A stretch of DNA of 64,000 bases from Setoptus koraiensis. Its lineage: Eukaryota > Animalia > Arthropoda. Location: contig CM106585.1 in NCBI GenBank assembly GCA_048013815.1, forward strand, positions 9,920,001 to 9,984,000, in the 5' to 3' direction. Under the pieces are notes generated by a model. That model saw nothing but the letters and a program-made list of their open reading frames with translations. It made no database searches and was not told the DNA's origin. Numbering within the stretch: the stretch's first letter is position 1; every line of letters begins with the position of its first letter. This document shows, one piece after another, positions 1-64,000 of this stretch. Both the position numbers and the translations under genes were made by a program.

Positions 1-656
1 GAGTAGGTCACGGGAGCTAAGCTGTCTAGCCGGCTGAATAAGCATCAAAAATATGTCCCTATTCTGGAATCATGATGCAACCAGGTGAATGTGCTATTCA
101 CTCAACTCATCATATCGTCTACATTGCAACCACTCCAGCCACTGGAAACAACATTACACATCCAGTTTTATTTGTTAGCTGAGTCCTGATGAGGCTGCTA
201 TTAATACTGCATAGGGAGAGAAACTTGGTGAGACAAAACTGGCTGCTCTAAAAATCAAAACAGCATCATCATTTATGTATATTATGATTCTAATCGTGAT
301 GCCAAAATTGAAGAACAACATCCTAGTTCGGCGTCGGTAAACTATTTTTATTTTACTTTCCTAATATCTAGATATCTGGACGCACAAAAGAACTGATGAC
401 TCTCGTTGTCGAACGAAACACCTGTAAACTCAAAGGAATGATCGTCTTTGGTATTAGTAACTTTCGCGCTATTTCTGTCCGACAAGTAGAGAATAACAAC
501 CAACCAAACAAACAACGAAGCCGCTGGCCGGAATCGAGGCAAGTCGAATTATAATCATGAAAGGATAGTCGTTATTTCCCCCCTAGTCAAAGAAATCAGT
601 GTATGTGGCTGGTAAACAAATCAGCAGGCTGTTTGGTTGGAGAGTTAGAGGAAGTA

Positions 657-660
<4 letters not shown>

Positions 661-732
<72 letters not shown>
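661..732. repeat. (GA)n microsatellite, about 36 units
   Basis: Uninterrupted GA dinucleotide run; it explains the spurious ERERER ORF 603..830. Confidence 0.98.
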
Positions 733-737
<5 letters not shown>

Positions 738-1384
738 CTTATTGCTGCGCCTCACCGAAAGTTTACACCCTCTAGTGATCCTATTAAAATACTCTCAGTG
801 ACTATCTCTCGAATTTGCATCCCCCATTAAGAGCCAGAGAATTGAGAAAAGTTATGGGCAGCTATCGCTAGAATTCTTCAGAAGCGACCATTTGTTCCGC
901 TATCACCGAAGCTACTCCAACAAGCTCCAATGCAATTCGAAATGCTGTATCACTGATTGACAGATAGTCGCCACCGATGAACAAATAAATTTCTGGCGGT
1001 GAGCAAGACAGAAGTAATTGCTCACCTATGGCTCATGGTTGGTTCATGGTAATAAACTCAAAATTTAATAAAATTTGCAAGATCTATCTTCCACACAATG
1101 ATATATTATTGATGTTTCGATATCCAAGTCAACTAGTAAGGTAGGATTCTTCTATCTCGTTTTCTTAAGGGTCCTTCACGTTCAATGCAGGATGTTTCAT
1201 GGGGTCGTACAAATCTACGGTTATATGACGATGATTGGTCCGACATGGATTTTTGGAAACAGCAGTGGCGGTACATTCAGACAATAATAATAAATAACAT
1301 AGTAATAGTGTATAAATGGGAAAATAGTTAGTAATAATTTCTGTTTGTTAGGCCATGCCAGATATATGATACGGTCATAGGTGA

Positions 1385-1843
1385 TCATTTGCCAGATATA
1401 GTCTTCTTGATGGCATCGGCCGTTTTTTCCGCGCTCTTCTCAATTTTATTCACCGTGGCGTCGACGACATTTTTAGTTTTTTCTTTAGCGTCTTTAACAT
1501 CTTTTTTCATACCTTTTGTATCCATGCCTAAACGTTTGTCCATGACCTCCTTGAATTTAGGACTAACCTCGTTCTTGCCTTTCACCGGGCCTCTGTATGT
1601 GGTGGCAAGATACAAGCTAAAAGCAGTGAATGCCCCCAAAAAGAGAAGTCCTGTGCAAGCGAAGCAGCAACAAATTCAGTATGTAAATTCAAGATATAAT
1701 GTAGAGTATTGCGAGATAATCAATGATAGTGACAACGAATTAACACGGAATACATGGGGCCTCTCTTGGGCAGAGGGCAAGATTTAGTGTTATATTCAGT
1801 AGTGATAATCACCTTTTGGACTTATAGCGGCGTGACCAGTCAT
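1385..1843 (-). CDS. Small single-pass membrane protein (about 98 aa) with a Lys-rich, LEA-like amphipathic C-terminus; 2 coding exons (1843-1813, 1650-1385)
   Basis: ATG at 1843, phase-1 donor AAAG|gtgatt at 1812, acceptor ttgcacag|GA at 1651 (162-nt intron). Joined product MTGHAAISPKGLLFLGAFTAFSLYLATTYRGPVK...KKTISGK*. Hydrophobic LLFLGAFTAFSLYLA is followed by KDVKDAKEKTKNVVDATVNKIEKSAEKTADAIKK. The frame is also open upstream of this ATG, so the start is uncertain. Confidence 0.6.
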
Positions 1844-4490
1844 TCTGGACGCTGATGGAGGAGCGGGGTTAGATTTAGGCGGCGGCGGTGGTTGTGACGA
1901 GCTAATTTTGAAAGATTTGGAGAACTGACGAATTAATAAAATGGACGCTCGAATAAACGATGCGAATTCTAATCTACAAATAAAATAATAACTATATCCT
2001 AATAAAAACTAATAATGATAGCTAAATGGTCTTACCACAAATACCAGGCAGCGACGAAATAGTTGTTGAGATTGGATTTTCCGGGGTGAATCAAGCAATC
2101 TATTGACTGAACTCGACTGTATTGGATTGATTGTTGTACAACAAATATAGTCAATATTTTTGTTTCCAATATTATAATAGTGAGTTGATTAACCTTGGGC
2201 TTGACTCCTCGCGTTGCTTTCTACTCGAAGTAGCTGCAATTGTATTGCGTATAGTAAAGTTTCTTGTGTATTTTCGTGCGCGCGATCCCGAATGGTAACA
2301 TAGCTCTATTTCTAGCAACTATAGCTAGGGCGCATAGACTACATTTTGCGTGCCGAGTCAAGTTCATTTCAGTTGGGATCCCTACTGTATATGAGCGTTG
2401 GCAAGCTCGGCAAAAACGAGTTAGTATACAATCCTATTATTATCATCACATATTGTACAAGCCACTGCTACTGCTGTTGCCGTTGCCGGATGATAGGCAT
2501 TGAGCTTGCGCTCGCGCACTTACGCAAAATCTCACAGTCTCTTTGAGCCCTCTAAGTTGTTCTCGTGGAATACAAAAGGATAACGTGATAAAAAGATGCT
2601 CTCAGCATGCAGGCGATGGAAAAATCTGGCTTACTTTGTCTTGTTTTTAGTTAGTTTTGTATAGCTCGAACTGCTAGACAAATGAAAAAGAAACTTCCAT
2701 CTAGCCTCAACTCCACGGCGATATACCCTCTGTACAACTCGGTTTGGGCCATATGCCATCGACTTGAAAGCATGCCGGGTGTTGATAGAGATCCAAGTGT
2801 CTCAAAAAGAAAAAGATTACGTCCACGGACACTCATTTAACTCACATGATGCAGGTATGTCCGTCAGCAATCTAGCACTACCTAGGCCCTACCGTGTCTA
2901 GTCACCAGCATAGACCCACCACTTCGGCACGCAGGACACATAAGGCCAGTGATGGAGGCGCCGGATAGCGTCTGGATTTCAGACCCTGAAATCACATTTG
3001 AAAAAGCCTCCAATCCTGCCAGGCGGCGAATTTGCGCATGGCTACAGAAGGGGACCCTTCGTCAATCAATGATTGAAAATCTAAAGTATATCATTTAGTA
3101 CGACAACCTGATTTCTATGCAAGCTGATGAGGCTGACATTATCGTGTTCATCAAAGAGTTAGCTGCCAGCATCGGTAACTCATTAGACTAGCGAGGTGCG
3201 ATAACTAGGTAGTCGACTTGCTTCTCGCATCGCCCGATGAGAGCCCTTCCAAGGATTCGTCGAGATTGAGGTCCGATGTTCATGCCGTTAGTCTCTGGGC
3301 ATCGAGGAAACCGATGGCTATCGATTCTTTGGTTTCGACCTAGAGTTGCCATGTAAATTGTTGCAATCTAAAAGGCCCTTCTGGAAGTCAACACTACTCA
3401 GATACCTGTGCAATGTCTGGATCTGAGTCATTGAGCCCGGGATCAAGGACCAACAAAACAAACCTTCGATACAATCAATTTGTGAGAAAGCAAGATAGCG
3501 AGCACATTCACAACAATTTTTTCAAGACCATTTGTCAATTCGAACACAAGCAAGACACAATTTCCCGCATAATTCACATGGTCATAGAGGTGCAAACCGA
3601 ACAAAGATGACAGGTGAGTTTTCTGAGACAATGTCAAAGTCAGGAGGGAAATATCGCGGTGTTGCTAATAACGAAGACGGACAGTTCGTCTCCAAAAGTG
3701 GCTGTTGACAAACGGATGTATCGTTGTGTAGATCGCGACCATGATAGAGCCTTGTCACTATCGATACGTTGATCAGGTGATAAGAATCATGGGCGTGGGG
3801 TCGGTTAGTTATCGTTCACTGTCTAACTGCCGTTTGTGTCATATCAGTGCATAATATATTATTATGATATTATAATATTATTATAATAATGTTCACAATA
3901 CATCAGTGAATAGCATTCCGTCATTTGTTAAATATTTACACTATTATCAATCCGGCATATTATATCACATCTATTTTACAGAGAAAGAAACGTTTAGGCA
4001 GACACAGTACGGGCAGATACCGTCAGCTCAAATATTTTAGCGCGTATGCCGCCGTGCGTTTTTAACAAACAACAACATATGATTCCCAGAGATACTGTTA
4101 TATATTTTTATTATTATTATCATCATCTAACATAACAATCGTTTCATTTACATCAGTAACTATATATATATTGATTACATCGCCAGTCAATATCACAGCC
4201 GATAACACAAACACACACACTTGGTCCTTGCCCTCTCTACAAACGTTATTATTATATTTTATTATTATCATAATCAGTATTTGACGAATTGTGTCCATTC
4301 CGTCCATTCGATGACAACAGGTCAAACAATTCAAAACAAACAGACTATATTATAGAAAAATATAAATGCTTCATCGCTCATCGCCATTATCTACACCCTT
4401 ATGTCGGAGCTTTTCTCATAGGCATCTCGTCGTGCGACCAGAGTAGCATCAGACCATTTGAGACTCGTTGTTACTTGTTATTGTTACCAG

Positions 4491-7400
4491 GAGAACCAGA
4501 TCAAATGTTGGCTCAAAGTCATGATCATTTGAACAAATCCTATGCTATTCACTGTCATAATCTATTAAATCAATGTCTACACAATGAGAGATTATCAACG
4601 GATTGGAAATCGATTATAGAGTCAATCAGTAGGAGTATTGGCAGCACTGTTGTGTTGCCATTCAAGATCCATCCAACGAATCCCTCGGATCATATTAGCT
4701 ATTGTGTTCAAATTAAAACAATTCCAGGCGGAGAAAAAACAGATTCCACAGCATTCAATGGAGTGGTTATGAACAAGAATGTTTCGCATAGAAAAACACG
4801 CCAAGATATTCAAAATCCGCGTGTCTTATTATTTTCCACCTCTATTGTGTATGATGGCGACGAAAAGAAATTAACCTCACTCGAGACTGTCACAGCTAGA
4901 GAAAACGAGTACCTAGAGAATATATTGGCTAAGATTGTTTCGGCCAAGCCAGATATTGTCATAGTGGAACACGCCGTTGCACGTATAGCACAAGAGATAC
5001 TATTAGACAAGAACATAACATTGATATCAAATCTAAAACATTCCCTACTGATTAGAATAGCTAGATTCACACATGCTAAAATTATCAATTCACTGGATTC
5101 CATTTACAGTCAATCTAATGCCAATGGTAGACATGGTCAAGTTACAACAAACACCACCAAGGGTATGTCTGATGATCAAGGCAGATCACTTGAGGCATCT
5201 ATCGGTACATGTAAGCGATTCTATTGCAAAATGTTTGGCTCGAAAACATACGCCATATTGGACGGATGCGATGAAAAACTAGGTGCAACTGTGATATTAC
5301 GTGGCGGATGTTTGCCTGAATTGAAACGTGTGAAAAAATTATGTGCCTTTATGATTTTCTGTGATTATAATTGGCGTCTTGAACGCTCCATGCTAATAGA
5401 TCAATATGCCACATTATCCGAACAACAGGAACGACGACTAAATGAGTTGATTGAGACAGAAGATCTTAAACAAAACAAAGGAGTTGATCCAGAAAGAAGA
5501 TTGTCTCTCATAGATAAGAATGATTTATTAGTTGGCGATCAAGCAAACAAATACAAACCAATTGTTATAGAGGATAACTCGGATCCACTACGCTCCATGG
5601 ATGCCGAAATGTCTAGCAGTTTCAATTTATCAAGCAACTTTATGACAATCACTAATGATATAAGTGAACATAATAACAAGGCATTCGAATCAAACAAATA
5701 CAATTCCCACAATAGGGCCATCAATCAACAACATTGTGCTTTGGATTCAAAGAAACACGAAAAGCTCAGATTGTTTGAAAAAGCTCTGACAACAACAATA
5801 TTATCATGTTCGCCCAACATACATTATCCGCTTTCGCCAATAATGAAGGCCGATAATCATATAGAGAAATTGACCGAATATTTCAGAGGTCACCTATTAT
5901 GGTCTAAAAGATTACCTGAGATCCGAGGAGATCTCATTGTGGGAAACGAAATATACTCTCAACAGTCATTTGGTGAAAACATCGAAGATAGCTGTGATTC
6001 ACACTCGAAGAACAATAGAGCCTTTCATTACCAGAGTGATAAATGTGATACATCAAAGCATCCACTACTGGAGTACGATTTGAAGCAACCAATCAAAGAT
6101 TCGCCCCAAGCTTTGTCGTTGATCACAGACTTTAGAGCATTAGGTCCTTATCCGTTTGATAATTGTGGCAAACAAGTGGCATCGACCTTCAAAGAGCTCA
6201 AAAGCCATCTAGCCGACATTCAACGGGCTGCAAATAATCAATCAAACAATTCCAGTCAGACGGGTACTAGCAATCAGGAGGCTGCCGGTGCGGCTCATAA
6301 AAATCAAATTATCCAAGTTAAATCTTCTCTAACTTTGCCAATTGTAACTGGAGTGTTAAGTTCAAACAATATGAGTCCTGATGCAAACTCTATTAATGCG
6401 CAAAGTTTCTCCAATAATTTCGGGCCTCAAATATCTGGTGAGCCAATTGGTCAACCAAAAGATTGTCTAGATCCTTCAAACAATCAATTTTTGGCTGTTC
6501 TATTCAGTAGTTATTCCAGCTCATCGGCCACAGCTCCAGACTATTGCGTGAAACCTTCAACAATCAAAATGAATTACTATGGTCAAAATGATTTATCATT
6601 GGGCGATTTTCTAGACAGGTACTGTTTCGACATAAACTACCAATGCCCTTCAAGCGGCTGCACAACTTCTGTACTGCTACACACCAGAAGATTTGTACAT
6701 GGCGATGGTTGCATAATGATTGCCTTGCGTAGCTCGCCCTACCTGAGACCCGGCATTACAGATGACAATTCTATAATCACTTGGTCGTGGTGCCGAGATT
6801 GCAAATCGGCAACACCATACGTGAAATTGTCTGAAGACAGTAGAAATTTATCTTTTGCCAAATACTTGGAGTTGCGCTTTTATGCCCATTCCTATAGTAG
6901 ACAATCTACATTTGATGATTCGCAAAACAAACCCACCGATACACCTACAGATAACGATAGGGAAAACAACCCAAATGACCACCAAAAAGATCCCTTCCAA
7001 TCTTGCGACCAGAATCACCATCAGCCCTGCAAGCATTCGATACAGCGTGATCACTGTCAGTTTTTCGCTTCCAACAAAATAGTAGCCAGTTTTATTTATT
7101 TACAGGCGAGCCTGTACGAGATTGTATTGCCCTCTTTGAGTCCTTTAGCGCCAGATTCGCTGGATTTGGAGCCCGTGCCCGACGATAAACTACCGTTTAT
7201 CCGTGAGGGCGATTTTGGATCTTTGGTGTCGTTTGCGCTGAACAGCCATGAATATAGAGAACGATTGAATGATCTCAGTCAATCCAGTGTAATAGACAAT
7301 GGCACCAACAGCACTGGACAAGCAGTAGATCAAAAGTTGCCTTTGAGTCCGTCGGCTAGGCGCAAATTACAGAGCAGTATTCAATCGACCATAACGGATA

Positions 7401-8812
7401 GTTATGGCGGCCTATCTACGCCCGGCTCGAGTTCTATTGAACAAGGATTGGACAAGTTTGCTGTTAGTGATAAAGAAAACTCTGGCTCTGAATTTAATCT
7501 AACTCTTGAGAAAGACCCGTCCGGGTCCAACATAACAAAACAAGACTTATCTACTGGGTCATCCTCTTACGCTGCCACATCTACCACAGCATCCTCCACA
7601 AACATCGTACAATCTGGCAGTGCCCAAGATGCAAAGCGATCACATGGTAGCAGCAATAGACCGGATGTAGTGTCGAGTAGCTCAAAATTGTTGGACAACA
7701 ATAATATTGAGCTGCAACTTAATGATGGCAACGTAAGCCTCTATTGTGTTGTGTATTGCGCACTGGAATTTCAAAATATCCGATCATTGTTACTGAAACA
7801 TCCGAATGGCGAGGAACTGTATAAGCAATCTTTGTGGAATTGTATACCGTGGTCGGCACCTGGCGGCAAATCCGGCTCAACATTTTGCAAGACAAGCAAT
7901 GATAGATTCATAATGAAAGAGATGTCTAAACTGGAATTGCAATCATTTTTGGCCATAGCTAACAATTATTTTGACTACATACAAAAGTCCTACAGCGAGA
8001 AACAGCCTTGCTTGTTGTCTAGCATATTGGGTATCTACCGGATAGTTTACAAGAATAGCTCCACCAATGTCTCGTCAAAATTGTATTTTCTCGTTATGCA
8101 AAATCTATTCTATCAGCGACAAATAACCCAACGGTTCGATTTGAAGGGCTCCATGCGAAATCGTCTCGTCAACACAGCTGACCAGAGTAAAGGATCGTCC
8201 GATTTAGTATTAATGGACGAAAACCTGCTTAGGATTACTTGTGATCACCCGCTTTTTATTCGCGCCCATTCAAAAATAATTCTCAATCAGGCCATACACA
8301 ATGATGCCAGTTTCTTGACTTCGTTATCCGTCATGGACTACTCGTTGCTGGTTGGTATAGACAATGAAAAAAGTGAGTTAGTATTGGGCATAATCGACTA
8401 CGTGCGTCCGTTCACATGGGATAAAAAAATTGAGAGAGTTGTCAAGTCTGTGGGCAGCGCCAAGATGCCCACAATAATAGAGCCAGATTTGTATCGGATT
8501 AGATTTTGTGAGGCCATGGATAAATACTTTGAGTGTGTACCAGATCATTGGCATGATCTAATCAATTATTGTGACCAAGATGACACCACCACCACCACTC
8601 ATGATCATGTCGAAAACAATAGAGACAATGGTGACAATAGAGCGGGTTCAATTATCACCAACGGCACCTCAACTGTGGCTACAACAACCACCACTCAAGC
8701 TGCACCGGAGTCTATATGCTCGCTTGTTTATAATCAATATACTCCCACAATTCCTGTGGTGAGTGGTGGTGCTAGAAACAATAACAGTGGTGCAACTTTA
8801 AAGTCCAATTGA
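4491..8812 (+). CDS. PIKFYVE: 1-phosphatidylinositol-3-phosphate 5-kinase (PIKfyve/Fab1): CCT-like domain, Cys-rich CCR and PIPK domain in a single 4.3-kb exon
   Basis: CCT-like motifs VQIKTIPGG, GVVMNKNVSHRK, NPRVLLF and LGATVILRGG. CCR LGDFLDRYCF...CPSSGC...HTRRFVHGDGCI...SWCRDCK...LSFAKYLELRF. Kinase GGKSGSTFCKT...RFIMKEM, FDLKGSMRNR, DENL, MDYSLLVGID, GIIDYVRPFTWDK. Acceptor ttgttaccag|GA at 4490 and first in-exon ATG at 4505; the ORF-track GTG start at 4289 is probably intronic. Confidence 0.97.
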
Positions 8813-9373
8813 TTGATCCAATATTGTTGCGAATAGCCAGCGAACGTGATACGGAGAAATACCATTCCATTGTCCAGCTAATTCATTCACCAACATTGAC
8901 ATTTGCAAGCAAAACGATAATTATCACCGATTATCTCGTGTTTATTCACAAATAGTCTAACCACCATTGTGTCAACATCACCATTTTATAGATACTTATG
9001 TGCTGTCGACTATTCAATAAACTGTCATCCGATGAGTTATTTTTTCCGGGTTTTTGAGTCAAGCCATCATCATAATTTGTCGTAATTATTGTCTCAAATA
9101 TTGTGTGTCTTTTTCAAATATTTTATTTCGAATTATGTGATATTCGAAATGAAATTATGCATGAGAGCGCCTGGTTGCCCATAGTAACGCGTATCAGCAA
9201 GCGTCTGTTGCGTTGTTGTCGACTGACCAATTGCTGTTCGGAGCTACAGAACGCCGATTGCCACCAGCCTGTTTTATTATTTATCTATTTTATTACTTTA
9301 TTAGATTGGTTGCTTTTATATCTTTCCATCCAGACAAGTACGAAATTTTATTTTGGAAGCAACATTTTTCAAA

Positions 9374-12300
9374 ATGGACGATTTTCATTCGACCCTCAGG
9401 CGGCTGCTAGACCGCACGGATTCGGCACCGTTCACAAAGAGCAAGTCTGATTTGGTCGATTCCGACGAGATTGCAATAATTAGCGAGCCAACTAGCGCAA
9501 GTATCCTCAGTCATCCAGACAGAGTGAGCACGTCAATTGGTAGCGATGGATGGTCCATGCAGAATTCAGTTGAGAATGCAGCCAACAAAGGATTCGTTGA
9601 AGGGCAGGTTTCGCTGCAAGAGAAATTCTTCGAGCAACGCAAGGACAGGAAGGTGGATTTGTTGAGGCGACTCTTAGAGGAGGACGATGCGAAGAGTGCA
9701 TCAGTTGAGCCCGTAGTTTTGGCCAAGGACGATGACAACGGACAAAAAGAAGCTCCGTTTGGGGCGACCGACACAAAAGAAACATCTTCTTCCCGGGGAT
9801 CACCGTCAGCGTCAGAAGAACCAAATGTAGACGATTTTCCCCATGGAAATGGATCGAAAATGAGCGAACCGAAACAATTCATTTCAAGTCAAATATCTAA
9901 ATTGGATAGTGTGGAATTCTTCTTCCGAAATGATGCAACGCTATCAGTGCGAAAACAATCAAGAGACAACAGCAATATTGAGTCGGCAGCGATGGGCGAA
10001 TCTCTGGCGGCGCTTGACCAAGTTTTGGACGAATTGGGACGCAAAAACAAGATTGAATTGAGGTCCCATATGAAAGTTAATCATTATAATATCCATTCGC
10101 CTGCTCAAGACGAAGCACTCTATTTATGTTATAACAGTGGTGCCGATCCAACAAACAGTGACAGTCCATTTAAAGTTTTTGCCCTGTCCAACGACAACAT
10201 AGAACAAGCAGCAAACCAACAAGAAAGTAATGAAGTGCTCAAGTTAAGATCGTCCCTCCAACACTCAAAAGTCTACCATAACGACAATTATGCAAATGAC
10301 AAAAATCTAGCCAGGCTGGTGAATAGATTGATAAGAGAAGGCAATCATGAAAAAATGCTCAATATTGACAATAATGCTAGCGAGCTCAAGTTAATCGACA
10401 GACATTGTTCAGATCAAACAGCCATCGGTTATCACAAGTCGATGTATGCAAACAATGACTCTTCAGCCACAGACATGGATAACTTGATATCTAAGAAGGC
10501 TCTCGAATATGTGGATCTATCGCGTGTCTTCGGCCTCATTCGAGAGCCAGTGGCTCGCTGGCATGCTGATGGTCGTGTAAAAGGGCGCACTAGATTGATC
10601 AATATGACAGACGGCAACAGTCTTAAACTAACCGAAACGAAATTCAATGGCCACAACAAAAGAAAGGACAGTATCACGTTGAATGTAAACAGATTGACGT
10701 TTGACAATCATCCATTAATGATTGAGGAGAGCAGACTCACCAATGAGCTGATCCGTATGAAAGAATCGATTGTTTGTCCGGATAATCATAATAAGATAAC
10801 TGTTGATGACATTGTGCGCTCATCTACTAATTATATTCAACACATTGATGGAATCGAGTCGCTCAGCAAGAACCACAATAATAATGTGACAAACATTATA
10901 GAGAGACACAATGAACTCATCACGGACACGTTCAATTGTATCGCAAAATATGTGCTTGAGACAAACACATTGAGAGAGCATAGAATGAGGGCTGTTGAGA
11001 AGGCAAAATTGTTAGCTAGAGTTAGACACGAGCAACAGTTTGTGTCGACCTCAATCAGGCTCCTGGAAGCACAACCTTTGACGCGATTCGAAAATGAAAA
11101 CGACCAGAAGAAAATGACTCACCTGTTAAATTTGTTCAATAATTTAATTGATGCCTTGTCGAAGGCGAAATCTCTTTTCGAAAACTCCCAAGAACGAATC
11201 GATGATAGCTCAGACGGTAATAACGTAGGTGCAATAGTGCACAACATTGACTCTGGAATGAAGACGATAGAAAAGCTGCTGCCGGACGAGGCAGAGCGGA
11301 CGGCGGAAAGTGAAACAGACAAGCAACAGTTGCTGTTACTGGACGACGGTCGGTTGGTTGGCGAGTCGAGACTGTTGGACAAGGTGTTTTGTTTTATAGA
11401 CGACAATATGAACGGCAACAACAACAACAACAGTTATATAACTGGCGACGATGACGCAATTTTGAGCGAGGAGGAGAAAAATCGACGCAAAAGAATCAGA
11501 TCAGAGAGATACAAGCTCCGCTTGGACATATTTGTGGTGGGCAATGGAACAACGACAAAGTTGTTAGCTTATTCCACTTCTTTTCAGCCGATGAACTTGA
11601 ATTTTTGCATTGATTTCAGCGACTCCGCAAGTTGCAGTTGTGAAATACCTTTGTTGTTTGCCAATCAAAGAATTGCGCTCAGTCTAATTAGGGCCACTAC
11701 CAGCAATAACGGTGTTAACTTAAGCACCAGATGGCAAGAAACAGAGGAGACACTGTTGGTAAACATGGACAGCTTGACAGAATCACTGAGCAAATATTCA
11801 AACGACGATGGCTGGACCAATTTGCCATTTCGTTACACCAAGAACCGAGCCAGTCAGCGAGAGGCAGCTCGCGACAATTCAAGCGCACTGAACAGTCTCA
11901 ATTTGTTTGTCAATAGACTGTTTTCATCAATGCAACAAACGATCAATTGGGGCTCGAGCAGCGCTAGCACTAATAATAGTAACAGTGGTTCGGATGAGAG
12001 CGGCGCAGCAACCGGAAGTGAACAATTGGAAAAAGTGTTTTCGGGCCAAGTGCGCATGTGTTACTCGGACAATTCACATGTGGGCATTTGGAGCGGCAAG
12101 GGCCAATCTAACCAAGTGTACAATCAATTCATACAACAACTGCATCAACGAGCCCTGGACGACAATTTGATCAATAGGAGCGGAAATTCCATTTTCTGGC
12201 TGGCTAAAATGCCCCAATTTCAACTGGATGCCATGAAGGAACAATTGTTGCATGCCGACACGATAAAATTGGTTGAATTGATCATTGAACAATGGCAGAA

Positions 12301-15300
12301 ATTTAAAACTGCAACAAATCACAGTGATTCGTATATCGAGAGCATTGTGAACAATTATTTGGAGATTATCAACGAAGAGAGAACGCCACGAATAGATGCA
12401 TTTCTACTGTCACAATTGAGAGACTTCGAAATGTTCGTCGGTCACACGTCACAGTCATCATTGGCGGATAACAATTATTTGGCCAAGCAGCGCAAAAGGA
12501 ATAAATTGTTGAAATTGAGATGGCACAACAAGCTGGATCACGCAATCCGATTCAATCACAGAGAACTTGACATTTTTTCTGCCACTGTATCTGGCGGACA
12601 GAGCGCCCTTTCCGGTTTGGGCCAAGCCAGTGCCAGTCGGGCCGAATTAGAGTCCAGTGGCCAGTTGGAGCACAATAGTGATGACGCAACCAAAGCGGCA
12701 CAACAAGAGCAGCAGCAGCAGCCGCTTTTGGCCGAAATAAAATGTCGCAAGGCGCTCAATTACATCAGACAATTGGAATGTCAACTGGAGCGATGTTTAG
12801 AGGCGAACAATAGACAATTGTTGGCTCAGAAACCGATAAGATATAGCGAACTAATTAGAGAGCAAAATCTCACTGATTCATTGAAGAGATTGCGCATATC
12901 AATGGTGCAACTAATTATGGTTGCCCTGGCGCCCATGAGAGTCATCTTTAATCAGCGCTCCGTGCACAGGCCCCTGTTGCCCCAGAGACGTTATCGTGGG
13001 GGCTCGCACTACAACAGAAAACTGCTCGATTGGGGTCACATCAACGAGTCGTTTTTGTCCGACCGAAGCGCTTCCGTGTTCGAAATGACCGCAGCTACTG
13101 GGCACACGCATGACGGCCCGTTGGGCAATTATCCGCGCCGATTAGAATCGTCGCTGACGGGCCGACGTATGGATACGTCGGCGCGGCGCCTCATAGTGAC
13201 CATAATGAACGCCCGAAATGTGCCCATGAGGGCGCAGTATTTGCAGCGTAACCCGCCCGTGCCCTATTACGGCGATTACCCGTACGACAGACTGAGCCCG
13301 AGGCAACAGGTGATCACATCGTCCATTGTCAATGGTGCAAACAAACAGCAGCACCAATCGAGCGACCATTACCCGTTGCTGCCCATGGGCGCGTCTGCGG
13401 TGGCCAACGGTGGCGTCCATCACGACATAAGCGAGCTCGACGTGACCCCGTGCAGTTACGTCGAGGTGGCGCTGCAGAAGAATTCACGCCAGACCAACCT
13501 CGTTGTTGGAGTGAATCCCACTTGGAACGAGACAATCGCCTTGCCAATAATATCCGGCAGTTGCCAGCAATTGCAGGCAGAAAATGACGGCCTGACGAGA
13601 CGGGACAATCAACATCGAGCAAGCAACGGTTTGCAAAAGAAATCGTCGTCACTAGCCTATCTCGTTGCCAGCGACGACACCAGCAACAACCACTCGATCA
13701 AGGGCGCCCCAATGGGGCCCATAAGACACGACGAGCACGTGTACATAAACCTGTACGATTATCAGCTGATCAATGTGTCAGCTGGCTTCGATGGCGCTCA
13801 TCACCTGACGGGGGCAGCCGCTGCGGGGCCCGTCAGTGCAGCAGCGGCATCTCAGTTGCACAAACAGGAAGTTGGCGTTGGTCCCCAGCATGTCGTGTCT
13901 AGCCAGCAGAACGTGGAGAGGCGCTTGCTGGGCTCCATTCGTTTGCCGCTGACCACGCTGTATATGAATGGCAAAATTGAGGGCACGTTCGCTCTGAAGC
14001 AGCCACTGATGCTGCCCGTGGATCAGCATCCGGCCATGCAGTTACTTGTGAGCAATGCCAACAAACAGCCAGCGGCTGTCCACAACAACGACCGCGGGCC
14101 CCTGACCGGAAATTCGTCGGGCCTGATGCCCGTGGCGACCAATCATCAGCTTATGACAATCAGTCAGCAGCAGTTTGGGCGCGCCAGTGTCGCTGACACT
14201 TGCTGCTATTTGACCTTCTTCATCACCATTGAGCCGCGCGTTTGTTTGCCGCCAACAATTGTCGAGTATCCCTTCGACACAATGGAGAGCAAACAAATGA
14301 TGCAATACGTGCGCAACTGGCAATGCTCGTTCACTTTGTATACGGTGCTCAGTAATTGGTCGTCTGAGCCCGCAGTTAACAACAACAACAACAACAAGTT
14401 GTCAGCAACGAGAGGCAAACAACATTTCGGGCAGTCAGTGTCGGGCAGTGGTCAGTTGTCGCGGCCAACGGCGGCCCAGGTGAAATGGACGAAACCCGGC
14501 AACGTCAGGGGCAACATCTATCGGCGCAACATCAGAACGATGGCCATCAACGGTGCTGGTCGGTATGCGCTGCTGACGCGCTTTATCAAGCCCATGAAAC
14601 CGCCAGAAAGTCTGACAAAACAAATTGAACGCAACGGTCAGCATAGTGAGCACCATTTGCTGAATGAAAAATTGACAATTATGGCCCGATTGAGCCGCTT
14701 CGTTTCGTTGCTGTGCCCAATTCGCGAGGGCTCCTTCTCTAACAGATCCATAGGATCCAATGTGCTGTTTGATTGCGGCCAGCTGATCAACAAATCGCTG
14801 GGCGGCATAGAGGAGAAGGCCATCCTATTGTGCAATTATTTTCTCTACCTGGGCAAATGTTGTGCTCTGCTGCTGGGCACGGCCATACCGGACGGCAAAA
14901 CCGCTTACGTAATAGTGTGGGAGGTTGCCGAAGAAACAACTGGTGGCCTCTCGGTGACCACAAACGCAACTCTAAACAGTGACAGTTCGGCAACTACCCA
15001 ACTTCCGGTTCGTGATGCAACTTCGTCCGCTTCTTCTGAGCCGGCCACAAGCAACAATCCGTCGTCTTTAGTGATGTCACCCGGCGTGACAGCAACCGAT
15101 CTTTTGTTACTGTTGCCCACTAGAATACACTCCAGACAGGTGTACCTGTGGAGCGTGACCGATGGCAAAGTTTATGCGGCCGGCCAGCAGCATCAACCGT
15201 TGACGAGCGTCGGCTGTATAGTTACCAGTGACAACATTTATGCAAATATCCAATCAGAGGACCATCCGAACAAGATTCACTATGACCTGAGAGAGGCCAC

Positions 15301-16018
15301 TAAATGGTGTCCATTGTTCACTGGAGGTGGCGCCATCAGAACCAAAACGGCAACCATCAACACGGCTATATTTGGTGCGAGAAGCTCGCCAGCGCCCAGA
15401 CAAACAATGACTGGCAATGAGGCTTTTCAAGACACCAACACAGGTTATTCGTTGCAGCCGCCCGATGACAGTTTGAATTATTCTTTTGTCGAGCCGGATT
15501 ATTGTCGTTTGCTGCACAATCTCATTGATGGCACAATAAAGGATTGTTTGATTAAATGGCGCAAGAATGCGCCCACCTTCTTCAATAGGTCAGTGGCCTC
15601 CATCATAAGCGATTGGTTGGTGCACTTCGAGAGCGACCCCTATCTCGTTGGCCATTTGTTCGAGGGCACACAAACAACGAACAGTTCCCTGTTTTATCAG
15701 CACAATTACAACAATCTGCACAACAATGAGCCTCTAAACGGACAAGCCAGCCAGCATAACATGAGCCAACACAGTATAAGCCAACAGTTGGCCCCAATAG
15801 CCAGCAAATATAAGATTATCGGTTCACCGATGAACTTCAGCTACACGAGAATGGACAATATTGTTCAGTTGCTGTACTCGACCGGCATTCATCACCAGAG
15901 TTCGAGCAACAAGTCACAACAATTCTCCGTGTCCGTTTACATAAAACCCTATCCCGCGGGCCTCATATCCGTTTGGTTGTGCGTGCTGGCCCTGGTGCCC
16001 CGCCAGGCGCCCGGCTAG
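9374..16018 (+). CDS. CC2D2A: Coiled-coil and C2 domain-containing protein 2A (MKS6, ciliary transition zone), intronless, about 2214 aa
   Basis: C2 elements RRLIVTIMNARNVPMR, PCSYVEVALQ, GVNPTWNETIALP, VYINLYD and RRLLGSIRLPLTTLY. C-terminal conserved blocks GGIEEKAILLCNYFLYLGK...LLLGTAIPDGKTAYV, KIIGSPMNFSY and VYIKPYPAGLISVW. First ATG at 9374. Confidence 0.93.
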   Translation: MDDFHSTLRRLLDRTDSAPFTKSKSDLVDSDEIAIISEPTSASILSHPDRVSTSIGSDGWSMQNSVENAANKGFVEGQVSLQEKFFEQRKDRKVDLLRRLLEEDDAKSASVEPVVLAKDDDNGQKEAPFGATDTKETSSSRGSPSASEEPNVDDFPHGNGSKMSEPKQFISSQISKLDSVEFFFRNDATLSVRKQSRDNSNIESAAMGESLAALDQVLDELGRKNKIELRSHMKVNHYNIHSPAQDEALYLCYNSGADPTNSDSPFKVFALSNDNIEQAANQQESNEVLKLRSSLQHSKVYHNDNYANDKNLARLVNRLIREGNHEKMLNIDNNASELKLIDRHCSDQTAIGYHKSMYANNDSSATDMDNLISKKALEYVDLSRVFGLIREPVARWHADGRVKGRTRLINMTDGNSLKLTETKFNGHNKRKDSITLNVNRLTFDNHPLMIEESRLTNELIRMKESIVCPDNHNKITVDDIVRSSTNYIQHIDGIESLSKNHNNNVTNIIERHNELITDTFNCIAKYVLETNTLREHRMRAVEKAKLLARVRHEQQFVSTSIRLLEAQPLTRFENENDQKKMTHLLNLFNNLIDALSKAKSLFENSQERIDDSSDGNNVGAIVHNIDSGMKTIEKLLPDEAERTAESETDKQQLLLLDDGRLVGESRLLDKVFCFIDDNMNGNNNNNSYITGDDDAILSEEEKNRRKRIRSERYKLRLDIFVVGNGTTTKLLAYSTSFQPMNLNFCIDFSDSASCSCEIPLLFANQRIALSLIRATTSNNGVNLSTRWQETEETLLVNMDSLTESLSKYSNDDGWTNLPFRYTKNRASQREAARDNSSALNSLNLFVNRLFSSMQQTINWGSSSASTNNSNSGSDESGAATGSEQLEKVFSGQVRMCYSDNSHVGIWSGKGQSNQVYNQFIQQLHQRALDDNLINRSGNSIFWLAKMPQFQLDAMKEQLLHADTIKLVELIIEQWQKFKTATNHSDSYIESIVNNYLEIINEERTPRIDAFLLSQLRDFEMFVGHTSQSSLADNNYLAKQRKRNKLLKLRWHNKLDHAIRFNHRELDIFSATVSGGQSALSGLGQASASRAELESSGQLEHNSDDATKAAQQEQQQQPLLAEIKCRKALNYIRQLECQLERCLEANNRQLLAQKPIRYSELIREQNLTDSLKRLRISMVQLIMVALAPMRVIFNQRSVHRPLLPQRRYRGGSHYNRKLLDWGHINESFLSDRSASVFEMTAATGHTHDGPLGNYPRRLESSLTGRRMDTSARRLIVTIMNARNVPMRAQYLQRNPPVPYYGDYPYDRLSPRQQVITSSIVNGANKQQHQSSDHYPLLPMGASAVANGGVHHDISELDVTPCSYVEVALQKNSRQTNLVVGVNPTWNETIALPIISGSCQQLQAENDGLTRRDNQHRASNGLQKKSSSLAYLVASDDTSNNHSIKGAPMGPIRHDEHVYINLYDYQLINVSAGFDGAHHLTGAAAAGPVSAAAASQLHKQEVGVGPQHVVSSQQNVERRLLGSIRLPLTTLYMNGKIEGTFALKQPLMLPVDQHPAMQLLVSNANKQPAAVHNNDRGPLTGNSSGLMPVATNHQLMTISQQQFGRASVADTCCYLTFFITIEPRVCLPPTIVEYPFDTMESKQMMQYVRNWQCSFTLYTVLSNWSSEPAVNNNNNNKLSATRGKQHFGQSVSGSGQLSRPTAAQVKWTKPGNVRGNIYRRNIRTMAINGAGRYALLTRFIKPMKPPESLTKQIERNGQHSEHHLLNEKLTIMARLSRFVSLLCPIREGSFSNRSIGSNVLFDCGQLINKSLGGIEEKAILLCNYFLYLGKCCALLLGTAIPDGKTAYVIVWEVAEETTGGLSVTTNATLNSDSSATTQLPVRDATSSASSEPATSNNPSSLVMSPGVTATDLLLLLPTRIHSRQVYLWSVTDGKVYAAGQQHQPLTSVGCIVTSDNIYANIQSEDHPNKIHYDLREATKWCPLFTGGGAIRTKTATINTAIFGARSSPAPRQTMTGNEAFQDTNTGYSLQPPDDSLNYSFVEPDYCRLLHNLIDGTIKDCLIKWRKNAPTFFNRSVASIISDWLVHFESDPYLVGHLFEGTQTTNSSLFYQHNYNNLHNNEPLNGQASQHNMSQHSISQQLAPIASKYKIIGSPMNFSYTRMDNIVQLLYSTGIHHQSSSNKSQQFSVSVYIKPYPAGLISVWLCVLALVPRQAPG

Positions 16019-16688
16019 CCATTAGATGGCCATTGTCTTTGTGTCCTCCCACATTTCGGCCCCAACAGAGATTCGTCACTATGTGTGGTTGAAAAATTCG
16101 CAACAGCAAAATAAAAAACTACCGAGTGCGTGCAAAAGATAACCGATCAATGGGTGTCATTTTGTTTCATTTTCAACCAACTTTTTGGAAATCATTTCGT
16201 GATCGATGACACGAAGTGCTCGATGGAGCCGATATTGACACGGGGTTTCGATTTCACACAAATTCTGTTCTATGCAAGTTTCGATGCACAAATTTTCCCA
16301 GTTTGATTGACATTTTTTGCAGTTGTCGAAATAAACTACGCACGCGGAAAAACCCGATCCAGGGTGATAGCGGAGACACTAAAGGCCGAGGAACAATGGG
16401 CAATCTGATGGCGATAACGGTAAATTTCCTAGTGATTGTGAGCGTTGCTCACTATCGCAAGCAACAGATCTGCATTGACACCCCGTCTGCTGACCATAAG
16501 GCTTGTGGTCAGCAGGTTTAACTTCAGCGATAGTGGTGGGCATACGCCAGCACCGGAACATATGAGCGCTCACTAATCCGACTGGTGCGTCGGCCCGACA
16601 CGCGTTGCACAAAATATGCAAATTTTTGTGCGTATATTGGTGCTTCGTTGTTGCAACTGATTGATATTTGAAAAACAAGCGGAAAACA

Positions 16689-17510
16689 ATGGACAAATTA
16701 CCCAACGAACTGTGGCTGATGGTCATAAGCCGTTTGGACAACAGCAACGACTGTGGCCGTTTGTCAGCGGTCTGCAAGAGAATGAATTCGCTTGTCGGCG
16801 ATCATTTCAAAATACTGGAGAAACTCGACATCGTCCACCAGGAATCGCTTAATTATATCATAGGAAACAATTATTTTAGGAAATATAAGCACATCAGCAC
16901 CTTCGAACCGCTTTTCATGAAGCTCTCAAATCTGAGGGAGCTGAACCTCAGCGGGAATATTCACCAGAAGTGGGCATTTCCCACCGGGTCGCACCGCTTC
17001 TTAACGGACAATTGCCCGCTGTTGACCACTTTGGATTTGCACGCCATCCGATTCGCCCCTTGTGAGCTGTTTCTGCTCGTCACCAAGTGTCCCCGCTTAT
17101 CTACACTCAGGATTAGTTCTGTCTCAATGGAAAGCGAAGACGAGTTGATGAGGCTGTTGTCTGGGGTCCAGTCACGACTGCTCCGCCTTGTTGTATCATT
17201 CATGGGCCGCTGTATTTTCACCAATAAAAAATGTATCATGCAGAATTTGTCCATTTATATCAAACACGGATTATGGCCCAGAGATGTCCTAGATTTAATA
17301 TGTTCGTTCCCAAAACTCGAGCAGCTATTTGTCAATCTAGAATTTGACGATAATGCTAGAAGATCTCTCGACAGGATAATTGCCAGCTGCCCGAACCTCA
17401 AGAGTCTCACATTGCTCAGATATTACGACGATATTCCAGAGCTTGAGACGCCCAAAATCCATGTAGTCGAGCGGTTCAAGGACTATAGGGAATATGGTTT
17501 ATATTTCTGA
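16689..17510 (+). CDS. F-box/leucine-rich-repeat protein (273 aa), intronless
   Basis: F-box motif LPNELWLMVISRL...RLSAVCKRMNSL right after the ATG at 16689; cysteine-containing LRRs (LSNLRELNLSG, CPLLTTLDL, CPRLSTLRI, FPKLEQLFV, CPNLKSLTL). Confidence 0.88.
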   Translation: MDKLPNELWLMVISRLDNSNDCGRLSAVCKRMNSLVGDHFKILEKLDIVHQESLNYIIGNNYFRKYKHISTFEPLFMKLSNLRELNLSGNIHQKWAFPTGSHRFLTDNCPLLTTLDLHAIRFAPCELFLLVTKCPRLSTLRISSVSMESEDELMRLLSGVQSRLLRLVVSFMGRCIFTNKKCIMQNLSIYIKHGLWPRDVLDLICSFPKLEQLFVNLEFDDNARRSLDRIIASCPNLKSLTLLRYYDDIPELETPKIHVVERFKDYREYGLYF

Positions 17511-20500
17511 CTCAAATTCTAATGGTTGCGCCCAACCATGAGCGTTTTTAAGCGTCTCTCGTTCTCGTGACGATATCCCAGATAATTTTTTGCAGATCCA
17601 TTAAAACACTGTCGATTTTCTTTATCAACTTCGACTCGTAATACTTTCGAACGCAACATTTCTTGTCTTTTTCCTTCGGAAAGGAGCCTAATCATCAGGC
17701 TAGGGTAAATCTGTCTCGAACCGAACTATTCCTGTGCATGGCAAAACCCTGAAATTTTTCTAACGAGTCATTCTTATTATTACGATGATGATGAGACGTA
17801 TTTGTAGTCACCGAAAAACCGAAATTCAACCCCTTTCCCTCATAATCACCGACTTCCACCAACTTGCACATAAGGACCGAAAAACGGGTGGTTTTTATGA
17901 AAAAGAGTAGCCCAAATTATAAAAAAAAGCTGCCCTGTTGAGGTATCCGAGAGTCGGTTGCTGAGCACTTGATCACTTGTGACATTTGTTAACTTCGGTC
18001 AGCCTAAGTCGCGCTGATATTTTGCTCTCCGCCGGAAAACGCGACAAAATCATCGATTCTTGAAGCATCCTGTATCAACTGTATATGATGTTTCGGAGGT
18101 ATCGAGTATCCCAAATAACGAAAAAAAAGCTAGGACGGCTGGGAGTTGGCTCAATCGGTGCCAGTGGCTCCGCTTCAGCGGCCTACCGTCCAGTGCTAAC
18201 AAACGAGCGCACTCAGTCGATGCTCCAACACAAAATACCAATGACATACAGTCAGTTCCTATGAAACATACTAACCCAGGGGTGTCTCCTCAACAAGTGA
18301 TCACTGAAGGACAGCCTAGTTGCTTTGCGGTGAGCATCTTGTTTTAGAATTACCTGGTCTTTAAATTCTTCAAGTCTTCGATAAATTTTCGCTGAAAATG
18401 TTTTTAATTCTTCTCGAAGAACGTTGTTTTCTTCTCGAATGAGTTCAATAGTGCTCCGATCCATTTCTAAGGTCGCTACCTTGTCACCAAAATTATTTAA
18501 ATCGGTTCTCAATTTGTTAACTGAGCCTTTTCCGATGTATTGATATTTATGTTTGCTGGTCAATTATCTGTTGGTCATATAATAATGAATTGTATTGATT
18601 TTGTCTCGACGATTGCTTATTTAATGTAAACTGAATTGTGACTTGTTGTATGAGCGTTGAATTGGTTTGTGTGGTTCTTCGCTTATTGATTTCAGTTTCC
18701 TTAGCTGATTACTTTGGTGTCAATTTCGTTGCTGTGAGTTAAGTACGAGAGTTTTTTGGATTTTTTTGGCATAGGCGTCCGACAAAGTTTTTGAACAAAT
18801 CGATCGCGACCATGCCAAATTTTTTCGCACGTTTAAATTTCGCATTAGAACGGAAAGTAGACACACCTTGGCCAGAGGATGGAGAGATGGTGGAAAGAGA
18901 AGACTGATGTCCGTCCGGAAGGGCTAGGTGACATGGGTTCACGAAGCATTCTGTTTCCATCAATTGATGGCATGCCTAATGCACAATATCTATTGAGTAT
19001 ATTTACTATTATATTGCGGTATGATTTCTTACAGTGAGAACTCGAATAAATCAGAAATTGTTTGGATATCAGAATCGTTCAGAGCCTTGTGCATATATTT
19101 TATTTTATATTTATGAGTGACAGCACCTATTGGGGTTCCTTGCTAGACTTTTCGTTCAAATGAAGTTGGGAATCAATACTCGAGATGTAGTTTCGGTGCA
19201 ATAAGAGAATGGAGCGTCCGAAAAATCCTGAGCTTTCACCAAAACTTCATCTGATTGGTCTTATCATCTACGGAAATAAGCTGGCTATTCTCAGATGATT
19301 TGTGCCGATTTACGGAAAGCCGGCTCAGCGCACGTTTTGTTGGGCTCGTCATCATCTATCGTGGCCATAGCAAATTAATGGGCCCATTTTGTCAATGAGT
19401 GATGATGGTCTTGCCAGACAGCAGCACCGGCCTGTTTGATTAATGCCCTCGCAAAGCGGGCCCCATAACGTGTGTGCAAGGGCCGGATATTGATTCGATG
19501 AGATCAACCAACGGCCTTGCGATGAAACATTCTCAGGTGAAACAATGTCTAGATCTTTGTTGGTTTTTGTCGCGTGCTACGTGCAAAGAAGAAGACGTGA
19601 AGATCGCCTAACCGTTCGGAGAAAAACCGCTCAATCAGCTCGTAATCACCTGCTCGGCCGTGGGCCAATTGCGGTGCTAATTGTTGTTGGTTGGCGCCCA
19701 ACGCGTTGACCACGCCGCACCCATTGCGTAACGTTGGCGACCATCGAGCGCGTGCTGGCTGTTTAGAAATGCCCATTGCATCATCGGCAAGATAAACAAC
19801 GCGCCGAGCATAAATAAACAAGTGCAAATAATCAGAGTTTGCTGGCTCAATCTTGCGCCTCAATTGGCATATTTAGAGAGTTCAGTTATCATTGGAAGCA
19901 ACTGTAAATATCTGGTTGTTTGCGCACCACCGAGCCATAGACAGGCGCGGATAGAGGCCAGCGAGTGGCCAGCGAGTGGCCAGCGAGTGGCGTTCATTAA
20001 TGGTGTTGCGTGCTCGAGCGTTCGGGCCGGCCAAAGGTCATAATTGGCCCGGCAATTGTAATTGCTGTGATTGCAATTGGCGGTGCCCGGCCGCCGGCCA
20101 ACTGAGTGTGCATTGCTTGGCCATTTTGCTAGGTCATTAGCGAGTTGAGCAGTCTGTGGCGGCGCTGCCATCGAGCGTTGCAATCATTAAGTCGCACGAG
20201 TTAAATTGACAGTCATTTTAGTCATTTGGGGCCGCCACTGGCTTCAGCTGTGGGCCGCTAGGTGCGCGCCGCAGAGGCCCCAGTTTGTTGCTGCGTCGGA
20301 ACTGTTTGCATTGGCCAGCAATTGGACAGCAACAGCAACAACAGCAGCAGCCAGTGGCGCTGCAATTGGTGCAAAAAGCTCGCTCGGACAGCCTGAAAAT
20401 GAAACTAAAACTGGCCATTTTCAGCCACTTTTATCCGGCGCACGAGCTGGCTCGCCAACGAGCCAGCGGGTCGGCGCTACAAACCGCTAACTATCACTAA

Positions 20501-23130
20501 TGTTGGACGCTAATGGCAAACAACATGGCGAGTCAGAAAGACAAATCGCTGGCGCGAGTTGCACAGTTATACACACGATCGCAGCTACACACTATATTGA
20601 TCACTATATAATTACGTTGCTCAACCGTTGTTCAACAGCAACAGCAGCAGCAACAACAATGAGCGCCGTTGTTACATAACCGCTGTTAAGTGAGGAATGA
20701 GTGAGTGAAGAGTGAAAATATCCAGTCCGTCCCACTCGCGTTCGGTCCCGTTCGGTGCCTCGGTGGGCCGGCGCCGCCGAGGGCCCCAGTAAAGAGCGGG
20801 CCATTGTAGTTGCACTGGGCGGCTTGCCGTCGCAGCGCTGGCCAGTGCGCGGCGGCGAGCCCCATTGTTTGCGCCAAACAACGCCAAAGTGCGCCCACGC
20901 GGCCCAACTTGTTAGACAGAACTCAATCGGGGCCCCGGACAAATCGCTCGCCAGCCAATATTAATTCCAGTCGTTATTTGCAATTGATGTTGTACAGTGA
21001 TCAAGTGGGTGGCTCGCCGCTCTTGTCAGGCCCGCCAACTGACCAGTGTTTGCTAATAAGCACAGATTGACTTCATTACTACCTCGGGCCTCGCAGCATT
21101 TTCATTTGCTGCTGCCCTTATCTCACTACTCATCTGTCTATCTGGGCAAATCCGCCGCGCCAAGCCAACTGAACGAGCGCCCTGTCCGCCCAGTCCCAAC
21201 AAATTGCGCAATCCACCTAGCCATCAGCGGCCAAGCCGAGCATCATTTATTTATATTACGAGGCAGCCTAGTTACACCGGCGGCCACAACAAAACCGGCG
21301 CTGGCCAACACAAAGAATGCGCTCATGAATAGCGGCGCACAGCTACCCGGCCCCTCGCCGGTCAGCGGGTAGCCCGGCGGATTGTGCCGATTGTCTCTGG
21401 CAGCATGTCGGGTTGCCAGTAATGTACAGATACGACAAGTAACACCGCAGTGAGGAGTGACCGCTGGCACGGAGGCACAAAAATTGGGCGTGCTCATAAC
21501 AACAAATCAGCGCTCGCTTAGCTTTGGCGTCTCGCCGGCATTGTTGCCACTGCCGCCGGGCGCCCGCATTGGGCCCGCATTAACCATCATAACCATTGAT
21601 AAGTGCGGCGGGCCGCCGCTCGCCAGTAGCAAACTGTCCCATGGGCCGGCACAATGGAAAGCGTGGGCACTCTAACAACGACCAAAATGATTTCTCTTTG
21701 CGGGGGCGGCCCCCCGCTCCCCTCCCCGAAAATACTTGTTTCGTTGCGAAGCCATACTTGTTGTTGTTGTTTAGCAGTGGAACGTATTTAGGCCACACAA
21801 GCTAACGGCAACTGGGTGCTCAGTTGGTAAAAAGTGGGCCTGACGGGGCCCCACTTTTTACATAGAACACAATGCTCGATGTTGGTCGTTAGATGATGGC
21901 CCAAGATCAATAAGTTGCACAATTCAGTGCCCAGTCGATGGGCCCTCGAGAGCTTGCCGGCAAATTGCAAGTGCTGGGCCCCACTAGTAGCGAGCGGCAA
22001 TTTATGACAATCAAGTGCCGCAAGGTGGCAGGGCCGCCGTGAAGCGCCGCGCAACGGATGCAACCCAAATTGGATGGGGCCTCATTTTGGAATTGGGCCC
22101 CTTCGATTAGGCCCGTCGCCGGGGCGCGGGTGAGCGCGTGCACCAGCACGCCGGCCCAGAAATCATATATCATTTATTTGAGCATTGCGCCACAGGTTTG
22201 TCAGTTTGGCTGGCTGTTTTCCGTTGCAACTAGCGGAAAGAGCAACTCGGCTTGCACTCGGCTTGCACTCGGGGGCCCCGAGCGGCTCCAGTCGGTGCAA
22301 GTCGGCACAAGTCGTTGCGAGTCGTTGCGAGTCGCTGCGAGTGAAAGATGATGTCAAGGGGCCCCTCGAGTGGATTCAATTAACGGGCCGGCCCGTCGGC
22401 CGGTTGTGCCGTTTCGGGGACCGTTCGGTCGATTATGGCGGCGCGCTGCTCCATTGAAAATTATTATTTATTTTATTTTATCATCATTGGCCGACCGAAG
22501 CGGCGGCTTGTGATTGCTCGGGCGCCCAGCAGCCGTGCCCCATAAACATGGGCGCGTAATATATTATACAAAGTGACTGTCACTATAGATTATGGTGGCC
22601 ACTATGTATGCGGCGCCCGGCGTCAGTCGCCGCAATGGGTCGCTATTTGCGCCGTTTGCGCGCATGTTTCGCTGGCAAGCTAGCGGGCTGGCGAGTTGGC
22701 AGGCTGGCAAGCTAGCGGGCTGGCGAGCTGGCAACGGAGCAACGGAGCGACGGACTACAAGAGTGCAAGCCGGACTGGCAAGCCAAACCACAAAACACCA
22801 ACAGAAATTGCATTGTCAATAATAAATTATCGATTTGTCGTCATTTCCTCTGTCTGTTTTGCTGGGCTTGGGCCCTTGTTGCTCGCAAATCGAGAGCGAG
22901 GCCCGCAAATCGGGACAGCTCGCTGTGCGGGCGCACAACGGCAAACAACGGATCGCGCCCCAAACAGCATTGGGGCCCAGCGACGACCACGGCGACGACA
23001 GCGAACCACATCGACGGCAAGCAACAATCCCGTTAGTCGAGCAAACAACAAATCTATTTTGTCGCTGTTGTCCACATATGCGGTGCCACGGATAATAAGT
23101 AAGTGGCAGTGTGTGTGCAAACTCGCCGGC

Positions 23131-23162
<32 letters not shown>

Positions 23163-24583
23163 CGACAACGACAACGTTAGGCCGACGTGCCAGCAGCATA
23201 CAATGAACATGCCTGTCGTCGACTCCTCCCATAGGGCCCCCACAAGGGGAACATATTTGAATATTACGTAATATATGTTTGTTCTCGGCTCCTTATTAGC
23301 ATACGCTGCGGCCTCACAGCCAGATCGGTCCATACGCATATGCATACATATACATATGTGACACACAGTCACAGTTATTCTGGCTGGCAAAATCTAAATC
23401 TAAATTGGATTTCGCGACTGGCACTCGAAAAAGAAATGAAGTGAAGCGAGTTTACATTGCGACACGTTCCAGCGGCCCCAAATACCCGGTTGATGCAGTG
23501 TCGCCCAGAGCTGACACGGCGCCGCCGGAGCCGCCGCCATCGCTGACACAGGCCACCGGGCCCAAACAAAATCATTAGGTCGGCTGGCTGGCGACCAGAA
23601 ATGGAATTAAAATGCACTCCGCCGACAGCCTGGCCAACGTGCCGCTCGATGGGGCTCCCGACGGCCGCTCGCGCGCAACTTGCACGCACCAAAATTAGAT
23701 CTAATAATGCCACAAGGCATGATATATGTCCGATGTATCATGCTGCACTGTATCCAAACTGTTTCGGGTTGCCCGAAGCTGGCTCCGGCCATCCGCTTGC
23801 CGCCCAACGGCGGGCCCGACAAAAGTCGGCCCGTGGCTCATGGGCCGTGAGAGTCTCGTCACGGCGAGTCGTCGAACACCTAAGCGATTCGCTTAAAGCG
23901 AGTCAGAAGTGCCTCTCGTCAGCCAGTGTGGATATCCGATTCCGACTGTCGTCAGGCTGCAGATCCACGAACGATTCGTAACGGATCCCAGACATGGAGA
24001 CGAAATTCCGAAATCCACAATGTGTCCTTCAATCGAGCATTCGTTAGTTTAATTTCGTCAGCAACTAATTTCAGCTAACTCATCACTGGCTGTTCGTGGC
24101 TATCCACAATCCGCAAAAATGAGACCACATAAAGAATATTGGTCCACATCCGGAATACGTTTGAATATCTTTGGACATGCCCGTGGATATCCGAACATCG
24201 ATCGCATCTCTTTTGGTGACATTGGACTCCAATGATTGCAGCCGTGTCAATCGGCGGCTCGTAGCTGGGCCATTTACGACAGTGCGGTTTTCGTTTTTGC
24301 AGCAATTCAAAGTCGACAGTTTTCACTCTTTCGTTCAGACTCTAAACTTGAGCGACGACGACACTTTGGCGCGGGCCAGATGAGCCCAAAGGCTGAATGC
24401 CGCCGAAGAACCGGCGCCGGATAATCTGGCGCGACGACAAACGCTTAGCTCAAACGAGCTATTTATTTATTCGATAAGCCCCCCAATCAGGCGAAGAGTT
24501 TAGCTTTTGGGGAGCGCCTGGCATCCCCAACATCCTGGTATCCCCAATAGCCCGGTATCTTGAATGGTCTGATATCTCCAGCA

Positions 24584-24666
24584 GCCCCAATAGCCCAAAT
24601 GGCCCCAATAGCCCCAATATCCCCAATAGCCCCGATATCCCCAATAGCCCCAATATCCCTAATAGC
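24584..24666. repeat. 9-bp minisatellite (consensus SCCCAATAK), about 9 units
   Basis: gccccaata-gcccaaatg-gccccaata-gccccaata-tccccaata-gccccgata...; it generates the collagen-mimicking G-X-I and GLL ORFs on the minus strand. Confidence 0.9.
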
Positions 24667-25516
24667 GAATAGGCTGTTGCGGATACAATGAGGTTTTTCT
24701 CTTGCCAATGTAATCAGGGAACGAGCGAGCGGAGAGACAGTTTGACGGGGCGCTCCGCGGCCGCATCGAATGATCAAGAGAGCGGGGCCAAGAGTAAGCG
24801 GCTTGTGGCTTGTCGGGCGAACGTGCTAACCGACGAAACAAAACAAGCGCCTTCCGCCGTGCAATTGGGGCTGTAAATTTGGCCCCAAAGTGGTTATTGG
24901 AAATTGCAATCTAGTCGATTTGGTGCTGGTGCTGGCGCTGAGCGTTGCAAGTCGCGACTTAGTACATATCGACTTTTAAGCAAGCAAATAAGCAACTAGC
25001 TATTCGCCGTTTGAGCATACTGTCTGCACGGAGCGGCCACTAATGGCGGATTTGCATATGCCCAGCAGCCCGAGCAAAGTTAGCGAGTGGATGAGGAAAC
25101 AAGCGAAAAAAATGTGTGTGTTCGGTGCGGAACGTCGGCCAAACAACGCGGGCCCCGTAATTGTTTGCACGTCTCAGGCGCTTGCAAAAAGCGACTTGCA
25201 AAAGGCTGCTCGCAAAAAGTTTGCATTTTGGAAGGCATTACACGTCGCGTCACAAGTAATCTGTGTGCTGCAATTTCCAAGAGTGTGGGCGGCCGGCCCA
25301 ATCGGTTCGCGGGGCCCGAGAGAGATTGGCCAAGGGGGCCAAGGGGGCGAGAGGGGCCGGCGTCTTTCGGGGCCGCAACCACGTCGGCAGTTGCAGTGAC
25401 TTTGCACGAGCTTGCGACACTAAGACGCACACAAGAGTATTTATATTGGTTTAGGCAAATCTTCTCGGCCGCTCCGTATCTGGCTGCCGTATTGCTGTTG
25501 TTCACCTGTCTGGCTG

Positions 25517-25640
25517 GTTGTTGTCGTTGTCGTTGTTGTTGCTGCTGTTGTCGTTGTTGTTGTCGTTGTTGCTGTTGCTGTTACTGCTGCCGTTGCTGTT
25601 GTTGCTGTTGTTGTTGGTGCCGTTGTTGCTGCTGCTGTTG
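25517..25640. repeat. (GTT/GCT/GTC)n trinucleotide low-complexity tract
   Basis: Continuous degenerate trinucleotide run giving poly-Cys, poly-Leu and poly-Thr ORFs depending on frame. Confidence 0.9.
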
Positions 25641-28600
25641 CGCCCAAGACACATGGCTGGTTGCAAAATGCGCCGCCAGTTGCAAAAAGCGCCAACCAAG
25701 GCTCACTGGGCCAGCACAGCCACTGATGCATTTCTGGCTCATTCGCTCGCCCGTGTCAAGCTAATCATGGCAGCGGCTGAAAGTGGGGCCCCAGCGAGCC
25801 GACGCGCCGCCATTATGACCTGATTCGCGTGGCGCGCATCCACGGCACGTCCCCCGCCAATGCCAAATTGATTCTGGCCCGCGCTACCTGTCCACCTGTC
25901 CGCCTGTCTGGCTACTGGCCTGTCCAGTAGCTAGGTGTCAGTGGGGCCCACACTGTGGCAGCGCTGCTTAGATCGCTGGCCGGGGCCCAATTGAGCCTGC
26001 CGGGCGGCCGGCTTGCGGTGACTATCTCGGCGAGCAATCTGTCCGCAAGCAGCGAGTTGCGCCCACCGACTGCTGATTAGTTTACGCCTATCTCGCGAAA
26101 GTTGAGGGTGGGGGGGGGGCGCCCAACTTTCGCATGCGCCTCGCTCGTCTCGCAAAAGTGGGCCCGAGCCAGCGAGCGAGCGAGCAAAAAAGAAAACTCG
26201 TTGTTCTCGCCACCTTCATTATGAGCCAGATAATTTGAGACAGACGACGCGGGCGAACGTTGTTATCGTTCGCCCAGTTTAATGTGCCAGCTATGTGCAC
26301 ACAAACTCTCATTACATAACGGCAGCGGCGCCAACACCAACAACGGCAGCGCCAACAACAACAACAGCGCCAACAACAACAACAGCGCCAACAACAACAA
26401 CAGCAACAACAACGACGGCGCCATAACAAAGAGCGGGGGATCTCATCAAAGTCATTAAGCTGCCGGCGAGCTGGCTGTTTGTTTAGCTGTTAGCTGAACT
26501 CAATGAATATTGTTGCCCGCTCGCCGTTGTTCCAATGTTACCCAACTGAATACAAGTAGCGCCAGATAGACATCGCACGAGCGCCCCCACCGCTGGCTGT
26601 AACTGGGCTTGTGGGGCCCGACGCTGGCCGCCAGTTGGCAAGCTAGCCGCGTCGGCTGGTCGTTGGCGCTGCCGTTGCCGCTGTTGCAAGTGGCCAGCGC
26701 ACACAAACATGCAAACAAATCCACCGCGACAACATTAATAGATCGGGCATTATATGCAAATTTGTTCGGCTCCATTCTGGCCAGCCAACGATCCGCCGAC
26801 CAGTGTCCAGTGTGCGCGGCGCGGCGCGGCCTTCGGTCTGGCGCCTCTGTCCGGCTGAACGGCTCGTCGGACAGGCACTGGTGCCGATTCGGGCCGCCAG
26901 AGGCGCGCCGCTCCAGACGCCGCTCGAGCGTCCGACATATCACATGGTGAATGCGTGAATATCGGTCGATATTCACATATTCAGCGCTGGCAGCGAACCG
27001 AGCCGGTCCGAAACGAGCGCCATCCGCAGAAAACAATTCGCAGGCTGGCGAGCAGTTGCGACAACAACAATGAGGGGCCCTCAACTGCGAGCCCCCGAAC
27101 AAAGCGAATCGAAACGAGAATCCGAGCACGCAAACAACAACATCAGCAACAACAATAACAACGAGCGCAAAATAAAACAAATTGACCCGGCCGAGCCCGT
27201 TCGAATAGCGTGCCCGCGAGACGCGGCCGTCGGACTCCAACGGTTGTAGCGCCGTTTCAAAGTGGCGCCCCCGAAACTTGTCTTGTGCTGTGTCTCGCTT
27301 GATCGGTCGGCTCCCGACTGGCCGGCCATTCGCAGCTATTCAGATGAGCGCCACACAAATGGGCAAATCGAATCTTGGCCAACTTCGGACAAAACAAAAC
27401 AAAACGGCGGCCTCTTTGCAGCAATTGGTTGCAGAAATCCGACAAACACATCGCTCATTAGGATCAGTCTGGCGCGCCCTCGCTGATCGCCCTACCAAAG
27501 CGGCCAAAACCAACATTACCTACCGGCCTGCCGGCGGGCCGAGCGGCGCCTTTCGCGTTGTGGGCCCAATCGGTCGGACAAAAAATTGTTTGCCTGAATG
27601 GACCACGCTTCACTAGCCAGACCATTTAGGCCACTTCGGCTAGTTAGGCCGGCCCGATCGAGCAGCTTGGGCCGGTGCGCAAATAAAGGGCGCCAATTGG
27701 GCAACCTTCGCAGCTGGAATCGGGGCCAGGGGGGCCCACGGCCATTCGGTCGGCTTGTGCATGCAGCGGCGACTGGCCTTTCCACTGATATTTACTTTCG
27801 TGTGTCATGTAATGACGCCACCGCTAATCGGGCCCGAATTTTCTGTATCGAATTTCCAGTCTGACACAACTCCGTTTTCCACTCTTCTACACATTTTCGG
27901 CACAACCATTTCTGGCGTGAGCGTCTCGGGCGCCGCTATTTCGGGCGCAAGTGTTCGGCCGGCACCAACAGCGAGCGGCGTGGCAAATTGGCGTGGAAGC
28001 GACTTGCGTCGAACAACCGTTCTCACCTAACGCGACCCGACGAGAAGCCGGCCCGAGCTGAGCCGCGCCGCGTTTTACCATGACGCGTTTCACTGTGCGT
28101 TTCGCCACAAATTTTACTGTGTGTCTCACCAAACGATCCGCCACACGAAGCGGCCCGCAAGAACGCAAGACACTGTCGCAAGGGCGCAAATTGGCGTGCC
28201 GTCGCAAATCACGGGGGCCAATTTCTGGCCCGCAAAAACGAGCAGAATGAGTGTGGGCGCGACGAAAACGGGCAAAAAAGAATAAGGAATGAAGCATAAA
28301 GAAATTATTAGATTAAAATATACATCGCTGGCCATTGTTGGCGGGGTGCGCCAGTTGGCCGGCCGAGAATGCTGAATGTTGGGCGTTGAACGGGCCCGCC
28401 GGGGAGCCACTGTCGCGGCGGCCGCAGCGTGCGGAGAGCTAGCTTGCCGGCCGAAGCTGGGGGCTCCGACTGTGCGAAGGCGCTCGAGAAGGCGCACAAA
28501 TTATTTAGTTCAATTGGCGAGTGATAAGCGCCGCTCGAAGAACAAGACAACTCGAGCGAAGTGCTTCGAAGCCGAAAATTCCGTTGAATTGAGCTTATGT

Positions 28601-29770
28601 TTTGGTTGCTCACTCGGAATTGAGCCGGCCCAGTGTTGCGAGCGTGGCCAACATCAACAATTGCGACGACAGCGACGGCAAGCGCCTATTTGTGCGTTCG
28701 CGTTTATTTAGCGCGAGTGCTAAATAAAATGCGAATGTGCCAAATAAAATCTTTTCGCCAATTCGTCGCGAAATCACTTCTCTCTCGCTCGTCACGAAGT
28801 GATAGCGCGATGAAAGCGAAACGAGCAACGAGTAACCGAAATTGAGCGACTTTGCGTGCAACGTGAAAAGATGGCCAAGATAAATGAAATTAGGCAGCGA
28901 AAAGGCGCCCGGCTTTTGCAGCGTCACAAGTGGGGCCCAGCTCCGATTTGATTTGCGGGCCCGCTAGCGTGAGACTTCATCATTTGATGCCAGCCGATCC
29001 GTTAATACTGAGCCCCTGTGCCTGGCCTCTGTTTTATCATTCCAATTTAATCTCTGATCCATCAATTGATTCAATTCAATTTAGCGGCTCAACTCGGGCC
29101 GGCCTCATATTACTGCTCGGTCGCCTTATTGCTCAAATGTGCCATTTAGCTGTCCCACATCGAGCAATATGCGGCGGCCGCCGCCGCCGCCGCTATCACA
29201 GCCGATAGATAGTGACACATAGCGATTTGTGACATAGGGGCGTTCGCGCACACACGCACTCGCCAAGGGCGCATGTCAGATATGGCCGCGCGTCCATTTG
29301 TCTCGTGCGTGCCGGGCGACAGGGGGCCCCAGAGGCTCAGTTGGCTCGAGTCGCGTCCACTGTTTGCACTGTTTATCTGCACCATTTATCAGCAGCGATC
29401 GAGCAATCGTGTCTATGTGTGTTTGAGGCGTTCTCTCACCAGACCAGCGGCCCCGCAAATCAGTGCCAGCCGATAACCAGCCCAGTCAGAGAAGATAAAT
29501 ATGGCCGAACAGAGCAGCCAGTGAGAACAGCAAGCTACATCACAAGTTGGCCGGCCAATCACCGGCGAGCAGCAACATAAAGTGCAAGCAACAAACTTTT
29601 GTGGCGCAAACAACAAGATTAAGTCATCAAAGAGGCGACAGCAGCAGACACAAGAGAAGCCAGATAAAAGTTTTGGGCACAGCAAAAAGTGAAAATTCCA
29701 ACAGAGCGAGCCTTGTAAAAAGCCTTCGAATAGCCAAAACAACGAAAACGAATCTCTTGCGCGACACACG

Positions 29771-32243
29771 ATGAGAGATAAAAGTCGATCAGGCGCAAAT
29801 CAAATCCAGCAACAACGCCAACAATCACGCTCACAATCGGCCAATTTTAGCTTGCCAGGCCCCGGCAAGCCGACGATGGCGCCCTCGGCGCTTGTCGCCG
29901 GAGTGTCGCCGACGAGCCCAATGACATGGGCGAGAAACGAGAGCAGCGTTGACAAATTTGCCACCCAATCGCGCCATCTGACCAATCGTCGCGCTGGCAT
30001 GTGGCGTTTGTGTGAGTTGAAGAAAGCGAGCATCACGCAGCAAGATTACAAATGTCGTCGTCGTCGTCGTCGTCGTAGTGGCCAAATCACAATCAAAGAT
30101 GAAGATGAAGATGAAAAATCCCTTCGACAGCCAGAAGAAACGATAAATCTTGCGAGCGGCGACACGAATCAAACGGCAAACGATGGGGCCGAGCGAGCTA
30201 AGGGGGCCAAACGGGCGAAAGAGGCCGAACGAGCGAAAGAGGCCGAACGAGCGAGACAGGCCGAGCGAGCGAGAGGGGCCAAACGAGAGGCAGCGCGAGC
30301 TTGCCAGACAGTGGCACGACAGGTGAATGGGGCCCGTGCGGCCGGAGTGTGGCAAGTGGCCAGCGCCGCGCTATTGGTGACGCTGGGCCTATTCAACGGT
30401 GCCTATATTAAATTGATAGCCAGCAGCAGTGATAGCATGGGCGCCTTGGCGTCGCCAGGTAAGTTATTATAATGGGCTGGATGGTTTTGTTATGTTGTTT
30501 ATTGCGTAATAAACAAAACAACTGGTTTAGTGTCAGATCATGTCAGTCAGCCGCTGTGACTGTGTCAGGCGGCCGACTGGCTGGCTGACACTGAAAGAGC
30601 CAGCGACCGATAGCCAGGCCAGGCCCCAAAACAGATGGGGCGAGGGCGCGCATTTTGCGGCGAAATTGGCCCATATCTTAATATGACTTTTGCCACTTTT
30701 TTCTCTTTGGCTCCTTTGTTTACATTGTTACCTGGCCCACGGACTGGCCGCCATTACCTCCTGACGCGCGATTACGACAACAACAACGGCAACAACAACA
30801 ACAACAACGGCAATGACAACAACAACAACGGCAACAACAACGACGCCACACAAACGACAACAATAACGACACCGCGACTAACAAACGGCCCCTACGGCTG
30901 CCCGCCATCGGCTGCTCAGATCGGCCCAAACTAATCCCGCTCGCCATTGCCGACAGTTATAGTGAGGGCGCCAGTGTAAATGTGTTGTGCACGGTGGCGC
31001 AAGGCCAACACGAATCGCTAACGTTTGAATGGTTCAAAGATTCAATTAATCTCAGCCAACAGCAGCAGCAGCACTTGTTTCAGACGCAACAAAAACAAAG
31101 CAACACCAACACCAACAACAACAACAAACTCAATTTAATGAGCTCTGGCATGCAGCAGTCATTAGCGGCTTCCAGTCAACAGCAGCAGCCCGGCAATGGC
31201 AACATAATCATAGAGAAACATCAAGATCATTCATTGTTGCGAATACCTAAAGTTGCCCTATATGACGCAGGACAATACAAGTGTCTGGCGAGGAATCAAT
31301 TTGGACAGGACAGCTCAAGCGTAAATTTAATAGTAGACGGTGAGTTTAACGGCGCACTCCATCACTCTGATCACCGCTGGCTGACTGGCCGGCCGGCCAA
31401 ACGGGCCCCACTGGCTTGTCAGCTCGCCAGAGTTTGGCCGGAGCGGATAAAGAGCCCAGATAGCGAGCGTATGCAAATTTGTATTATTTATTTAGCTGGC
31501 AACGCGGGCCAGTTATGCAACGGTTATACAACAGTTATGCAACGGTTACGCAAGCCGGCTTGCGTGCAGCATGACCGTGCCGCGTCGCCACGCTCGGGGC
31601 CCCAAAAGGGCAGCACATTAGCAGCAGTCTGTCATACAAACAGAGTTGTCGCTCACAACTCACGCCAGCGACACCATTTATTCATTTAAAACTGACACTC
31701 TCTCTCTCTCGATTGTCTCTCTCTCTCTCTCTCTCTCTCTCGTTGCTCTCTTGTTTTATCCGCCGCTTCCTTTTGGGGCCCGGCTGCGGACACTGGCTGG
31801 CGCAATGACACAATGACACAACGACGCAACGACGCGCGACAAACTGACCGACAAATCGACGGCACCAAATAATAACATAATAACAACAACAACAACAACA
31901 ACGACGACGCTTCCAGTCAAGCTGAGCTGGCTGAAGGAGCCCAAAGACACAATAGTGAGCCTGAATCAGGACATCAGCGTCGATTGTCTGGCCCAGAGCG
32001 AGCCCAGACCCAAAATCAGATGGCAACGGCTGACCGGTGCTCTAACAAATGGCCCGCTGGGCCCACTCAAGGGTGTCACACAGGCCAACGGGGCCCTGTC
32101 GCTGGCAGCCAGTCAAGTGGTAAGTTCCAACAGATTCTTGAATATATCGAGGGCCTCGCGAGCCGACAGCGGCCTGTACGAGTGCGTAGCAAGTAACAAT
32201 CGCGACAAGGATCTCAGGAAAGTCATACAAGTGCACGTCAGAG
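29771..32243 (+). CDS. Two-Ig-domain Dscam-like (Ig7-Ig8-type) cell-surface or secreted protein; exons 29771-30458, 30920-31339, 31917-32243; 3' end unresolved
   Basis: Phase-1 junctions CCAG|gtaagt 30459, ctcag|AT 30920, GACG|gtgagt 31340, ttccag|TC 31917 and AGAG|gtaggt 32244 all keep frame. Ig A: DRPKLIPL...VLCTVAQG...FEWFKD...SLLRIPKV...DAGQYKCLARNQFGQDS. Ig B: VKLSWLKEPKD...VDCLAQSEPRPKIRWQR...LNISRASRADSGLYECVASN. Hydrophobic segment at the end of exon 1. The Dscam Ig7/Ig8 assignment is from motif recollection. Confidence 0.8.
30187..30290 (+). repeat. Coding 18-bp (2 x 9-bp) tandem repeat encoding an ERAK(E/G)A charged helix
   Basis: gaacgagcg-aaagaggcc units translate as AERAKGAKRAKEAERAKEAERARQAERARGAKRE within exon 1 of the Ig gene. 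Confidence 0.8.
31698..31741. repeat. (CT)n microsatellite in the Ig-gene intron
   Basis: Two CT runs separated by gattgt. Confidence 0.9.
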
Positions 32244-35200
32244 GTAGGTGGCCCACTTTTATACCCAGACATACACGCCAATGCATTAGCATATTACCCC
32301 TACCCCTACCCCAATTCTCTCTACCCACACTCGAGCCCACACTACCCATGCTAGATTGGGACAGGTCAGGTAAGGTTGTGTCGCCGTGTCAATGGTCCTC
32401 CAACAGTACGTGTCAACAGTACGTGTCAACAGCACGTGGTGCCAGTTGTGTCGGAAAACAATTGTGCAGCCGTCAATTGTGGTTACAATCATCAATTACA
32501 AGACGAGAGACAATCAATCAATTAATTTATCGATTAATTAAGTTGGTTCAAACAATAAATCAAATGCTACTGCTCGTCGTGTTCAATCATTGTTTTTTGT
32601 GTAACTTTTGTCTAATTTTTATTAGCGGTTAAATCATTGATTCAATGCAATATGTACATGTTATTCTAAACTGATCCAATGCCTTACGACGACACGTCTT
32701 TTTCCTGTGCTCGTGTCGTTTTCGTGTCATCGGCGTGTTGTCACCGGTGGCGACAAAAATTAAACATTTACAAAATCTCAAAGTTGCCTTATACAAGCCT
32801 ACTTATAAGAGTGCTGGTGTGTGTGTGTGTGTGTGTGTTTTTTTTTTCAAAGCTCCAGTGCAATTTTGTATTTGTGTTTGTGCATTTTATCTGCTAATAC
32901 GTGTGCTTGTGATACATGTTGTGTAATATGTAAATGGGGGATATCACTATATCTATATAGTACAAGTATGTAATGTTTACTTTTAAATTGAGTTGAGTTG
33001 TCGCGCGGTGGTGGTCATCGTCTAAAACTCTATTTATATAACTATATATATACTATACCCTATATATAGTCTAGCCACAAATAGCTAGCAAGTGTGTTAT
33101 GTAACAATACAACTGAACTAGCTAATAGCTGTAGGTATGCGTGTCGGAATAGGCTGACAAATGCAAAGTTAATCTATATTTTACATTACTCTATATATTT
33201 ACATTGACGACCAATTGCTTTTGTTTGTATTCATCGATGACAGTTGGCTGACATTCGTCTCTCATCGTTTACCATTGTCGCCATTGTTTGTCGCGCATTG
33301 TTTCATACGGCGGGCGATAACGATGATACATGTTACGGTTACATAATCGTCACGTTTCAATTTATTCTTGCTAGGCCACTTGTAGTGTCGTCACTTTGGT
33401 CGGCTTGACCTGTTTCGTTGTTTTTACAATACCTATCTTCATATATTAATCTATCTATTCATGTCTGTTTAATAATATCTATGTGGCTCGTATATTTTTT
33501 GGGCTTTTTTAGGATATTTGTGTAAAAATGTGTCTTGTGTGATTATGATGATCGATACATTATTTAGTTGTATATTTACAGGAAAAAAAATTACATTTGA
33601 ATTTTCGTTTGTGTTTATGCAAATGAAAATCCAATTTGTTTTGTCGACGATTTCGCCGCCAATCAGTCGCAGTCATTTGTGTCTCCATAAACACCTGTCT
33701 GCCTGTTCGCGTGTGTGTCGTCCACTTTTGAGTATTGCACTACTTCCGGCCTTTTCGCTACTTAATAATCATCAATCAACTAATTGTAGATCATTAATCA
33801 GTAGTTATAAATGGTCTGATAAATGGTAATAATAAATGGTAATAATTTACGATATTAATATAATATTTACAGGTGCTTGTTGTGTTACACCACGCTTATA
33901 AACAATGCCATTTCGCGCCCAATTGCCCAACTACTATCGTTCGTCGTGACATTTACTTAGAAGACGACAAAAATTGATTGCTAAACCGATCTTGTCAATG
34001 TATTTTAGTCTGTGTGTGTGTGTGCGTGTGTCGTACTTTTGATTACATTTGTTTGTCCGGTCGTTTGTTTGTGTCCAATTGTTGTGTAGTGGTGGCACAT
34101 TTCTTTCAATCTCTATTTCTCCATTTGTTTGCACACACACACAGTCAAATTTTCTTGCAAGGCAACATGATAATGATTTTTGTTTCATTTTGTTTTGTTT
34201 CGTTTCCTGTTTTGTTTCCGATTAAATGCCACGAAGAAGCCAATAGACCGATTAATCAATCAGTCATCAAACTCTTCTTGCTTTTTTGTAATGCTCACTA
34301 ATGGTTTTGTATCTACTACTCACTTCCGGCCTACTATTGAAACTACCACAGTCGTTTAACTTGTCGTCATAGTGTTTACGTCATCATCAGCATGTGCATT
34401 GAAAATTCATTCGCCTTCGTTGCTCATAAATTCAACTCTACGTGATGTGACGCAGCACTGTTGTTCCGCCTAATCGCTTCGCTCGCTTTATCCTTTTTCG
34501 TGCCATTATTCCTATGTGATATTATTATTTCCGTGTGATTATTACCGCTTCGTCGTTGTTGATGTTGTGTGACAGGCACAAAAACATTGTCAGACAATTA
34601 GGCAGGTTACAAAAACACGAGCATTGCCGAGCCTGTAATGCAAAAGAATTTCTTGACACTCGTTTCGGTTTGCTTTTTTTTTCATCGGGCGTCCTCGTTC
34701 TTTTTACAATTAGAGACTGGTCGCCCATCGAGCTATATACAATTGCATGTATAACCATTTCTATCACTCTTCTTTGTCTTTTCTTCTCCTTTCTCCTTTA
34801 AAGTGCATTTCGCTTACACGCTTGGGCGCTTGTTCGGACAGACACAATCTTTGAACATCTTTTGAGCTTATTTGTTGTATCACCTGAACCTATTAAGTTA
34901 CGGTAAAGTGGTAAGGGCCTACTGATCGTGTGTCTGTCTGCCTGTCTTTGTGTGTGATTAGCAATTGATAATAATCGTCAATCATTGGTAATTTCCGGTG
35001 GTGAATACATGTTTCTATCGTGTCTGTCTAAGCGATTAGTTCCAATTTAGCTACTGCTGCTAGAATGTCATATGTGGATATCCTCTTTCTGGGGCTCAAT
35101 TTTTTTCAATTCATTTTTTTTTTCCACAAGTTAGTGATTATAGATTTCTCCTTTTTCAGTTGTCGGTTTCATTCGGTTGGTTTGGCGTGTTTCAACGGGA

Positions 35201-38006
35201 TCCATGTGTTGACCAGCGCCGGAAAAGCGACCACGGTCGAGCGTCTCGACGCCTGCCGTTTGCTAGCAAATGATGGAATGTTACGCAATCACTGGTGTTT
35301 TTCGCCGCTGATTATAATATTTAATCAATTAAGACGACCACTTACGATGTGGATCCAGTTTGTGGAAAAAACAAACAGCGGGCTAGTATGGCATTTCCAG
35401 CAATCCTTTGATTTTACGAAATCGTCTATTTACACCAAACAAAAAGAAAAATGCCAAGTCTATTGTGTAATTGACTACTAAATTATTGTGTAATATGCGG
35501 CTAATATTATGATCTATGCGATAGTAATAATAACTGCGGCTGTGTGTGTGCTCAATTATGTAACTTGATTGGCGATACACTGCTTACGTGAAACATTTCG
35601 CCAGACGACACTTTTTGATTTGATAGTCAATCTTTTGATGATTGCTTTGTCTGTAACCTACACTGTACTCTGTACTGGAAATATGTGGGCGCGCGCGATC
35701 AGACTCGATCAAGTAATCATCATTTGGCCTTGCTGTGCTAATTAGTGAACAATTGTTGCTGTGATTTTGTTTGTTGCGCCTCATTGTTGTGTAACGTGTA
35801 TGTCAACGTTGTTTGTTTGTTGTTGTTGTATAATGTTTTTATGATTTCTCATCAATGCTATTTACAGTAATTGAGTGCCTGAATGGTCTGAATTATGTTG
35901 CTTTTTAACACTAACGAGTTTATGTGTGTTTACGGGCTACGTGCTACTTGTATCTACAGTATCTAAATAATAATTTTTAAATCCTGATAATATTTACACT
36001 GTAATATTGATATATATACACTGTATTTCTTTAGGCGCTTCTGGTTTTCATCGGCCCTGTTGTGTCAAGTGACTGCCACTGGCACATTGATTTTTCATCG
36101 ACCTGAGTAATAATCCCTGAGTGTGATCGCTATTCGATCGCTGTCTGTATATGTCGGTTGTAATAAACGGATTTGTTTCAACGGTGGCTTGAGGCAACTC
36201 AATTGTTTGTAGTGGCCAATGGTGAGGGTATTGTCGGTGTAGTCGATTTATGGGATGACTGAGAGAAACTGGCGGCCGAAACTGTGTGTTTTTGTACATA
36301 TTTTAATAATGATGAATGAAAAAAGAATGGGCAAAAGTAGGATTAGTCGATTGTTTGTTTGCGTGATAGCTGTGGATATTGTTTGTATGGTGCATTATGT
36401 ACTAGTCTAGAATAGTGAAGCTGTTGACTATTGTCGGATTATTGTTATTGTAATCGAGAGATCATGCTGAATTGGCGGTGCCCTAGAGCAGCTGTAGGGT
36501 AATTAATTAATAATAACTAGCTATCGGTGCTCTATGAGCTTGGTAATGATGGTGTTAGTGGTGGTGATCTATTGGTGTATGGTGGTGTTGTGTGTAATCA
36601 ATTTAATTTGGCGTTATGTAGTGCGGTCTGGTATGGTATGGTGAGATGATATGAGATGAGATGCGATGATTGAAGCTTGCATCAATTAATTAATCAATCA
36701 ATTGGTGCAAACGAGTAAAAAGAGATCAGGGTGAGGTGAGGTGCTGACTGGTCCACTACTACCAAGCCGATACTACTGCTACTGCTGTTGCTGTTGTTGT
36801 ATCAATTGTGCACGGTATATTCAATTGCGTTTTGATAGCGATTGTGTCATTTTCAATTGAACATTACATAATACACTGCCAATAATTAATTTAGTCCATT
36901 TTCGCTATCGTTACCGTTATCTATTTTGTTTGTTCATTTTGTCTACATAATTCATTCGATCTCATACGCATGTTTTAGTCAATTATTATTCACCTGGCCC
37001 AATCTGATTAGCCAGCTGATGGTCAGCTGGCCGGCCAAACTGATCCAAATTCGACCAATGCTAATCTATTTAAACTGTCACTATTATTAACAGAGGCTAT
37101 AATGCAACGGGATAATATGTACTACACTATATACTAATATCTATGTGTATATGCTGTGTTTAGTCGACATAGATTAAACTAAACATTGGCTGATTGAGGA
37201 CATAAATGATGTGATGGTCATAATTAGGTCGAATAGGGTTGGGATGGGCGATCAATTGGGGACAGGCAATGGCAGTCAGATTATCTATAGATAATTGTTA
37301 TAGATTATCATAGTTAGATGGTGCAAACTATAATTATTTAGTATAATTATCTAGTGTTAATGTGCTTAAATTGTTTTAGTTAAATGCTCACTGTGTGGTT
37401 AGATATTTCTGTCGGCTGCTGCTAAATCATTCATCAGGATTATTGGTGGTTAGCGGTTAGTCAAAATGTATCGTTCATGGATAATTGGTTAGTTTGGAGG
37501 CGATGGCTCAATGATAATAATAATTGTAATAATAATAATAATCAATTAGCTAGTTGGTTAGCGTCAACAATCACCAGGGATTTTTTGCGTCAGAGGTTAT
37601 TAATTGGTTGGAAATAATCAGTGCTGAGTGGCCGATAAATAATTGACAATTGTTATTATTATCCCAGATTTTGGTGATTATATAAAAACCAGTGCGTGTA
37701 ATTGGAACTTTGGGAAGCGCGAGCGACGACTAGTAGTAGTAGCGGTGGTAGTAGTAGTAGTAGCAAATTCTCAATGAGATATCCGTGGCGGAAATAGTTT
37801 GGCATCACATTTTGTTTCAGTTGCAATCAAAATTTGGCCTCTACTTGGGTATTCGTTGTTGCTGCTGTATTATGCATGTATAAACTGCATCCGGTTTTCA
37901 GTTGGTGGACGCAGTTAGTTGGTCTTATCTCAATTAGTTATTGGTTAGTAATCAATCGAGAAATGATTGTCTTTGGCGACATTAAGGTAATAAAGTGATC
38001 TCATCG

Positions 38007-38078
38007 TTTTCTCTCCTTTTCTCTTTCTCTCTCTCTCTCTCTCTCCCTCTCTCCTTCTCTCTCTCTCCCTCGCTCTTT
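38007..38078. repeat. Polypyrimidine/(CT)n tract downstream of NDRG
   Basis: Nearly pure C/T for about 70 nt. Confidence 0.85.
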
Positions 38079-38311
38079 AATTAATTTCAATGATTTTCCA
38101 GTAGCATCACCACCACAACCAGCACACATAATAGTTTTCGATGTAGAAATTTGTGTTTGTCTCATTGTTTGGTTTTGTGCAAAGCGCGTGCGATTACTAG
38201 ATTGCTCATTTAAATTTGTTTGTTTGTGTTTTGGTTGTTAATTAGTTAGGTGGTGGTTAAGTGTGTGAATATGTGGTAATGTGAATATGTGTTAGAACAA
38301 TTATCAGATAA

Positions 38312-39862
38312 CTATTCTTTGATGGAACTAGACATACTGAGTCTTCTTGGCCTGGGCATATCGTATTCCTCCATGGATAGGGTGCGTCTCCGCTCGAGCA
38401 TGCGATGCGGTCTGATGTTGGGCACGGCGCCAATAGTGCCAGATTCTTCGTTAGAGCCCGTCGACGAGCCGGAAAAGGTGCGCTGGCGCTCGATGCCGGG
38501 CAACATGAGCGAGGTGAGAAAGCCGAGCCCCTGGACGCCAACGATGAGATGCGATTTCGGGTAAATGTGATTTTTCGGGCATTTCGGACATTTCGGACCG
38601 TTCGAATTTTGCGAATGTTCCAAATTTTTCGGATTTTTTGGATTTTCCCAATATTCCAAATTTTTTTCGGAATTTTCAAATGTTCCGGATTTTTCCGATT
38701 TTTTGAATGTTCCGAAAGCGTGCCACGGATATTGGGAGACAGAAGAGACAGGTTGACATTAGTTGGCGAAACGCAGATTTTCGGAGATATTCGGAGATAT
38801 GTGGACAATTATGAGGAGGCGCGGAATAAAATGATGCGCATGTAAACTCACCTTGACAAACAGCAGAATCGACTTGGCCAGCTTCTCGGGGGCCTCGGTG
38901 AGCACGTCCACTACGTGGTCCACCTTGAGGAAGGAGGTCTTCTCTTTGTCGCATTGGGCGAAATATTTCTGTGTTCCGTTGATGTAGGGCGATCGGGAGC
39001 CCGCCACCAGCAGAATATCCATGTCTTTTATTTGGGGCAACTCCTTTCTATTCATGTAGCTGATGGCGTAACGTTTTATATTTTTGGCATTCATCGAGTG
39101 AACCCGATTACTATATAGAGGCATCAATTGTTGTTGTTCGCTTTGCGGCGGCGGCGACGATTGTCCACTGCGGCCACTAGAGTCGCCTAGACGGTGCAAT
39201 TCGACAATGTTCTCCGCCGAGAACTCACTAAAACGTCTTTTGCCCGTGCTTATTTGTGACTTGAGCCTCTCTAAAACGCCCACTCCCATTGGGGCCAAAT
39301 GAATGAGTACTAGGCCGAGAACGCGCGAATGATGAGCGGCAGCAAAACGAACTAAAATGTTGGCTCCGGCGCCCTCGCCAATGCCAACTATGAGTTTGAT
39401 TTTGAGAAAATCCAGCACTTCCGCTAGAACACATTCGCCTATTGTCTTGATGGGAGGGAATTCAAAATCGTCGGGCAAGTCAGATTGATTATCTTGTTGG
39501 CCCATGAGGTCAACGTGAATGAAAACACTGCGCTGTTTAATGGCCGACATAATGGGATGTTCGGTGAATTCTAAGAATGAGCGCGCATTTGAGCCAATGT
39601 CGTGAACAGTTAGAAAGACCGACCTGTTCTCCACTTGTTCCAAATCGCCTTGAACGTGTGCAGTGACAGTACCGTATTTCGTTTCAATTGTTTTCGATTG
39701 CATGGGTACCTGCATTATGGAGTTTTGGCGCGACGGAGTGGACGGGCCCGTGCCCGGTTGCGAGCCGCCGCCGCCGCCGCCACTGGTCTGTTGCGGGCCA
39801 GCGCTGGCCGCTGGGGCCGTGGCTGGCGACTCGGGTGCCTTGCTGCTCTCTGAGGCTGCCAT
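38312..39862 (-). CDS. NDRG: NDRG-family (MESK2-like) non-catalytic alpha/beta-hydrolase-fold protein, about 409 aa; exons 39862-38852 and 38530-38312
   Basis: IETKYGTVTAHVQGD, FLTVHDIGSN, FIHVDLMGQ, FPPIK, VGIGEGAGANILVRFA, VLGLVL, LLVAGSRSPY, VLTEAPEKLAKSILLFVK|GLGF; C-terminal RTLSMEEYDMPRPRRLS. Donor AAG|gtgagt 38851, acceptor tccag|GGG 38531 (321-nt intron, phase 0). Start placed at ATG 39862; an upstream exon is possible. Confidence 0.93.
38560..38720. repeat. Degenerate roughly 9-bp-period repeat (ttttcgga-like) filling the NDRG intron
   Basis: atttcggac-atttcggac-cgttcgaat-tttgcgaat-gttccaaat-ttttcggat... recurring through the intron. Confidence 0.7.
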
Positions 39863-42800
39863 TTGGGTCAACAGAAGAGGTGGTAACAAAAGTCGGGATT
39901 GGTTCAATAGGTGCGTCGATGTGGCGAGTCGTTTGATCTGCTTATTTTGCTGCTTGCTGTGATTGCTTGTGCGAGCGAATGCGGGCGACTAGCGTCGTGC
40001 AATAACGATCTGTTTGTTTGGGCTGTCTGGTGGTAATATTTCGCTAATTTTAGCTATTTTCTCTTGCCGTATAGTTCGCTGTTGATGTTGTCTTTTTCGC
40101 GATATTTTCGGGCTATTTTCGGGCTATTTTCATGCTATTTTCGCGCTGTTTACGAGCTTTTTCGAGCCTTTTCGGGCTTCTGTTTCTAGGGGCGGAACAC
40201 GAATAATAACGATGGTCTCGCTTGACACTTGTTTCTTGTGGCGCTTCTACGTGGGTCGTTTGTCGCTGTAAAAGAATTGTTATTAGAGTATCAGTTGATT
40301 GTGTGTGCTGTTGTGCTGTCTCTCATTTGAATTTCGAATTCGTTCACCTTGCTTCGACTGCTGCTGCTGCTGTTGCTGTTGTGCAATCTTAGCTTCTATT
40401 TTTGTTGTTTGTTGTTTACGCTTGTTCGTTGTTGTTTACTATTGTCGACTATTATGTGCGTGCGTTTGTGTGAGTGTGAGTGTGTGCACTGCAGAGCATG
40501 AGTACATAGGGGCGCTCGCTGTGTGAGTCGCGAACGCAAAACTGAAGCAGCGCAAATTAGCCTGCACTGTGTGTTGTTGTGCTATTTTTTCACTCTCGTC
40601 GTCGTCGTCGTCGTCGTTGTGGCGATGGCCCATTACATAACATTATCCGGCACACATCATTCGATTGTTGTTGTTGTTGTCGTCGTTGTTGTTGCTGCTG
40701 CTGCTGCTACGTAGTAGTTGGCGCAACATCGCAATGCCATCCAGTTGTGGTGCCCAGAATAACAGCACTGGTGGTGTTGGCGTGACGCTTCGCTGCGCGA
40801 TTCTGCGCACCCAACGTGCCAAGTCGCCGTGGGTCCCCCTCCCCCCGCTGCCCCCCACTGCTGCGTGCTTTAAAACTAGCCAACTTTTGTTACGCAATCA
40901 AGCTGTGCCACACAAACCAACGCCAACGCCAACGCCAACAAGAGAGAGAGAGAGAGTTTCGACAGTGACAACATCCAGCAGCACACATAATATAATGTTA
41001 CGTAACGCACACAGTTTCTTTTCGCTGCTGCCACAGGGGCTGCTCACTTCTTTGCAGGCTGACTAGCCGACTGACTGGCTGGCTGGCTGGCTCGAATCGG
41101 CCCAATTCAATTCGCCATCGCTGTGAGTGTGCGTGTGTGTGTGTGTGTGTGTGTGTCCTCTGCGAGCTTCGCCCTTGTCTTGGTGGGCAAACTTCACTCA
41201 CTCTGGGCTGCATCGGCGCCCACTACTGGCCACGCTGTGCCCCTGTGGCTAGCACCCCTAGTGGCGGATATCGGCGGCGCCCTCATCCTGTTTTGCGTCG
41301 CAATAGTGGGCGCAAACGTTTTGCTATCCCGCCGTCATCCGCCTAGACAGACACTCACGGCGAGCCATTTGCATCTGGCTAGGCCAATGACCACGCCCTG
41401 GCCCCACTCGTGCCTCGCACTCAACAATTGACTAACTAACTCGTGCTTGCTCGTGTCGTTAGCTTGCCAGCTTGTCAGCCAGACGACAATTTGAATGGCC
41501 CGCTGGCTGGCTCAACGGAGAACGGAGCCAAATTGCCAAACTGTTTGCAGTACCTGGCGACCGTCAATGGCGTCGGTGGCGTCGGTGGCGTCGGTGGCGG
41601 CGTGCTCGTGGCACAACGTGCGCCAAACGGGCCCCAACGATCTCAATGGGGCGCCGACAAACAATGCAAATTGGGCGCTTCATTTATTATGCTTCGTTGC
41701 GGCCGCCGAGCTAGCGCGCCTACTTCATTGTGTGTGTTTGTCTATTATTTTTGCCGTTTGCCAGTTGTTTTCACCGCCGACAACAAATTGGCAGCAAGGT
41801 CAATTGACCAAAAACTGGCCCCCACTCGAGTAGTCACATACTTTTGGGCCATAAACGCCAACTGCGACGGATATCCGCAGGTGAATACGTGCCAATGGGC
41901 CAAGGTGAGGGCCTGAGTGGCGCGCACCGTAGCTCATCGTGCACGTGAAGACATGATAAGACACAAAAGATAGAAATCGTGTGAATTTGGCGTGAATCTT
42001 GATGATGGCACATTTACCTTCGGCACGGAGCACCATTCAGTGCAGATTGCTTTTTCGTGGATATCCACGCGTGCAAAACACAGTGGAAAGTGTGTTTGTT
42101 GGTGACTCAGCGGTGGCGAGACCCGAAAAAATGGCCAACAAAACTGATATTCATACAGACAGATATTTGTTGTGCGCTCTCGATAACATCTAGTTGATAC
42201 TCGGGCTGCAAGTGTGCATTTCTGTCTGCTCCAACTGCCCGAGGCCAACAAATATCGCTGACTACGACACACTGTGCACTACATATCGTCGCAGCGCCTC
42301 TACACTACACATTTTGTAATACGTTATGTTGTATAGAGGCGCTGCGAAGACGCTGTCGCCCCCGAAAGCAATGTGACACAAGCAACGGATACAGTTTTGC
42401 TGAGGCGCGCACCCGCACAGTAATTGCATTAGTAATTGTGGGCACAATATGGCTCTCGCGAACAACAGCAGCAACGAAACCGCCGGCCGAATTAACGGTA
42501 ATCTTTGTCACCTGTGCAACAGTGCACTATGGTGGCTAGACTCTGGTGGCTAGACGCTGGCGACTGAAAAAGAGTGTCGTGTCGGGCAAACAGACAATGC
42601 CGCTGCGGTGACCGGAAGGTGACAATTGCCGATGTTTTGTCGTGCGTTGTCTCTCGTCGCATAGTTTTGCTTTTCGTTGTACACGCACATGTCAAGACAC
42701 ACAGTGTATGAGAGCGGGGGAGAGAGCAATATTCGCGTGCAATATTAGTGCGTCTGTCGTTGAATTACGTCACACAAAGCCGAGTTGTGTGACGTAAGTG

Positions 42801-45800
42801 ATACGGCCACAACCCCCGCCAGTTGGCTAGACGGCGAAAGGGCGAACGAGACAAGATGCGGCTCAGTCAAGTGGCTGCACGACACTGTTTATTTGCATCG
42901 TATCGTATATTTTAAATTAAAACTCGAGCCCCTCGTGGCCGCGTCATCGATGAATAGTCAAGTGCATCTGGATCGGAAAATCGCACTTTTTAATAGAGCT
43001 GGCACGCGAGGGAGGCAAAGATGCCACCACTCTATTTTCGTTCCGATATTTTCTCGCACGCTCCCTTATCTCGGATGTGCAAGTTATCCGCGAGTTATCT
43101 GCGAGTTATCTGCGAGATGTCGCGCACAGCCCAAAAGATGTCGCAAGGCAGATATGTGTCGCACAGCCAAAATATGTTGCATCCAGCAGACAGACGGTTG
43201 AATAATAATAATAATAATAATACTTGTAATAGTAATAGTAATATCAAATTAAATATCTGCACTGCCACTGGCAATCTAATCAGTACGCGAACACAAAAGT
43301 GATTACTGCTTGTTGGCTATACCATGGGGTTAACATGGGCCCACATGGCCAGATCTAGCTTTGTAATGTCGATTGCAACAACGAGGCACACGACAGATAC
43401 CGAACACAGCGAGCGCCATACAAGTCACAAGTCAAAAGAATACAGCCGAGATTTTATAGTTAAGAGCTTGGCAAGGCCACCGTGTATTTGTCTAAGTGAT
43501 GCACACACACTGGGGATCATGCAAACATCCTTTGGGCAATTTCGTCTATTGCTGCCTGAATGCTGGCTGGCTAACAAACGTAGCTGTAAGTCTTTAACGA
43601 ACAAACAGCTACACACTTTAACATTTTATCCAATTATTAAGCGCTTCCCCCACCAACTGACTAGACTGTCTTACGTCTAGGCTACACACTAGTAACGCAA
43701 TAACGTTTTCAAATCGCTGCAAGTAGCCAAGCCAAAAATTTTGATACATAGTGAAACTCAATGCAATGTTTCTGTGACATGTCTAGACTACTTCCGGTTT
43801 CAACTTTTTATATCTGTTAGCACAAGCTATAAACTCTATCGACCAGGACCAAGTAGAAAGGGGTTTTCCAACGCTTATAATAACATATTTCCACTGACCA
43901 GAGGTCAGCCAACAAGAAATCCGGCTGTGTAATTAATTTCTGGTCAGCTGTAGATCTGCAATCAATCTTCACAAACTGGCAGAACAGTTGATGGTGCTCG
44001 TTCGAGTAGAAATTTTGCGTCTGAGAAATTCGTTTTGTCATCACCGAGAAGCTACAATTTGAATCTGAGTCAATCACAATGCGAGTAATCTTTCGAAAAG
44101 CTCTCGGACATGCCAGCAGAAATTAGTTGATTTAGTGATTCTCAGCGACAAATACCGAAGTTGAGTGTCTCAAATTATTCTGACTTTTTTTCAGCAAAAT
44201 GATGCTTCTTATCGGAGACGAAATTCTAGCGTAACACCATGCTGGAACGAAATGGTCTACAATTTACCAGTGGACTACTTAACTGGCCCTTTTGGAGCTA
44301 TCGATCTTCTATCCAGCTTAGTTATAGTCTAGAAACTGAATAAAGAGGCATTTTCTATCGGACGAAAAAAATTCAAGATGGCCGCAGAAAAAAAAAATCT
44401 AAATTTTCATAACTATGAAATCTCTCTAATTTTCTTCAAGATATTTACTGCCATTGATTTCATGAGAACTAATGATGGCCCTTGTCCCTTGTTACTAATC
44501 AATTGATAGATCAGGTACATTGTAAGATGGTGCCCTAATGAGAATGAGTGAATGCTGATTGACTCAAGCTCGCATTGTTGAGTTCAGTGAAACCCAATAC
44601 TATATTTGACTGACTGTGATAGATGAATCTTGTAGGCATCATCACCATTGTTGATTGTAATCAGCAGTGACATTTTGTCGTTTCAAGGTGACACATCTAA
44701 TCTGGTCCAGTGTTCCGCAACAATAGTTCAATTCAATTGTGTGTGTGTGTGTGTGTGTGTGTGCGCGTTACTATGGCCTATATACAAGTGTATCTTGCGA
44801 TTCTCTGGTCAGTTGGCGCCAATCTTCGATCTTGAAAATCATTGTAGTGAATCAATGAGTTTCGCTCAAGAAAGAGAGTTTTTTATCTTTGCAGGAATTT
44901 CGCTTCCTGAACCAATCGATCACCAGTTTCGATATACGCAGCCACGAACGCAATTATATTAGAGTCAATAAGACTGGTAGATGACTAGAAATGACAAGTT
45001 TGTTTCCGCTGCCACTGTCCGTTGCCGCTAATCGATGCTGATTCATGGATATTGATCCGATCATCATGATGTTTATTTGTTCATTTATTTTGTTAGCTGC
45101 TGTTGCCGTCTGTCTGTTTTTGCTCCGTCACAACGACAAAATCGCCATGGCAAGTCTCGCTTTATGGCACTATATTGCATCAAGACGGAGTGTAACAAAA
45201 ACAGCAATAACAGCAACAGCAGCAACAACAACAACAACAATGCTATTCGAATATCGAGTATTGGATATAAATACAGTGTTGGCCGGGTAAAAGTGACAAT
45301 TGTCGCGCAAAAAGCACCAAGTTGAGCGGCTTATCGAGTGGGGTAATCTCATTAATATTAATAGATGCCGAGTAGAGACGAGAACTCTACAATTCACCAA
45401 ATAATACTGTATATAAATCTATTATACAATCATGATTATGATTATATCTTAGTGTGTTTGTAAGTGATGGAACTCTAAAGAGAGATGATACAAGTAACAT
45501 AATGGCAATAGCATATATCCATAATACATGTAATAATCAGCCAAAGTGAACTCATCAAGCAAGCAGCAAAAAGAAACAAACAGCTTCTCAACTTTTTTCC
45601 CTCTATAATGTTTTTGTTTGGCTCGTTGAAACAGATTATTCATAAGTCCCCATCTTCATCACTACACGCTGCTCCTTCTTGTAAGTTATTAAAGGCGCTG
45701 GCAAGCCAAAATAACTGGCAAGACACTGGCACAAACAAGGAAGCTGATGATCGATAAGCGAGCAGTAATGTGTCCTGCCTTCAGTGGACTGAATAGTGCG

Positions 45801-48800
45801 CGCGCCAACAACTCGTGAATGTTGTTGACGAAAATAAATAATCTTGACAACAGCAGCAACAGCAACAACGACAACAACAACAACAACAACAACAGCGCCA
45901 ATATCCATTAACGGCAAGCTCCTCGCTTGTATCAGAACTGTGTACATGTAAACATAGACACATGTATAAAAAAACGAGTTAGGTAAGCTGGTGTCGCAGT
46001 GCTCGCCTATTTTCTCCTCAAAAATCCCATTCGCGCTAACTAGCGAACGTGCAATCACGCATCTGAATCTATTCATGGGGCCCAGCTAGTTGGCTTGCTG
46101 TTTGCGTTCTGCATTCGGATTGCAACACTATACATTTCGAGCACATACTACCAGACTATGGTCCACATATACTAGCGTGCGTGCGGACTGAAAGTGAACT
46201 TCGCAATCACAACAAAAAACGAAAAAACGCACGACCCAAGAAAAAGAAAGTCAATAGAAAGTGCTCCAGGTGATGGCCACAAATACGCGTTACATGCCGA
46301 CAGGTGAACCGGTTATTATTAGCATGACACTTCACCATATCGGCTGGACAACAAGATACATTTGATAGGGGCACGCAAAAAGAGCTTACAACTTCTCACA
46401 ATCTTATCTTATTTTTATCTCCTCTTGCATACTGTTCGTGTTGTCTAGTTATTAACAACAGCCTGGCGAGTTTTCAACCAACTGGAATCTCGTTCACGAG
46501 GCAAGCTTGCTGCCGACAGTCTCGATTTGAGCGACATTCTCCGAAAAAAAGGTCCTAGAGTGGTGGGCATTAGTCGTGGTAGTAAAGATTATAGCAAGCG
46601 CACGCCTTGATTAGTATTTATTTGGTACTAATTGAAAAAAACACCGGTACGCACGAAGTCTTTATCAAAGTTGGCACAATGTTGGCACGACAGTAAGCGT
46701 TTCCATCGCAAGCCCTTACTCTATTCCATGGAAAAAAGTAACTGTTCTCTTCTATCATTATACAGAAGTTGGCCGACGCCAGTTGAAAATGTACTCATGT
46801 TCGTGACAAGTCCAGTTTACAGGAATACTAGATTTTTTCTTTCTTTTTTTCTTCTGATTTTCCACTGGTCATTAGAAGAATCTTTCAATGTCAGATGCAG
46901 CTGCGGTGAATGCGATTGCTGGAATGCTTCACATCGGGCGACAAATATCGCTCAATATGACATAATGTGGACCTCTCACTCTAAACAAACACCTTTTCCT
47001 GCCGAAAAGACTATTCCGAAATAATGTATAGTGCTTTTCGTTACATTCATGAATATTCGGAGTGAATGCCTGAATGTATTTTGTTCGAATGAAATGATAT
47101 GGACGAAATTCGTAGTTTTTCGGGCCTCAGAAAAATATAGGTTTGTGAGCAACTCTTTTGCAGGATCTGCATATTAATATGATTTAGAAAAAAAAAAATT
47201 TAACATCCTCACTGATGTACGAATATAAATTGCGGGCGATCTGAGCGCCATCTAGCCACAATTATCAGCACCCAATAAATGATGTGCTATTTATTACTAT
47301 TTTCTCAATTAACCTGTCGACTTATTGGGCTACACAGATAGTATCTCAACCATTTTTCCTATCGAATTCGCGTTGGATTTCATTAGGCATGCTTTTTTTC
47401 ATCAACTTGTTTAGGTTTTTATTTGTACAATGTGAGATGAAAGCGCCCCCTTCAAGACATTTCGCCGAAACAATTTTCTCCCAACTTCGAGAGGAAAATT
47501 AAAAAATTGTCGCTGAATTTTTCTAATTTTTTTTTTCTAATGGTGATAGCATATAATTATAAATTTCTCTGGCGTAAATACAACAGTTTGCAGCATGGGA
47601 TAATAATGAAAATGAACGACGAGAATGCTGTCACAGCTAGACTGATGCAAGAATTCATTTAATGTCACTGGCGCTAGTGAGTGCGAACAATTTCCTGGCA
47701 GCTAATCAAGTGACAATGGGAGCATCACAAGCAATTACGTGGAGTTTAGCCTGGCAGCGCAACAATTCCAGCTGAGAGAGTGGGCAGAGAGATGGAGTGA
47801 AAAGTGCATAGTCATTACGAAGAATAACAATTATGGCAGCGTAATTATCTGATATAGCAGTTCCCGAGCTTGATCATTGTCACTGTGCGCATTGTCGCTC
47901 AACTGAATGAAAGAACATTCAAATGATGGGCTATAAATAATTGGAGAGCCATTTTTATGACCAGTGAGAATGACGCGAGCAAAGGTGCTGTTTTCATACT
48001 TTTGCACATATGCTTTCTTGAGACGCTAGATATTTCTCTGGTTAGACCCCACGACATGGCCTGAGCGTGAGACACAGAGACAAACATTTTGTGGCAAGCT
48101 CGTTTCATCTGGTTCCTCTCTCGGGTGTGGCCAGTCAGCACACGTTCGAACGATGTGATAATGGTGGGACAAAGAGCCCGTTTCTTTGTTAATTAGATTA
48201 GTGTGCGACATGTTGGAACGGCAACGATAGTGAAAAATGAAAACTGAGAAAAACTAACGGAAAAAAGCTAAATTAAAGCATGTAGTCGCACACAAGACTG
48301 TCAACTGGCGCACTATGTTGCACATTCATTGTGGGCCATTTTTCATCCGTCTCAGACTTGTCGAGGAAGTGGCGTCTCGGAGGTGGCGTATCATCGCAAT
48401 AGCGTTATCAGCATTATCATATATGCGACCAAGGCACTTTTACGTAATTCCAACCATCACACCAACAAAAAAAAAACGCTATAGACAGTGGGCCAAAACA
48501 ATCATAACACGAGCGATTGCGAGCTCGTGCACGATGGATATCCACGTAATCCATACTATTCATGTTGAGAGTTGCAACTGTGCAACTGTGATTTACACAT
48601 GTTATGTACATTTAATATTCGTGTCAGCGAGTGTGCAAATAGAAGAGTGCCGAGCTAAACAAAAATATCTAGTTATGCTTTGCGTGTTGCATTGCAAACA
48701 ATAATAAAAGTTTCGGATTGACTCCGACACGCCATAGTCGGCTCGATCATTTCTCAATCTTCCGCTACACAACATGTGACACAATAAGTGACAAAACGAA

Positions 48801-51800
48801 TTCGTTCAAACTAGAGGCTTCAATACGGTTTGCGCTGGACAGCGCCGGTGAATAGGTTAACCGGAAGCGAGGCTCGACTCTGTGTTGCTTCGCTGAGCGG
48901 TATCGCTCAGCGAAGGTATTGCTATAGTAACCCTTCTAGTTGGCGAGGTGTTCAAAGGGCATTCTTTCAAACTGTATCTGTTTGTTTATGTAATTGCGAG
49001 AGCTGTTTGTATTTCGTGCCATGGTGAGGCGTTCAAGCGATACCGTCGTGATGATGGCACAAACAAAACTCAATGCGATCTTATTGCGGTGCGCCACAAT
49101 CCGGTGTCTTGTTGCAGCAATTTGTTGTGCGGTCAACAACCGAACAGTTGAACATCGTTAGCTAATAATCAGCAAGAAAACGATGAACGATACAGGTTTG
49201 GCTCAAATCGCGCAAGTTCGTAACCATTGACAAATTTGCCCACGATTTTCGTTGCTCGTTGGCTCGTTATTTGCCGAGCGAACGCGCGTCTAACAGCGCC
49301 AAATAGTGCCGAGAACAACAAACATCACGCGATAAATGCAGCACCAACTAAAACGATTCCCTGCGGGGGCCCTGTGTTCGAAGTGGCCCGATTTCTATCC
49401 GTGCCAGTATCCACTAATGACAGTAGAGCCATTTGCAGTTTATATATCGTATGAACTCTAATGATTGTGTCCAGTTTGTGTTTGTATCAAGCTTGTGGCG
49501 CGAATCGCACAGCAGTTGGAAAAATGACACCGCCCGCCAGTGTCTATATCCCATCGGGCAGAAGCAACAACAACAACAACAGTTAAACAATTACACACAG
49601 CTTGTTTACAATGGACGACACTGGATAACGGTTGATTACGTGCAGCTTATCTTTTCTCATTATTATCTCTACCCGCGCACATTATTACTATGCCGTTGGA
49701 CTGTTGTGAGTGCACGGTAATTAGACGATAGTCGAGCGATTCACCTAGTAGTCGCTCACTACTAGTGACTCACTAGGCGAGATTTCAGTGAGCCGAGTGA
49801 ATAGTGAGCCTACACTCTCGAATGCTCGAGAATAGAGGCCCATCTTGAACAAAGTGGTCGAGATGAAACGCAAAGTTCAGGCTATGTTCGCGTGCATTTT
49901 CATAGAGGATCGTTGCCTCGGCAGGGCCTTAAAGCAGCTACGATCGAACCAAAAAACGAAAAAATGTCTAGAAAGGAAATTTCGGCGCCGATTGAGGTAC
50001 CCTGTAGAGGTGAGTTTCACTGTGAAACTTTCACATCGACAACAACAATAACTGTTATCTATCTATATTATCTATGTTGCCATGGCGACCGGCGCGATTT
50101 CACGCTACACAATGCGTCAATCATTATGTTTCGATCGGCGGTTCAATCAACATCTCGTCATTTCTCGGATTAACCAATGCGATCTGATTGAGAAATCTGA
50201 TTGCTGTCGGCGTTGTGGCCCATGTAGAAATGCCGACCAATCATCACCTTCTTGTTTGTTGCGTGCCTAAACTCTGATCCCCACCCTCTTACATTCGTAT
50301 CTCCATACATCCAAGTTTTCCGCCAGAATTTTCTATCTGCCTAGACAGTGTCTAGGGCTGAGATTTGCAGAAGCACCCGATTATAGGTACCCGCGCCGGT
50401 TGTCCCTTATCCTGTCTAGCCTGCTGGCGATGCATAGCGATTTATTTTGAGTTGCCCGACATTTCAAGTATTCGTTCCCGAAATCATAATGAATCTCGAA
50501 AATCAGGTGTCGTTCATTGGCGGAACAGGACGAAATGAGAAAATTCATTCGAATCTTGATCCCCGAGTTCAAACCATTGGAACATTTACCGAATCATGTA
50601 TGCTAGGTGAGTGAAGGTGAGGTGTTTCGGAGCGAAGCGGCGCATCAGATAAATTATAGGCACACATGTAAATAAATATCTATGGACTCGATAGTATTCA
50701 TACGCTTAATATATTGTCTGGGGCATTAAATTGTCAACTTTGCGCTTACTCGCCGCACATAATTACTGTTTTTATGAATAACCGAAAGTGTCCTTCGACA
50801 ATGGTGAGACAATTAAAATCTCATTGGCAATGAGTCATTGGCTTGTATAAGTATATATAAGTATAAATAACTAGTTATCGTATTCACTGCCAGTAGTATT
50901 CATGGCAAATAGTGAATATTCACACCATTAGATAAGGCTTGCAATCTTACTATGTATAGAGTGTGTAGCATAGACAGACAGATAGTCTAAATATCTGCAT
51001 AGTGTCTATTTATGTATCTGTTTTGCTCATTGCATGAAACGATAAGGCAGCGATATAGGAGTTGGTTGCTAGGCAACTATTGTTGGCAAAATTGCCATGC
51101 CTGCATATTACTGGCTTGCTCTCGAGGAGTCGGTTATTATCCGCTTGCTCGCTCGCCGTTGCTCGCTTGCCATATTATTGCGATTGCCATTTCTATACTA
51201 TTATATAGAGAGCAATGGTAGATATTTAATTTGTATATATAATGCACGGTTGCACAGCAGCGTTATTATTGTGTCGCCCACTGGCACACTGGCTCACCGG
51301 CTCACCGGCACACGAAATACCTATTACGTGGCATACCGATTACGCCATGGATGGGTCGTAATAAAAAATGTGCACCATCATGCATCGGGTGATAGTTAGA
51401 CAGGTGCAATGGTTGCAGCACTTGTCATTGGTGCGTATTTACTTTTGTTTCCATTGCCAACTGTGCCGACGCGACAGCGAAAGTCGTTATCTCGGGCCAT
51501 TCATCTTGAGATAACCACACAAGTAGATGTATAGCCCATTTAGACAGGCTATCAGGCAGCGGCGCAGCAACGCTTATCTTGTTAGTCGGTTAGTGTGTCG
51601 CTTGACATTCATTCTGACATTCGATTGGGCTGGCCAGATAAGGCGGCATTGCGACGAATTTGGCGCTGATTGGGTGAGCAAACATGTAGCCACATATCTG
51701 GCTATATCGTATGTGTTCGATTTGAATTATCCGCCGCACCGTTGCTGTGTTGCGGATAATTCGGAGCTTGCCGCCATCGAGCCGCCATCGAGTTGCCGTC

Positions 51801-52164
51801 GAGCTGCCTTCGAGCAGCCATTGGATGCCATTGGGTGCCATTGGGTGCCATTGGATGCAGTTTCGAGGTAAATGGCGCGCATGATGGCCGCTCGTTTGCG
51901 ACTAGCGACTCGATTCCACTAGGCGACTTGCATCAGCGACTTGATTCGGCGCTGCGAGGCGCTGCGAGTCGCAGCAACTCGCGACTTGCGACTCAAAATA
52001 TAAAATGTGTTTGTGTTAAATGACATGATGCATAGTAGACATTGCCGCCGACATGATGGCTGTTGCGCGGACCACAAGACGGTATATCACGCCACTAGCA
52101 TCGGCAAGCCACTGGCAGCGACGAGCCACTAGCAGCAGCAGCGACAATAATGACAATAACAACG

Positions 52165-52200
<36 letters not shown>

Positions 52201-54240
52201 CACAAAGATGATGGAAGCAGCAGATGCAACAACAGCGTAATGATAACGTCCATGATTTCGCTACGTGCCTAGCTCTCAGCGCAGGCACGTAGCGCGGCCA
52301 GCTCACAATCAAAGTCCGATTGTCGAGCTAGACCGTGAACTTGGGCAAATAATCACCAACTATGCTCGTTGGCCAGCCAGTTTGGATGGGCCCGCAACAC
52401 CATTAAAGCGGCACAATGCGCCGCTCTCGATGCACCAACGCAACGCAGCGCAACCGTCTGACAGGGCACATCTACACGCAACAACAATGGTAATAATATA
52501 ATACGTTATATAATATGTTATATAATACAACATGATATAATATTATATAAATATAAAAGTAAAAGTAAAAAGCAGCGCAACAACAGAGGCGTAGAATTTC
52601 TTTGTCGGTGAACAACAATGAGCCGAAACAAGCCGAGCTGAATTGGGCCCTAGCGAGCTTGCCAGCTTGGGAGTAGTAACCCTTCCTCGGCAAACTGCAA
52701 CGCGCTAGGCAGCCGCCATCTATTCATTATGGTCGCCCTCGCTGCCATCTATCATTCCGATCCCCACTGTCTAGTTTTCAAACAATCTAAAACATATACA
52801 TACGCACATAGATGCAATAAAGTGAGCCGTGTTAGCGGTTAGCCGGCTCGATGCAGCTAGCGACTCGATCGAAAGCAAGTGCCAAATCGAAAGCCATCGA
52901 ATGGGCCAAGAGGCGCACAAAGCGTCTTGGCAGCGACACTTTCGTCACTAGAGCCCGGCTTCGTTGGCTCTCGAGCGCATAATAACACTCTCAACACAGT
53001 GATAGCAATAATAATTTCAATTTGGTCTAGTGTGCACGACAAACAATAATAATTGTATCCATGACTGTGCATATGCACCCCCCGACACATCCACACAACA
53101 CATTACATAACAGCCCCACAGTATGAGCACTGACAGCTTTGAAAAATTCCAACACAACAACACAATTCCTCCCCCCCCCCTGTGTACTCACCAACTTACC
53201 CACCAGCTAACTAACTCTACCATTGGCTAAACCCTGCTGGATAGACCCTCTTGGCTAGCGAGCCGACACACATACACACACTTACACACACGTAGCTAAC
53301 AGAGGCGCTTTTTTGGCGCAACAAAATAAGTAACAAACTGAGCGAAACACCAGCCAGATCTTGGCGTGTTCCTCGGCGGCGCGTCATTTGTTTCATATCT
53401 ATTCTTGGGGCCTGAACTTTCAGACTGCACGCATAGTCTGCTCGCCAAATGATGAATAACTCCCTGCCAACTTTCACTTGAGGCCACCATTCAACGGCAA
53501 CACCAACAACAAATATCTGCATTCGCTCACCTTTTGCCGGTCTACGCGCCAAAGGTGAGCGGATGCAAGCCGGATTAACTGAAACTGCCACCACTACCGC
53601 AGCATATGCTCGTGTTGCCCCAATATAGGCCCGCATGCCATCATCTAAATCCTTTGTCTGGCCCCAAAGGGGAACCAGGGGCCCCATTTCAGGCTGCCAA
53701 CCTTTTTCCGGGCAATTGCCTGGCCGATTTGTTGTGATGAGGAATGCGTGTAGCGGAAACACAATTCGCACTAAAATAAAACAGCGCCACTATTGACACA
53801 CGCTCGCCGATTATTGTAATATGTCCACGCGTCATATTGTAAGCGCAATCGTGGCAGTATCATCAACACGTGCCCCTCATTATGCAACCGGCGTCAAATT
53901 CACCTGGAGAGCGGCTCCAATATTGAATCTTCGCTGCCAGCTTGCAGTGGCCCGGATAAACGTCGGACGGTCATGAAGAAGGCGCATCAAGAACCGCACC
54001 ATTTCGCATCATCAACTTGCTGTTATTCCAAGCGAGTTAGTTGGTTGTAAGTAATAGTCAATAAGTCGCCAATCGTGTCAATCAATGATTTGTCGAGTCA
54101 TTCGTCAGTGAAACCATCGGCTGGCTGGTCGGTGGCGGCCAATTGATTGTCTGGCTGAAGGATTGGCATAACTCGCGAGAGGAATTGTTTCTTGAGTTTC
54201 TTGAGTTAACTTGAGTTTTCTTCTATGTACACTCTGTAAC

Positions 54241-54400
54241 GGGGAGCAAGCGGGAGCTAGGGGGAGCAGAAGGGGAGCTAGGGGGAGCAGGGGGAGCATG
54301 GGGAGCTAGGGGGAGGAGGGAGCCTCCCTCCTCCCGGGCGGGAGGAGGGAGCTGGCTGACCTTGCTCCCGCTCCCCGTCGGGGAGGGGGAGGCTCCCCCG
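54241..54400. other. G-rich GGGGAGC tandem plus palindrome (potential G-quadruplex, cruciform or H-DNA) upstream of TCTP
   Basis: About 7 units of ggggagc(t/a)ag at 54241-54310, then gggaggagggag (54311-22), ctccctcctccc (54324-35) and gggaggagggag (54340-51), exact 12-bp complements. Confidence 0.7.
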
Positions 54401-54972
54401 ATCACTATCTTGAGTTGAGTGTTTGAATATAGCGCGAGAAAACTATTTACAGAGTCGGTCGCAAGGTGCCGCTGTGCACACTTTGGCAGTTCACAACTGA
54501 TGCCAGCGACACTGCCAGAGACAGAATCGCCGCCGCATCGGACAACGATGCAACTGCACCATTGCACCACTGCACCGTCACCACGGCGAATCGTCCGTTG
54601 GCTATCGCCATCTGCAGTGATGGAATGCAATTTGCACACATCGACCACAAATTGTGCGTCTGTTTGTGTGTCACCGCAACACATCTATTCAAGTGGGACT
54701 GTGCGTCTGTGCGTTTGTCACTGACGGAAGTTGCCGCTCATCAATTTCGAAAAATGGTGCACAGGGTTGTGCACCAACGGTATGTGTGGTGCACTTAACC
54801 GGCACGCTTGTGCAGGATGCATCCGTTGCCGGCTTGTGCGGTGCGCTGTGCAGCATTGTGTGTAAACGTATATAAACTAAACGTATTTGTATATAATGAC
54901 GGATCGCAGTTGAGACGTCAGAAACATTAATATTATTTTATTTAGAAATAGAAACAATTTTTCAAATTCAAA

Positions 54973-55642
54973 ATGATCATCTTCAAGGATATTATCACCG
55001 GTGACGAAATGTTCACTGACTCGTCCAAAATGAAGGTAGTGGACGATTGTCTCTACGAGGTCACCTGTCGATATGTCACAAGAAAACAGGGCGACTTTGT
55101 GTTGGAAGGTGCGAATCCGTCCGCCGAGGGCGAGGACGGTGACGAAGGAGCCGACGATTCCCAAGTCCAGAGCGGATTGGACCTGGTGCTTAATCAACGT
55201 CTCATGGAGACCCACTTCGACAAGAAAAGCTTCACGCCCTACATCAAGGCATACTCCAAAGCGTAAGTAATACAACACTCTTCTAACACTTGTGCTCATC
55301 ATTCTTTCATTACTATGACTCTTTCACAATGATGCTAACCAATCTTCATATTTCATTGATATTAAATTACAATTAATTATACCATATCGTGTCATCATTA
55401 GTCTCGAGGCTAAATGGAAAGAAATGGGCAAATCCGAGGATGAGATAAAAGAGGCCAAAGACAGGATGATCCAAGCTGTCAAGTTGATACTTCCCAAGGT
55501 GAAGGATTGTAAATTCTACACAGGCGAAAGCGGCAACCCGGATGGCATGGTAGCATTGTTGGAGTACAGAGAAGATGCCAACGGTGAAGAAACGCCACTC
55601 ATGCTCTTCATCAAGCCCGGACTTGATGCCGAAAAAGTTTAA
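54973..55642 (+). CDS. TCTP: Translationally controlled tumour protein (176 aa); exons 54973-55262 and 55402-55642
   Basis: MIIFKDIITGDEMFTDS, EGANPSAE, SGLDLVLNQRL, FYTGESGNPDGMVALLEY, LFIKPGLDAEKV*. Donor GC|gtaagt 55263, acceptor cattag|T 55401; spliced length 531 nt. Confidence 0.98.
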
Positions 55643-55661
55643 CACTTAGCACTGTTTAGCA

Positions 55662-55679
55662 ATTAAAGAATGATTTATT
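55662..55679. terminator. Bidirectional polyadenylation element: ATTAAA (+) and AATAAA (-) 6 nt apart; duplicated at 58209-58226
   Basis: attaaagaatgatttatt lies 20 nt after the TCTP stop; an identical 18-mer lies 23 nt past the RRS1 stop (minus strand). Function is inferred. Confidence 0.6.
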
Positions 55680-55769
55680 GATCATATGTACAAGTCTTTT
55701 ATTTCCTATTAGCACGCTCCTTCTTTTCTTCGTTCTTACTTGCAAATTAATCAACATTTGGATCAGCCT
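55662..55769 (-). pseudogene. Decayed duplicate of the RRS1 3' end and 3' UTR
   Basis: Aligns in direct orientation to 58209-58373 with two internal deletions (about 15 and about 41 nt). Translates ADPNVD*FASKNEEKKER versus ADPNVDYFAKKNEEKKER in RRS1. Confidence 0.88.
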
Positions 55770-55780
55770 TATAGGTCAGC

Positions 55781-56692
55781 TCAATAATCTAGTCTTAAAA
55801 CAGGAAGTGCCGGTGTATATCGATTGTACACAAGCGCAGCTCGAGTAGTGGTTGTTGTAGCCACAGTTGAGGTGCCGTTGGTGATAATTGAACCCGCTCT
55901 ATTGTCACCATTGTCTCTATTGTTTTCGACATGATCATGAGTGGTGGTGGTGGTGTCATCTTGGTCACAATAATTGATTAGATCATGCCAATGATCTGGT
56001 ACACACTCAAAGTATTTATCCATGGCCTCACAAAATCTAATCCGATACAAATCTGGCTCTATTATTGTGGGCATCTTGGCGCTGCCCACAGACTTGACAA
56101 CTCTCTCAATTTTTTTATCCCATGTGAACGGACGCACGTAGTCGATTATGCCCAATACTAACTCACTTTTTTCATTGTCTATACCAACCAGCAACGAGTA
56201 GTCCATGACGGATAACGAAGTCAAGAAACTGGCATCATTGTGTATGGCCTGATTGAGAATTATTTTTGAATGGGCGCGAATAAAAAGCGGGTGATCACAA
56301 GTAATCCTAAGCAGGTTTTCGTCCATTAATACTAAATCGGACGATCTTTTACTATGGTCAGCTGTGTTGACGAGACGATTTCGCATTGAGCCCTTCAAAT
56401 CGAACCGTTGGATTATTTGTCGCTGATAGAAGAGATTTTGCATAACGAGAAAATACAATTTTGACGAGACATTTGTAGAGCAGTTTTGCATGTAGTCAAA
56501 AGTTTGCGAATGATCAAATGTAGATTGCCTACTATAGGAATGGGCATAGAAGCGCAACTCCAAGTATTTGGCAAAAGATAAGTTTCTACTGTATTCAGAC
56601 AATCTCACGTATGGTGTTGCCGATTTGCAACCTCGACACCACGACCAAGTGATTTTAGAATTGTCATCTGTAACGCCGGGTCTCAGGTAGGG
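55781..56692 (-). pseudogene. Inverted partial PIKfyve duplicate, fragment 2 (CCR tail fused to PIPK C-lobe); reading frame still open
   Basis: Matches 6737-6926, 7969-7984, 8054-8704 and 8723-8759. Net deletions of 1041, 69 and 18 nt are all in frame. It lacks the GGKSGS loop and the RFIMK lysine. New ATG (ATA to ATG) in DYMQN. Confidence 0.9.
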
Positions 56693-56859
56693 ACGATTCC
56701 TTCATAGGACAGTATGGCGCAAGAAGAAAGAATGACATGCAAACTATACTATCTACAGGTGTTGCAACCTTTGTTTAATAATATATATTTAAAATATTTC
56801 TGAAAACTCAATGTTAGAGAATAAATTTATTGTATTTCTAAGCAAATTTACAATCATTC

Positions 56860-57324
56860 TCAAAATCGTCTTTCAAAAATCTGTTGCATCATGAATCTTA
56901 CGAAGTCCGAGCGAAGGCTAGGCAATATGTACGTTTGATAAAGATTTTTCAACCAGGAAAAGATTACATCAGTCTCTTCGCGAATAGCTGGTAGCCAGTG
57001 AAGTGAAAAGTTGCCACCACAGAGGCCGAAACATAGTGTGATGTTTGGTGAATTTGTGTGCATGGCATCTTGACGTTTCACTCTGCCGAAGCTAGCTTTG
57101 TTGAGACCCTGGGCCAAGACATCTCCGGATGATTTAACGGCGTCCAAAGGATTAACGGATGCTTGCTGTAGGGATGGCACGTCCATTTTCGGTGCTTCAA
57201 TTGCTGCGGATCGGCGTCCTCGGTTAAACTGGGGCCTGCTCTGACATGACACTTGATGCTCCGATAGAGTAATGGCCATCACTACTACTGCTAACAAGAC
57301 AATGATCGACAATAGTTTAGACAT
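56860..57324 (-). CDS. Secreted 154-aa prepropeptide-like protein (candidate neuropeptide or effector precursor)
   Basis: ATG with signal peptide MSKLLSIIVLLAVVVMAITLSEHQVSC, then QSRPQFNR-G-RR, an RVKR furin-type site and a C-terminal segment with two Cys. TATAAAA about 180 nt upstream (57509-57503, minus) and AATAAA 29 nt after the stop (56831-56826). Confidence 0.7.
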   Translation of the reverse strand: MSKLLSIIVLLAVVVMAITLSEHQVSCQSRPQFNRGRRSAAIEAPKMDVPSLQQASVNPLDAVKSSGDVLAQGLNKASFGRVKRQDAMHTNSPNITLCFGLCGGNFSLHWLPAIREETDVIFSWLKNLYQTYILPSLRSDFVRFMMQQIFERRF

Positions 57325-57549
57325 TATGAAGATGTTGTTGGCTGTACTTACTTCAACTGTGATTTAACTTTGATTGATTCTGATCGGAGTGTGTGTGAGG
57401 ATGTCAAGCGACGACGATTTGTAAGAAATAATTAAGATATGTTGATCAAATTTCGGACATCTCAACATCATCCGATAAGATCAACAAATAACTGTTTGCC
57501 CGTTTTATAGCAAGCGCTGTAACTATAAGAGTTTCGAATCGAAACAATG

Positions 57550-57737
57550 ATTTGTGTTTGCTTATTCGATTATCAGCTCGATGTATCATCTTCATGGTGC
57601 GTGATAGTTTTGGCCAGTTGCAAACAATTATCACATTCACAAGGTAACCTAGTTAGTCTGCATTTGCAATTGGCCAAAGCTAACACGAACCATGGAGATG
57701 ATACATTGAGCTGATGATCGGAGTAATGAACACAAAT
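57550..57737 (+). ncRNA. Long hairpin (75-bp stem, 38-nt loop); candidate hpRNA or miRNA-like precursor
   Basis: Arms 57550-57624 and 57663-57737 pair without gaps: 62 Watson-Crick, 8 G:U and 5 mismatches on the plus strand. Only 1 mismatch would be G:U on the minus strand. Confidence 0.6.
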
Positions 57738-57884
57738 AGCAGCTACTCTGGTTAAAACTACCCAACTCAAGAGCCTGAAAATATCAGAATTTGCGATCCA
57801 GTTTCTTCTGAAACCATAAGAGGAAAATTCAAAGGTTACAGATTCAAGCATGGTTTCCTTCAGACAATGATCCTGCAACTCTTT

Positions 57885-58190
57885 AGGCAATCATTACACA
57901 ACCATCGCCATGTACAAATCTTCTGGTGTGTAACAGTACAGAAGTTGTGCAGCCGCTTGAAGGGCATTAGTAATTTATATCGAAACAGCACCTGTCTAGA
58001 AAGTTGCCCAATGATGAATCATTTTGACCATAGTAATTCATTTTGATTGTTGAAGGTTTCACGCAATATTCTGGAGCTGTGGCCGATGAGCTGGAATAAC
58101 TACTGAATAGAACAGCCAAAAATTGATTGTTTGCAGAATCTAGACAATCTTTTGGTTGACCAATAGGCTCACTAGATATTTGAGGCCCGA
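57885..58190 (-). pseudogene. Inverted partial PIKfyve duplicate, fragment 1 (CCR N-part), with a nonsense mutation
   Basis: Matches 6420-6725 with about 15 substitutions in 306 nt, including CAA to TAA at 57969-57967. Confidence 0.92.
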
Positions 58191-58248
58191 GGATCAATGA
58201 TTAGAATGATTAAAGAATGATTTATTGATTATATGTACAAGAATCGGT

Positions 58249-58857
58249 CTATCTGATCTTTTGTTTCTTAGTAGCTGAGGAGATATTGCGTAGTTTTTGA
58301 AATTCATTCTTGGCAACACGTTCCTTCTTTTCTTCGTTCTTCTTTGCGAAATAATCAACATTTGGATCGGCCTGATCAGGCACCTCAATGATCCAGTCTT
58401 TCTGCTCTTCATTTTGGGCACGTTTGTAACCATGCCTGGGCACCCATTTGTTTGTGACATCGTCCCAAACAAGCCTCTCATTTCTGTCTTTGGTTTTGTT
58501 CTTTGTGATGCCTTTCTGTTTGGCAAACCTCTCCCATTTGGTAGGCTCTTTCGGTTTGGGGATATGTCTAGAACGGGGTAGTATAGTGGTGCCAGGTGGT
58601 AGTTTAACAACGTTGAGGCCATCCACCATGGTGGTCTCTAATTGGCATAAATCATTTATAATGGCTTGTGCCCCATTTCTGGCGATCTTTTCCAGATAAT
58701 CCTCCCTGGCCTTGCCAGCTTTGGGCATTGCTAGATTGTCGCCGTCCCATACGGTTAAATTTCCTAGATCCAACTGTAGGCATCTTTCAATTGTAACTTT
58801 TTCATCTATTTTTTTCTGTTCAGAGCTGATATGCTCTAGAACCTTTGAAATATCCAT
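58249..58857 (-). CDS. RRS1: Ribosome biogenesis regulatory protein RRS1, short 202-aa form, intronless
   Basis: LDLGNLTVWD, ARNGAQAIINDL, KLPPGTTILPR, PTKWERFAKQKGI, LVWDDVTNKWVPRHGYKR, WIIEVPDQADP, KKERVAKNEFQKLRN. Confidence 0.95.
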   Translation of the reverse strand: MDISKVLEHISSEQKKIDEKVTIERCLQLDLGNLTVWDGDNLAMPKAGKAREDYLEKIARNGAQAIINDLCQLETTMVDGLNVVKLPPGTTILPRSRHIPKPKEPTKWERFAKQKGITKNKTKDRNERLVWDDVTNKWVPRHGYKRAQNEEQKDWIIEVPDQADPNVDYFAKKNEEKKERVAKNEFQKLRNISSATKKQKIR

Positions 58858-59253
58858 CTCTTGTTGCTGTCGGATGTGTCACAATAATATTAATGATGGA
58901 TGATAATAATGAATGCAAATTAAATATCCTAACAATGTGTAGATCGCGTGCGAATGTTTTCATTTTCATGCTGAATGTAAACACAGTCAAGACGAAACGA
59001 AATGAGAATGCGTGAGCACGTTTTTCCAATGACGCGAGTGCTGCGATTCGCGCCAATTACAAACGTCGCGATATTTCAAATATCATTTGAAATGTGTTTG
59101 ACACTCCAGTTACAATTGGCAGAGTTAGAGAAGATTTAAAACGCTACAGACGGCACATAGAAGTAAAATTTGAAGCAAGCTTGCCTAGCCCATCTCAGTT
59201 AGTTAGAGCGAAACAATCACCAATTTGCACAATTTCAAGCACAACAATCGCGT

Positions 59254-60732
59254 ATGTATCAGTCCGGGAAGCTGCGCCTGCTCGAGATAGACCGAGGCAT
59301 CGAGGAGCCCGCCTCGTTGACGTATCTAGACCTGAGCAAAGTGTCAATAGTAGACAGGCAAAGATTGAACGAGATATTGCCGAAAATACCCGATCTAAAA
59401 CTCAAGCCAGAGCCCGTGTTTACCGGCGAGCTGGACCTAATAGGGGCCACGCGCAAGATCAAGACAATACCGGCTCCGAAGCTCGAAGAGACAATAGAGC
59501 GAATTCTAGGCAAATCGTCATTTACGTCCGACAGGTCCGTTAGTTCGACAGGCAGGAGCATATTGCGTCATGACGCCAGCATCAGCAGCGCTGGCACATC
59601 GATAATTGTTCCAACTATTGCACACTCCAAAAGCGCCCCAAAATTGTTCTCGGTCAACAAGACAATTCAGTCGCACGTAGGAATGCCGCCGGAAGTCAAA
59701 AATGCCCCCGATAGAGTGAAATGGAACTCGCGCGACACCCACATATACACCAAAAACGGTATAAGTCATCACGAGAATGTGCCCAATTCGTTGTATCGGC
59801 GACCCAGGATGATAGCGCGCGACCAGCAAACATCGAGTGACCAGTTGACAAAAATGATCAAGAAAACAACAAAGGCAGCCAAAAGCGTAAATTTGGGACA
59901 ACCGAATGCGGACGATAACTCACCAGTCAGAACTCACCAGTTGAGGGCACCAGTGGCAAATGGTGGGCCCGCCGACTACGACGATAACTATCCATTCGCA
60001 GATCCTATGCCCGAGTCAATGGCCAAAGCGGTGAACATTAACGATCTTATTCTCACTGATATTGATTGGAAAATGTTGACACTAGCCAGACCGAGTAGCT
60101 CGTACGAGGAGGAGTTTTTCAGCAAACTGGTTCACTTGCACCGGTTGCGATATAGGTTGCGCCTGAGCGAAGGTCGCGAGTCGGCCAAGCGAAACGTTTT
60201 CGCGGTTACACGCCACCCAAAAGTTATACAATATCACACCAACAAACAGAGGAGGAGATACTCGTTTTTTGGGCCCCCGTCGGTGCACCAGCCACAAGCA
60301 ATGTTGGTGTCGTCGCGAACAACATTGACAGACGCACCTGATCACCTGGTGGCGGGCAGTGGTCAGGCAATGGTGAATTACGACGACAAGACAGAATGCA
60401 AGCGAGAGGATGATGATATTGAAAAAGATTGGAATTATGAGGCATTTGCGCGCCAAGAGCAAGATTTGTTGAACACTGAACACGGCGGCAAGCAAGATAG
60501 TAACAAATTAGATGGAGCGAAAACTGGCGGCAGGTTGCAGCAAATTGGTCGTCATCGTAACGAGATATTCAGCGACAGCGGCAGCACTAACAGTGGCTTG
60601 TTGGACGGACTAGAGCATTCCAGCTTGGATGGTAACAACAACAACATTGAGGATTTAGTGCAAACGTTTGATTCTAATCTAGATATAGACACAATTTTGG
60701 AGCATCTCATGTTGACGGCCACAGCTACATGA
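59254..60732 (+). CDS. Uncharacterised 492-aa protein, divergently transcribed from RRS1
   Basis: Long ATG-initiated ORF with normal coding composition and a conserved-looking block DPMPESM...INDLILTDIDWKMLTLARPSSSYEEEFFSKLVHLHRL. A short upstream exon (59094-59162 plus a 40-nt GT-AG intron to 59202) is possible. Confidence 0.8.
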   Translation: MYQSGKLRLLEIDRGIEEPASLTYLDLSKVSIVDRQRLNEILPKIPDLKLKPEPVFTGELDLIGATRKIKTIPAPKLEETIERILGKSSFTSDRSVSSTGRSILRHDASISSAGTSIIVPTIAHSKSAPKLFSVNKTIQSHVGMPPEVKNAPDRVKWNSRDTHIYTKNGISHHENVPNSLYRRPRMIARDQQTSSDQLTKMIKKTTKAAKSVNLGQPNADDNSPVRTHQLRAPVANGGPADYDDNYPFADPMPESMAKAVNINDLILTDIDWKMLTLARPSSSYEEEFFSKLVHLHRLRYRLRLSEGRESAKRNVFAVTRHPKVIQYHTNKQRRRYSFFGPPSVHQPQAMLVSSRTTLTDAPDHLVAGSGQAMVNYDDKTECKREDDDIEKDWNYEAFARQEQDLLNTEHGGKQDSNKLDGAKTGGRLQQIGRHRNEIFSDSGSTNSGLLDGLEHSSLDGNNNNIEDLVQTFDSNLDIDTILEHLMLTATAT

Positions 60733-61015
60733 TAACCTCAAATTAATAGCATCATAGCTGGTCCTCACTTTCTGTCTGTATCATGGCAAACAAGCCATGA
60801 TACAGACAGGCCAGTGAGCAGTGTGAGCGGATAAAAAACTTGTGTCACCTTGTCAATGTTTAGTTATGTGACAGGTAATATAAGATTATGTAACAAGATT
60901 ACAATTACAACTGCATGACGACTGCACTCAATGATGCAATAATGTATTCAATTCCTAAACAAATTATATGTGTAGCAAATGTGTGTGTGTGTATACTGTA
61001 TGATATTTGTGTCGA

Positions 61016-64000
61016 TCATTTGACCCATGTTTTCGATGCCAATAACTCGGCCCTGGCGGCCGCCTCTTCATCGGGTGAGTCTAAATTTGAATAGTTGACA
61101 TAGCGTAGTGCTGATTGTTCATCCATGAGAGCCTGTGTTGTTTGTTCATGCGATAGGAGCAGTTATTACATTTGTCAGGTCAGAGATTACACAACACGAT
61201 AGAAGTAGTAGTAGTTTACATGGACAGACCGTGAAACGGGGGCCAGTGAAGGCGCCGAAACTCACCTGATTTTCGCTTCTTCCGGGAGGATTTCTCAGTA
61301 TTAGCATTAGGGGCGCGAATAAGAAACAAATAAACGCTGTGGCTATGACGAGTCCCTCGAAGCCAAAGAACTCGACCAGAGTGCCGCTAAGAGCCGGTCC
61401 AATGGCAAAGCTGGCGCAAAAAGCCACATCGCCAATGGCGTATACGCTGCCGTAGACAGAGGTGTGCCTTATGTCCACCAGGTAGCCGAGCATGGGCATC
61501 ATGGTGGAGTCCACCATTCCGATGGCAAATCCGATCGCTCCGTTGGGTATGATGAGATGATCGACGCTAGAGGCCAGGGGTATCTGGTTGAAATGGGAGT
61601 GTTGTGAGGCGCCAGATTTCAATTGGAACATACATATCGTCGATTGGTGACATATGGTCAGTAATTTTGAATGTGACGACAGAGGCTGCTGGTGTTTGTG
61701 TTGCTGTTGCTGATATACTCACAAGTAATAACGACAAACCAATGACAATCAGTCCAATCATGGCGGCCAACCAACGGCCCATTCTGTGGCCCAAATTGCC
61801 AAACATGTTTGTGCCAATCAAGTACTAGCGTCGGCAGTTGATTTAGATTGAAAGTTGCGCGACAATTTCAGTTAGTTAGTCTAGACAGACAAGGTGAAGT
61901 TATGTAACCGATGTGTGTAATTACCGATATCGCCGCTGGCAAGAAGGCGGCTCCCTGCTCTAAATTGCTGGCTCGCATGGTATCCATCATCCACAGGGGC
62001 AGCGACGGCTGCAACATAGTGTGCAAAAAGTGTATCAGTCATCATTAATTACATCGTCGCTTCAATTGTTTGCATTCAAAGTGACTGGTGCTCGTCACTG
62101 TTGTCAACAACTCACCTCCAGAATGGCTATGCCCATGTTGGCGAAAGTGATTGCGCCCGCCGCCACCAAAATGTAGGGATCTTTGATGAGGGTCAACAGA
62201 GTGGCGCCCTCGGCGGGACTTTCCGTCACTCTGGGCTGCAGGACCATCAATTGCAGTACTGGTTTTGTGACATTGGGTGAGATTGGGCGAGATTGGGCGA
62301 GATTGGGCGAGTTGGGTGAGATTTGGCGAGATTGGGCGAGATTGAGCGAGATTGGGCGAGATTGAGCGAGATTGGGCGAGATTGGGTTTGACAGAGCGGT
62401 CTCGGTGCATTGATGGGTCAACTTACTTCCTTCGAACAGGGCCAAAAACGACAGCACTATGAAGGGCGACGACTTTCCGACGAACTCGTACATGAAGCCC
62501 CCGAAGCTGCATGATTAGGCGGGCAGGTTGGTGCAAATTGAATTGGAACGGATTGAATTGTGAGCAATCAAATCGAAATCATCGAGTTGCTTCGCAATTA
62601 GAGATTATGGAGGATTTAATTAATTATCAAGCGGGCGGTATGAACACTTACGGTGGACCTATCACCACTCCGAGAGCGAGACCGCCTAAAGCGATGGCCA
62701 TGGCGTTACCACGTTCGCGGTCGTCCGGAAATCTGTCCGCCAGCATGCTCATGCCCGCCACCGAGGTGCAAGCGGAGCCCACTCCCTGCAGAGCTCTCGC
62801 AATGAACAGTATGGAATAGGTGCTGCCCATGGCGAACACTGGACACACGGCAAGCAAGCAAGCAACTAATTAGTTTTTGACTCTACTAATGAGTCATGAG
62901 TAAATGACTACTGGCCAATGATTTGTCGCCGCTGACCACTGCATGACGCAATGATTGCAGTGATAGCGGCACGTACTCACCCAATGTCGATATAAACATT
63001 ATGACGAAACCCGTGAACATGGGTATGGTGAAGCCCACTCTGTATAGATTGGTATGCATTAGCGACAAAAGAGGGGGCGCACAAATGAGTGTCACATGGT
63101 GTCAAATTGGCGTTGATTGGCAATCGGCAATTCGCAATTGACAATCGGCAATTCGCAATCGGCAATTGGCGATTCGCAATTCACAAACTGTAAACTTACT
63201 TGTTCGTCAGCGAACCGATAAACGGGTTCGCGATGGCCTGAACGATGGGCTTTGCGGCAAACATGATGCCCACCTCGAGGCTCTCGTCCACCAGGTCCTG
63301 GTGACTAATGATGAGATTGTCGCTGCCGTCCTGGACCGCCATCGGTTTTGGTGTTGTGGTGGTGGTGGTGGTGGTGGTGGTGGTGCTAGTTGTGGTTGTC
63401 TTGGGGCGCTGTCGCAGCGAGGCCACACTCTTGAGTCTGCTCACCTTGGCCGAGCCCGCCATTTCTCTCTTGGCCACTATTCGGCCGGTGTTTGCGGCCG
63501 AATTGGCAGCGGATTTTAGCTGCTCGTTGTCGTCGCTGACCGACTGTTGTCGGGCGTCGCGCGGGTCTGATTCCGGATCGGGGAGCGGTTCGTAGCTACT
63601 CGGGCCGGACCCGTTACTTCGGTTGCTCAGCGACTTGGCCCTGTTCGAGCTGGTGATTCGCTCCAGTTCGTCGGTGTTGTCGGTGGACAACACTGACGGC
63701 GCCCTATTAGCACTTTTCTCTGTCTGCTTTCGCCTGCCGCCGGACTGTTTTTGTGAGTTGTTGTTGTTCGTTTGTTGTTGTTTGCGTCTCGCCGGGCTGG
63801 AACTGGAATTGATATTTGAGTTTTGAAAATTAAAATCTTGATGATCGTCGTCTTCGTCCAGGTCGCGCATTATCACCCGACCGGCGAACGGTTTACCCTG
63901 GACCATTGTCAAACAGACGCCACCCAACGGCTGCTTGGTGAGACTCTTCAGGTCGGACAAAGTCGCCTGGAACTTTCGCAGCTCGGACACGCTAGGCGAA
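61016..64000 (-). CDS. VMAT: Vesicular monoamine transporter (SLC18/VMAT, MFS), 5'-incomplete; exons >64000-63200, 63039-62981, 62838-62652, 62506-62427, 62258-62116, 62008-61925, 61824-61723, 61583-61266, 61132-61016
   Basis: All eight GT-AG introns (100-168 nt) keep frame. Motifs [123 protein letters not shown]. Confidence 0.96.
62272..62386. repeat. 10-bp minisatellite (ATTGGGCGAG), about 11 units, inside a VMAT intron
   Basis: Directly visible tandem array occupying most of intron 62259-62426. Confidence 0.95.

Follow-up and report, generated by a model that had tools for sequence, protein, structure and literature searches.

A mosaic of PIKfyve, RRS1 and secreted-peptide gene sequence around the RRS1 gene of Setoptus koraiensis looks like a repair scar rather than a working regulator

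How did a 2.5-kb insertion assembled from pieces of other genes come to lie where the 3' ends of TCTP and the essential gene RRS1 meet, and does it have a regulatory role? The locus belongs to Setoptus koraiensis (assembly GCA_048013815.1, contig CM106585.1, positions 9,920,001-9,984,000, forward strand); "the window" is the whole of this 64,000-nt stretch, to which all coordinates refer. A preliminary description had reported inverted PIKfyve pieces, a 1,192-bp insert, a hairpin and a duplicated RRS1 3' end, and self-BLAST reproduced all of these. The mosaic is larger than first described, with a fourth PIKfyve piece, in-frame deletions surrounding a small island, a conversion tract and a multi-copy insert. 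It is best explained as a DNA-level, lineage-specific structure situated at the 3' overlap of convergent TCTP and RRS1.

Read along the minus strand, the locus runs from the promoter of the next gene through PIKfyve 6318-6359, all of RRS1 from promoter to poly(A) element and an 18-nt filler into PIKfyve 6420-6725, the 1.19-kb insert (hereafter S) and PIKfyve 6737-6926, 7969-7986 and 8058-8757; after the letters TTT come a duplicate of the last 192 nt of RRS1, poly(A) element included, and TCTP. By self-BLAST, the RRS1 locus, S and four or five PIKfyve segments are joined at eight junctions or more. Among themselves the PIKfyve pieces are collinear, and they are inverted relative to their parent, which lies 48 kb away. 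The copied parent segment (6318-8757, plus strand) falls inside a single long exon (ORF 4289-8812) of a gene whose Cpn60_TCP1 and PIP5K domains (Pfam) identify it as PIKfyve/Fab1, and is itself free of introns.

Two of these pieces flank S directly: P2 (57885-58190, minus strand; parent 6420-6725, 95.1% identity) and P3 (56503-56692, minus strand; parent 6737-6926, 94.7% identity). The 11-nt parental gap between them was verified again, whereas the earlier account of PIKfyve continuing unbroken from 6737 has to be corrected: about 1.1 kb of coding sequence (parent 6927-7968 and 7987-8057) is absent from the copy, and both deletions are in frame. Because the parent ORF is continuous from 4289 to 8812, the missing part is coding sequence and not an intron. 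Between the two deletions lies an 18-nt island (56484-56501, minus strand; parent 7969-7986) that is identical at 17 of 18 positions and has the correct strand, order and frame (E ~0.006, a rescaled value for a search limited to the deleted interval). P4 (55800-56481, minus strand; parent 8058-8757) covers the kinase-domain C-lobe and the tail; self-BLAST aligns 55836-56481 with parent 8703-8058 at 98.6%, and the last 35 nt contain 8 mismatches and adjoin an 18-nt deletion. A 275-codon ORF (55781-56608, minus strand) with a Pfam PIP5K match stays open across both deletion junctions, which is either a coincidence of roughly 1 in 9 or a hint of function.

The fourth piece, P1 (59098-59139, minus strand; parent 6318-6359), matches its parent at 40 of 42 positions (E ~1e-11). 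It occupies part of the intergenic region common to RRS1 and the next gene, on the upstream side of the RRS1 promoter, with conserved promoter blocks on both sides, and is collinear with P2 in the same orientation across a 60-nt parental gap. The whole RRS1 gene occupies this 60-nt gap, and S occupies the 11-nt gap. Since P1 sits beyond RRS1, the PIKfyve copy is interleaved with an entire functional gene as well as with the insert.

At the RRS1 end, the intact gene (58209-58857, minus strand; CDS 58249-58857; Pfam RRS1) terminates in a poly(A) element, u (58209-58241). Its protein is 80% identical to RRS1 of L001, the relative compared at the DNA level; read depth shows a single copy in the genome, and an RNA contig covers it. 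The adjoining filler (58191-58208, minus strand), read from the sequence, repeats a neighbouring AATCATT motif and may be a slippage product or a templated patch. At the other end, TCTP (54974-55642, plus strand; exons 54974-55262 and 55402-55642) is defined by its ORF, by homology to L001 TCTP and by a spliced contig of the RNA run X7 that skips the GT..AG intron 55263-55401. Beyond its coding end lies a second copy of the element, u' (55662-55694), which is bidirectional, with ATTAAA on the plus strand and AATAAA on the minus strand. The two copies agree at 32 of 33 positions (97%, self-BLAST) while their flanks diverge by 5-15%, and the TCTP RNA contig in X7 ends at 55694, exactly at the proximal copy. 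The duplicated terminator of the earlier proposal is borne out.

Next to u' lies a decayed relic of the C-terminal coding end of RRS1 (55695-55796, minus strand), recognized by alignment to RRS1 and interrupted by in-frame stops. Together, relic and u' form a duplicate of 58209-58400. Self-BLAST matches 58317-58400 with 55713-55796 at 84.5%, and the alignment places deletions of 42 and 17 nt in the relic; the relic carries the derived state at 8-10 of the 13 differing positions, and these cluster beside the junction. The relic has single depth in reads, i.e., it is present once.

The insert S (56693-57884, minus strand) is a 1,192-bp unit with a TATA box (57503-57509), an ORF of 154 aa with a signal peptide (56860-57324) and an AATAAA signal (56826-56831). 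This agrees with the captured secreted gene of the preliminary description, except that the gene is not unique: reads cover 57044-57847 at 4-14x and 56642-56909 at 3-5x, but 56910-57043 at 1x. Contigs of paralogues with other flanks stop at 56692 and 57881, and variant contigs and loose ends occur at the block borders. By this depth pattern, S belongs to a multi-copy family of secreted-peptide genes whose members would have the promoter, 5' UTR and signal-peptide region as well as the 3' UTR in common and differ in the mature region. A word-index search, an exhaustive HMMER search and Atlas gave no homologues of the 154-aa ORF, look-up gave no exact record for the S protein or RRS1, and metagenomes scanned for a 27-nt word of the high-copy portion of S gave zero matches. 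Sequence inspection showed no terminal inverted repeat (TIR) or target-site duplication (TSD) at the ends of S and no poly(A), as previously noted. Upstream of the ORF, S contains an imperfect hairpin with a 75-bp stem (57550-57737; arms 57550-57624 and 57663-57737) that includes 9 G:U pairs. Its depth of 5-14x shows that it is repeated across the genome, and Rfam returned only miRNA-like matches below threshold.

Is the structure real and peculiar to this lineage? We used three DNA runs from different studies (X1, X2 and X3, one of which may be the window's own source), assembled into short k-mer contigs. In all three, the junctions at 55799, 56482-56502, 56692, 57884 and 58190 are bridged by contigs at single-copy depth; misassembly was rejected on this ground. 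An apparent "joint" leading from 56692 to 57885 with 11 extra letters is the parent gene aligned on the copy, as its remaining letters equal the parent's. The PIKfyve pieces have double read depth, i.e., exactly two copies. Single depth on RRS1 together with double depth on P4 means that the cassette as a whole is unique and not a transposon. As for synteny with related species, RRS1 and TCTP are convergent and directly adjacent in two relatives, 280-291 bp apart, and the cassette is absent from L001. Therefore, the cassette is lineage-specific.

The ages of the pieces bear directly on their origin. Differences from the parent amount to 4.8% in P1, 4.9% in P2, 5.3% in P3 and 6.1% in the flanks of P4, and such near-equal divergence points to one age. 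In all, copy and parent show 36 differences. An age gap between the 98.6% piece and the 95% ones was considered and rejected: the high value is due to a tract of 499 bp identical to the parent (55848-56346, minus strand), on either side of which divergence is ~5-6%. The tract has zero differences, against 7 in the next 135 nt. At 5% divergence the chance of 499 identical nucleotides is 0.95^499 = 8e-12, and a 499-nt contig matching the tract occurs at double depth in X1. The tract is a recent gene conversion, from or with the parent, in which transfer may have gone in either direction. Duplicated non-processed pseudogenes exchange sequence with their parents by ectopic gene conversion, CYP21A1P/CYP21A2 being an example. 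Like such pseudogenes, the mite copy is inverted and partial, lies on the same chromosome as its parent and has a sharp 499-bp identity tract amid ~5% divergence; unlike them, it is fragmented and interleaved with other genes. The PIKfyve pieces are most readily classed as pseudogenic: P2 has two in-frame stops, and the pairwise dN/dS of the copy and its parent (~0.4) is what a neutral lineage paired with a constrained one should give.

We lean, by slightly more than an even balance, towards a single error-prone template-switch repair event (MMBIR/FoSTeS or multi-invasion SDSA) that built the locus, which then decayed. A nascent strand would have switched back and forth among the RRS1 locus, the PIKfyve exon and a member of the S family, each return to a template it had left falling slightly further along, until a final return to the RRS1 locus 192 nt back duplicated the 3' end. 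As the bidirectional poly(A) element had been doubled, both essential flanking genes retained a terminator, and selection since then may have preserved both copies, while the PIKfyve material would have decayed as a pseudogene, later partly homogenised by the 499-bp conversion. The placement of RRS1 in a 60-nt gap, just as S lies in an 11-nt gap, favours one event with alternating templates, and the locus has the hallmark of MMBIR/FoSTeS, at least two template switches joining separate nearby templates. Around 55797-55799, differences reach ~22% over 62 nt, compared with ~5% elsewhere, and the first 27 nt of the relic hold six relic-derived or unpolarised changes. The cluster, which has no evident counterpart at any other junction, is in keeping with synthesis that is prone to errors close to breakpoints (PMC4937565). 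The junctions themselves have 0-3 nt of homology or overlap, or short fillers (the 18-nt one with its AATCATT repeat), and are equally compatible with end joining. That such minimal microhomology fits end joining as well as MMBIR counts against the single event.

The preliminary description had instead proposed serial templated insertion, with the insert landing in a PIKfyve copy already in place. Its templated, DNA-level origin, by neither retrotransposition nor a transposon, stands, and the serial order is only one option. A series of independent events, in which the inverted PIKfyve copy and the RRS1 3' duplication came first and were later followed by S (taken up at a break that cost 11 nt), the internal deletions and a small patch upstream of RRS1, is possible but on balance doubtful. 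The PIKfyve pieces around S are contiguous but for 11 nt, as insertion into an existing copy would leave them; S comes from a multi-copy and evidently duplicating family, and streamlined eriophyoid genomes are thought prone to DNA loss, which makes the deletions plausible (PMC7738191). However, RRS1 sits likewise in a 60-nt gap of the same copy, so that a serial history must account for a 42-nt PIKfyve continuation, 60 nt upstream in the parent, past the sole functional RRS1. It also has to reconcile equal divergence of all four pieces, and needs several more steps than a single event. More speculatively, and with little probability in our view, recurrent alternating-template synthesis, possibly special to the lineage, could make inverted interleaved copies; it would have re-housed RRS1 in a pseudogene and placed a secreted-peptide gene, and some copies, this one among them, might feed antisense or hairpin RNA into a non-canonical small-RNA pathway.

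Does the mosaic act on gene expression? Pseudogene-derived endo-siRNA loci occur in mouse oocytes and hairpin-RNA loci in Drosophila. The preliminary description suggested something similar here, namely that plus-strand read-through from TCTP, or transcription on the hairpin side, would make an antisense RNA against PIKfyve and RRS1, to be cut into small RNAs. As in the known systems, an inverted pseudogene copy potentially antisense to its parent has a long hairpin nearby; the copy also lies directly 3' of highly expressed TCTP, the hairpin is more stable on the plus strand (-112 kcal/mol, vs -88 on the minus strand), and 499 bp are identical to the parent mRNA. The RNA data are one run, X7, shown to be RNA by splicing and analysed as assembled contigs, which drop rare transcripts. 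Against read-through, the TCTP RNA contig stops at 55694 and depth falls from ~76 on TCTP to 0.28 just beyond its poly(A) site. Two copy-specific stretches, 56374-56641 and 57848-58249, have a depth of 0, and values stay between 0 and 0.8 over 57580-57847, where most of the hairpin lies. Within this one run and its contigs we found nothing cassette-specific, including no antisense or hairpin transcript. Nor did this S copy show expression in the X7 contigs: depth is 0 over copy-specific 56910-57043, with 289 over the paralogue block 57069-57135. In addition, no more than 20% of the sampled words occur in the four runs of the X7 study (X7-X10), Rfam gives no match above threshold and the hairpin itself is multi-copy. 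A published eriophyoid genome has no clear R2D2 and AGO2 homologues, so canonical siRNA factors appear to be missing and the pathway would be absent or non-canonical in that eriophyoid (PMC7738191). The X7 profile gives read-through no support, and we consider a functional antisense or small-RNA locus very unlikely.

Still further from credible is a new protein-coding gene, in which the 275-codon ORF would encode a truncated PIKfyve kinase C-lobe, transcribed by read-through from the S gene and ending at the relic poly(A) signal. The open frame with its PIP5K match and the few non-synonymous changes in P4 speak for it. However, the apparent conservation of P4 is mostly due to the conversion tract, the ORF lacks the kinase N-lobe, X7 has no RNA over 56374-56641 and an open frame is expected by chance at ~5% divergence. 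Capture of gene fragments by a Helitron or Pack-type transposon, or an assembly artefact, can scarcely be upheld either: pieces of several genes in one orientation, a hairpin and a multi-copy S would suit it, but TIRs, TSD, Helitron ends and poly(A) are all absent, as are defined termini with several copies of a whole element; the PIKfyve pieces occur exactly twice and the RRS1 relic once, and contigs of the three DNA runs, which come from separate studies, cross each junction at single-copy depth.

A retrocopy was also rejected, as the copy has no A-run and ends at parent 8757, with the parent stop codon at 8810-8812, and the missing 1.1 kb is exon. It resembles a processed pseudogene in being a partial coding-region copy elsewhere in the genome; a poly(A) tail, an mRNA-matching 3' end and a short TSD are all lacking. 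Instead, it stops 55 nt before the parent stop codon without 3' UTR, has a duplication of 135-192 nt on its flanks where a retrocopy would have a short TSD, and alternates with stretches of genomic DNA, promoters included.

The closest counterparts of a single template-switch event are complex templated insertions, which reports on human germline complex chromosomal insertions and on cancer templated insertions ascribe to FoSTeS/MMBIR (PMC5120786, PMC8421209). The likenesses are several segments copied from nearby templates in inverted orientation, and forward skips plus one backward jump that leaves a duplication; the 0-3 nt of homology or short fillers, and the extra point mutations near one breakpoint, are possible further parallels. 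In contrast to those cases, the mite mosaic is a fixed evolutionary event on a scale of 20 nt to 1.2 kb, its alternation is so regular that essential RRS1 is embedded in a copied pseudogene, and its mechanism is deduced from the scar alone.

Overall, this is a genuine structure with the look of a repair scar rather than of a working regulator, and a role as an siRNA source is at present without support (one RNA run). As a natural multi-switch templated rearrangement it is clean and fully resolved, and the essential gene survives through a bidirectional terminator that was probably duplicated along with it. An insertion of 2.5 kb can thus be tolerated by convergent genes whose 3' ends overlap. 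The conversion tract ties a dead copy to the kinase domain of essential PIKfyve and would offer pseudogene mutations a possible path into the parent. Should further mosaics of this sort exist in the genome, the locus may serve as a type specimen for asking whether one repair pathway shapes the tiny genomes of eriophyoid mites.

The mosaic between TCTP and RRS1 is a real structure, of a known kind. Self-BLAST of the window recovered each element listed in the preliminary description, namely the inverted PIKfyve copies, the hairpin and the doubled RRS1 3' end. The parent of the copies (ORF 4289-8812) is PIKfyve/Fab1, a single uninterrupted exon of 1,507 codons with Cpn60_TCP1 and PIP5K domains (Pfam); directly 3' of it lies a 2,221-codon single ORF (window 9353-16018), likewise intron-free over many kb. 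Published eriophyoid genomes are ~32 Mb with few introns (PMC7738191). At window 603-830, a (GAG/AGA)n microsatellite is readable as a long Arg-Glu repeat ORF.

Inverted relative to the parent are P2 (57885-58190, parent 6725-6420; 95.1% identity), P3 (56503-56692, parent 6926-6737; 94.7%) and the main match of P4 (55836-56481, parent 8703-8058; 98.6%), beyond which the copy extends to parent 8757 across an 18-nt deletion. A copy running from 6737 onward, as first described, is present but not continuous: parent 6927-7968 and 7987-8057 are absent, and between the two gaps stands an 18-nt island (56484-56501) that matches parent 7969-7986 at 17 of 18 sites, with order, strand and frame all correct. 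The net losses, 1,041 and 69 nt, are both in frame and leave a 275-codon ORF (55781-56608) that retains a PIP5K match. A fourth piece, P1 (59098-59139, parent 6318-6359, inverted like the others; 40/42 identical, E ~1e-11), lies upstream of intact RRS1 in the intergenic region common to the next gene, flanked on the RRS1 side by promoter blocks conserved with a relative. On the minus strand the pieces are collinear (parent 6318-6359, 6420-6725, 6737-6926, 7969-7986 and 8058-8757). The 60-nt parent gap between P1 and P2 holds the entire RRS1 gene unit (59097-58209) and an 18-nt filler (58191-58208) repeating the adjoining AATCATT motif; in the same manner, the 11-nt gap between P2 and P3 holds S, the 1,192-bp insert (56693-57884).

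Contigs from three DNA runs (X1, X2 and X3) and one RNA run were aligned to 54900-58900; they are k-mer read assemblies, not single long molecules, and one run may be the source of the genome assembly. At single-copy depth they bridge the junction of P4 with the decayed RRS1 relic (X1, X2, X3), the deletion junction (X2, 56444-56579), P3/S (X1 and X3, 56550-56726), S/P2 (X1, X2, X3, up to 57928) and P2/RRS1 (2.9-3.2-kb contigs from 58104 in X1, X2, X3). Misassembly is thus set aside by the agreement, at contig level, of three DNA runs from different studies. A joint 56692>57885, considered as an S-less allele, was rejected: it carries the parent's own 11 nt and its remaining letters are exactly parental, so it represents the parent gene and not an empty site.

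By synteny the cassette is specific to this lineage, in keeping with the earlier view of it as a new locus. RRS1, a 202-aa ORF (58249-58857; Pfam), has its nearest named counterpart in the eriophyoid mite Fragariocoptes setiger (57% identity), which marks the genome as belonging to an eriophyoid-like mite. A relative's locus (L001, RRS1 80% identical) is collinear with window 62844-54967; its RRS1 and TCTP are convergent and 291 bp apart, and the interval between them contains no match to the cassette. The spacing is 280 bp on a second relative's contig, and the stop codons are 2.6 kb apart in the window. In three mite-like contigs from JGI and ENA metagenomes (RRS1 56% identical to that of the window), RRS1 is followed by a 1,141-aa gene, not TCTP; RRS1-TCTP adjacency is therefore not universal in these mites.

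Divergence from the parent is 4.8% for P1 (2 differences in 42 nt), 4.9% for P2 (15 in 306), 5.3% for P3 (10 in 190) and 6.1% for the P4 flanks (9 in 147), while the P4 core at 55848-56346 shows 0 differences in 499 nt (0%). The chance of such an identical run at 5% divergence is ~8e-12, and in X1 the core forms a separate contig at double depth; we interpret the core as a tract of recent gene conversion. The two identity classes previously distinguished among the pieces would then reduce to a single age and one conversion. In P2, which carries two stops, and P3, pairwise dN/dS is ~0.4 and pS 0.09-0.14, as would be expected from one neutral and one constrained lineage.

On its minus strand, S carries a TATA box (57503-57509), a 154-codon ORF with a signal peptide (56860-57324) and an AATAAA (56826-56831). 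Homology searches detected no homologue of the protein and, as originally noted, neither end of S shows a TIR, TSD or poly(A). Two stretches, 56642-56909 and 57044-57847, have 3-14x the single-copy depth, and 56910-57043 is at single-copy depth; variant contigs are many, and those with other flanks stop at 56692 and 57881. Raised depth, variant contigs and foreign flanks together make S one member of a multi-copy family, in which promoter, 5' UTR, signal region and 3' UTR are conserved and the mature part is divergent. Depth in the RNA run is 289 on a paralogue block (57069-57135), ~78 on TCTP and 0 on the portion of S specific to this copy. This 67-nt ORF block is ~92% common with the depth-289 transcript and has identical foreign flanks in 4/4 runs; the paralogue is a patchwork with respect to S, and its expression in the RNA data is very high. 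A 1,022-nt RNA contig matches only window 56692-56836 (145 nt, 6 differences) before 876 nt of unrelated sequence, and the family's 3' UTR block belongs to a longer transcript at another locus. The imperfect hairpin (57550-57737) lies inside S, upstream of the ORF, and folds at -112 kcal/mol on the plus versus -88 on the minus strand, with 9 G:U pairs; its arm differences are mostly transitions that yield G:U pairs on the plus strand, leaving ~3 unpaired positions. It reached no Rfam threshold, and its 5-14x depth marks it as a repeated element rather than a unique structured-RNA gene.

The RRS1 3' end is doubled both in its coding part (58317-58400 and 55713-55796; 84.5%, self-BLAST) and in a 33-nt poly(A) element (58209-58241 and 55662-55694; 97%, 32/33 identical, self-BLAST) that reads ATTAAA on the plus and AATAAA on the minus strand. 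Each copy of this element appears to be used and to have been conserved. It is apparently a shared bidirectional terminator of the convergent TCTP and RRS1; the pre-insertion spacing of their stop codons would be only ~60 nt, versus 280-291 nt in relatives. Between the relic and the intact copy, 13 of 84 sites differ; L001 as outgroup assigns 8-10 of these changes to the relic, and most of them fall in the 27 nt nearest the junction. There, P4 ends with 8 mismatches in its last 35 nt, followed by three T and the relic from 55796; relic changes and P4 tail mismatches form one mutation cluster around 55797-55799. Mutation clusters have been reported near replicative-rearrangement breakpoints (PMC4937565).

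A single event of error-prone replicative repair fits best; in it, synthesis would have switched template repeatedly, moving among the RRS1 locus, an S-family member and the PIKfyve exon, which lies 48 kb off. Arguing for this are the collinearity and equal age of the PIKfyve pieces, the small forward skips at template re-entry (60, 11, 1,042 and 71 nt), the one re-entry that falls back, by 192 nt, and so doubles the end of RRS1, the short fillers, and the mutation cluster at one junction. Serial events, in the order first proposed, could still have built the mosaic, but P1, which sits beyond the sole RRS1 gene, is hard to explain in this way.

The RNA run, X7, comes from a study whose four runs (X7-X10) contain at most 20% of the sampled words; X7, the one of the four that was compared with the locus, was shown to be RNA by splicing. 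Antisense read-through from TCTP, as previously suggested, finds no support in this one RNA run: the spliced TCTP contig stops at 55694, the end of the proximal poly(A) element copy, and depth falls from ~76 on TCTP to 0.28 just past the poly(A) site. Neither 56374-56641 nor 57848-58249 has any coverage (depth 0), and the hairpin bins stay between 0 and 0.8. The depth of 18.6 on P4 falls within the stretch nearly identical to the parent and is thus attributable to parent mRNA. A published eriophyoid genome is without clear R2D2 and AGO2 homologues (PMC7738191). Based on the contigs and the single RNA run, the most probable status of the cassette, the retained terminators excepted, is that of an inert scar.
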